A DNA stretch of 64,000 nucleotides, taken from the NCBI GenBank assembly GCA_000708835.1, contig DF237409.1, positions 1 through 64,000 of the forward strand, in the 5' to 3' direction. The number at the start of each line of letters is the position of its first letter. Position 1 is the stretch's first letter. Both the position numbers and the translations under genes were made by a program. The DNA comes from Klebsormidium nitens (taxonomy: Eukaryota > Plantae > Klebsormidiophyceae). The notes under the pieces were generated by a model. The model was not told where the DNA came from. It saw only the letters and a list, made by a program, of their open reading frames with translations, and did no database searches. Positions 1 through 64,000 of this stretch are shown here, in pieces.

Positions 1-222
1 GCGAACCAGCGTATCTTGCTACGAGTGGTTCTAAGCTATTCAAATCTATCGGACGACTCTACGGACTAGTGGTCTTCATCGCTGCCGTCAACGCCTGAAG
101 CCCACTTTACTCTGACACACTCGCGGCGGCCGCGCTAAGTATCACTTCGCGCGCCCACTCGCGGACTAACTGTATTCGTTACCGGTGGTGCTGACCGCTA
201 AGTGGCGGTCACGGGGCACTAG
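1..222 (+). mobile_element. Putative 3' end of a Helitron (rolling-circle transposon)
   Basis: GC-rich hairpin TGACCGC-taagtg-GCGGTCA (192-211), then 7 nt, then CTAG (219-222) followed by T (223). This matches the canonical Helitron 3' terminus (hairpin about 11 nt from a CTRR end, inserted before T). The 5' part lies outside the window. Confidence 0.55.
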
Positions 223-232
223 TACACACCGG

Positions 233-900
233 ATGATATCTTTTGAAGTTTTGCATGATATCATTATTGCTAATTTTGCCTTTTCAAAACCGATGATATA
301 AAAATGATATCCGACACGTCACTCAAACGCTAACAGCCAATCTGTAAGGGGTACATCCACCAAATCCGCGTGGAAATAGTTGTTGTGCCACTATTCGACG
401 TTCCGGAAGCATCGCAATTGAGCCTGCCGGACGGATTATGCGAATGTCGAAGCAGGGTCCAACAGATCGTGTATATTCAGGCGGGAAAAGCGGAGAAAAC
501 CCTCAAAACCACCATATCATTTTCTGAACCATGAAAAGGCCGATTTTGCAATGATATCATATTGCTAGTTTTGAGACCTCGATTTGCGATTGCTATCATT
601 CATCATGCGGTGACCCTGCAGGCTTCATCGTCCCCCCCGTGCGTCAGCCGAACCCCTTTTCGCAATCGGCATTCTGCCAAAGGGCCGGGTGCCGATTTTT
701 GCAAATTTTGGACATCCGGGATGTGCCCGACGTCAGCAGAGACTCGGTCGGTCTGAATAGCCCAAACCGGATGTCGGATGTCAATTTCGAGACCCGGGTG
801 CGCGGTTTGCCTGGGAAACCCCACATCCCGATTTTGGTCTCAATAGGCCTTGAAGGAATCATGATTCCGGAAGATGCCAAAACGTCTGTCCGATTCTGAT
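233..900. repeat. Non-coding, motif-repetitive segment, possibly a degenerate non-autonomous DNA transposon
   Basis: Recurring ATGATAT(C) motifs, a degenerate direct repeat ATGATATCAT(T)ATTGCTA(A/G)TTTTG at ~256 and ~561, and recurring CCGATTTT (~540, ~692, ~829). No credible ORF or exon, and no terminal repeats identified. Confidence 0.3.
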
Positions 901-1504
901 GACACTGACGGTGACTGATCTGCAATTTCCAACTCCATCTAGTTATGAATGTGCAGAATTCAAATGTGCATGCACTTCGGATCATGCTGGTTGAGCAGAT
1001 CATGACATCATAATGGGCGTAAGTGCGCGGCGACTATAGCACAATCAGTGAATGTGCGGGCTTTACTCACTGATGAAACATGTACTATTGCCCCGCATAT
1101 TAACATCATCGACGGTGGTAAGTTCTGCTTAAGAATTGTCCCATTAACGGCGATGGCACCCATGGTCGCGTCATAGGTCATTCGACCTTGAACCCCGGCA
1201 CGAGCTTAGTGCTCGGGCATCCATCTCAAGATATACCAAAGTCTATGTGCTTGTTGGCGGTATGGTAGAGCATATGGGCATATCTCAGGCGGCCTCAAAA
1301 GGTCAATCTGGGAGAGCTGCATTCTGCTAGAAAAAGAGACGTATTTAGAGCAAGGTTGTGCATCATCATTCATCCGTTGACAAACAGCCGCTCGAATGAT
1401 ATGTCATGCATAGAGACGAGTCATGTCAAGCAAAGCAGTGCCCATAACCTGAGGCGATCCTTACGAGCCCTCTGAAACCGAGACTGGCCCAGATCAAGTA
1501 TCAA

Positions 1505-4500
1505 TCATGACTTCCACGTCACACCTTGTGTGACTAGCTTCTCATAAGCGGATGCAAAATCCAGGAAGAATCTATTTTGATCCTCCGCGTAAGTGATCAC
1601 CCACCTGCACGGAAAGAGCTGTATGTAGTCAGACTCCGAAGGACCATGAGTGGAACACCTTTTAAAGTTTACTAGTGGCATGCTTGCGTTCAATTCCTTC
1701 CAAACCCTGATCCTTGAGCCGCAAGTCTCTTAAGCAAATTCGAAAGAGCCCGAACCAAAGATGAAGCCTACAGAACGAAAGTTCACCGAGAAACGGAGGT
1801 GATACAAGCCAAAAAGAAAGACGTGTCCTTCAGCACCGGCAAGACAATCTGCAAGATGCTAAAAGACAAGCTCCAAAGAGAAGAAAGTAGCATGAGAGAG
1901 TCTAGTGCCCGCACTTCAGCTCAGTCTGGAAGGAGCACAGACACGAGAGCGGGTGATGCTTTGAGTTACGGAACTAACAACCAAATGACCGAGAAATTCG
2001 CTACAAGCTACAAAAATCAACACTCACTTTCGGCATTCCTCGTCGTCTGGAAGGGCTCTGTCCGTCTTCAATCCGATCATTTTTGTCATCGCCGTATCTG
2101 TGGAGCGGATGACCGATGAGGTCAGCAATTATTTGCGAGAAACTTAATTAAGCCCTGGAGGACTTCGCGTGACGGTTTATTTTATGACTAACGACAGGTC
2201 TAGACGATCATCGCCGCCCGTCCCCCGAAGACAACTTCTTTTATTCTCAGTTTCTGGACGATAATCTTCGGTCGTCAAAGCAGTGTTTGCGTTCGCTCAT
2301 GTTGACATATGCTCGAAAATGTTCACGATTCAATATGTGGATCCGAGCAACCCGGTTATGGATCCTCAGCCGAGTCACCATCATAGCGCTTTGTAATGGC
2401 ACCAACAATTTGGCTGGAGCAAACAATCCTTCACCAGTCATAGTGAGGTCATTTGGCCTTATGTCCCCAAGCCCAAGCAACTTACTGTCCCTTCGTATTC
2501 GTCGCAGTCAAACGCGGAAGAGAAAAACATAGTGGATGTAGCGAACGATACGAAACAGCAGATGCTATCGTTGCGATAGCGAGTCAGAACTTGCGCTACC
2601 TGCGTGCCACTTAGACGGTGCGCTACTTCTCCTCCAGAAGCCATGCGCAGCTTCGTTTACGACAATCAGTCGAAGACTCTGTGAGGTAAAACATCATGCA
2701 CGCCACTCTTGTCGAGAAGACATCCTCAGCCGCACCTGTTTCCCAGGGTTTGTTCAGCAGTATCTTGTAGTACGAGTTGTCGAACGTCGTGGGATCCCCG
2801 AACCCTTTTCCCCCCAGCGTGTGGGCCCCCGAGAGGGCGATCATTTCCTGCGTGCTGTAGTTTCGACTATGGAAAAACGACTTGAGCGTGGCCGCGTCTA
2901 ATGTTTCGGGGGGCATTTGGTCCTCCGGGTCGGCGGCTCTGTAAACCATTACAAGGAGACGTCTTAGGAAGCTCGAGAACAAGGATATTGAGGGACGAGG
3001 TATGTGTGAACAGTATGAAAAACTAGAGTGGCTTCAAAACGGGTCTCATATGATGGACGGAGCAAAAAAGGCAGTCAGGCATGCAATCTAGTAGGCGTTC
3101 CCGAACAACAGCGCAACCCGGTCTTCAGATTACCGAGTGACATCAGCAGCCTTATTGAGGGTACCCAAACCCGCCTTCATATCCTTTGGCCATTTTTGTA
3201 ATCCACCCCGGAACAAGCTGCGTCTGTTCAACGAACCGTTCAAACACAAAGTCGATTCACCAAACGGACGGCGAGATAGCTAAAACGTCATGACGGATTT
3301 GAGAAGGCTCCACGCCAGAAATGCGATTTCGAAAACACTTCGTGGCTTTAGAGGACTTTAGGGCTTCAGAGGGATTTTGTGGCTTCGTAAAGAACGGGGA
3401 TGCGTGATTCCACACAAACCATCAGGAACGATGGACATTTCTAGCTACATTGACTTACCCTTGGTCCCGCCTGCCTAATCGGACGGGGATGACTGGCCCC
3501 CCAGTCATTGCCACAGCCTCCGCGCCCGCAACCACGATGAGGTCCGCCCAGGAGACGTTGTCACCCAAGGTTGCTTTTACCTTCTCAAGAGGCTGTACGA
3601 ACAAGACAAGATTTTGAATGATTGCAGCTTCGCTTTATAGACTCACCGGAACAAAGTCAAGTTTAGTTCACCCCCTGCAAAGAGGGATTTCTGGAAGCCA
3701 AGTATTGGCTCTTTCTGACCTGTTCCTGTATGTCCGGATTCATAGGATAAACCCACAAGGTCAAAGTACAGAAGTACAAGAGTGAAGATGAGCGAACCCA
3801 GTGCTATCGTAGAACGTTGCGGATCCATATTTCTGGACAGCTTGTGTAAATACGAATCTGAAAAGAATCAAGATTGGAAATGTTCAGGGGATGATTGAAT
3901 AAGAGCCTGGATATTTTCGGGACGAGTGCGTATTCTGCATGCATTGACGATACCATAGACCAAAGGGGTATTCAATGTCCTTGACCACAGCACTTTCCAT
4001 GGTATGCAAATTTTCCGAAGTTAGACGCGGTATGACCTAGAACCTCACCCTAAGAGCACGCTTCAAGCCTTCGCTCTCCGGTCTGTCTAACTCAAAAATG
4101 ATGGACCCATTGGGGCCCCCTGCAAGAAGTTACAACGATCTTTGAGCTTCGCATCACCAACCAAAGACCGCTGTGCATGAGTAGAGTGGACTGAAACATC
4201 TGCATACTTCGCCTGAAGAGGAGGCATGACAGTGGTATCTCTTTAGTTGCTGCAAAGCAGGCTTGATGGCGAAAAATAAAAAGTGCGATACTTCTCACCT
4301 GTTTGTGTGGAGGGGTTGAAAGTGAAGCCATCGTGGAACACTAGTCGCAACACGCCGGGGGCTTTTGCTAAGGTCACCGCCTTCCTGATCTCTTGCTTCA
4401 ACACGTCTAACGCAGGATTGGCTCTGTAGAAAGACATAGTGAAGTCGCGTTAGATAATGTATATAAAGGTGGGGAATGTGGATTCTTTCAGTGACGCTCC

Positions 4501-5372
4501 TTTGAAGCATGATAGGAGAATTGAACTGGTGCTCCAACACAATTGCTTCCGTCCAACTCAAGGTTGACGACATCGAACAATCCAAAACAATCAAGAACAG
4601 TCACGAACAGTTTAAGAGCTTACAAATCGATGGGGGCACATGAGGCTCTGTCTGCTGCAGTCCAAAGTGTGGCAGCAGACACTGCTCCCAAAAGGGCCGC
4701 GCGCCGGCTGATTGGAGGCACGCGCCCCTGCTCCAACTTGTCTGGCTGAGACTCGCCAGGATGATCTGCATCAGGGGGGGAGCCAAATTGCTGAGATGGG
4801 AATGACTGAAACCCATGCAACCCTTTTGAGAAGGTCATAATCGTTGGGGGCCAGTCAGAGGAAACAATTAGGGAAAGGCTGAGAGGTAGCTTCTGCGGTG
4901 GTGGTGGCGTTGCAGCTCATTGCAGCTCTATGAAAGCGCCCATCCAAAGAACTTCATGGTTGAGTTGCGCTTGTCCATAATCAATCAGTGAAAGACCTGG
5001 CTAAGTTCAGGCCAACTGCAAGGAACAGGCAAAATCCCTACAACCTGAGACTGTCTTTGGTGGAAGCAAGGATGACAAGCTTTTGAAAAACGGACAAGAG
5101 GACTCGCCTCTGATCTCTCCAGCGACAACCTTGGGTTCAGACAGCCCCCTCGGCTCCACATCTCGACTCCTCCCCACTGCTTTGATCTGACCGCAACCAC
5201 CACACCTCGTATAACAGACGGGCCTGCGCAGACTATGGCGCCTAAGCAAGTTCGCAAAGGGGAGCAACTCCGCGCGCAAGTCTAAACGGTCTGGTCCGGA
5301 AAGCCCTTCACGGAGCGAGCTCGAAGGTGCACACATAGCCCCATGGCTGAGCTGCAAGCTGGAGGCAGCCAT
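1505..5372 (-). CDS. APX6: Ascorbate peroxidase-related (APX-R/APX6-like) plastid heme peroxidase, spliced
   Basis: Exons: ~5372-5040 (transit-peptide-like MAASSLQLSHG, boundary uncertain), ~4790-4624, 4423-4299 (GVLRLVFHDGFTF), 4119-4049 (GGPNGSIIFELDRPE), 3592-3457 (VSWADLIVVAGAEAV..GGPVIPVRLGR), 2938-2736 (ALSGAHTLGGKGFGDP..FDNSYYKILL), 2097-2028 (MIGLKTDRALPDDEEC), 1604-1505 (FFLDFASAYEKLV..TWKS*). From 4423 onward the phases join in frame. Distal R/F/H, proximal His and the short GGKGFG loop are typical of APX-R. Confidence 0.9.
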
Positions 5373-6284
5373 CGTGTGTGGAAAGAGATTGCCCCGCAGA
5401 GTCCCTGTGGATTCTGGCAGTGGAATTGCGTGTGCATGGAGCTTGGGGTGGCTTGGGGAACCTTTTCTTGTGGCTGGGGCACTTTGAAATCGCTGTACAG
5501 ATATGCTTGAATTGTGATAGGTAACCATGCAATTGGTATACCTTATTATTGTATGTAACCGTACTGCTATTTATTTTCGGCAATAAATAAATAATTATTT
5601 GGCCTGCCGAAAATTTTAGAAAATTCTTTGAGGCGATAATGGTTCGATAATGGTTTTTTTAGCAGGTAGCCATTGCTCAGCCGAAAGGAAAGAAAGTTTC
5701 ATAATTAACTTTTCGGCGTCGAAGGTGCCGAAATCAAATAGCAGTACGGTATCCATGAGCCTTGAGCCTCCTCTCACGCTCGAAGTTCACAGTGACTTTG
5801 GTCTGCCGGGCCTTGCTCATACGGCATGAGGGAAACCCCTTCGGCCAGCTGTGGCCCACCATTCTGTCACTGAATCTTGTTGCCTGAGGCGGGGCGACGT
5901 TTGCTCTGTTGTTGGGACCTATTGACGCCAACTTAAAAGTTTTAAAGGATGTGGCTTTTCATGAGGCATTCGGCATGGCGCAAACATCTGATTGCGTTTG
6001 GACGAGCCTGCAGATGAGAGGATGGGACGAATCCTGCGGGTCAGATCCGTGATCCCGCCTTTGCTGTCCCAGTAATCTGCCAAGGGCTTGCACAATGTCA
6101 AGCGGCTCAGATTGAACTCCTTCAAGATTGATTGAGACGACAACGTCGATATGAGCAGCAGGATTTGTGGTCAAGTCGTGGTTCTTCTTGGCAAGCCCCT
6201 TTAAGGTTTATTTGCCAGCCACTTCTTTGTGAGGCATTTGAGAGGTGCTAAATAGCGGATCAGGCACATTCCTAGTGAGCCGCC

Positions 6285-9200
6285 ATGGACAGAGTACAGC
6301 GGCTGAATCGGGGTGCAGCCGGGGCAGGTAACTATGGGGGCGGGAGCCCAGCCCCAGGCACGGGAGCTCCAGATAGTCCGGGCCGGCCCCCCAGTGCAGG
6401 TGGATTTCGGTGAGGACATTGTCTTGAATGATCCACCATTTGCGGGCTGCATACTTTGGTTTTCTACGATCTTACATTTCGGTCAGCAACCCAAATCCTG
6501 CACCCACTCATTTTGAATGCAAATGCGTCTCGGTTCACTGCTGAGTGCAAGCAGAAGGCATGTCGTCCATAATTTTGAACACGACAGGACAAATGTCTGG
6601 AGCTTGAATCACTGTGCGTTCAGCTCAAGGTGGCTGGTTGGAAACTCTATTTGGATGGTTGGCTGCTTCTTAAAGTGCGGTTGATCTGAGCATCTGAGCT
6701 TCAAAAAACGTGGGTTGCATTGGCAAGGTCAGCACACCACCCCAATCTGTATGTCTACTTAGATCCTGTCAGCTTTTTTCACTTGTGAACATTGGTCCAG
6801 TTGTACTGCGAGGTGTCTTGTGATTCTTGTGGGGTCAGATATTGTGTTTACCGAAGTCTCAGTGGCCAGCTTCATTGGCCATGCTCTTTTGACCCTTCAA
6901 ACAAACCTCTATCGCTCTAAACTGCAGGAAGACACAGGCGAATGCCAAGAAGCAGGCAGCAATGCGGCTGGCGGCTGTTATGGCGAATCAAGCGGGGTCC
7001 CCAGAAGAAGAGGACGATGAGTTCAGCCTCAAGTACGGCATCCCTCCACCGCAGGCCTCTAACAGCCCGCTGACTGCGTACCGTTCTTCTTCCCCACTGG
7101 TAAGCCTCAACCAGTGTTCCGCTGAGAGCTCCCCCCTGCCCTCTTTTGCACCTATTTGTTTGCGAGAAGTTTGTATCACTGAGATTGGAATGCTATAGTC
7201 TGAGTTGGAGTTTCCGAATGCATTAAAAAGGCTGAGGGTCCTGTTGTCATCCCTGTCAGCCTTGTTGATCGATCTCAGGTTGGTCTGTTGCTAGCCGTCA
7301 CTGAGTTTTTCTCTCCAAGTGGTGAGCAGCCTGTGCTGAGATCCAAAACTTTACTATTGCAGGTCGGCATCCGGTCTGCCTCTGTAGGTCCCCGCCTCCA
7401 CTCGGCCCGTGCTCAGCCGCCGCCGCAGGCGCAGCCGCAACAGTCGTCCTCTTCCACCAGCTCGCGCTCCCGGCCCACCCCCATCGCCGTCAAGACCGGC
7501 TCGCGGGAGTCTCTCGAATCGGCGCCCCTTTCAGGTTGGTTTAGCTGGAGGCTCTGCACCTTTTCGCATCAACTTTGATGGAGCTTAGCAGTGACAATGG
7601 AGGTGGGACGAAATTTAGGTAGCACGTCATAGCAAGCGGCCCTAATCTGGAAGCCGGCTGCTGCTGTCTCCAACCGACTTTCCTTCGCCTAGATCATAAT
7701 TCCAAGTTGACCTGAAAACGGTTAAGCCTCTAGACTACTGCAATCTGGTCATGTTATGACAAGCACCCCATCAGTCCGTTTGAATCATTCTGGACCCTCA
7801 GAAGTGTGTCAAGCCGTCAAACAACCACGTCTCGCAAAGAAGCGACAATTGCAACCAAGACTCATGGGTCAGCCCGTGAGCGTCGATCAAGGAGTAAATC
7901 TGAGCATTTCGATTGGACCTCAATCCGCGGCTCCCCTCAATCCAGATGGCGGCGGCAGCGGGAGCTACAGTACGGGGAGTGGCAACTACGGAGGCGGAAG
8001 CGTTACGAGCGCGCCTAGCTACGGACGCCGGCGCTACTCTAACACAGAGCCTGCCGCGGCGATACCCATTGCCAACTCGGTGAAGCAAACCCAGTCGACA
8101 CAGGACAAGAGGGCGGAGGCTGCGCTGGCGGATGAAATCGACCTACTGAGAGAAGAAAACGAGTTCCTGTTGGATAAGCTGAGGTTGACGGAGGAGAAGG
8201 TGAGAGCTGCAGACTTGAAACTGACAACTTATTTGGTGTACCTGCTGGGAAAGGCTTTGACCAGAATCTTCTTGTAGGTTTTGGCCGTTCTTAGCCTTTG
8301 GCAGCGGTTGCTTGCAAGCTTTGTCAAGGAGAAGAAGGCAGACTGCGGTTCGAAGTGCTTTTCCAAAGAGCAACAGGCGCCAATGAAAGAGATTGTCAGG
8401 ATCGTATTGCACTGATCAGAGCCTCACACCCACTTCCTCGCCTGTACCTCGACCTAATCTTATTAAGCTGATTGAGTCGTCATCAGTCGCTTTTTGAACC
8501 TTTGTTTGTGCTGAAACGTCGTTCTTTGAATTGGTCGAATAGACTGGTCGTCAATCTAATACGAGTTGATTCGGGTAGTTTTATGAACGATGTGTAGCTC
8601 TTATCATTCTTTGAGATTTGTGAACCTGAAGACGTTTGGACGTTCCCCTGCAGGCCCTGGAGAACGAGACGCGGGCGCGGGAGCTCGAGAAGCAGGTGGC
8701 CTCTCTGGGGGAAGGCATCTCGCTAGAGGCACGGCTGCTAAGCAGGAAGGAGGCGCAGCTTAAGCAGAAGGAAGCCGCACTCAAGGCGGCGAGCCAGCAG
8801 GTAAGGGCGACTATGCAGGGTTGCGGTATTTATGTGGCAGGCTCTGCGTGTTTAGATGGTTTCATCGGCGTCACTGGTAGACTTCGCATAATCTGAGAAT
8901 TCCCGGTGCAAGGTCGTCAGTGTCGAAACTAAGCTTGTCTGAACACCCCGCGCAATGTGGCCTTGCGCCCTGAGGGCTTAAATGAACCGCCCGTCTATGA
9001 AATCGGGCAGTGGGCATGACAAAGATTGTAAAACGGAACATTCACTTTGCATCCGAGGAGTACTTGCAGGTAGGCAGGCTTCCAACAGCGGTAGTAAGAA
9101 GGCACGCGTTTGCTCTACCGGAGCCCCGAAACAAGGGTCGGAACTCTTCCCTCTACTTCGTTTTCCATCTTTTTAAGTTCAGTTTTTAATATCTTTCTTC

Positions 9201-12200
9201 TCTTCGTCCTGTTCCAGTGCAATTACATCATCGACACCACACACCTCATCGTTATCCTTCGTCTTTGCGTTCTGCAGCACAGCTCCCTGCGTGAGGAAGA
9301 GGTGCAGGCCCTCCAGGCCGAGCTCGAGACCGCCCGCCAAGAGGTCGCCTCCGCCTCCGGCACCGCCTCGGAAGCCCAGGCGGAGGCCAAGGCCCTGCGC
9401 GGCGTCGTTTCCCGCATTGCACTGACGCAGGAAGAGCTGGAGGAGGTGTCGCTCAAGCGGTGCTGGCTGGCGCGTTACTGGGGGCTCGCCGCCAGCCACG
9501 GGGTGCACGCCGAGATCGCGGGCTCGCGCCACGAGCACTGGTTCCAGTTCGCGGCTGCGCCGCTGGAGGTGAGAAGCGGTGCTGACGTCAGCGGATATTG
9601 GATTTATCCGCCGCTCTGATTCGACGTCTTGGCCTGTTGGCGTCATTGAATCGGAGTAGCGTGTGAAAGTTGGTGATAAAAATTCACAAACCTCAGGTGT
9701 TTGCGGGGTCGCAATTTTAATTATCCAGCGCATCACGGCCTTGACCGTGTATCTTCTTTCTAGTCGTCAGATACAGCTGAAAGTTGGGATTCGCCGCTGC
9801 AGCAATTCTTTTGTCAGAAACTTAAGAGTCGCTGCTTTCATCTTTTGCAGTTTGTGCTGGCGGCGGGTCAACAGGCGAAGGAGGGCCTTGAAAGTGAGCC
9901 GGAGGGCGCCGCAGCCAACGGGACGGACGAGAATGGAGCCAGAAGCAGGAGGACGTCCGATGCGGGAGTCAGTGGTAAGTCTGGTCCCAATGGAGTCCTT
10001 CGAGACTGGGGAGTCGTCGCGCAGTCGCAAGTTGCAGGTGCGCTGCTTTGGATAAGCAACGGGTAGTACTGCAACACTAGCACGAAATCGAGCCAGTCTT
10101 CGCGTTGCAAAAGAACTCCTCATAGTAGTAAGAACGGAGCATGAAGCGCTTGGGTTCGTCCGGGAACGTGCTCTTTTGGAGGTCCGCGTCTAAGCCCCTT
10201 GTTCTGGAGATCTGTGTGCTCGTCAAGGTAAGGCTTTGAGTCTTGACTTGTGAGCTTGGTCGGCTCTATACAACGTCAGGAAACTGGGTTTACAACGCTG
10301 CAGTGCCGTCATGATTGCCCTTGCTTCTCACAGGAATCTTGCCTTCTCTCTGTGCAGGAGACGAACCGTCCAAGCACCGCCGGCACCGTTCTTTGGCGGT
10401 GGACATCGGTGCCGACAACAGCATCGAGAGCATGTTGAATGTTGAGAAGGGGTTGCGAGAGCTCGCAGCTCTCAAGGTGTGTTTCATTGACCCTTCCCAC
10501 CCCGGATCTTGGATCGTCTTTTCTGATAGATCAGACCTGACATTCGTTCCAAAGCAGTCCTGTCAGCCGCTTCTCATTTGATTTGTGCCTCTTCTACGTC
10601 GTTTTGAAACGTTGCTTCTCCGTGCTTGGATGTGCAAGAGCGTCCTCGGATATCGAGGGCTTCATCTCCTCGGTTTGCGCGCCGATCGTGCGTTACATAG
10701 TTGATGTCGCCGCTTTCCGCGCTGTTTCGTCCTGCCTTTGGAACACGGCTCGACATAGCGGATGCTGACGTCAGCAACTTTCGCTGACGTCCCAGGTGGA
10801 GGATGCGGTCCTGCTTGCGATGGCGCAACACCGGCGGCCAAGCCTGGTCCGCGTGGGGGGCACTGAGCCGTCGCAAACAGGGAACGGGTCGAAGCTGGTG
10901 GAGAGCATGGGTGAGATTTGAGTTTTAATGGGCATCCTCTCACCGTCGAGTCGAAGCAAGTCTTGTCGAACTTGGTCGGTGAAGGGGTGCTCTTGGAGAC
11001 TAACTGCAGAGAGACAGTACCCATTGTGGTCAGGCAGAAGTATCACTTTGACGGTCTGGCATCAATGTGAATCAGCATCGATATTGGTCCGCCTCAAAGC
11101 CATGGGAGCTCGCCTCCACTGAAATCGGCGACCAGCGTTGCAGAGGGTTTTGAACAGATCAATTGCCGATAGGCACGGACGTAGATATAGTCGGGCATCA
11201 TTTGCTCGTCATTCACTCTTCATTATCTCTTCACAACCAATAGAGGCATCCGCCTACTTCATCCCTTTTGGTCGGACTGTCTCACTACCTCCCAGTTCTT
11301 CGCTTGGAATGGCCGTACCCAATTTCCACGCCGCTGCTCCTTGTGCAGAGCTGAGCGAAGAGGAGGTGGAAGACGTGCAGTTCAAGCAGGCGTGGCTTTG
11401 CTACTTTTGGCGACGTGCGCGTCGAAGGGGCATCGAGAACGTAAGGCTCGCATGCCATCTTACGGCTGTTCTTTAGAAAACGTAATCTTTAACATGGCTA
11501 GAGATGAATACCAGTACAGGCAAGAAGGATGAAAAAGTGGTCGAAACCTGGTCGACCCTCCTGTATCCATTTAGACTTTGCGTCTCCTGCGATCAGGCGG
11601 AGCCTGCCGGACTCCATCCAGTAACTTCGTGGTGCTCTGGTAACCGTGGACTAAAACGAGCTTTTCTGCCTCCTCGAACGCTTCATTTGAACGAGCGCTC
11701 TTGGATATGAGCTTCTCTGTAGCGGTGAGGTTGGTTTTCTGATAACGGAAGGGAGCGCGTTTGGGGAACCGTCGAAGTTGCTCAATCCTTGTCCGGCTTT
11801 GTGCCTGCAGGACATCGCGGATGAACGGCTAAGATATTGGATCAGCCAGTCGTCACACAATCCGGATGCGCACAGCGCTGTTGACGGTAAGATGGTGATG
11901 CCATCCTTGATGTAACAAGACGGACCTCGTTCATTATTTGTCTCCTCTCTACATCATGAACATCTTCGGTGCCCTTCCCTCCAGTTGTCCTGCAGATCAG
12001 AATCGGCGCTCCTGGTCGAAGTCGGTGTTGAGCACCTCTCAATCGTGCAAAACCAGATTGCGAGATGCGCACAGGAGCATTCGTTTCGAATCGTTGAACA
12101 CCACGCATGAAACCAATTGCACTATTCCGTTGCAGTTGAACGGGGCCTGATGGAGGTCCGGCGTTTGGCTATTGAAGAGCAGCTTTGGGCCGCTAGCAGA

Positions 12201-12245
12201 GCCGCCCTGGCCAGTCACCAAGATGATTCCGAAGAAGACAAGTAG
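6285..12245 (+). CDS. SCD2: Coiled-coil protein SCD2 (STOMATAL CYTOKINESIS DEFECTIVE 2)-like, spliced
   Basis: Exons carry SCD2 motifs: ~6928-7099 ([14 protein letters not shown]), ~7362-7532, 7946-8200, ~8655-8800 ([27 protein letters not shown]), ~9277-9570 ([16 protein letters not shown]), ~9860-9975, ~10357-10476 ([20 protein letters not shown]), ~10795-10910, ~11349-11441 ([13 protein letters not shown]), ~11811-11886, ~12136-12245 ([18 protein letters not shown]). The start at 6285 (MDRVQR) is tentative because I could not resolve its splice phase. Confidence 0.88.
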
Positions 12246-12921
12246 GCAAACGCTTGATGTGGTGCCAGATTGAGGGGATCTTCTCTTATGGTTAACTCCT
12301 TCTGTCACATACAAAGCATTTTTGAAGACCTTGAAGTTCCAAACCTACATGCCCGCATCATGTTGGTGGAAGTGGGGCCAAGCCATCCCTAAGTTCGCAC
12401 ATGTTGATAGGGATCATGCAACCGGTGACCTGGTTCCTTGCTGTGGGGCGCTATACTGCCTTGTTCATGGGGTTGAAAGTGTTGAAAAGACTCTTCTGAA
12501 GAGCATGGCGTATGGACTCTTGGCACCGACGGAAGTTCAACCTTTAGAATGTCTCGAACACAGAGATGTCGATGCCCGTTGATTGATGCATCCAATGGAT
12601 TGTTGTTGATGCTCATGTATTGGCTTGCAATAGTCACCGCAATATACACACATGGTGACATGCGTTGAGAAGCCCCTGAACGTTCAGAGAAGCAGAAAAG
12701 CGGAAAATGTAGAACGATCTGATCATCTCATGGCGCGAGTGCACGTATACGATTGTCGATTATGAATCAAAAGTCAGAAGTTTTTGTCACCATGACACGC
12801 GCCGTGATCGACATGAAAGTTTATCATGTTGCCGATGAAAAGTTGAAGACGACATATTGACCCAGACGTACGTTGTGATGTGCCCCATCTTTTCCTGATC
12901 CTATATACCAGACATTCTAAG

Positions 12922-12966
12922 CAATAACAATAACAATAACAATAACAATGACAATAACAATAACAA
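12922..12966. repeat. (CAATAA)n hexanucleotide microsatellite, about 7.5 units with one variant
   Basis: Read directly from the sequence; intergenic between SCD2 and HSP70. Confidence 0.9.
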
Positions 12967-13468
12967 GCTGGCTGCAGCTTCAGGGAAGATCCAATTAGGA
13001 ATTCGAGAAAGCGGTGCAGGAGTCAAGCACTTGAAGTTGCAGAGTCGGCCTGGCAAGCTGGATCATGGTGTCGTACCTGCGCTTGCTGTCAGCCTCGCTG
13101 CTTGCACGTCGACCGAGCGATCTTGCAGGGAGCGACATCGACCGCTCCCATCCATTACCGAATGTTGGCCGAAAGGCGTGGCTTAACGCGGGCCGTTCAA
13201 AACGGGTGAAGTCGAATATCGAACGATAGAGGATGGAAATATCGAGAAGCTTCCAGTTCTGCACTTTATCCTCCCCTCTGATTCTGAACTCGTCCTCCAC
13301 CGCTGTGTCTTGTTATTCACGGAAGAAGCTTTGGCGGCGGTCAGATCTCACAGTTCGCAGATCAGAAAGTTGCTCTCCGGCAGCATTGTCGCATCCTCTC
13401 ACAGGCTTTACCAAACGCATCCTCGACGCTCACAATATTGCGTTCTTTGCCTTCTGTTGAGTATCTGA

Positions 13469-18344
<4,876 letters not shown>

Positions 18345-19585
18345 GCGCGCATAGAGATTATTCGGACCGATTCTTTGGAGGCGTGAGACGATTCCTTATT
18401 AGAAAGGCCTTGAGATTGTTCCTCAGTGACACGTACGTTGTGTAACTAGTCCTAATTTTGATAAGAAGCTGCATTCAGCAGCCGTAATAATGGCATTTGT
18501 TCCACCGATACGCATACATTCACGCGCATATGCTGTTGTGCAAGTTCTCCTGGTGCATTAGCAAGAACCTTGAAGCACACGCAGTCTAGGATGTAGCATG
18601 TTCAGCATTGCATCCATGGATTGAGTACCATGAGTCGCACTTATTCCATGCAATGCAATGCTACATGGCCAGCTTTCCGACACCAAGACATCCTGAGCTC
18701 TGCCAGGCTCAGGATCGAATAAGCCATGTCATGAGGCAGTTATTCCCACCACGCAGTAGCTACCGGCATACACTCACCACTGAGACCTCGCCATGCAAAA
18801 AAAGTGCTAGCTTTTGTAATTTGATATAATCAGGGTTCAAATCACAAATCGACCACATCTACTGAGAACTCCTGACCATTCCATGCATGGGGTCTCGTCA
18901 GACCTTGTACTAAGCATCATGTGCGTTCCGATCCAATTCTGCATAACCCCAGTGGTGGTCTAGTTCGATTCACATGTGCTCGTCTATGCACGCGACCTTT
19001 CAAGTTTCCGAGGTTAGAAGAAAGCATAGGTTGTTGATCGTGACAAAACCCTCAGAATACGTCTCCACCCACTACAATTTAGCTTTTCCAGTCACGGCTG
19101 CTCCACACCATATCGACCCTAAGACGACTGCTGCATTCTCCTCAGTGACCTGCACGTCTATAATTACGTGAGCGTTGTCGGAGAACAACATTAAGACCTG
19201 CGCGCCAATGACCGAGCATATTTCAAACGTGAAGCTATATACTAACCTAGACTACCCTGAACCTTGGCACCCGCAACCCTACCTGGCCACACATGATTGA
19301 TCTCTCTTAAATTGGGCTGTTCCTAGCTTTGCGAGCGGCTTGCTATTCTGAAGTTTGGAGTTACGACCAGCAGGGATTGATCATTTCGGATACACCTGTC
19401 TGTATAACCCCTAACTCCGATGATTCTCTTTCATTCCCGATGCCCGCTACGATGCCCGCAGTTGATCAACCCTGACTCACGAACACGAGTCAGCTTAAGG
19501 CCGTCCTATATATCCTATTGATAGTACAGCCCTCGGGCTCCGATCACTCTTTCAATCATTCATTTTGTCGCAACGTTGTCAACCC

Positions 19586-22500
19586 TCAGATCTTGGACGT
19601 TTTCAGCGAGATGGGGGGTCCGAACATTGACTCGAGGACCTGCATTTGTAAGAGCGCAATATTGAGAAGCCAGTAAATACGTCAATACAGATATAACTCA
19701 GACGCGAGCACGTCTATGAGAATTTGTCCAAGACCTTCTCTCGAAGAGGTGGACGTCCTTCAATCCAAAAAGGCGCGCGGCCAAGTTCGAGGTCTCAGGT
19801 TGGACTGAAAACTTAACTAGACAAAATGCCTAACCGCGGGTATCTGACGCTTCCTACGTGCATTTGAATTGGACATGATTGTCTGCTGCGTAATGCGCAG
19901 GGCACGAGTACTGTGGATTGGAAGCAACCTCAAGCACTCTGCCTGCCCCCGATCCCGGCGACATTTCCAAGCATGGAACAGCCCATTGTTCCAAAGCCGA
20001 ATGTTCAAACCGCAACTCCTACCGTGGCGCTGATTGAAGTTGTTAACCAAGGGAATCGAAGTGACCGCATCACGAAAACTTTCCTCCTCTTTTGAGAGTT
20101 CTCGACCAGTACACTCTCAATTCGAAGCATGACAGTATGTTTGACCTGTCAAGACTTCTTTACCAATGGTGACTTTGGCCTCCGCTGAATCGCTCCAATG
20201 CACCGAGCTCGCACAAACCAAAACCTGGAACCTCGCACAAACCAGGGCAAACCCAGGACTTCAACCCACAGCTGACCCACCCTAAAGCCGCAAACCTTCG
20301 CAACACTTGTCGGGCGCTGATCCATCTGTCTCTAGCCAAAACTTAACACTCCTCGAATCCGTTGAACATTCTGCTCTTACCTTGCGCTGATTGGCCTCGT
20401 TGTGGCAGAACCAGGACAGGTGTCCCTCCCCCTCTAGTTCGTGAAGGTGGAGCCGCGGCAGCCGCCGCTTGGCGTACCGCTGGAAGCCCTTCGGCACCAG
20501 CCAGTCTTCCGTCCCCTGGAAAGATAGATCCTCGTGAGCGACGTACGGGCTTCGTTAAGTTTCAGCAATTTTGAAAGCCTTTCTTGGCACCGTTGGATTG
20601 CTTCTCGTGGCTCTGAAAGAGTATCTTGGTGCTAGTGGAAACGGAATTTCTCATTCCTTACATCGCAGGTTTTCTCCTTCCCGCATGGAAGTTATTTCGG
20701 TTCTTGCCGAAGTTCAGAAATGACCAACAAAGCGAAGTTCCGTTTGCCCTCCGAGTCAAGAATGTGGGTCCTGGCATTACACAGCTGATCGTAACCCAAA
20801 ACAATGCTCATCGTAACCAAAAACGCTGCTGATGGAGTCGGATAAGATTCTCTCCCTTCCAGCCTGACCTGCCAGATGTGGATGGGTTTGTCGAACCCGG
20901 TGAGGTCCCCCGGCTCGAAGCCCCAGCTGCCGGCCATCGTGTGGATGTCGTCGGCGAACGGCGCCCCCGAGCGCTGTCGAAACGCCTCCGTGTTGTCCTT
21001 CTGCAGGCGGAATTGAACGTTGGAGGATTGGGAAGTCGGACAAAAAAGCAAGACAACGAAAAGCAGAACTAAAGGCGCAGAACAAGAAAAAGGTGACGAT
21101 GGGGAAGAATTAGAAGTGTGGTTCATGGCAAGATTGAGACGTCACGTTATGTTTTCCTGTGGGCGAAGCTCTAACCGCTCGACCAAAATTTTGATGAGAA
21201 ATTCAAAGCAAAGGAGATTCGAAAGAAACAAGGAAGATCAGAACACAATCCGAACAGTAGAACGTTGTCACTTTTGAAATGCCTCCTACTTTAGCCTGCC
21301 GTAGACAATGCTCGAAAAAAGAAAGTCGAAAGAAAGACTACCGAAATCAGTACCGAACTTAGAAATCTTTAATTGCCCCGTTGAAATGGCCTCGTGTTGC
21401 CTTTCTGTCGAAGATGCTCGAAGGTTTCGTAAGTTGGAGCAGCTTAATAGTAGGGCGGAGTTGTCAAGTAAGGAGACTCGAAGACAAAGCGAACAAGAGA
21501 GGGCGTTGAACTTGAGTCGGCCCCTCGTTTCTTCATTGATGACTTCTCATCGCAATCTCAACGATTCGATCCTTCCCCGAGTTCGCCACGACCAACCTCC
21601 GACTGCAACAACACCGACAGGCACTGACGTCTTCTTCTAACTTCGACTAAAAGCAGCTCCAGAATAGGGTGGTTTTTCGCTCTCTTTTTTTCCTCCACTT
21701 CATTGTTTTCGTTATTCTCTTTTGTTATTCTCTTTTGTTATTCTTTTGAACGATTGCAGATTCTTAACAGTAAAACTCGTCAAATTCCGCAGCTGTCAAC
21801 GAGGCAACCACTCGAATCCAGCAACAGACGGAAGACATTACCGTGAGCATCTCAGCCGCGCCCGGTTTCTGAAGGTACGCTTTGTCGGGCGGCGAAAAGC
21901 GCTTCATTCCGTGCCGAACCCAGCGATCGCCGGTGTTGGGCAGGATCACGCGTTGTGCCCATAAGTCGAGCGCCCATCGGGGGACGTGCCGCCCATACGC
22001 TATGGTGTACTGCGCCAGAAAAGGGAGGGGTTTTGAGAGGCTCAGCTCCCCGTCCAGAAAGCCGCATTTTCCCGAGTCCTAGCTTAGTCTCTCACGCCAA
22101 GTCATGAAAGACAAAGAATCCCGGAAAACTCGTGTAGAAAACTCGGGGTTCAAGTTGTCCGGGTAGAAACGAAGCGAAAGACAAAAGCAATGCAAGGCCG
22201 ACATCTAGTGTCAAAAATGTTCCACGGGAGTTGTAAACGCGAGGCTCTAGTACGACGAGGAACCTTTAGTCCAGTTCCTTGTATCCCAACCGTTCGGTAC
22301 GAGACTTCTCAAGATTCCCGATGAACGCAAGTTGTCCAGGAACAAGAGAAATGTTGACCCGGCCAAGGAGAGCTCCACGCTTCGTGGGCATCTGCGAAAC
22401 TCCGAGGAAAAATAACCGGGAGCGGCATCTTCCCTGAGGCCATACAAATCCTTGATCTGTCTCTTCAAATTGACGGGCCTTTGTCACGTCGTGCTATTGC

Positions 22501-25278
22501 TAGTTCAAAGGACGAAATTGCTTGACCTTTGCCCCGATCGTAAGGTCGGGGACATTCGGAGAGTGGTGGGTTCCTTTCGATTTGCTCCTACCAGCGTGGC
22601 AATGATAGCACACGTTCGAATCCCTTGAAATGCGCGGCAACCCACTAGCCAACTTCAGGTCAAACCCGCCGTAATGGCACAATCCCCGGCCGTTCTGTTT
22701 TCCAGGGACCCTGACATGCCACTTCCCACCCTTGGGAACAACATATTCCGACACTTCAAGCAGTGTTGGAAAAAACATGACGCGCCAGTACTGCAACGAC
22801 CCTTCTAGACGTTATAAAAGGTCTGTCCGTTCCGAGCCACTTGTCAGCATGCAAACGGAGTGGCAGCTTAAGAATCAACTCCAGCCTTGCTTACCTTGGA
22901 GTCCCCCGGAATCTCCCGCCAGATGTCGGCCCGCTCCTGTGACGTCAGCCCCGGCCAGTGCAGGCTGCCGACGGGAGCCCACAGGGTCGCCCCGGCCAGG
23001 CGCTCCGGTATGTACCTGGGAGGGTCACATTGGAACCGAGTAAATCAGGCTGTTGCGAGCGTTTCTTGGCGCTTTCGACTTGCGAAATCACGCAATGATC
23101 ATTCTCATGACTGATTGCTAACAGAGGAGCTTGACGTCAGCCAACAACGGGCATGGATCTGCAGCTGTAAAGCGCGTGGGGTTTGACCGATGTTCCTGAA
23201 GACAAGCAAGTATTCACTTCTGTCGAACGCCCAAGCCCTGTCAGCAGAGAATGATTCAACGGCGTTGCATCTACTTGTGGGCGAAAGAGGACCATTGCAA
23301 CAGACAAAAACTCTCTTGTCTCAGAGAAAGAGACACCCAACTCAAGTTCGAGGCCTTGACGCAAAGACAAAGTAGTCCCTGCCAGGTGAGTCACATTACC
23401 AAAGCTCACCTGATAGCGCCCCATGCAAAAGCTCCCCCCATGGAGTATCCAAGTACCCAGAACTTCTCCGGGAACTGTAAAGCGTCCGCAACCCGTGCCA
23501 AGTCATGCGCTTCGGACCGGAAAGTGCGTCCCGGCCGCGCGTCCGACTGTCCGTATCCGGGGCGGTCGATGGCGACCATGCGGACGCCGTAGTCAGCCAG
23601 GGTCTCGTTGGAAATGCCTGTCGGGAGAAACCTTTGTTGAGAAAAGCGGCAGAACTTTGGTGTACTGTTGGCGTGATTAACTGTGGGGCCTCCATGGCTC
23701 GAGACCGGTCTAGAGGGCGGGGGTGTCAAGTCCAGCGTCTGTTTGCATAGTCTCCTGACGGATCGCTCTCAGGATAATAAGAATAAAAGAAGCTCTCATG
23801 ACATCTCTCTTAGGGGTCAGGAATTGCAACTTCCTCGAAGTCCTGCCCAAAGCATCCAAAGGCTGTTAGCCTGTGCCTGGCTGAGGGCACCAACTCAAAG
23901 CCAGGAAGGCGCGTTTACTCTGAAAGGTTTGGGATCCAAAGCCGACGCTACAATCTTGACGGGTGTGACAAAATTGTTCTAATGTTACCGAGATTGACAG
24001 CTTTGACGCGCACATGCAGTCTGAGCTATTTACTACACCTATATTTGAGTTTATTCACACCCAAGCCCCTGTTATGACAGACGTGAGGAGGTGTGAATAG
24101 CCCCACTAGCTGACCTGGCATGTTAGACAGTCTGGATGACCCCAGGCCGTGCAACAATAGTAGGGAATGCCTTGCATCTGACGGCCGGCACCCTTTCTCC
24201 AGGTACGCCACTTGTCGGCCATCGGGAAGCTGCGGATAACAAATTTAGTAAACACAGCACCCCTGATGAGTAGTCTTCGGTCGTATGCATGACAATTTGA
24301 CAGTGTTCGCTCCAAATGGAGCCATACTGTTTCTGCCTTTGTCATACGGTTTGCCTATCAGCTTTGCTGATGCAATGCTGTCAACAAAAACGTCTTTGGC
24401 CCATTTGTACAATAATGAAAAGCTACATGCAATTCTCCTTGCCTCCTTGCCCCACCTTTTGGTGTCACGCTCCCCCAGACTATTTGAGACCCGTTCATCT
24501 TAGCTACTCCTAGTGACAGAGCCGCTTCTTTCAGCAAGACCTTTAGTGACAAAGGAAACAAAAGGAATGTGCTCAAATTCCTATATCATGTTCTTTCTTG
24601 CAATGGAAGAGGGAAGATGTGCCGAAATGGCGTGGAAGTTGCGTTTTCAAAAGTCATGCAGCTCTTCAAAACCTTGAAATACAACCTACTCCGCTGCTTG
24701 CACAATCCTGGGGAAAAAGTTTAAACAAAGCCTTAAGGATAGCGAATGAGGCTGGTGTTCTGAGGCTGGCAGATATAACTTTACAGTCAGATGTAAGAAC
24801 AAGGAGGAATGTGTACTGCTGTGAGGGTTAGAGACTGCAAAGGTTCCTGAGAGCCGTAGTAAAGTAGCTCAGACACAGACAAGGTTGCAGCACACAGAAC
24901 AAAGAGCATCATTCAGAGCTTCATGCGGTGCTCATTAAAGAAGGATTGTGGAAGGTCGGCTCTTCTGAGCTGCCACCTGCCAGCCCTACCTCAGGAATGG
25001 CCCAAACATTCCCCAACGTCAAAAGAGGGTAAGAAGGAAGAGAAGACAAGGGCGAGAAGAGGGTAAAATGAAAGAAGAGAACAGTGAGGAATAACGCTCA
25101 CCGTTATCTTTGGGACTGAGGCATCCGCAACCACCAACGCAGCAGCTTTCCAGAGCTGCAGATGACGCAGAATTGACTTCACAAAGCCAAGATTCAACCA
25201 GAAAGTCATCTTGGAAACCTTGTCCAGCGGAGTCTCAAGGCTTCAATTTGCACCAAACTCGCAACACTTTGTCGACAT
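19586..25278 (-). CDS. Alpha/beta-hydrolase (plant-type Abhydrolase family), spliced
   Basis: Exons 24229-24115 (LPDGRQVAYLE..LLLLHGLGSSR), 23617-23410 (VAIDRPGYGQSD..VLGYSMGG, nucleophile Ser), 23015-22895, 22009-21842, 21000-20869 (WGF..KPIHIWQ), 20515-20381 (GTED, GEGHLSW, catalytic Asp/His), 19639-19586 (stop). These phases are consistent. The 5' exon 25155-25102 and the start (candidate ATG 25278) are uncertain. Confidence 0.88.
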
Positions 25279-26461
25279 GGTTAACTGCAAGGCAGCTTCC
25301 CAAGTGTGCGCTCAAAAATTATGGAGTTCTGACGACTTTGATAGAAGAGGAGGAGCAAGGCGTTTGATATAAGACATGGGGCGGCAGCCATGCTCTGTTC
25401 TTTGCAAGCAGGAAACTAGGCTGGTGAGAGAGTGTGTACTCTAGTGAAGCCTTAACCGGATTTTTGCCCCCCCACTCCCAGACTATTCACTGTTCACTTG
25501 AAACCAGGTTCAAGGCTTTAACCACATTCTAAACCATCGCAAATCAGGATGATCCCCCTAGCATCTAGCTACATCGCTCAGCATGGCCACTTAAAAGATT
25601 CACCAACTTCGCTCACGGCAGGTCCGCCGCGGCCTGTTCAATGGTACCTGCAGGGACAGATCAGATTCGACAGCGCCACATGGTTCCAATTGGAAGCAAG
25701 CAGCAACCATAGGACGTCGGTCCACATGCATCCAACGCTCTTGTGGAAGCGAGTTGAGGCATTCTTCTGCCGATTGTCCAATTTCTGGCACACATATGCA
25801 GTAGATGCAGTAGAAGCTAGGTGACCGGCTGCAGAATCGCCGCGGCGGCAGTATTCAATATACTGTAGCATGCTTGCATGGGGTTGGACATGCATGGTTC
25901 CTTTTGCACCCATGATTGGAGGAAAGTTCCAAGATCGACCAGCTCGAGCATGGCCCGGTGCAAGGCTCTCTTCGCTAACTGAACTTTAGTCCAGACACGT
26001 TACATATCGACGTTGACCTGCGCATACGAGAGGAACAATTAGATTTCAATACATCTTATAGTCATGTCGCACATTGCTCCATGGTCGGACTGCGGCCATG
26101 CCCGGCCGTTGTTCAAGTTTACCCTCAGAACATCCCAAAGGTGGTTCGGCTGCAGCTTATCCGTAACGGCTGAGCCCACATGTCTGCAACTAGTGTTGAG
26201 GGACTTTGCAGATGTCTCACATGGGGCTAAGGAGATCATGCCTGTCATAATGATATGTTTGCAAGCAGCCGCTTCCGACAATCAGGAATGCTAGATACAA
26301 TCGTCAGAAGCCCTGACTCGGTTTTGCCAGCTCGAGTCGCTTCGTTTTGACGTTGAACAGGCCTGCCGCGCTGAACGTGCCCTCATTATGTACACAGTCA
26401 ACTTCGAATCGAGAACTATCCACGACGTTAGTGATCAGGTGTCGGACAAAGCGTCTACGGT

Positions 26462-29400
26462 TTAGCGCACCATGCTCGCCAAAATCAGTGCACGAGCCAT
26501 GATATCGTTTGCCACAAAATCCTTCTCCGCTCTCCTCTCCTGCCGGCGCTTGTTCTTAGCCCTTTTCGCCGCTGTCCGCTCATAGCGTTCCACATAGGCT
26601 AGTCGGAAGCGCTCAGCAATTGGTACTAAACTAGCATCAGCAGACCTCTGAGTTTCTTCCAGGTCTTCCTTTTCGTTCCCTACCTGGTGTGCCCAACTTG
26701 CCGGATCAATGCCATCCAATAAGGGCCCATCTAAAGGCTCTTCCAATCGTGCATAGTATGGAAGATCTCGCCTCCGCTTTGGATTGACTGTAACTCGAGG
26801 AAACTCTCTTTCCAATCGGAGCAGAGACGCTTCGTCTACAGAAGGCTGCAAACAGAAGCAACTGTTTATTAGGAAATCGAGGCACACTTTACGTGGTCAC
26901 GAGATGGCTGGGTCGTATCGATATTGATGCATCGTAATCGTGGCCACCTGACATACACTCTAAGTTCTCACTGCAACAACACGTCTTGACTTTCAACTTC
27001 CACTGCCATTGCGGAGAGCAAGACCAGTTGAAGAGGAAATCAACGGTGGTGCCAATAATTACAGACCGCTTCAGTCGGCGCCGAGACGAATGCTTTCAGT
27101 TCGAATTTCATTTCTCGCCCAGCATAATAGCAGATCATTAGCAGATCCTCCATAGGAAACGAACGTCATTTTGAAAAAGCAGGCCAATACAAGCATCGCT
27201 GTAAACTGAATTCCGGCTTCGATAAGGATACTGAAGCTGGTTCAAATCTCTGATGAAGGACTTAGAAATCCGACATGTTCAGATTTGAACCAACCAGACC
27301 TTACACAGACACGTCAATCCAAGAATCACCTGCTTAGATCGCTTGAAGAAGCTAGAGTCTAGAGTGAGGCTTGACATCCGAATGACCCTCAGTTCGATCC
27401 AAAGGCGTCAAGACAGCTTTGCGAATATAGTAGCCTCTTCTCACCCAAATCAGCCAGTCCAACGCTCCCGCCCCCACGGCCACCTTGTCGACGTTCACCT
27501 CCTCCCAACTTGACGACTCCTCTGCTGACTGCAGCTGCGGTACCAGGTGCTTGATCGACCGCTGCGCCGTCCGGTTGCTAATGGCGTCCCCCCTGCTCTA
27601 GGAACCGTCGATCAGGGGAACGCCTAATGCGTGCGGTGTCTCTAGAAATCTCGAACGTTGAGGCTCGAGACGGAGACACAAACAGCGTGTCTTTGATTTG
27701 AGAAGCGGTACTACCAATTCGCATTAAGAAACCTGAAATAGCTGATGCGGACATACGCGCAAAGGAGACACGGTCGAGATAGGAATCATCAAGGGGTCTC
27801 TCCAGAATCTGTGCTTTTCAGAGCGCAACTTGAGCAAAGCGTTTTTGAACGACTCAAAGGCTGCAGCTTTCTGCTTCGGTTGTTGTAAGTTAACAGGAGA
27901 GACCTTGACGTAGCCTGGCGGGCGTCTAAAATGGCCCGTCGAAATGTGATAGTACGCGATCGCCAAGAAGGACAGAGACGCTCACCCTAGTCGTAACGTG
28001 TGAATCTCCGGACAGTGTCGGACGAGGGCCTCAATGCTTTTCGACGAGATGTTCGGACAGCACCTGCGGGGAAGAAGCGACATTATTGGAAAGGATTCCC
28101 AGCCCCGTTTGTTGCGAAAGCAGACGACTCTTACTGTCACAAAGGGCACAGCCGGCCCTTTGAACGGGTCTCTGCCTGAGATCGATACTTATGCTCGTTT
28201 CCTTGAGCTGCTGACGAAGTGTTGAAGGGCAGAGCATCTCTTTGAGCCTTTCTCATCAATCGAGAGCACAACATCAGACATCGAATGTGGCGCCGCTGGT
28301 TTCGAGTTGGTGTCCTGAATTCCTCCTCGAAACTAGCCCAAAACTGGTCCCCAGACCCATCGTTCGGCACAGATCAAGTATAGGTGGATACGCAAACGCT
28401 CCACAGTCGCTTGAACAAGTGCTCTTGGGTATAATGCGAACCACTTCTTTAACTCACAAACCATGTTAGACTGCCAGGACAACCACAGATTCTGATCCAA
28501 AAAGCGCCCTCATCAGTCAAAGATTTGACTAAAGCCTTGAACCTTGCAACCTTGGGCAAACTAACCTCAAACTAACCTCAAACTAACCTGATGTCCACGG
28601 CCCTCAAGCCTGGGCATGTCCTGGCGACTGCAGTGATGCCCTCAGCCGTCACCCCCGAACCTGATACATCCAAAATCTCGAAACTCTCGTCACACAGGGC
28701 CACCAGTATTTTATCGTTCAGGAGATTGCGTCGCCTGGCGATGGCGATGAGGGGGGCCTGCACCAAGACCAAGACACCTGATGTCAAACCACATGCATCG
28801 GAAATCTGTATTGAACTCCCCTTATCTGAAGGGCCCCTTGTGAGGAATAAAACACGAGGGCGAGTAGAACTTCGGTACACTGTAGAAAGATTTGGTCACT
28901 TAATTCTCAGAAGTTAGGCTGCGGGTATGGAGGAGGGGTGTCACAGCAGGGGTGCAAGAGCTCTTCGTCTCGGGCCATTGATCATGCTTCGAAGTGTTGC
29001 TGTAAGTGGTTTCATGCAAGTGCGCACATCCTCTACTTTTCCCACTGTCCATGCGCCAACAGACGCAAATTTCTAATGCAAGTGACCATCTCGCCTCCAG
29101 ATCATCAAGGAGCTGCCATCATTTCACTAATGTCGCGGCACACAAAAGTTGCTTTTGAGCCTGTGTTCGGGGCGCCAACTCAAGAACCTTCCTGGATTCG
29201 AGCACCTCGAAACTCTCAAAAGTTTCTAAACAGAAGGGCTCACCTTGGCATTTTGTGGCAGAATCCTCCCCAGGACCTCTACATCGTCCATCAGATCCTC
29301 CAAGCTGCTGCCCAGCAGCCCCAAACACAGATTCGACAGCCTGAACGGTCCCTTCGCCTGTTTCTCCGCTTCCAGAAACCCAGCCCTCCTGGCATTTGCC

Positions 29401-29711
29401 GCAAGGATCCCCCTCCCTAACGGCCCTGTCGCCTGCGCTTCTAGAAACGAAGCCTTGCGATGAAACGGAGTGGCTGTCTTATGCGAAGAAGTCCCCGTCT
29501 GATTGCTGCCCTCGCACCTGCTACTGCTTGCAGAGCGCCCGCTGCTATTTCTTTCCATGTCCAGGTCCAATAGCTCGTTCGCAAGAAGGTCCAGCTCGTA
29601 AGAATCGAGGTTCAAGTTTGCCAAAGCCCCGGGGGCGTCTTCAAGCCAAGCGACGTCTGAACTGGGCCCCAATGAGGGGTGGTGCCGGAGGCCGTGCCCA
29701 GCGCGCAACAT
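26462..29711 (-). CDS. RNI-like leucine-rich-repeat protein (similar, from memory, to Arabidopsis AT4G26980)
   Basis: Exons 29711-29244 (LSNLCLGLLGSSLEDLM..LPQNAK), 28757-28588 (APLIAIARRRNLL..EILDVSGS..LRAVDI), ~28064-27987 (CCPNIS..HCPEIHTLRL), ~27592-27454 (SWEEV..LDWLIW), ~26847-26462 (FPRVTVNP..IAERFRLAYVER..KRAKN..RRAEK). The start Met is uncertain. Confidence 0.85.
28558..28590. repeat. 11-bp unit AAACTAACCTC x3 spanning an intron 5' splice site
   Basis: On the minus strand it reads AG|GTTAGTTTGAG|GTTAGTTTGAG|GTTAGTTT. Confidence 0.9.
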
Positions 29712-30316
29712 GACAGCGCGCTGACGCCTCCGCTTCCGCCGCTGGGACAGAGCGTCCTCCGCACGATGTCAGAGATTGCCAAAGCCGAATGTCTTTCTAT
29801 CAGAAAGCACTTAGTAAAACGACTGAACGCTTTGAGGCGCCCAAAACTGACAGTGAGTGTCTGAAGACCTACGGTTCCAAGTGACTCTGCATCTGCTAGT
29901 GCAGGCTGTTGAGTTCAACTTCAGGAGAGTGTGTCACCTGCTTGCTGGAATCTGCCCAACTGAACTAGCTGAAGCAAGCTGTAGTTGGGTTCTGCACCTG
30001 GCCTCCACCTGAGGCTGAGGCGCATGGATGTGTTGAAAACCAATACCGTATCGGCAACGGAATCTAAGCCGTCGGATCCGAGTCCAGCGGGACTAGAGCG
30101 GGGCGAAAATCGTAACTGGTGTAGGGCAAATTTGTGCTTAGCGTAAGTTAAAGCAAACTTAGGGCTTGCCTCCATTTCATTGTTCAATTTGTAACATCTG
30201 CATTCTTGAGACGCTTCTTCTCCACCAGCCGCTCAATAAGCCGGAGCGTTTTGCTGAGATCACGGGCCGCCAGCATTGCACTGCAAAGTTGTTCCCTTGC
30301 ACCGCTGCTGCTCTAG

Positions 30317-31714
30317 ATGGCTTCCGAAACTGATGCTGAAGAAGACTTGATGGAAGGTGAGGGGAGCCTTGGGTTCAATTTGGTTTTCAGCGTTGTTGAT
30401 GATGATGCATGAGCTAAACTGGAAGACGTCACATAAATGTCTTGACAGCGGTCATTGGTATGTAAGACTTTCTTTAGCGATAGCCCCGCTTTTGCCAGAT
30501 TGCCAACAAAGTGGGTACAAGGTTTTGTGAAGGCTGCTTCATGAGCAGGGATCTTACAGTTTGAAGGCTGGCCCTGCAGCCTGCCCAGTTCCGATGAGCC
30601 ATACCCAACTTCAAAATCACTTGTCCAGGTCTTGATGCGGCCCGCGGCGCTGACGACGATGATTTGTACGGTGACTTGTACGCTGATGTTGGTCAGGGGA
30701 AGAAAGTCCTCAAGACCGAATTGCAAGAGGTGCAGAGACAACCGATTGGATTTGGAGAAGAAAGAGAACCTTTCTCTTACTGCAAAGAAGCAAATGTTTT
30801 TGCTTTATACCACTAGAAATCTCACAACCCAACGATCCGTTGATTGATTGCTGCTAGTCCATTTTGGCGTTGTTGGTCTGGCTTACAAAGCATCTGTCAC
30901 TGTTTGATATTTGATGTTTCATTGTTTGATGCTTGTCATTGTGATGATTCATTCTTCATTGTGGTGTGAAAGCTGATGCATCAAGTGATGCTTGGTAGAC
31001 GAGTTTTATTCAATCCCCTTTCTGGTGGTGTAACACTCCAGTTGGAGGAGAGGTATGAACGCAGCCAAGCTCAAGTACAGGAGTTGGAAGAAAAGGTGAA
31101 TCGTGTTTTCCTTGTATGCAATGACACTGAGGAGGCATGTCGCTCGAAGCTGCGCAACTCTTGTGAAGCAATCAGATGGTTCATCCGCTGCCAACAGCCA
31201 CCTTGTGAATTGAAAGTCCGCTTGCCAAGGGGAGATTGATGACGCATCTGAACAACTTCATGATTGTCGAGTGCCCTTGGGAACTGATCAGGGATATAAG
31301 ATGAAGGCATAGCACTTTTCTGAGACGTTGCGCTAGTTCTGATGGGTCTCCTTGCGCCCTGCGACAGACTGCAAAGCTTGAAAACGAACGAAGGATCCTC
31401 ATCAAAAACATATCCGCCCTTTTCAAAGTGAGTTCGGTTCACGCCTGCCACGCCTTTCTGCTGTGTTGTTTTGTATGCTCCTACTGCTGTCTGCAAATCC
31501 TCATTGCAGCATGAGCAAGCCTGACGTTCGTCTGATGGTTCTCAATCGACCGAATGATTGAGAGACATAGTGTCTCTTCCTGACCGTCGGATCCTCCCAG
31601 CTCACACGAATGCCCTCTTAACTAAGAAACGGCTGGGATTGTTTTCTGTTCCAGACCGCTCAGATGGAGGTTAAGCGAAAAGACGTGCAGATTAGCGAGC
31701 TTCGGCAAGAGTGA
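30317..31714 (+). CDS. Small (~104 aa) coiled-coil protein resembling the N-terminal domain of FLASH/CASP8AP2
   Basis: Five in-phase exons 30317-30356, 30629-30729, 31042-31095, 31368-31427, 31655-31714 give MASETDAEEDLMEGLDAARGADDDDLYGDLYADVGQGKKVLKTELQELEERYERSQAQVQELEEKTAKLENERRILIKNISALFKTAQMEVKRKDVQISELRQE*. The KNISALFKTA..E..RKD..I motif matches my recollection of the FLASH N-terminus. A GTGAG donor near the stop could add a further exon. Confidence 0.75.
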
Positions 31715-33553
31715 GGAACCTGCAGTCTTGAGATCTCCCAGTCTGATTACTCTCACTGCTGCAGATGGAAGTCTTGGGATGTTTGGCTTTCTCAGCGAGC
31801 TTCGACTTCAAAAACTTGCTGGTCTTTGAAACAAAGACGTTCTTTCCATTTGTCTGGTGGCTTCTATTCACAAACCATCAAACGCTGGACTTTGTTACAG
31901 ACCATCGCGCATGACCTTAATGTCTGGAAACCCCTTGCTTTAACCGTCCTGCCTAAAGTACTAGAGATGGACGCTAAAGGACACGTCAAATACCCCTTAG
32001 TAGTCGGCCCTTGTGTGCAGCATGGCAAAGGCGAGAGCTTACATTGAGTCGAGGCTGACCCGTCCAGCTTCTCGAGATAAGGAACGAGGGGGATCCGTCA
32101 AGCCCGAAAACCGAGGGGAGGTGAGGGTCAGTTCGGTTGATTTGGGACTCCCTTTCTGCTCCGTTCCCAGCCGCTTCTTTCTTTCCCTCTCTCTCTCGTT
32201 CCTATGTCGTTCCTCAACACCCATGATCGATGCAAGCGCGCTGCTTGTCATTCTTGAAGACCGAAATACAGGACAACGCATGTCGATTCAGCGCAGCGCT
32301 GATTGGTTTGGAAGGCCGTCTTAGCACCTTTTCAGATCATGGTTTCGGTTCGCTCGTTCAGTCGATATGACGGCCTAACTTCTTAAAGGTTGCTCGTTTC
32401 ACCGCGGAATCGAGTCTGGACTCTCTTGATGTCGTATCATCGTTGTTTACAAGTCGACGTGCGTTCTCGGAGGAAGCAAAAACCTCATAACCGGGGGTAG
32501 ACGTGCAAAACTAGATGCTGCAGAGGGTTGATCTTAGGCAGGGTAACGAAGAGATTCTTTTCAACGATCTGCAGAGGGAGCGGAGCCGGTCTGTGGACGT
32601 TGCTGGGGTTCGGCGGGCCAACGAGAGTCCTTCAGGAGAGCCGTCAAGGCATCGTCCCAGCCAAGGGCCGGACTCCTCGTCCCGTTTTCGAGATAGGCCC
32701 GGATAGGCACGCGAACTATGTCAGAACTAAGTTAAACACCAACTTCAAGTTCAAGATTCTGTACCCTGCGCAGCCGAGTGTCTCTGCAGTGAAACTTCCT
32801 GGACATTGCATAAAGTGCGGTATCGGCGTGTCCCGTATGGCCTGTACGGTGATCAAGAAGGTTTAGTGCCGAGGGTTGCTTGACCGCATTTTATGTGATG
32901 AAGACATGCAAAGAGTGCATTACACTTGCACGCATGAACATCAACGGTTTCGGCCCAATTCCATCCATCTATGTGAGATAGCTATATGTATATCTTAGGC
33001 GCCGCGGAAGACCTAGGATGTGCTACTGCGCATGGTTTTTCTCTGCTTGATTCATCTTAGCACGCGGATCGCTGCCCATGCGCAAAACTCTCAGTTGTAC
33101 GATCCGCAGAGGTGTGACCCAGCTCTATTACATGTACACACGTATACATGGAATCTGCATGACAACGTTGAGAAAGCGGCGTCGGCTCCCACATGCCGAC
33201 GCATGGAGCTTCAAAGCACTGCAAGCGCTTCACAGACCTAGGTGGCACGACTGTCCGACACATACATCTATTTGTAATTAATTAAATTGATAAATTAATT
33301 TGGGCGAGTCAAGATGGTCGTATGAGTTAGTGCTCAGCTTTATGCGGGACCAAAGTAGCACTGCACAACAGCACAGGTGAGATCGAAAGCCAGTCACTGA
33401 ATCGAAGAAAGACCTGTGAGACGTTACCAACGGCCAAGCTATTATTTACATGAATTCCCCCTCGGATAGTCAGAAGACCTAAAGCGATTCTATCCTACAG
33501 TATGGAGTTCGCTGTCGATAAGATTTGCTGATCCTTGCCAACCCCTATAAGTA

Positions 33554-36500
33554 CTACCTTGCTTTCGCATACTCCAGTCCAGTATCTAAGATAGCAGGCA
33601 GTTGCTTGAGCGAGCTCATTTGCGTATACAACATCGGCGTGCACCCCTGCGACATAGCTATGTCGCTTTGGCCGCCACTACTATAGCTACCCCACACCAA
33701 CCCCGTACCGCTCGCCTTTACCCCTTCCGTCATTTTAGTTGCCGCATTACTATCCGGTGTCCTTCCAACATCCATGCTTTTCGCGCCCATATGCGTATAC
33801 TCCTCCTCGTCACTTCGTTCTGCGTCCCCGTGATCGCCCCGCTCAGACGAACAGGTCTCCTGGAAGCCTTCGTCGTCGTCCTCTTCCTCTTCGTCCTCGT
33901 CTTGTGGCGCGCCTCGAGGCTTCCACTCGTTGTAATGTTGCTCCACGAATCTGCGCACAGCAACAGCTTTTGGTTACAGCACTACACAAAGCTTTCAGCG
34001 GAGCAACGAGGTGAGCTCTCTGGAGAGGGAGGGATCCGAAGAAAAACAGGAGAGAAAAGCGTCCCACGGTTCTCCGTGTCAGTCGTGTCTTGTGGATGAG
34101 CCGTTGAATCTGGCGGCTTCCAGACTCGAGCATGTTCCGATCGAGGGCAAGAGTTTCTCCAAAGCATCAACCAATGGGAAAGAGACGGACTACAGAGCAA
34201 CGCCAACAGGACAGAAGCAGCGGCAACAATTATCCACACCAAGATCCGGACGACGAGCTCAAGAACGGCAGCGGAACAGAAACGGAAGCAGAACGATATA
34301 GTGGGCGCTCACTTGAGGGACGCGGGCAGCAGGTAGGGATCGAACGGGAAGAACATGTCGAGCTTGTTGTGGCGCACCGCCCCCGGTCGCCCCTCGGACC
34401 GCTCGTTGCGCTGCAGGACGTCCGAGCAGTCTAGCAGGTCGAAAGCCGCGGCCTGGGCGCAAAACTCCTTCACGACCGCAGGCAAGCACACCTGTACGAG
34501 GAAGAAAGCCGAGAGTCAGAAGGAGTGTGGTACAATGGTCGTCACGTGAATCAGAACTCCAAGTACCATCTCTACGTTATCCTCGAGAAGGTCGGGCTGA
34601 TTTTGACTGCAATGAATGCGGTTGGGGGCGCATGAGAGAAGCACCGGACCCTGCAAACCTGCTTTTCAACAGGTCGGAATCCTCGCCCGACTCGCCTCCC
34701 AAAGCTTCACAACACGTAGGTCCTGAACAGCAGCAGCGACCGTTCGGATCCATCTGAGAGCCCTGGGCCCGCCCTAGACCACAATCTTGCAAGCGAACCA
34801 AGACTGTCGAATCCACTCTGCGTCGACAGCCCCTGACGCTGGACGTCCGAGCTTGTCAAGCGGTCTCCTCGCGTGACAGTGCGCGAGTTGGCATTTACGC
34901 CAACTTCACCGCAGTCTTGACGAGAACTGCGTTCATTGTGGGCTCACCTTCATTGGGTTCAACGCGTGGTGCACGATCTCGCGCAGCGGCATCTGTTGCA
35001 AGGCCTTGCTCAGCACGGGGTCCTTGCTGAGGGCCTCCATCCGGTAGCACAGAATGTAAAAGATGGCCTGCGGGAAACGATCGTTTGAATCAATACAAGG
35101 CCTTCGGAAGGGCAGGCTGTCGCACCCTCACCGCTACGGCCAGCTGCATGCCTAGAGCAGGATGTAAAGACTGCACCAAGTCGGGGGCCGTCAATCTTCA
35201 TGGTCTCTCCAATCTTTGCATACAAAGTTGGACATTGCGCCAAAGCAAAGAGCGGATAAAGACTAGGGCTTGAGTAAGAACGGAAATCTAAGGAGTGGAA
35301 GCGGACAGGCGTCGGCAACGACTTTTCACGATGGCGGGGCCACTCGGTTGCCAAAAAAACGCATATGTCGCTTTGTTACCTCTTGGGACGACTCTGTCCA
35401 TCGGGAGCTGCTGCTAGCACTTCACAATAGAAGTCTCTATCCCGTTCAAAATCAGGCTGTGCCACGCCAGAGAGGCTTGCCCAAGTGTGGGTAAGAATCA
35501 AATGCTTGACATCCTCCTAGCAGAATGTCCTTGAGGAAGGAGCTAAGCCCTCACCTGGCAGGCCGAGTAGAAGACGCCGTGCACGCCCGCGCCTGGCGGG
35601 AGACTGTCCGGGTTTGCCATAAGGAGGTCGCCGACGCGGGATGATGCCAGCATGCGGACGTACGAAACGGCCCAGTCCGAAAGCCTGCTCAAGAACGAGG
35701 CGAAGCCAAATGAGTGCGCCAATTAGTGAAAACCCGGAAAGGGGTTCCAGAGAACATTGGGTCCCGGTTGAAGGTGACGTGCGCCCCGTAGAACAACCGT
35801 CCGAATTGTGCTGCAGTCTGAGGCAGCGAGGAAACAAAACAGGGATACGACTGGCACAGCGCTGACGCAGTAGCGTCTGCAGAGGTTGCCGGGGACGAAG
35901 CTCGGCAAGCTACGCCGGACACAGTATCGGATACGCCTTGCGAACCTCAATACCATTCTGCGGAAGGTCGATTGAAGCGGTTCTCGGCAAGCAGCCGCTC
36001 ACCTTCGTAGGGAGCTTGACACGACTGAGAGGGGCACATAGTCGGCGCGGGCCAGGAAGCTGGCCAGATAAGCCGCTCCTGCCATCCTGCAATTTGCACA
36101 GCCGTTGTAACTCGTCAGTGTTTGTCCTTACGAGAATACCCAGATCCTCGAGGTTGAGCAGTGAGCTTGGTACAGAGAGGTTAGCGCTCTGTGAGATTTA
36201 AAGCCCTGCAACAGCCCTGCAACAGCGCGCTTTGAATTGACTTCTATTCGCAGACTCAAGGGCGTTCGCAGACTCAAGGGCGTCGCGAAACGAGACCCAC
36301 AAACGCCACGGGAGAATGAAAGGACGAGGAGACCGCGTAGAAGGGAAGGCCGAAGGCTTGCACAGAGGCTAGCTCAGTAAGATGCAGACATTGTCAGCAG
36401 CATCGAGAAAGAGAGCTTCTGCTTCGCAGACTCAACAATGTTGCAAACAAGACCCGACAAGAGTTCACCACAAGACGTAGACAGGAGTACGTAGAAGAGA

Positions 36501-39500
36501 CATACCAAAGCTTGCCAGGATTTAGGAAAACGCGGAAGCCTGACCTGGTTTTGTACGAGTTGGAGGGAGCGGCGACCGTGGCCACCAGGAGGTCTGCAAA
36601 GGCGGCACTTAACCGGGGAGGGTCCAGCGAGCACAGGTAGAACAGCAGGAACTGCAAGACAGCGAAGCAGCAATTACTATGGAGTGGACAAGCTGCCCCA
36701 TGGGTGCCGCTTCCTCTGACTCTCCTCTCAAGCCGTGGTAAAGAAAGGGATGAGGTTGCGAGGTTAGCAGCTGCAAATCAAAGAAAAATCTAGCAACCGG
36801 CGTTACGGGGCGTTCAAACAGATCAGTTAGAGCCCTGCACACAGTGTGGCGCTGGAGGTATACTTGGGCAAAAGAGCATGAAAAAGCTTTCATTCTTCTG
36901 ATGCTACCTTTCTCGTGCCCACGCGTGCCCAGTTGACAATGTTTTCAGCAACAACTGTGTTTCTCGGCTCTGGTTCCCCGCATAGAAATCAATGCACCCC
37001 AAAACCTTTTCTCGCTCCCCTTCGTTCCGCCTTTATGAGAATATCAGTGGATGAATAGCGACTGGCAGACGCGCGCAACAATCCTTCCAACCCTTTCCCT
37101 TCTCGTTCTCTCGGACTTGTCTAACCCTAAGCCTCCCTTCCAGTCTTCCCCTCACCTGCGTGAACTTGGATCGGTATGTATGTAGGATCGTCGTCTGGAA
37201 CGAGTGCAGCAGCGTCTCGAACGTCTCGTCGAGCCGACCGTGCGCCGCCTGCCGCTGCAGGTGCTCGAACGTGAGGCACATTAGCGCGTCCATCTTGTCC
37301 GCCGTTTCGTCTAGCGGGGGCGGCTCCTTGGTTCGCGCAGGCGGGTGCTGCAATCCGACACAGATCACAGACGTCAGGAAGTGCGCTTAGAATGTTGCTC
37401 GAGTGTAACTTGTAAGTGTCGCCTTAGTTTTGCCCAGGTGTTGCCTAAAGTTTTGCCTGACTGAACAAGGTGAAGCAGCAGAAGTATCTAAGAAGCCGTC
37501 TCGTCCGGGGGAGGGGGTTCCTTGGTCCGTACTAAGTGTGCTGCATCGTAAGAGAGGTCGTAAAAACTTGTATGGATAAGCAAGATATGAATCTCAGACG
37601 CCATCCCAATACAAGGCAACACAGACCACACATATCGTTTACAAGCAGTCTCTTTGGCCTGCATTGCAAAGCCCCAGCTGATGTCTTTCACACACCTTTC
37701 TGGAACAAGGTCTCTTAATCTCTGTGGCGTTTTCCTTTTTGCGACCAAGCTACCTCCAGGAACGGCTGCATGCCAGCCAGGAATCGCACCCGAGCAGAAG
37801 AGGAGAAACTGTACCTCTTTTCGCATAGCGTCGTCCCCGTGCTCGTCCAGGTCCACATCAAAGTGCAAATCGTCCTCGTCGTCTGAATCGGCCTCACGCT
37901 CCTTTTCCAGAATGTCCTCCCACTTGATCTCCACCTGAAGCCCATGCGAAACCCAAGTTCAGAGGTGAGATAGCGGTTCAAGTGTACAAACGAACGACGG
38001 TCACAAGAGTCTGATGCGGACGTCCGTCGCCAATGACTGCTGCTCTTTTGTGACGGTGCTTCTAGATGTCTCACCCCCACCGTCCATCTACTCTGCTGCC
38101 TGTCTACAAAATACTTTCCAGACAATAACAGAACCTCCTGGCAACGCTTTTCCCAAGAAATTAAGAACCATGAAGCATTCCTGGCCGCATGCGTGTTGTT
38201 GAAAGCAACTGCTTATTCTCAAAATCTTTAAAAAGTAACGTTTGCAGAAGCCGAGTGCTTAGGACTGACTATAAGCTCCGCCCGAAACAATCGGGTGACG
38301 GGACCACAAAACGGCTTACGTCGACTTCGATGAGGTGATCCACCACAGCAGTCAGAAGCTTGTCTCGAAGCAGATCCCCCTTCTTGCCGTCGGCCAGCCG
38401 AAACATGCTCTCCATGTAGTTGCCCTGAACCTGCAGGATACGAAGGACCACACTAAGCGGCTTGTTGCAGCCTGAGCTGTTCTACAGCAAGAAGAACACT
38501 TTCAAACTGCTGAGGTCAGTAGGCCTCGGGCTCTGCAGGACCTGCCTTGAAGGTGTTGCCGAATACAAAACCTGCTCCTGAGAGCCCTCCGTGGAAGTAT
38601 GGAGGGCACAAATTCGCAGAACCCTGACCTGAAACCTGCTAAACCTGGAAACTTCAGCAGGTGTTATCACACACCAGCGAAAAGGTGCCCCCAAATCCTC
38701 TAAAACTGCAACATGAACGATTCACGGCAGCTCACCTCTCGGTCCAGGCGCTTGTGCGGCATCCTCCGCAGCACAATCGGCTGCAGCCGAGACGTTGCAA
38801 TCGGCACCAGATCCATCAGCCGCTCCAGGGTCTTATGCACCGCCCCAAGCACCGCCTCTTTCCTCGCAACCTGCGCTTCCAGCACGTCTGACGTGACCCG
38901 CGCCCCTGGCTGGAGCGCGGGCGGGAGGAAGTTACGCACGAGCATGTCGAGGCAGAGGGGCAGGCAGCCCGCCGTGTTGGCAGACGCCTGTGGAGGGGGG
39001 TAAAGAAACATCAGTGTGGAGGGGGGCTAGAAAAGTTTACAGTGGAGCGCTGCAAACATTTGAAAAATTGCAAGAGCGAGTGATTGCTATAGATGATAAG
39101 GGGTGAACCAAGGAGAACAGGTTCTTGACAAGATCGAAATAATTTTTGTGTGCACACCGATCATCGCGGCCAAATTTTTGACTTCTTATCCGATCTTACA
39201 TAGGTTGCCCTTGAACTTCAAAAGATGCTCCTGGAGCTTGAAGTGAATACGAAAGGGGCAACCCTTCCAAGGCTTTCAGAGAAATCCCGCTCGCTTACTT
39301 CAACTGCCTTGCCAAGATGCAATCTCCCTTGAACTCCGCACATGCTGGGTGAACCATCTAACAATCGTCTGTTTAGGTTCACCGCGAAGGCCTTCTAAAC
39401 CACCAAGGCCCCAGAGTCTCTGATGAAACAGTGTGTGTTCCTTTCGATGCATGATGAAACAATGCCAGAGGATACACTGGGACACGATACACTGGGACAC

Positions 39501-40869
39501 TTCCGAGAAAAGTAAACAGAAACTCACCAGATTAATCGCAAAGTCCAGCAGTGCTGCGTTAGCCTCGTCTGCTGAGATCCATAGGCTGCCCCCGAAGACC
39601 TGCATCAAGGAACAGGAATCTTGAGCCCGATGCCAAAACGAAAAAGATCAGGCAACAACCACTTGCAACATTGCAGACACTGATTCACAAAAGCACAGGC
39701 GCAATGTCAGACAAGTACAATTGCTGCAGTCCTTTCCAACCAGCTTAGCTGCATCCTTGATTTGAATATCAACTCCAGATGATGATGAGAGATGATGAAT
39801 ATCAACTCCAGATGCACAGCACACACTGCTACTGAAGAATGAACACAGTAATCTTTTTTTTTTTCCAACAGACAGCCGATACCCAACCTTGTAACCTGTA
39901 CATTTTCAGTCCACCGAAAGTACTTTCCAGATCAACTGACACCCGCAGACTAACCCAATCCCTAGGAATGAGGAAGCTTGAGTCGGCAATGAAACCTCAC
40001 CTTCAGCAGGAGCGCCTCATGCGCACGCTCGTCCAAGTGGGACACGCTCTGAGACAGGACCTTCAAGACAGCCTGCAAATAGGTGATGGTAATAAGATGC
40101 GTCTTTGGCCAAGTGCTGACTTTCAAATGTAATATCTTATGAGGAATTTCAAAGAATGTTACGGAGCAGGAAACGATGGTGCTGAACACTCTCAGACTGG
40201 CAACGCACCACATGGTATCACATGCAATTAGTTTGCAAGCACACGCTGGTGACAAGCAACTTGATTTTCACACTCAACAATCCCTTGCAAAACCCTAAAA
40301 TGTCGATGTCAGAGTTTCGTGACAACTCACCACATCCTCCCGTATCTTTTCAGCCTCTCCAATCAGCTGGTTGTACTGGGTTGAGGGGCCCTACAGATCA
40401 AACACCAATCAGTGGTCGCATTTCTGCACAACCTGGACTACCAAGAGATTGGGCAATCGAGGCCTTCTCATCTGCCACCATGCAGATTGGAAGGCGTGCT
40501 TAATCCTCTTTTAAAGAGCTAAGATGACTCTAGTGCGTACTCTGTTTGATGTGGTGCCTCATCTAAGGTACTGCTACTCCAGCAACCTACAAACCATTAC
40601 CATATATACTCGCTCCATCGTACCCTAGTGGAACCAGGATATACTCCATCAAGCTGATCCTGGATTTCACGAAACTCCGCACAGCTATGAGAAGTATGTC
40701 CAATATGCAATTGGTATCCGTATAAATCAGGTATGTTGTCACGAAGCTGCACAAGAGGACTCACCTTCAATCTCTCTGAAAGTGCAGTCAATATCCACTG
40801 CCGGAGCAGCTTCGATCCTGCCTGCAATGGCAGAATTGTCCCGGACGCTGGAGGCATCTCCATCGCCAT
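33554..40869 (-). CDS. RRN3: RNA polymerase I transcription initiation factor RRN3, multi-exon
   Basis: Exons include ~40070-40000 (AVLKVLSQSVSHLD), ~39600-39530, ~38995-38735 (LVPIATSRL..RRMPHK), ~38430-38320 (LIEVD), ~37934-37815 (VEIKWEDI), ~37348-37166 (DKMD..HTYRSKFTQ), ~36655-36540 (FLLFYLC), ~36087-36002 (AYLASFLARA), ~35684-35555 (VFYSACQ), ~35072-34950 (AIFYILCYR..NPMK), ~34491-34312 (VCLPAVVKEF..FFPFDPYLL) and the acidic last exon to 33554. N-terminal exons are approximate. Confidence 0.92.
37488..37540 (-). pseudogene. Degenerate intronic copy of the start of the next RRN3 exon
   Basis: tgcag CACACTTAGTA CGG ACC AAG GAA CCC CCT CCC CCG GAC GAG ACG GCT TCT TAG, versus the true exon ttgcag CAC CCG CCT GCG CGA ACC AAG GAG CCG CCC CCG CTA GAC GAA ACG GCG about 190 bp downstream. 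Confidence 0.6.
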
Positions 40870-41540
40870 CAGACACGACCAGCATACGAAGGGACTCTTG
40901 CACCGTTTCTACAGGAGGGCACCCAAAGGTCTCCTAACCGCAGTCTAAGCGACCCAACCGGCTGCCTCCTGCTCTTTGAAGATAAGGCACGAACTAGGAG
41001 GCAACCAACGGCCAACCTACCTAATCTCCTTTGGGTTCACTAGTACTTGGCGCCTACCTACCTTCAAAACTTCCTTCTCAGAGAGAACGTTTTCTGAGTG
41101 CGTTGATCAGCAGTGCAGCTACTCTGAGCTGAACTGTGAAGGGATCCCGCATTCCGACGGAACCGCCCCGGAAAGAGAGCGGAAGCCGGCCATCTTTGAA
41201 GGTTGAAAGTTTGAGGCTGAATTCGTCCAGCTAAAATTGGAAAGCTTGCTGAAATCCATCCAGAGTGAAGAAGAGGGAAGGGCGCCGGCAAGCAGGCTGC
41301 AGCAGCAGCACGACTACTTTCTGATGGTGAAAATGGTGACGCAAAAAACGCAAATTCATGCGTGGCTCCAAGATTCAGCTACTCAGAGATAGCAGGCTCC
41401 ATTGCCAGTCGCGACCAGAGGGAGGATCGTAATGGTGGAATGTGGATCTGACCTCCGACCCTGAACAACAATCAATCGCTTCTGTCCAATTAGAAGTCCC
41501 TGGACGCCTCTTTTCAGATACCTTTGAAGCTCTTGGCAAC

Positions 41541-44500
41541 ATGATCTGGTTAGCGGTGCTGGTTGCACTGCTAGCGGCCGCAGGCAATAACATTGGAAAA
41601 GTCTTGCAGAAGAAGGGGACACGAGGGCTGCCCTTGTTAAAGCTGGATGTGAAAGTGAGACGCCACTCATTATCCGTGGTTGGAGTGCCCCATCTGCTCT
41701 CTTGTCCTCTGCTTGCCGAAGGTTCAAGATCCTGAAGTGCAGTCGATGCTCTCCTTGTACACCCTGCGACGTTGAATAGCATTTACATGCATCATTTTTC
41801 CAAAGGCAGGACAGCGGAGGCCTGAACTTCGGCAGTATGATTCAGGTCGTATGATCTGCTGAAATCAGCTCTGATTATTTGGCACCAACGTTTTTTTGTC
41901 CAGGTTTTGTATGCTTATCTGTCAAGCCCCACATGGACGTTTGGACTTCTTATTGACGTCTCGGGGGCGCTTCTGATGATCAAAGCAGTCTCGGAAGCAC
42001 CGGTGAGCTTTGCCCCTTTCATGATGCCTTTCAAAATCTACTTCAAAGTCACACGACAAAGTAGTGGCATTGAAATAAGCACACTTGGTAGGTTGAGAAG
42101 GCATCTCTTTTGGAAAAAATGATGTCTTATAACCAACGACCACCACCAACTAGAAGTCTTGGTCAACCTTAGTCCTTAATTGTAGGACTACTTGGGAGCT
42201 TTAGTTTCATCCTTTGTGAATGATGAGAATGATGTGACTAATGAACCCACTGGTAGATGGTCAAAATAACTGGTCTTGTCAGGCTGGCCGTCTTGAACCA
42301 CTTTTCCATTGCAGGTGTCCATTGTCCAGCCTGTGTCCGGCTGTGGCCTAGCTATCCTCGCTGTGTTTTCCCACTTCTATTTGGAGGAGGTCATGCAGAA
42401 GAAAGATTGGATAGCAGTCACCTTCGCTGCGCTGGGGACCATCGGTGAGGGTCCAAGCTTCCTTCTTCAATGAACTCTTTCCGACACAATATGTCTCGCA
42501 AACATTGTATCGATAGCTTCCTCTGTGATAGTTTGCAATCTTGAGGAAAACAACACTTCAATCTTCTTGATGAAAATGTGGTCATCACTGTGCCAGCAGT
42601 GATGGGGCATTGGTTAGTAGCTTTAGGAAAGAACCTCATCTTTTCTCTGCATTTAACCATCGTGAATCCAAGGTCGGTATCTCTATTACTGCAGGCATTG
42701 GGGTGTCCGCCGAAGATGGAGCCAAGGATGAGGTCTCCTTATGGCATCTAGCCCTCTTCGGTGCGCTTGTGGGGTCCTTCCTTGTAAGTTCCCACCCCCA
42801 ACACGAGTAGCCATTTCGCAATGACGCTGACAATGCCTCCTCAATTTCAGCAGATCGTGGGGCTGTAGGTGACTGTATCTGTACCCTACCCATTTCCAAT
42901 CAACAAGGGTCCTTGCTTCTGACTGAGAAGGTAGAGGGCCTCACAATTGCAGGGCTTGGTTGATATGGTGGCTCAGAGCAGTCGAAGCAGCGTCCGACGG
43001 CCTGGAGGAGGCAGCTCGCCTATGTCACCTGGGGTAAGGCAGATTTATCCAGTTGTTTGTTTGTCGTGCAGCTGCTCTTGCCTTTCGCAGAATTAGGACT
43101 GGTTGCTTCGAACAACCTTGACCAAATGCTCCTTGCATTCAAGCCTTGACTCGTCTGGCTGACATACTGGTATAGATGATATTAAGACCAGTAGTCAAGT
43201 CGCAGCCTTTTGCCTGGAATGGATGTGACAAAGTCACATTTCTGATTGGTTTTGGTAGTCGTTTGTTGGTTTTTTTCCGAGGCGTCCTGAACCCCAGGAA
43301 GCAGGGAGCACCACCCCTGAAGCACGAGCTTCATTCTCTAAAAGCTCGTCCTTGCACTTCTAAATTGACAGGTCCAACTGTATCAGCAGAGGCCAGACGT
43401 TGGTAGCGAGGTTGCGGCAGGGGCGCAGGCTGGAGTTTGTTTCGGGTGAGTATTTAGAGCCACTGGCCGTTCTTCCAGATCCGACCAGATGTTGCATCGG
43501 GTACGTCAGGAATAGACCAACGAATCAGCTCTCCTGTTGTAAACAGAAGGCTAAGATCAAAGGAGTGTCTGGGCCAGAGAGTATGCCTTTGCTGCAAGTT
43601 CTGAGTGTAGCAGTGTAATTACTGCTACTTTGAGAAAGCCACAGAAAAGGATGCTGTTTATGTCATCACCATGAAACAGAAGGAAAGGCATATTTGTGAA
43701 GTGAGTTAAGTTTGTCGCTGTCAACAAGGAGAAGGGCATACACTCTGAATCGGATCACGAGGTGCAATCAGTGCCTTACTACTCTTTTTCGCGTTGTGCA
43801 GTCTTTCGGCGGCCGTCTGTCGTACGGGCTTCCTCTTAGTCCAGGACGGCTACCCAGCATTCTGCATCGCGGCTGGAATCGCTGCAAGCGTAGCTCTTAG
43901 CAGCAGCGGATTCTACTTCCAGGTGAGGACTGATCTGCGTACGTCCGTTGTTGCAAAGCGACAGTCGAACGACTTAACATAGAGGAGAGATTGTCCTTGA
44001 CTACATGTTTGTGGGTGGCTTTTTCACTGATGCAAGAGAGCACCGGTTCGACTATGGTGGAGCCTACTGCTTGAAAGATTGTGTCTGATCCGGAGTTGTG
44101 ATTTCACATGAATGGCAGCCAAGCAGACGAGCCGACTAAAGCCGTTTCGGGGTCGAACCGGTTTTCCTACGCTCCATTCAACATTATCAAAAGAGGTCTG
44201 GTCTTCTTGATTGATCGTTCGGCACGCTTTGCTTGATTGAGCTCAACGTACTCGCGGTGGAATTGTGCAGACGAGGGGGCTCAAGGAGGGCAGAGCGGTG
44301 GTCGTATCGACTTGCGCTGCTGTCGCGGCCATTGTGACAGGGGTCTTGGTAGGCATGTTTGCGTTGGGGGAGCGGCTGCCGTCGGGGCTCGGAGCGATGA
44401 CGTTGCGATTACTTAGCTGGTGAGTAGTTTCTGAATCATTCTTCTCGACACGTGTGTTATTCATTTCAACATCCGTGTTGGCTTTTCCCAGCACGCGCCG

Positions 44501-45102
44501 CTGCTTTTCGTTTGAGGACGTAAAAGCTGCAAGCATCTAGTACAAGGACTTGTATGCCCTTGCCCCGTCTCTTGTTTAATCAGAAGCTTCTAAAACCCTG
44601 CAGAAGGTTACTTGTTGATTCGGGAAACTTATTGGCAGTCAAGACTCCAGTCTATTTGAAGATTCCGTGTAAAGAAGATAGAGATGACAGAAAGTTCATA
44701 CTTGCTGAAGGCTCCTCTGGCGATCAATTCCGGAAGGGAGCCTCTGAGGATGGCACTAGTGCTGCAGACCTGGCCGTGATTGGCTTTCCTCTCATCAAGG
44801 TGTCGCAGTGAATCTCCTTGTGTACAACGCGGAGCCTTCGTATTTGCAGGGGCGCCATCATAGTAGCTATTATTCTACTTCTCCAATCGAACGTCCCGAC
44901 TTGGCACGACTTCCGAAGTACGTTCAGACGACTGGGCAGAACTGCGTCGTTGAAGAGAGAAAAACACCCGAGGTCAAGTAGGGGGGGCGGCCAAGGACCT
45001 GTCGGCTCAGGCTCCCCCCAAACGGGTCAGGTTACTGTGGCTATCAGCGATACACCACCAAAGACGACACCAGAAACTTCAAACAGGCTACACGCTACAT
45101 AG
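41541..45102 (+). CDS. NIPA9: NIPA-family (DMT superfamily) probable magnesium transporter, NIPA9-like
   Basis: Exons 41541-41654 ([16 protein letters not shown]), 41904-42002, 42315-42444 ([23 protein letters not shown]), 42695-42783, 42953-43033, ~43372-43445, ~43802-43921 (SSSGFYFQ), ~44271-44419 ([26 protein letters not shown]), ~44850-45102 (stop). Confidence 0.9.
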
Positions 45103-46808
45103 TAATCTTAAACAATCTCCCTCTAATCTGCGCGCTTTGCACTAGGGCTGTTTCTGGAGTCTGTTTACCATGTACAGATCAGTACACCTTGATTAACCTA
45201 GGTCACTGGAAAGCGTTGATTTATGTTTCCGTTTACTCACAACCGTCGTTCGTTAGAAGATCTAGGGAACCTTAAACGGCCATGATATGAGGTAAATCAC
45301 ATGCAGTTCATCTTTTACCCTAAGTACCTTCAGTGGGCGCTGCTTCACACTCCCAATGACCAAAAAGTAGTACCCCCGACTTGGCGCAACCTTCTTTGGT
45401 ACACGTGTTGGGACTCTGCGGTTCATGAGTTGGAAGACTTACCTCGAATTTCAAGCCACATGTGAAAAATGAATGCGCATAAGTTGCAAATACATACATC
45501 GATATCTCAAGACCAGCTTGTTACTTTCAATTGTTTATGCATTGCAATTGGCTTCAGCAATTCAGGCGGCCGCGCCGTTGCCACACTGATACAAGATCAC
45601 GACGTGCATTTTGCATTGCACGTGGGTCTGAGATTGTGTTTCGTATACCTACCAATGCTCTTGGTTGCAGCGAGAACGTGATTTTTGCATGCTGTGAGCT
45701 CGCATGTAAACTAGGCTATCTAGGTCAGCGCTGCATTCAAGATTCCCTGATGCTTCCGGTTCCGCTTACTTAAATGCCGCTGATCCGTTGTACTTTCCGC
45801 TGTTTGGTCGCTTGGGATATGTCGGAATGCCTCGAGGCAAGATCGACGGCCTAGATAGCATTCCTGCGAGGCTCAAGCGCGATCCCATGAACGTCGGCGC
45901 CGTATGTCACACTTCCAATCGGAAGCGTTCGATCTTTTGACGGACGACGGCGAGTTGAAGTCGGAGGTTACGAGTGAGCGCGGGTACTTCTTCGATTCGA
46001 CACAACTACCACTTCTGAAGCATGCTTTTGCTCGAGTTCACCGTCGAAGGCCTCAATATTCTTGAGCGGTTGACAGCGGCCTGCGGTTGTCGGCTCAGCG
46101 TTCAGCCGGCATTGCATCCGCGGCAGTCATACCCCTCGATCTGCGGTTCTAGATACGCAGGCAGCTCCTTGCAACTTGTCGGCAGCTGCATTTTGCGCAA
46201 AGACCAAAAATGCAGAGTGAATGCGGCCCTGCTTCTGTCACGGCAATGAGTGCTTGAGCGCCATAAGGGCGGGGGCAGCCCGCGGTCTTTTGAACTGCCC
46301 GCTGATCAGCAGCCGACCAGAAGCGAAAGCTGACAAAAGCATAGGTTACAAACTGCAGTCATGAAGTTGACAGTGAGAAGTTGCCACCCGACTCCAACAA
46401 GCTCAAGGTACCTGAAGAATTCACAAGTCAGGGAGAGCTACTGCGGGCTGCTTTGAGCTTGAGCTACTTAAGTCGGCAGCAGCTCGCATTTCCACAATTG
46501 TCAATCTGAAGTTCGAGTAGAGCAGACCTTAGAAGGTCACCAGTAAGCGTGCGAGCTTTTCAGAAGTTTCCCTGATCTTTAGGATCAAAACTTGGTTCTG
46601 CCAAGCAGCATTCTTGCAGCCGATCAGATCTCAGCTGGAACACAGGAAGGTACCTCGCCTTCCTTTGCCCCTTACCGATCCCGCTTCCCCGCCAAGAAGA
46701 CGGAGCATTCTTTCAGCTCTGTGCTACATCTTCTTCGGATCAGCTCGATCTGCATACAAGCTTACTGGGGCGCAGAAATATAAGAGTGGATCCTTGCTGT
46801 CTGTCAAG

Positions 46809-49800
46809 ATGAGGGCCAGCACTGCTTCCAAGGCGTTGCTCCTGCTGGCGCTCTTTGCGCTAGCCAGCGTGCATGGTGAGGTTCTTGTACCTGCTTCACT
46901 TTTGTTTCTTCTGTTTTTTGTCTTTCCTGCTAAGCTTTGAGCTTTCTCTGCAAAGCCCTGACCTTTTTGCTGGCTTTATCCTCTGTCTGCTCAGCCTCAT
47001 CACATTGGCGAACTTTACTTCTGCAAGTGAGGATAACATCAGCTGCTCCATGATGGCAGTATTCCTGAGGTATTTTCCAATCAGTTTCGGTCCTCAGAGC
47101 TCTTGCTGTGAGAAAGAAGTCACAACCTTGGGAGAGGAGCTTGGTTGCTGACATACAAACGTCGATCATTGTGCTGACCAAATTGAAGGCCTCTCTATGG
47201 TCAAATTCAGCTTCTTTCATTGTCATCCTTCTCTCAATCGTGGGATTCCTTTGATCTAGTTTGCCTAGAAGAAGATAAATGCGCTGCAGAAGGTCTTACA
47301 TCGATTGCAGAGTGTGTTTGCTTCGATTGATACAATCAGGTCTTGGGAGTACTGGCATGGGGCACTCATCACACATTTTTAAGCAATAGCTTCACACTTA
47401 GCAGACATCTGGAAAGTTTTGGTTGAGCAGGGTGAAAGTCAGGAAGGCTCAATTGCTCTCAACCAGATGAAAGCACTTCTACATAAGCTTTGGGGGAACC
47501 GTCTTCGCAGTATATCACAAGAAAGCCAAAGGGGGCCATTCTGAGGACATACATCAAGGTTCGCTGCTGCCAGAAGCTCCTACAGGAGCGTAAGCAAGTG
47601 GGGCAATGCATGACAGCTGCTAACGAGCCAGTCAAGCTGGGGCTGACGTTTCACTACTATGACTTTTTGCAGCCCAAATACAACGGGATGATGGCACCAA
47701 CCGACAAGGTGAGCACTCAGCCAGCTGCTGATCTGATCATAGATGATGATGTTTCCCATTGGCTGGTGTTTCTCTAAACTCTGTTGAACACCCCTATGAG
47801 ATCGCCACAGCAGATGAATATTCAGGTTCTGGAGTTATCTAGACTTTTAGGGCATGTTCTGAACAGTATCTGGCATCTCCTGTCTCTCAACCTGCACTTA
47901 GCCTATCCTGATTGATGCCCAGTTCTAATTGAGTTTATGTAATTTGACATAATCGGAGCACTTTTTTCTGGAATTATTCTTTACGTGTCTCATCAGACTC
48001 TTCAAGGCCTCTGCTCATTCCGATCTAGGACAGTGCTTACTGTGCTTAATCCCTCACTGTTCAACTCCCATCTATGGCCGCCCCCCTCAGCAAATCCAGC
48101 TCTATCAACCTCGTCTACTGTGCTCTGCTCACACCCTCGCTAACCCCACTCTTAATCCACTCCCCTAACCCTAGCTAACCTGGCTCCTAATCCCTGCAGA
48201 ACTGGAAGAAGAGAGCTCCGGCCAGTCCCGCAAGTTCCTGATGTCCAAGGCCCGCACCGCCGCGCTCGCTGCCGAGAAGAAGTGGAACGAAACTCACCAC
48301 CCAAAGACCGGCAAAGCCCCCGCCCCCGCTCCCGGCCCGGTTAAGGGTTCCATCAAGAACCCGACGACTACCAAGGACGGCCTAGCGGAAATCTCGGAGC
48401 TTACCGTGATTAACGTCGGCGCCGGGCTGGTTCCGTTTCCTGTGCCCAAGCCCGTCGGCGCGGGAGTCAACGGCAAGGGGAACAACGGCAAGGGAGCCCC
48501 CGCCCCCGCCCCGGTGGGGCGAGTCAGTGACATCAATATCACGCAGGTTGCGATGTGAGTGGCTTGACCTCAACTGGAGTAGAATCCTCAAGATTGTCTG
48601 CTGACGAATGCTCTTTTCAAAGAATCCTCAAAGTGATTTGTCGAGAGAGCGACGGTGAAGCTTGCAAAACGAGCTGAAAGCTTGAGAACTTTCAGTCAGA
48701 TTGTCTGAGCTGACAGCAAACAAACGAAGCATGTTTCCTTGCACGTCCTTCGACGTCGTCCGATTGCAGAAGACCGCGATTGACGCTTGAACTTCACAGA
48801 ATGTATACTCGAAGTCGCTTCGTCATCCTTTTCCTGGACACGTTTTCTCGTTGCTTCTTTGCGGTGTCTCGAGTGAAAATTCGAATAATTCTAACCATCA
48901 GTAACCAAAGGAACAAATTTTGCATCACTAATATAACTACACTGTGTTTGAGAAAGAAGAATGTCCTGAAGCTCAACGATGTCTGGCAATCTCTTGCAGT
49001 GTGGTCCAGAACGCGGGCGTGAAGGGCAGTCTGGCTGAGATCGAGGAGGCCATCAAAAACGGAACAGCGTCAGGAAACACGCTCGGGGCAGTCCTCCAGT
49101 CGCTCGTCCTGGGCGTCAACGCAACAGTCCCCAGCGGTGACGCTTTGGCAACCGGTGAGTGCTCGAAACTCTTGACATTTGAAAACAGGGGAAGAGCGAA
49201 TTTCTGGTTGTGGCAGCCTATCCTGAAACGACATGTTTCGTTTCTTAGTGTCTATGCGTACCCTAGCAAGAAGGCCGAAGGGGTTGTAGAAAAGGAGGCA
49301 GAAAGCAGAGCAAGCTCGCGGAATGGAACGATCTCAAAGCAGAATTCATTTAATTTTTCAAGAAGTCGATGTTGCAAATTTCTGAAGAAGTAGCTGTGCC
49401 GATGACACACTTTTTAAATGCGCTTCCATCCGTCCGTGACCCGCCTTCCGTTTCTCTTCCAACCGTTGAAACAACGATTAAAAGCAGCTCATATTAAGAA
49501 ACCCGTCTCACCAGCATGCAAGAAGAGCCAAAGCAGACGGGCACACGACTAAAACAATCTCGTTTCTTTCCCCCTTCAGGCTGCGTCTGTCCCTTCGTGT
49601 ACAACCCGGTGTGCTCAGAGGGCATCACCTTCTCCAACGCCTGCTTCGCGGGATGCGCCAACGCGACCAACGTCACAGACGGCGCCTGCGGTACGTTCCT
49701 ACTTCACAGCTTCTTACAGCGAATCCTCTGGGCAACGGGGCCGAGTTTCTGCCAACTGTTTCTCAGCTAGTAATAACGGCAGATTTGTTCCCTCTTTTGT

Positions 49801-52800
49801 GAGTAAACAGTTGAGTGCGCACTTCTCACACGCGCTTCGGTCAGCCTCCTCACGCTTGCATTCGTTTATTCGGCGCTGCTGCGCTTACCTTTCGACAGCC
49901 TTCGACCGTATCCGCAATTTCCCAGCTCCCTGCTTTCTCACTCCCGTTCTCGCATTCTGAACCCTTCCCCCTCCCTTTTACAGAAATAGCCACCCCCAAC
50001 CCTACCGCCCCGGCCCCTTGCGACCCCGTCCCGTCTCCCTCCCCGGTCCCGTCTCCCTCTCCTTCCCCCTCCCCCCTCTGCGAGGGCGGCAGCGAGACCC
50101 CCACTCCCGGGTCTCCCAGCACCCTGGGCGTCCAGGTTCCCAACGCCGCCAGCCCCCAGCCCTCCGCCTCCCCCTCCGCATCTCCCGAGCCCTCCCCTTC
50201 GTCCCCGGCTCTCCCCTCCGCCTCCCCGGTTCCGTCCCCCTCTAGTTCCCCGGCTGCCTCTCCCTCCGCCTCCCCCGAGCCCTCCCCTTCCTCGTCCCCC
50301 TCCCCTCTCCTTCCCCGGTCCCTTCCCCGTCGAGCTCCCCGTCCCCTCCCCTCCGCGGAGCCTTCCCTCCCCCTGCCTTCTGCTTCCCGGTTCCTCCCCT
50401 CCGCCGAGCCATCTTCGTCCCTCTGCCGTCAGCATCCCGCTTCCCTCCCCCTCTGCGGAGCCTTCCTCGTCTCCCGTCCCCTCCCCCTCCGCTCAGCCGT
50501 CGGCTTCTCCGGTCCCCTCCCCCTCTGCGGTGGCGTCTCCTTCCCCCCTCCCCAGCCCGAGCGCCGTTGCCAAGCCCCCCAGGGGCAGCAACCCCGGCGG
50601 CACCCCTCAGGGCAACCCCGTGACTGAGGCTCCCGCGCCAGGTAAGCGCTGCTTAAATTTGCGTGAACAATGGAACTCTTTGTGAGCGTGCAAGTCCGGA
50701 GCAGTCTTTCCGTACATAAACACACGAATCACACAGAAGTTGTGATTCGACTCGCTGCGATGCTTACGTAAGAGAGGGTAGTTCTGCTCGTATGGAGTCC
50801 GCTCTGCAGATTGACCCGATTACAAACAACAACTTCTGTTCTGCCGGGCTAACCGGAACACAGCACCTTCCATCTGCTTGATTTGTCGAAGCAAACTGCT
50901 GACCTGAGATTGTCGAATTCTGCAGCTCCTGGCTACCAGCCCCCGACCCGCGTCCCCAACCCCCCTCCCCCCCGCCCCACCAAGGGCGTCGTCTCCCCCG
51001 TCGACACCCCCGGCGAAGCCCCCGGCAGCGCGCCATCTGGCAGCCCCACCAACGCGCCAAGCGGCAGCCCCACCGACGCGCCAACTGGCAGCCCCACCGA
51101 CGCGCCAACTGGCACCCCCACTGACACGCCAAGCGGCAGCCCCACCGACGTGCCAGCTGGCAGCCCCGGGAACGCGCCAGCTGTTGCCCCGTCGCCCGTC
51201 GGCACCGACCGCCCCCAGCCGTGCCTGGATGCCAACAATACCCACACCCCCGCTGACGGCCCCGCGCCATTCTCCATGCCCGGATACGCCCTTCCCCCCA
51301 CAATGGCGAGCAACGGCCCCGCCCCCGCCCCGGGGGGTCCCAGCGCGGCTCCTTCCGGCTCCCCCACAGGCGCCCCCGCCCCCTTGAACAGCGTACCGTC
51401 GACTCCCGGGGGGGAGCCCACGAACGCCCCGACTTCGACTCCCACTGCCACCGACACCCCCTCAGGGACGAACACCCCCTCGGGAACGAACAGCCCCTCA
51501 GGAACAAACACCCCCACGGGCACTGACACCCCCTCAGGGACGAACACCCCCTCAGAAACCAAGACCCCCTCTAGCACTTCAACCCCCTCCAGCACCGACA
51601 CCCCCACAGGAACGAACACCCCCTCAGGAACCAACACCCCCTCTAGCACTTCAACCCCTTCCAGCACCAACACCCCCTCAGGGACGAACACCCCCTCGGG
51701 AACCAACACCCCCGCGGGCACTAACACCCCCTCAGGGACGAACACCCCCTCAGGAACAAACACCCCCTCTAGCACTTCAACCCCTTCCAGCACTGACACC
51801 CCTTCAAGCACTAACACCCCCTCCGGAACGAAGACCCCCTCAGGCACCGACACCCCCGCAGGAACCAACACCCCTTCCAGCACTTCGACCCCCTCCGGCA
51901 CCAACACCCCCTCAGGAACGAACACTCCCTCTAGCACTTCGACCCCCTCGGGAACGAACACCCCCTCAGGAACCAGCGCCCCATCTGGCACTTCGACCCC
52001 CTCTGGCACCGACACCCCCTCTGGAACAAACACCCCCTCGGGAACGAACACCCCCTCTGGCACTGACACCCCCTCAGGAACGGATACCCCCTCGGCAACG
52101 GGTACCCCCTCCGGCACCGACACCCCCTCTAGCACTTCGACTCCCTCAGGCACGAACACTCCCTCGGGCACGAACACCCCCTCAGGAACCAACACCCCCT
52201 CAGGCACTGACACCCCCTCAGGCACCAACACTCCCTCAGGAACCAACACCCCCTCAGGCACTGACACCCCCTCAGGCACCAACACCCCCTCAGGCACCAA
52301 CACCCCTTCAGGCACGAACACCCCNNNNNNNNNNNNNNNNNNNNACGGCACTCGACACCCCTCACGGCACCAACACCCCCTCAGGCACCAACACCCCTTC
52401 AGGCACGAACACCCCCTCCGGCACCACCGCTCCCCCCGCCAAGACCACGGCCCCCACCCCCCAGGCCACCAAGAACGGCCCCATCGGGAGCCCCCCCGAC
52501 TTCGGCTCCCCCGCCGGCGAGCCCACCAACTCGACCCTCGCGCCGGTCCCCACCAAAACCCCGACCGGCACCCACACCCCGACCGCGACCCCCAAGGCGA
52601 CTACGGTACCGAGCGCGACCACCAAGCCTGGTTCCAACACCCCGGGGTCTGTCACACCCGCTCCTGGTGCCACTACCCCCCCGGTAGCGACCCCCGGTTC
52701 GACCACCCCCGGCGCAACCCCGGTCACAACCCCGACCGTTACGATGGCCACCAGGCCCCCGGTTCAGACCCCCGGGCCGACTACTCCCGGCGCCACCGCC

Positions 52801-54802
52801 GCCCCTGGTGCCACCCCCGTCCCGACCACTCCCGGCAGTACACCGGTCTCGACTCCCACCGTCACAATGGCGACGCAGCCCCCGGTTGGGACCCCCGGAC
52901 CGGGCACTCCGACCGGAACGAACACCCCCACCGGAACGAACACCCCCACTACCCCCGGTGCTTCTCAGCCGGCGCCCACCCCCAAGGCGACGCTCCACGG
53001 AACGCCCAGCGGAACCGGGTCGACCCCGGGGACCCACGTGCCACCGAGCGACGGACGCCCCGAGCCCTGCACAACCGGGAACGGCACGAGCTCCTCAGCC
53101 AAGGGCGATCGTGAGTTGACCCAGACATTTTTACTTGTTTGATTTTAAGACAAATTGGTGGGGCCAATGAGACCTTAGAGACCTTTGCTGTCCGCATATG
53201 AACGAGCGTGCAGAGTTAAGGTTAAGGTCTGCAGTAAAACTTCTGCGCTTCTTCTTCGAAATTCTTTTTCAAAGTACTTCGGATGCCAAAAAGACGCTTC
53301 CGTAATACACGATAAAGCAAGCTATCACCGAAGTTCAACCAAGAACTTTTCAGATTCAGCAGTCTCGCCAGTTGTGGGACAAAGCCGAACCTTTTGACTG
53401 AGAGCTTCTCTTCGAACCGTGCAGCTCACTTCGTCGGCAAGCACGGCGAGAAATTCGACTTCAACGGCGAGCCCGGCCAGTCGTACTGCCTGATCGCCGA
53501 CAAGAAGATCCACATCAACATGCACGTCTTCGGCGGCAGGAGAGAGGGCACCACGGTTAGTGCTTACCCGCTTTCCTTACCGGCCACTCGTATTGGCCAA
53601 TGTTCGCTTCTTAGCATTCCTTCGTCTCTTCGTCTCAGACTACTCCTAGAAATTGCAAGAAAATTGCCACTGCTTTCCACTGGATGGCACGTCTCTGGAA
53701 CTTAAAATACATCTCTGGAACAGACACAGATCCGTTCTCAAAATCTGTCAAAAGTCCTGACAGTACTCACCTGAACCCCGGCTAACCCTTCCTTAATCCT
53801 CCCCGCAGTACATCGACGAAGTCGGCATCCTGTACAAGGACATTGAGATCTACGTCGCCGCCAAGTCCGCTGAGGGCACCAAGTGGCGCGACTTCCAGGG
53901 GGCCGTTTCCGTCAACGGAATCGAGCTCCCCGCTTCCGACGTTGACATGACCGTCGAGAATGTCGCCATCTCCCGCAACAGGACGTCGGTGCGCGTGACC
54001 GCCCCCGGCTGGTTCGACATCACGATGGACATCGCGCGCGCGAGCTTCTGGCAGAACGGCCCCGGAGCTAACTTCGTAAGTTGACGCTCCTGTTCTCTTC
54101 AACTGTCTTGGACTTCGTACTCAGCAACGGTCCTGTGTCCGCAACGGTCCTGTGTCCCTTTCCTCATTTTACGAAACAATCTGGCATTGAGGGGAGTGCT
54201 AGAAGGCAGAAAACGTCATATTGGCTCAAGAAATTGATTGGAAAAGGTCAATAAGTTCTGAACCAGGTTCTCCGTTTTACCTGACTAGGAAGGCTTTGTC
54301 AAACGCGTCTGTTCTTATCCTTCAGACGAGCACAAATGTTCTGTCTCTCAATTTCACCTCTTTTCACGACCCCAGCTTCGAGATACCAAGAATTTCCTGT
54401 TCCCGTTTACCTGAACCCTCGAATTATCACTCACCCACACTTCTCCCCCCGCCGCAGATCAACTTCAAGGTCTCCCAGCTGCGCGTGACCCCCACCGTGC
54501 ACGGCGTGCTCGGACAGACCTACCGCGAGAGCGACCGCACGTACAAGAAGATGGCGCGCGCCGAGGTGTCTGCCGTGCGCGGCAACGGCCTCCCCGCTTT
54601 CATGGACGGCTCCGAGGAGGACTACGAGACGAGCGGGATCATGAGCGCGGACTGCAAGTTCGGCAAGTTCCAGATGGTCAGCCAGGTGGAGAAGAAGACC
54701 AACAGTTCGGGGGGGAGGAGACTGCTGGCGGCGGAGGGAGAGGATAAGATGGTCGTCGATGCCGGCTGCGTTGGGTTCGGGAATGAGGTCCGGTGCGAGT
54801 AA
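46809..54802 (+). CDS. Large secreted mucin/HRGP-like glycoprotein: signal peptide, Kazal domain, SP-rich and (TPSGTN)n repeats, GDPH motif, Root_cap (VWD-like) domain
   Basis: Exons 46809-46875 (signal peptide MRASTASKALLLLALFALASVHG), 48200-48554, 49000-49154, 49580-49690 (Kazal CVCPFVYNPVC..FSNACFAGC..GAC), 49984-50641 (SP-rich, frame disrupted), 50926-53110 (PT-rich, N gap), 53425-53555 (PHFVGKHGEKFDFNG..YCLI), 53809-54075, 54458-54802 (VHGVLGQTY..DYETSGIMSADCKF). Phases are consistent except in the low-complexity exons. Confidence 0.8.
51450..52425 (+). repeat. Coding 18-bp tandem repeat (TPSGTN/TPSGTD/TPSSTS hexapeptide), roughly 50 units, interrupted by a 20-N gap at 52325-52344
   Basis: Seen in the sequence and in the 50883..53114 ORF translation. 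Confidence 0.95.
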
Positions 54803-57246
54803 GGGTTTAGCCGGTGGTTATCACTGACTGCATCTTCGAAAGATGGAAAAGAGAGAGACAAGCAGATTGAGAAGTTGAGAGCTTTAGTGTAACATGAAAC
54901 CCAACCTAGAAATAGGTGAGAGGCCTACGGACTAGGGAGACAGAGCGATCTCCCAAGTAACTGTTACTGGAATGATTACAGCACGGTCTGGTGATAGGCA
55001 GCATACAGGAAACACCGTTGCATAGGACACGTATTTATCAAAGGAGCATAAGGCTCAAAATGCGGAGGCGTCAGTGAACAGATCGTTCACAGGGGCGGCA
55101 GCGTTTGCAACTAGCAAGCAGCTGAGAACTCCGCAGGCTTAGTAGAATTTTTAACACTACTGCCCACGTAGGAACTAACCAGCAGACAGACAGCCTGACA
55201 TTCGCTTTTCATAATACAATATGAACACTTGGAACTTCTGGCTTCAGAGGTAACTAAACATTTGTGAACCAGACGAGCAGCTGACCAAGGAAATCAACGC
55301 TCAATTCAGAGTTTATTCGTGTGCAAGCCCCCGTGCAAGCTTCATTGTCTCTGCAAAAGACGATGTCTCAATTCAATACATCCTCGAAATCAGTCATAGG
55401 AGGGAGTTGCTTGGCCACATTGTGGGATCGGCTAGCATGTGCATTGCTTACCTCGATGATCATTGGACATGAGTACATGGTTACAATTTTCTCCACAAAT
55501 TGTCTCTTCACTCGAGCAAGCAGATGATCATGTGCAGAGTCCACTGAATGGTGCTCCTCTTCTACAATGCTATGAAGGTGCACATGCAGAATCCAGATGG
55601 TGCCACTGCCGTTCGTGCATAGCCCTCTGAGCCACACAATTGCAGATGAAGGTTCGCTTGATAGCAGTAACTTCGAGCAGAACATGGTGCCCGACCAGCC
55701 CAGAGAGCTGGAGCAGCTTGTAGCATTCCCCTTGGATGCATTGCAGCTGGAAGAAGGTTGCTGCAAGCTTGCACGTTCTGCTGATCAGCGAAGTTTCGAG
55801 CACTTGCATAAAAGCTGCCCTAGCAGACGCTAGAGCCTGAACCAGCGCACCGCGCCATGGCTTCTTGGCTTGATGATTGATAGATCTGCAATGCAGGAGG
55901 GTTTCACATGCATTTTCCTCGGCAATTGGCTTCAATCAAATTGTTTGACGGCAAAACGATTCTTGACAAACGGCAGAATCGGTCAAAGCGGGCCTCTAAA
56001 TCATATACGGGTTTGAGTCTTCGAGACAAGGAACCGGCAGTCAACCGTCACCCTGGACTTTGAAGCCAACGCAGAATTTTATATACTTTGATATTCAGCC
56101 GGGAGGGCAGCTCGATGAGGAGGGCAGCAGCTCAGAGCTCCACATCAAAGCGCAGTTCTAAACATGAGACAGAAAGACTCAGAGCGCTCAACTTTTCACA
56201 TACAGATCCACCAACTCTTACTTGTAGAGGATGTCATGAATTTTTGCAGGTTCATCAAGCTTGCCAGTTTGATATCTGTTGGTAGCGGACAAGGGCCTTG
56301 AGCTGGCTTGCCCACCCATCCTAACCCAACACCAAATAGATCGGGTCGCTTCTCACGCTTCGTCTGGCCCTCAATTGAAGTCACCGCCAGCTTGTTGTGT
56401 ACAGAACTTCATTCTCCATCTCAGGAGCTATTCTGGAGATTGGTCCTAGCCCGTGCTCTATCACCGAGCAACAAGTCCTGTTCTAAGTCTCTTTGAGGGC
56501 ACCTGGGAAAACGGCTCGCATCTGTATCCCCCTTAGCTAGCTGTAAAACCGCTTTTTCGAGCTGTCGTGCTTTCGTCAAGTGCTTGTCCAATGGCTGCCC
56601 CCCGCCGCAGCAGCAGCACAGCAGCGGACGCCGCCCGAGCTGATCCGGGAAGGAAGGTGACTTGCATTGACAAGGCATTGACATTCTGGTGATGCTTCAT
56701 TCTGCCTTTGCTGCCTGCTCAGATAGCATCATGGAGTCAGGCTGGAAAGTGAGTGTGGGTTGATCTTTTTCATAACTTTCAAAGAGGGCGTAATTGAGCT
56801 GAGGGTCACTTGTACGATCGTTGTAGATGCTCCCTGATCAGTCAGCATGGAGCAGGACAGAATAGTACCTCCCTCTCGGACACTTTCACAGTCCCGTTGA
56901 CGGAGGCCTTCCCCAATTATCAGCCATCGGCAGTGCTAACAGCCAATAAGGAAGTGAGAGAGAGACACTGATTCATATAATCGGAACAGGTCGTCCAGGA
57001 CCACAGCTCACAGTTGCCACGTATATCTGTGCAGTTCCTTTACGCCCCCCCTGCAGCCGACCCCGCCATGCGCCCCCCCCGCTCCACCTCCTTCACTGAA
57101 ATATAGACGAGCGACCCGACAGTAGGGCCCTGCGAGGAGCCTCAAGCGCAGCGGCCAGTCTAGTCGGCAGTACTCTGGACGAACGGGCGGGGCCTTCCAG
57201 GTTGGGGGATCAGAGATGGGCGGCGTCTCTGCAGAACCTAGAGGAT

Positions 57247-59396
57247 ATGGGAACGACGCTCGAGAGTTACCAGAAAGCGCTGCTGAGTAATGTGGTATAT
57301 CTAGATGAGGAGGCGTATGGGAAGGGGGTTAAAGTGGCGGGGCGTGGGCGGGCAGTTCAGGTGGGGGGCTGAGCACCATTGAGTCGGACTTTCCTGTCTT
57401 GCTCTTCCTTCAAGCCCCAACTACCTTGTTGGTTCTTGAAGTTCCTGTCAGATTCCTCGTCCAACTTTGTTGCTTCTTTTGTTAGTTCTCTTGTTCCAGG
57501 GCTGCTCTTCTGCTTTGAAATCTCTTTCAGAAGGTTCCCGCTTTACCGAGCTCCTTTACTCCTTCAATAAACCGTCGTTCCAGCCACCTTCGATAAGTGG
57601 GGATTGGTCTATTGTCTACTGTAGTTTACCTTTTTGACTGAGAAAAAGGGACACTGCAACGGCCTTGATTGATATCTGACAAAGCTCACTTTTGACAGCA
57701 TTCTGACCCTTTTTGCCCAGCTGTCCACGTGTCTGCCCAGGCCTATCACCGAGATTTGATTTGTAGAGCGTTTTAGGTGCCTGACCCCAGTGACAATGGG
57801 CGAATTCTTATCTAAGACCTGATTTGCAGAGATCCTTGATGACGGCCTGGCTGTTGTCGTTTTGATCGTGGAGTCCGAGCTGCGGTGTACGAACCTCCAC
57901 TTAGCACATCTTAGAACGAACTAAAGCTCGTGTGCAGCAGCACTCTCAACTTCTTCGACTTGTGAATTCCTTTGTCGTTATGTGACTCTTCTTTGACACG
58001 GGTATCGTCCGCAGCTTTGTGCCCGTAGTCTGATGGTAGCGTAAAAGGCACAAAATTCTGCATTCCGCTTGTCCGTGCTACAACTTTTGTTGGTTCCTTC
58101 TGCCACACAGTGATTCGACTCCACTACTTCAAACATTGTCCGGAATGTCTCATCATCCTCGCTTGTCCACCAAGAATTTCCTCTGTGTGTTCTACCGCCG
58201 AGGGCATGAAATTGAGACCCCCCAAACCGGCCCCTTTCGCAGCCTTTCCATCCGAAGTCGCACATCGAGCTCTGTCGTGAAATGCCCAGGAGAGGCGGAT
58301 TCGATGGCTTGAGCGAGAACTAGACGCGTCCATCGAGGCGGCCGCGCGCTCGCGGGAGGAGAAGCGCGCTGCGGAGGTGGCGCAGCGGGCTGCAGAGGCG
58401 CGGGTGAAGGAGTTCCTGGAGGAGCCGGAAAACACGACGAGTGAGTCGGATACCAAGGCGCTGATTTGATAATCTTGTGGCGTTTTCTTTTCAAAGAAGT
58501 ACAGTTGTTGAGCTTCTGGTGTTCACTAAGCAAGAAACTACGTCTGGCGAGCTTATGATGTCCACAGAGCATGACACCACGTTCGATGAGCTTTTCTCCG
58601 TCGTGAACTACAGCTGTTAAGCTTATGGTATTTTCAAGATTCATACAAGTACATTGTTCAGCTGCAACAGTCGTACAGCGGATTCCACTTACCCAAACCG
58701 ACCTCGTCTTCAGAGTGACGAGTATCCGTGACACAAGCTGGTGCAACAGTTACAAGAGCGGGCAGAATCGTCAGCCGAAGGGTTCTTGAAGCTGGATCTG
58801 GTTTGGCAGGGTGACGTTCTGCGCTTCTTAGTTGTGCGCTTCTTAGTTTCGAATCAGATTCTGCATCTGACTGAGAAGACCAAAGCTGATGCACTTGACC
58901 AGCTTCACACGCACCTGCGGGCAGCACAGTGCAGCATTTCTTAATTTGAGCCCCTCTTTGTCAATTTGTCATGCTTCTTCGATTGATGCATGCTTTGGGC
59001 AACAAACCGGATTAAGAGCAGATTCGTCATTTCAAAGTGAGACCGCGGTTAATGGGCATTCTGCATCGTGCGTTCCTTTGGGCCCTGATTAACTGGGCTT
59101 TTGAAAACAGAACCTTTTGAATCTGGCCCATGCTGCTTGGGTGGACGTAGTACGGCCGCCCTGATGGCGGACCACTGTAATTTCCGACTGAACCGGTAGA
59201 TTTCAAAAATAAACACGCCGTTGACGTGGCTTTGGGTGCAGGGGTGTTCAAGCTCCACGCGGAAGACCTGCAGCTGAAGGAAGCGCAGCTGAAAAAGAAG
59301 GACGACGAGATTCGGGTGCTGCAGGTGATCATAAGCACCATGAGCAATTCTCCGAAACAGAAACAATCAAGAGTTGGCGTGCATCCGAATCTGTAA
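57247..59396 (+). CDS. Coiled-coil protein of unknown function (partial model)
   Basis: Two in-phase GC-rich exons: 58290-58440 (ERRIRWLERELDASIEAAARSREEKRAAEVAQRAAEARVKEFLEEPENTT) and 59242-59396 (RVFKLHAEDLQLKEAQLKKKDDEIRVLQVIISTM..*). The start (candidate MGTTLESY at 57247) and upstream exons are unresolved. Confidence 0.6.
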
Positions 59397-60212
59397 ATGA
59401 AAACTGATATGCTCTGGGGGATGAGTGGTCCTTGTCAGCGGAATGTGCGATGTCGTCCGCGCGTTTTGCTGACGTGGCCCGTTGTAGAGATTCGCACGTT
59501 CATTGCGTGAAGCTCGCTCGTAATGATGGGAGGAAGCGGAGAGGAAGCGGTCTCCATGCTCTTAAACAATGTGAACATAGACGTACGTTTTGATCAATCA
59601 GCTTTGCAATATCTATGGGCGCCTCCCGATCAGCTGATTGTCAAACTTAAGCCTGAAGTGAAAGAGACTCCGTTCGCCAAGCGCACCAAGGAGCTAGAGA
59701 AAATGCAGTGCTCTAGCTGCTTCGAGCATACCCTATACTTTGGTTGCATGGTGGCCATGCTTCAGCTTCTTTTGCCACAATTCCTGCATGTGTGCAGCTA
59801 TACAATTTACAAGGCCTAAGCCCTACTCAAGCTCGAAGCGACACTGAGTAGGCTTTCAAGTTCAAGTGGCGCTACGGTTTTTAATCACACTCAACCGTCA
59901 GTTACAGTATACCTATAAGTGGTACGATATATGAATGTTACACAACAGTACTAACCTATATGCATTCTAGCATAAACATCCGGACATTATACAGTGATGT
60001 TTCTACGTACATGGGCGCGTCACCGCAGTGTTATCAAAGTTGGTAGCATCAGCTTGTGAACTGCATTGCAAATTGCTGTGCGGGTCTAAAGCAGTGACGC
60101 AATTGCCCGGCCTAGCTACCGGTTCAGATCTTTGATGTTGTCGAGCTAGATCCTCAAATTGTCGCCCATGGTGCGCCCATGTCAGTGCGCATGTCGCGAC
60201 ACCAGCAACCTG

Positions 60213-62545
60213 CTACGCGATGACACCGAACTGTAGGATCACAAGCAGCCCCAACAGAAGCAGCATCATGGCACCTGCAAAAAAAAAAATATGCGGCGGG
60301 GGTCGAACGTTGACTGACAATATCATTCCTGCCGGTAGGTCGTTCAACTCATATGGGACTCATATATATCAATGATGCATCAGCGGGCCTGACAAGGACC
60401 TATGACTCATTCTAAGTTAATGTCAATGCATTGAAAGATCAAAAAGACATGTTTCTCGCCGGACCATGGCATATAGCCCCACGGGAGCCCCATGCTGAGG
60501 CAAAGACTGGGAATCAACCCCTTCCGACCAATCAACGATAAAAACATAAATCAACCTCAAAACGATCATGGCCAGTTCGCTTTTTCTCCTTAGATCAAGC
60601 ATCTGCAAAGTATCAATGCCCACCGGCCTATAGGCAACCAAATCTTTCAAGGTAAGGCCTCAACCGTTATACTCGAATTGCTAAAGACTGGGCTTCTCTG
60701 GTCTGACAGAAAGCAGTGATCACCTGAAGTCCCGGCGCTAGCGCTGGACGGTGGCGGTACAAAGGCTGAAGTGGTTGCGGAAACACTTGCACCTGCAGAG
60801 ACGTAAACGATTAAATCATTTTTGGAGCGAACATGGTTCCCACAATATCAACCGAGGACTCGCGTTGTATTAGCAGCGTCTGAGGCTCCACGTAAAACCG
60901 GCCTCTCTACCGAGCATATATTGGAATCATATCAGAATGTTGAGATTTCGACCGACTTACTCGGACTCCAACAATATAGCGTTTCTGTTTTCGTAGGAAC
61001 TTAGATCACCTGAATTCCTGGGGCTCTGAGCGACGGAGGTCGGCGGGGCAAACGCTGGACTGGTTGCTGAAAGATTTGCACCTGCAGAATCCGACAAGAC
61101 GATTAGCACTATGCTTGGAGCGTGCACAGTTCCCACAACTATCAATGCAACTGGGCACTTCCTGTTGTGTCAGCAGCATGTGGAGCTCCGTCAAGCCCCC
61201 TCTATCAACCATATATACACTGCCGTTTGAACGCAAAATGCTGAGGTTACAACCGCCCTTGCTCCTCAGACAGCTGTGACATGCTTCCATTCATGTCCCC
61301 TTCCGCTCTTTGCAAGTGACCTGCCAGCATCGTAAAGCTTGCATCATTAGTTGAAGGAAGAATGGTTGGTGTATGTGTACGGTTCAGAAGAGCATTCACA
61401 ACGAACAATCTGCTGCCGTAATCACATACCAGCAGGCGTCGTGGGAGCTGTGGGGCCTGTGCCAAAAGATGTAGACAGGGCCGGTGACGGTGCCACTGGG
61501 GTTGGTAGTGGGGCCGTGAAATTAAAGCCCGTGAGGGTGTTCGCCAAAGACGGTCCAGCGGCTCTTGGAGCAGAAGGTGGTGAAGCTGGGGGAGCTAAGT
61601 TGAGAGTGGATGTAGGGGGGCTGGAAGGACGACTCGACGCTGTTGACGTTGGGGGAGATCTGGGACTTGACGCTATTGTTGAAGTTGGGGGGGATCTGGG
61701 GGGGGAAGAGGCCCCGCTGGAAGTTGGAGGGCCCGCTGCAGAGACATGACATGCGAGAGCTATGCCCGAGGGTTCCTTGCACCCGTTCTCGCAAATAAGT
61801 ATATGTTGCTAGCAAGACAATCAAGTAGGACTGGGCATGCAAGTATCAAGCATCATGGGCCACCGATTGTTCTTTTCGTTTTGTGTGTGTAATTGAACAG
61901 AACCGAGTGAAGCACGCAGCTAAACATCCTAGTAGTCATTCCGACTACTATATCACCTACTCACAAAGTTGTAGTATTGAGCATCAGGCAGCTGGCAAAC
62001 TTCCGCCCTTTAAATTTTCAAGACATTGTTTTGCTTGGACAGAATCAAAACTTACCAACTTCAGTATCCGAGTGTTACAACAATCGGTAAGACACGCTCA
62101 ATGATCAGCACCACCTCAGTCAGATGCAAGTAGTCGGATACAGAAAAGAAAAACACTGCAGGCGAGTGGAATTTGCGCCAGACCGACAGGGTGTAACGTA
62201 CACAATGTAGCTTGTAAGAGGGCCAAAAGAGTGCTCACTGCCGCAGGACCTGGCGTCCGCACTGCAGGTAGGATCAGAGCACACCATCCTTTGTTGCGCC
62301 GATGCGCTTGCCCTGCAAGACTGGGAGCACGATACTGTACCAAAGCCGCTTGTGGTGGAGGAGCAACCAGATGCACAGCTAGACAGTCTGTTGCTTATGT
62401 CGGTGATGGCCTGGCGGCATGCTTCTGCGGAACTGTATTGCGCCCAAACCTGAGCCACGCCATAGTGAATTGTCAGCACTGCAAAAGCTAGACGCAGAGA
62501 GAACATCGCTCTCTTGTGGACGGGCGCCATCACAGAAACTGCCAT
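60213..62545 (-). CDS. Secreted, probably GPI-anchored, chimeric arabinogalactan-protein-like protein with an N-terminal 8-Cys domain
   Basis: Exons 62545-62239 (signal peptide ending ..AQVWA, 8-Cys domain, donor GTGAGC), 61735-61430 (Pro/Ser/Thr/Ala-rich), 61081-61010, 60792-60724, 60274-60213 (GAMMLLLLGLLVILQFGVIA*). All junctions are phase 1 and join in frame. A small-residue stretch followed by a terminal hydrophobic tail fits a GPI signal. Confidence 0.8.
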
Positions 62546-62969
62546 GGCAGACGTTGCCGAAAGTACGAGGAAGAGGAGGCCAGCAAGATTTAAGGACTTT
62601 GTATTTATATAGTGCCAGTCGGAGACTCAGAGGCTTTTGCTGTCTCCTGCACATTTGGTTTGGTACTCCGCTCTTCTTAGTTCTGCGTACCGTCATTCTC
62701 TTTGAGTGATTCTAAGCGGTCTTCCTTTGATAAGGCCAAATGCTAGATATGACTAGTACTCCACTATCACCACTAGCTAAGGACCAAGAAGACCCTCAGA
62801 ACGTGATCATGATGAGGAACGAAGGAACTCCCTGGGAAACTCGGCAGTTCTCTCCGCAGTTCCTGGAGTGATCAGTGGCACGCACTTCTGCGGCGGCATG
62901 TTCAGTGACGTGCCGTGGCAGTCCAGCACCGCAGTCCTCCGGTTGCTCAGCCTAGTCAACCTCCCGACC

Positions 62970-64000
62970 AGCTGACAAAGTAGTACTAGTGATAAGATTT
63001 AACCTAGTCTCGAGTCCGAGAGGCTTACCGTGATTGGCTGAGCTACTGCTACCTTTAGTACGTATAACCGGTACATAGCTAGATACGGTATACCGGTATG
63101 CGTACAGGTGGCGTACAGTGGCCCAAACCCGGTACGTGGCCACTGGGCGCGGCTGGGGCCGGCTTGTTGCAAAGTGGCCCGTACGTACCACGTGGGTTGA
63201 AGCGGACAACCGGGAATTCCGTACCGATATTAATGCTACGTTACACAGTACCGTACAGTCGAGTACATGTGTGCACCGTGCGGCGCGCCGAGTTGTAAAT
63301 GACAACATGCCGGCGTTCCGACTCGGGGAGTGCTCAGTGCTGCACAGGAGTCAATCCGACTCAGCAGCCTCGGAGTTTCCCACGGAGTCCCGTCCCGGCC
63401 TGCCAGGCCCCCCCGGTTAATTCGGCTTGGTACCTAGTCAGCATCTGGCCGGGCCCTGGGTCCGATCAGCATCCGGGCCCCGGCCGGCTGGGCCTACCTT
63501 GCTACCAAATTTCGATCAAGCAAGCTAGTGTTTAACGCCTGCCTTTTCTGCCGCGGCCACTTTTCCGGCCGGCCGGCATGGGTGATAAGCGTCGGCAGTG
63601 CTCGGCACCCGCCGGGGTCCCTTCAAACTCGGTTCAAGTTGTCGGCCCATACCATGATACTACCGTACCTATACTGGTGTCCTCAACTTGAGAGGTGACC
63701 GGGTGGTGACCGGGCCCGGGGGCACGCCCCCGGGTGAGCAGTAAAGAGTAGCAATTGCTAGTGAGCCGCCTGCACTGAGCAGTGAGCACCATGGTTTCCC
63801 ACGGCCGGGCCGGTAAGAGCTGAGAACTCATCCAAGTCCGCAGTACCGGTACTGCGTACACGTACTTCCGTACGGTCGAGGCCCCAAAATGCGGGGCGAA
63901 CCACTGACCGGACTCACCGGTGACCGGAGTCGATGTCAGACATCGACAACAGGAAGCCCGCTTTCGCCACCTGGCACCCAGGCCGCAAAAGCTGCAAGCC
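62970..64000. repeat. Palindrome-dense non-coding block (GTAC/CCGG/GGCC-rich), probably transposon-derived
   Basis: About 12 GTAC in ~62980-63270 and 5 in 63843-63873. Perfect palindrome CAGTACCGGTACTG (63841-63854) and hairpin GTCGATGTC-a-GACATCGAC (~63930-63948). No credible ORF. Confidence 0.45.

What the first reader, a model, noticed from the sequence alone, without database searches (positions are those of the whole stretch)
30317..31714. Stand-alone FLASH/CASP8AP2 N-terminal-like protein in a green-lineage genome
Seen: a five-exon ~104-aa protein, invisible as such in the ORF track, with acidic DDLYGDLY, a coiled coil and KNISALFKTAQMEVKRKDVQISEL. Established (recalled): the metazoan FLASH N-terminus has an LDLY motif and [21 protein letters not shown], binds Lsm11 of U7 snRNP and recruits the histone pre-mRNA cleavage complex. 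Land-plant histone mRNAs are polyadenylated, while stem-loop histone mRNAs are reported in some green algae. Inference: a minimal FLASH that may mark a U7-type histone 3'-processing system, or a repurposed remnant, in this lineage.
Basis: partly seen in the sequence, partly recalled or inferred. Interest (0 to 1): 0.75.

Follow-up and report, generated by a model that had tools for sequence, protein, structure and literature searches.

The report
Small algal FLASH histone-processing adaptor gene
This is a real, expressed gene of the alga Klebsormidium nitens for a small (180, not 104, amino acids) relative of the animal protein FLASH; it keeps only the part that in animals links the U7 particle to the enzyme cutting histone messages, so that machinery probably works in this plant relative too, as recent surveys already suggest.

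Summary
The protein does not stop at 31714, though. That TGA lies inside the donor site of a sixth intron (31710|31711). Spliced contigs in four runs from four studies join on to two more exons. The result is a 7-exon, 180-aa protein identical to the annotated Klebsormidium nitens KFL_004600060 ("hypothetical protein").

Homology to the FLASH/CASP8AP2 N-terminal domain is solid:
- The single sequence hits PDB 6AOZ at E 2e-7.
- A green-lineage-only profile hits it at E 5e-15; the next coiled coil is at 0.013.
- Both functional blocks are kept: DDLY aligns with LDLY, and KNISALFKTA..E..RKD aligns with the Lsm11-binding helix.

Short relatives (median about 115 aa) occur in green algae, Chara, moss, lycophyte, ferns, gymnosperms, brown algae, oomycetes, dictyostelids and animals. 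I saw none in angiosperms. This mirrors the published distribution of SLBP and tail-less histone mRNAs.

A role in U7-type histone 3' processing is therefore likely but inferred. Lsm10/11, SLBP and U7 of this alga could not be tested here.

Novelty is modest. An October 2026 preprint reports FLASH widely outside animals, and a Trebouxia homologue is already named CASP8AP2. The scan had read this same stretch once before in another window (s1-285589), not on other DNA.

The parts
30195..32905 (+). Approximate transcript of the gene (KFL_004600060): 5' UTR from about 30195, 3' UTR to about 32905
   Evidence: Extent of spliced contigs in four runs. There is no ATG upstream of 30317 within the transcript.
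30317..30356 (+). Exon 1 coding part (M1 to first base of G14), acidic N-terminus
   Evidence: Joint 30356|30629 is seen in all four runs.
30629..30729 (+). Exon 2: acidic stretch with the DLY motif and the start of the long helix
30658..30681 (+). DDLYGDLY (residues 24-31). D25-L26-Y27 align with D56-L57-Y58 of the human LDLY motif that recruits the cleavage complex
   Evidence: Alignments. Y27 is invariant and D29 nearly invariant in 18 sequences from plants to insects. The role of LDLY/LDIY comes from PMC5636114 and PMC3884669.
31042..31095 (+). Exon 3 (residues 48-65), coiled-coil helix
31368..31427 (+). Exon 4 (residues 66-85). It ends with KNISALFK, the first half of the most conserved block
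31655..31710 (+). Exon 5 (residues 86-103 plus two bases of codon 104): TAQMEVKRKDVQISELRQ, the second half of the conserved block. It corresponds to the human Lsm11-binding region 100-137
   Evidence: Joint 31710|32021 with GT..AG in all four runs. Invariant T86, A87, E90, R93, K94. Human L118/I119 correspond to L83/F84 (alignment; PMC5636114).
31711..32020 (+). Intron 5.
32021..32120 (+). Exon 6 (residues 104-137): the end of the long helix (to about residue 117), then a basic linker
   Evidence: AlphaFold2 predicts one helix over residues 34-117 with pLDDT above 90 across the exon 5/6 junction.
32575..32706 (+). Exon 7 coding part (residues 137-180) with stop TAG at 32704-32706. It encodes a disordered Arg/Ser/Gly/Pro-rich tail
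   Evidence: Tail residues 118-180 have pI 11.4, 22% Arg and 17% Ser; pLDDT is 51-61.

Best explanation
The gene encodes the Klebsormidium nitens orthologue of the FLASH (CASP8AP2) N-terminal domain, as a small stand-alone protein of 180 residues. Shown here: it is transcribed and spliced from seven exons. It has an acidic, disordered N-terminus carrying a DLY motif, one long helix (about residues 34-117), and a disordered Arg/Ser-rich tail. The second half of the helix carries the family's signature block, N-I-S-x-L-F-K-T-A-x-x-E-x-x-R-K-D. Inferred from the animal protein: two copies form a parallel coiled coil. The signature block binds the N-terminal extension of Lsm11 in a U7-type snRNP. 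The DLY motif then recruits the cleavage module (symplekin, CPSF73, CPSF100, CstF64), which cuts histone pre-mRNA just after its 3' stem-loop to give tail-less histone mRNA. The basic tail may help nuclear or nuclear-body targeting; that is a guess.
For: Gene model and expression:
- Six GT..AG joints appear in contigs of four runs from four studies.
- The resulting CDS is identical to KFL_004600060.

Homology:
- phmmer against PDB gives E 2.2e-7 to human FLASH NTD 6AOZ/6ANO over residues 25-102; the next hit is at 0.026.
- A profile built only from 11 green-lineage sequences gives E 4.7e-15; the next hit is at 0.013.
- The ESM Atlas's nearest clusters include 'C8AP2 protein (Fragment)' of chordates, at score 0.95 with 188 shared features.

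Functional positions:
- Y27, L76, N79, I80, S81, T86, A87, E90, R93 and K94 are invariant from plants to coral and insects.
- Human LDLY 55-58 is needed to bind the cleavage complex. Residues 100-139 bind Lsm11, and L118A/I119A abolishes that binding (PMC5636114, PMC3884669). These align with DDLY 24-27 and L83/F84.

Fold:
- AlphaFold2 predicts a single helix over 34-117 with pLDDT above 90, like the human 71-137 helix.

Pathway context:
- Histone stem-loops are reported downstream of K. nitens H2A, H2B and H4 (bioRxiv 10.64898/2026.10.14.759114).
- The same preprint reports LSM10/LSM11 in green algae and land plants.
- SLBP and poly(A)-less histone mRNAs occur in green algae, moss, the fern Adiantum capillus-veneris and cycads, but not in Selaginella or angiosperms (PMC13130582).
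- The FLASH-NTD relatives I found are in chlorophytes, Chara, Mesotaenium, the moss Ceratodon, the lycophyte Diphasiastrum, the ferns Ceratopteris and Adiantum capillus-veneris, and the gymnosperms Cryptomeria and Taxus. None is from an angiosperm or Selaginella.
Against: - No Lsm10, Lsm11, SLBP or U7 snRNA of K. nitens was examined here. The tools gave no access to the rest of the genome or its proteome.
- The window itself holds no Rfam hit: no U7 and no histone stem-loop.
- The first Leu of LDLY is Asp in this protein and in most non-animal members.
- Dimerisation and binding are inferred, not modelled.
- The preprint describes K. nitens stem-loops as divergent: no loop uridine and none behind H3.
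- Absence from angiosperms rests on named hits only.
Confidence: 0.62

Rival explanations
1. It is a true FLASH-NTD homologue but works in something other than U7-dependent histone pre-mRNA cleavage. It could be a general coiled-coil adaptor for 3'-end factors, or for a nuclear body or snRNP assembly, with the histone role an animal specialisation or lost here.
For: No partner was tested in this alga. K. nitens stem-loops are described as divergent (bioRxiv 10.64898/2026.10.14.759114). An oomycete gene model joins the domain to PIH1D1, an R2TP subunit. The animal C-terminal and central regions (NPAT and Ars2 binding) are absent.
Against: The two blocks that are invariant across kingdoms are the two mapped to cleavage-complex recruitment and Lsm11 binding (PMC5636114). 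The taxa holding the protein match those holding SLBP and tail-less histone mRNA (PMC13130582). The oomycete fusion may be a merged gene model.
Confidence: 0.25
2. The functional product is the reader's 104-aa protein, made from transcripts that retain intron 5 and stop at TGA 31712-31714. The 180-aa form would be a by-product.
For: Unspliced contigs across 31681-32050 exist in all four runs at depth 7-18. Many relatives in other lineages are only 95-130 aa and end shortly after the conserved block, several from transcripts marked complete.
Against: The spliced joint 31710|32021 has higher depth (26-43) in every run. Every other intron shows the same unspliced background, so retention is not specific to intron 5. 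The predicted helix runs on at pLDDT above 90 to residue 117, into exon 6. Land-plant relatives also carry basic Arg/Ser-rich tails.
Confidence: 0.08
3. The resemblance is chance similarity between generic coiled coils and the protein is unrelated to FLASH.
For: Pfam and NCBIfam give only sub-threshold coiled-coil matches such as TMCO5, CENP-Q and SMC. Foldseek finds nothing for the single-helix model.
Against: Twelve orders of magnitude separate FLASH from the best other coiled coil in the profile search. There are ten invariant positions, including non-heptad polar residues (N79, S81, T86, R93, K94), and an invariant Tyr outside the helix. Pfam has no FLASH-NTD model, so its silence is uninformative.
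Confidence: 0.02

Closest known systems
Human FLASH / CASP8AP2 N-terminal domain (residues 51-137; PDB 6ANO, 6AOZ, 6AP0)
   Same: A DLY motif sits in a flexible acidic segment, followed by one long helix that carries KNISAL-x-KTA-x-x-E-x-x-RKD. The alignment covers residues 25-102 against human 56-137. A single long helix is predicted.
   Different: Human FLASH has 1982 residues, with a central Ars2-binding region and a C-terminal SANT/Myb-like NPAT-binding domain (PMC5636114, PMC7432317). The algal protein has 180 residues and only a 63-residue Arg/Ser-rich tail. Its motif reads DDLY where human has LDLY, and L83-F84 where human has L118-I119. The coiled coil upstream of the block is 7 residues shorter (gap).
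Drosophila FLASH (844 aa; LDIY motif 71-74; Lsm11-binding site in the first 178 residues)
   Same: The N-terminal 178 residues alone restore processing in depleted extracts (PMC3884669). A protein the size of the algal one can therefore in principle do the processing job. The insect relatives found here share the same block.
   Different: The fly protein has a long C-terminal part used for histone locus body localisation. The algal one has none.
Short FLASH-NTD proteins of other non-animal eukaryotes (e.g. Trebouxia sp. KAL3142590.1, named 'CASP8 associated protein 2'; Chara braunii GBG60583.1; Tieghemostelium lacteum KYR00547.1; brown algae; oomycetes)
   Same: Same architecture and motifs. 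Median length is about 115 aa among 204 motif-bearing proteins fetched.
   Different: K. nitens and land plants add a basic low-complexity tail (total length 180 to about 390 aa) that most protist members lack.
YARP / GON4L
   Same: It is the other known FLASH-related protein of animals.
   Different: It shares FLASH's C-terminal SANT/Myb-like domain, not the N-terminal domain (PMC7432317). There is no resemblance to the algal protein, which lacks that domain.

Membership tests
FLASH (CASP8AP2) N-terminal domain family | Significant sequence similarity to the FLASH NTD, clearly above generic coiled coils | tested here: met
   phmmer gives E 2.2e-7. The green-only profile gives E 4.7e-15 against 0.013 for the next chain. 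The Atlas nearest clusters include chordate C8AP2.
FLASH (CASP8AP2) N-terminal domain family | LDLY/LDIY-type motif in a flexible segment N-terminal to the helix (recruits the histone cleavage complex) | tested here: met
   D25-L26-Y27 of DDLY 24-27 align with D56-L57-Y58 of the human LDLY motif. Y27 is invariant in 18 and in 30 sequences. The first Leu is Asp here. Function of the motif was not tested.
FLASH (CASP8AP2) N-terminal domain family | Conserved Lsm11-binding block in the C-terminal half of the helix (human 100-137, including L118/I119) | tested here: met
   The block is KNISALFKTAQMEVKRKD (residues 78-95). N79, I80, S81, T86, A87, E90, R93 and K94 are invariant. L83/F84 are at the positions of L118/I119 (PMC5636114).
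FLASH (CASP8AP2) N-terminal domain family | Long continuous helix able to form a parallel coiled-coil dimer | tested here: inconclusive
   The AlphaFold2 monomer shows one helix over 34-117 with pLDDT above 90. Dimerisation was not modelled, and Foldseek found no match for a single helix.
FLASH (CASP8AP2) N-terminal domain family | Physical partner present: Lsm11 (with Lsm10 and U7 snRNA) in the same genome, and binding to it | not testable with these tools
   Only this 64-kb window of the genome was readable, and it has no Rfam hit. The preprint reports LSM10/11 in green algae and land plants in general.
FLASH (CASP8AP2) N-terminal domain family | Required for cleavage of histone pre-mRNA after the stem-loop | not testable with these tools
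   This needs genetics or biochemistry. Stem-loops in K. nitens histone genes are reported by the preprint and by scan notes s1-285465 and s1-299485, which were not re-tested here.
Full-length metazoan FLASH architecture | Central Ars2-binding region and C-terminal SANT/Myb-like NPAT-binding domain | tested here: not met
   The protein ends at residue 180 with a low-complexity tail. No Pfam domain was found in it or in its plant relatives. It is therefore not filed as a full-length FLASH, only as an NTD-only orthologue.

The most novel reading that the evidence does not exclude
FLASH began as a stand-alone adaptor of about 100 aa (DLY motif plus Lsm11-binding coiled coil) that was already present in the common ancestor of plants, stramenopiles, amoebozoans and animals. 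The 'huge' animal protein would be a later accretion. Plants kept the small form wherever SLBP and tail-less histone mRNAs persist, and lost it together with them in angiosperms. On this reading K. nitens runs a complete RNA-guided U7-type cleavage system, and a still undescribed plant U7 snRNA awaits discovery.
Probability: 0.45. Interest if true: 0.6.

Novelty: new member of a known kind. Interest (0 to 1): 0.42.

Why it matters
The U7 snRNP route that makes tail-less histone mRNAs was long treated as an animal speciality. Two 2026 studies show that stem-loops and SLBP survive in algae, mosses, ferns and some gymnosperms. One covers only SLBP. The other mentions FLASH outside animals only in general terms. 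This gene gives a concrete, expressed streptophyte FLASH that keeps both functional motifs in a very small protein. Its relatives' distribution tracks SLBP. That makes the plant pathway testable through binding to Lsm11, mutants of the DLY motif and of L83/F84, and knock-outs in tractable algae or moss. It also points to where a plant U7 snRNA should be sought. In addition it corrects the gene model: 180 aa, not 104.

Tried and rejected
- Pfam and NCBIfam scans gave only sub-threshold coiled-coil noise (TMCO5, CENP-Q, SMC and others). Pfam has no FLASH-NTD model, so this says nothing either way.
- Foldseek of the AlphaFold2 model against PDB returned no match, as expected for one long helix.
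- Rfam at gathering thresholds found nothing in the 64-kb window, so neither a U7 gene nor a histone stem-loop lies nearby.
- The search for angiosperm relatives was blank in three searches. The first was an exhaustive phmmer with the algal NTD. The second was a word search with the Cryptomeria NTD for proteins of 196-623 aa. The third was a green-lineage profile for proteins of 60-192 aa. Clustering of unnamed hits showed only a few moss- or lycophyte-like fragments.
- I could not search K. nitens for Lsm10, Lsm11, SLBP or U7.
- Gene neighbourhood is uninformative: an abhydrolase, an unknown 415-aa protein, RRN3 and a NIPA transporter.

Full report
**What is in the sequence**

All have GT..AG borders. 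Together they read in frame to a 104-aa string that contains DDLYGDLY and KNISALFKTAQMEVKRKDVQISEL.

**The gene model needs correction**

- A word search of the 104-aa string found one near-identical protein, KFL_004600060 of Klebsormidium nitens. It is 180 aa and named "hypothetical protein". It matches through ...SELRQ and then continues.
- I laid the assembled contigs of four public runs from four different studies on 30100-33100. All four show the same six GT..AG joints: 30356|30629, 30729|31042, 31095|31368, 31427|31655, 31710|32021 and 32120|32575.
- The joint across intron 5 has contig depth 26-43. The unspliced contig over the same place has 7-18. Every other intron shows a similar unspliced background, so intron 5 is not specially retained.
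- Joining the seven exons gives a 543-nt CDS ending in TAG at 32704-32706. Its translation is identical to KFL_004600060.
- The ATG at 30317 is the first in the transcript, which runs from about 30195 to about 32905.
- The window is DF237409.1:1-64000 of assembly GCA_000708835.1.
- The same stretch had been read once before by this scan in another window, with the end at 32706 (s1-285589). My result agrees with that end.

**Is it FLASH?**

- Pfam and NCBIfam give only sub-threshold coiled-coil matches. Pfam has no model of this domain.
- phmmer against all PDB sequences puts the human CASP8AP2/FLASH N-terminal domain (6AOZ, 6ANO) first. The E-value is 2.2e-7 over residues 25-102, with the next chain at 0.026.
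- An exhaustive phmmer of residues 1-103 against 1.84 billion representatives found 106 proteins at E <= 1e-3. Nearly all have the same layout at their N-terminus: an acidic stretch, D-[LI]-Y-G-D-L, a coiled coil, then [RK]-N-I-S-[CAS]-L-F-K-T-A-x-x-E-x-x-R-K-D.
- A profile built only from 11 green-lineage members hits human FLASH NTD at E 4.7e-15, with the next chain at 0.013.
- In an 18-sequence alignment from streptophytes, chlorophytes, a dictyostelid, a coral and insects, ten positions are invariant: Y27, L76, N79, I80, S81, T86, A87, E90, R93 and K94.
- The ESM Atlas independently places the protein next to a chordate cluster named "C8AP2 protein (Fragment)" and next to oomycete and arthropod clusters.
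- Chance resemblance between coiled coils is therefore excluded.

**Do the conserved parts correspond to function?**

- In human FLASH, LDLY (55-58) is essential for binding the histone cleavage complex.
- Residues 100-139 bind Lsm11, and L118A/I119A abolishes that binding without breaking the dimer.
- Residues 71-137 form a parallel coiled-coil dimer (PMC5636114).
- The Drosophila LDIY motif does the same job as LDLY, and the first 178 residues of fly FLASH restore processing in depleted extract (PMC3884669).
- By the alignments, D56-L57-Y58 of human LDLY correspond to D25-L26-Y27, within DDLY 24-27. Human L118/I119 correspond to L83/F84, and K129/D130 to K94/D95.
- The two segments that are invariant across kingdoms are therefore the two that have mapped functions in animals.
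- AlphaFold2, run with a 30-sequence alignment, predicts one helix over 34-117 at pLDDT above 90. The first 33 residues and residues 118-180 are disordered. The helix runs across the exon 5/6 junction, which fits the 180-aa model better than the 104-aa one.
- The tail is basic (pI 11.4, 22% Arg, 17% Ser).
- Foldseek found no PDB match for this single-helix model, which is uninformative.

**Architecture and distribution**

- Named relatives occur in many chlorophytes: Trebouxia, Cymbomonas, Coccomyxa, Tetraselmis, Pyramimonas, Apatococcus, Nannochloris, Picochlorum, Astrephomene and Tetrabaena.
- Among streptophytes they occur in Chara braunii, Mesotaenium, the moss Ceratodon, the lycophyte Diphasiastrum, the ferns Ceratopteris and Adiantum, and the gymnosperms Cryptomeria and Taxus.
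- Outside plants they occur in brown algae, oomycetes, a chrysophyte, dictyostelids and Ichthyophonus.
- In animals they occur in a sponge, a coral and insects; the insect proteins are 911-1108 aa.
- Of 227 proteins fetched, 204 carry the motif, and their median length is about 115 aa. Several come from transcripts marked complete.
- Streptophyte members add a low-complexity Arg/Ser/Asp/His-rich tail, for a total of 180-393 aa. None has a recognisable second domain.
It appears to be the usual form outside animals.
- I saw no angiosperm or Selaginella protein in three searches: the exhaustive search, the Cryptomeria-NTD search for proteins of 196-623 aa and the best 120 hits of the profile search for 60-192 aa. 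Unnamed hits that cluster with land plants are a few moss- or lycophyte-like fragments.

**Pathway**

I could not examine Lsm10, Lsm11, SLBP, U7 or the histone genes of K. nitens directly. The window itself has no Rfam hit. The literature gives three relevant points:
- The preprint by Zhao, Bond and Ni Leathlobhair (bioRxiv 10.64898/2026.10.14.759114) reports stem-loops downstream of K. nitens H2A, H2B and H4. It describes them as divergent, with none behind H3.
- The same preprint reports LSM10 and LSM11 in green algae and land plants, and FLASH "detected widely outside metazoans" using a PANTHER profile. It gives no detail for this species and none on architecture.
- A Genome Biology paper (PMC13130582) shows poly(A)-less histone mRNAs and SLBP in green algae, Physcomitrium, Adiantum capillus-veneris and cycads. 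It finds SLBP lost in Selaginella and in angiosperms, and does not mention FLASH, Lsm11 or U7.

The taxa in which I found FLASH-NTD proteins match that pattern, down to Adiantum capillus-veneris. That is circumstantial support for a shared pathway. Earlier notes of this scan report histone stem-loops (s1-285465, s1-299485), a conserved downstream element (s1-299486) and an SLBP gene (s1-324396) elsewhere in this genome. I treat these as leads, since I did not test them.

**Mechanism proposed**

Shown: the gene is expressed and spliced. The protein is a FLASH-NTD homologue, both functional blocks are conserved, and a long helix is predicted.

Inferred: it forms a parallel dimer. The dimer binds the Lsm11 N-terminus in a 2:1 complex through the N-I-S..T-A..E..R-K block. 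It presents the DLY segment to symplekin/CPSF73/CPSF100/CstF64, so that a U7-type particle cleaves histone pre-mRNA after the stem-loop.

I put about 0.9 on the homology and about 0.6 on this function. The main rival (0.25) is a conserved adaptor used for some other nuclear task. The 104-aa isoform as the main product is unlikely (0.08). Chance similarity is effectively excluded.

**Novelty and score**

The K. nitens protein is unnamed in the databases, and the FLASH component of the plant pathway is not treated in the 2026 Genome Biology paper. However, the 2026 preprint already states that FLASH occurs widely outside animals, and one Trebouxia homologue is already named "CASP8 associated protein 2" in GenBank. 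The finding is therefore a new member of a known kind.

Three observations may add to what is published:
- The NTD-only architecture is the norm outside animals.
- Streptophytes add a basic tail.
- The distribution appears to follow SLBP, including loss in angiosperms.

Interest is 0.42.

Noticed in passing
P0071 (Aphanomyces astaci RHZ11524.1, 641 aa), not in the window: An oomycete gene model joins a FLASH-NTD (residues 4-83) to a complete PIH1D1 (PIH1 N-terminal and CS domains, E 4e-30 and 6e-18). PIH1D1 is an R2TP co-chaperone subunit used in RNP assembly. This may be a real fusion or two merged neighbouring genes.
   Followed up: partly
window 48001-56000: This region has raised G+C (0.56-0.60) and strong negative GC skew (-0.15 to -0.28) compared with the rest of the window. 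It overlaps another scan note on a mucin-like Pro/Thr/Ser-rich secreted protein (s1-285539).
   Followed up: no
window 30100-33100: Every one of the six introns is also represented by an unspliced contig, at roughly a quarter to a half of the depth of the spliced form, in all four runs. These could be pre-mRNA, DNA carry-over or widespread intron retention; I cannot tell which.
   Followed up: no
window 33238-40553 (minus strand) and 26462-29711 (minus strand): The neighbours are an RRN3 (RNA polymerase I factor) gene downstream and an unannotated 415-aa protein without Pfam hits upstream. There is no functional link to histone processing. The window also holds 20 N.
   Followed up: no
Metagenome relatives P0121, P0160, P0167, P0173, P0209, P0220, P0227: Short FLASH-NTD-like proteins from metagenomes carry misleading automatic names: 'ZapB', 'CHASE3 domain sensor', 'RNase H-like nuclease (RuvC/YqgF)' and 'septal ring factor EnvC'. 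They are eukaryotic coiled-coil proteins misnamed by prokaryote pipelines.
   Followed up: no
P0009 (6907 aa), P0103, P0106: A few long proteins hit the query in several stretches and lack the signature motif. They are probably generic coiled-coil false positives near the E-value threshold.
   Followed up: no
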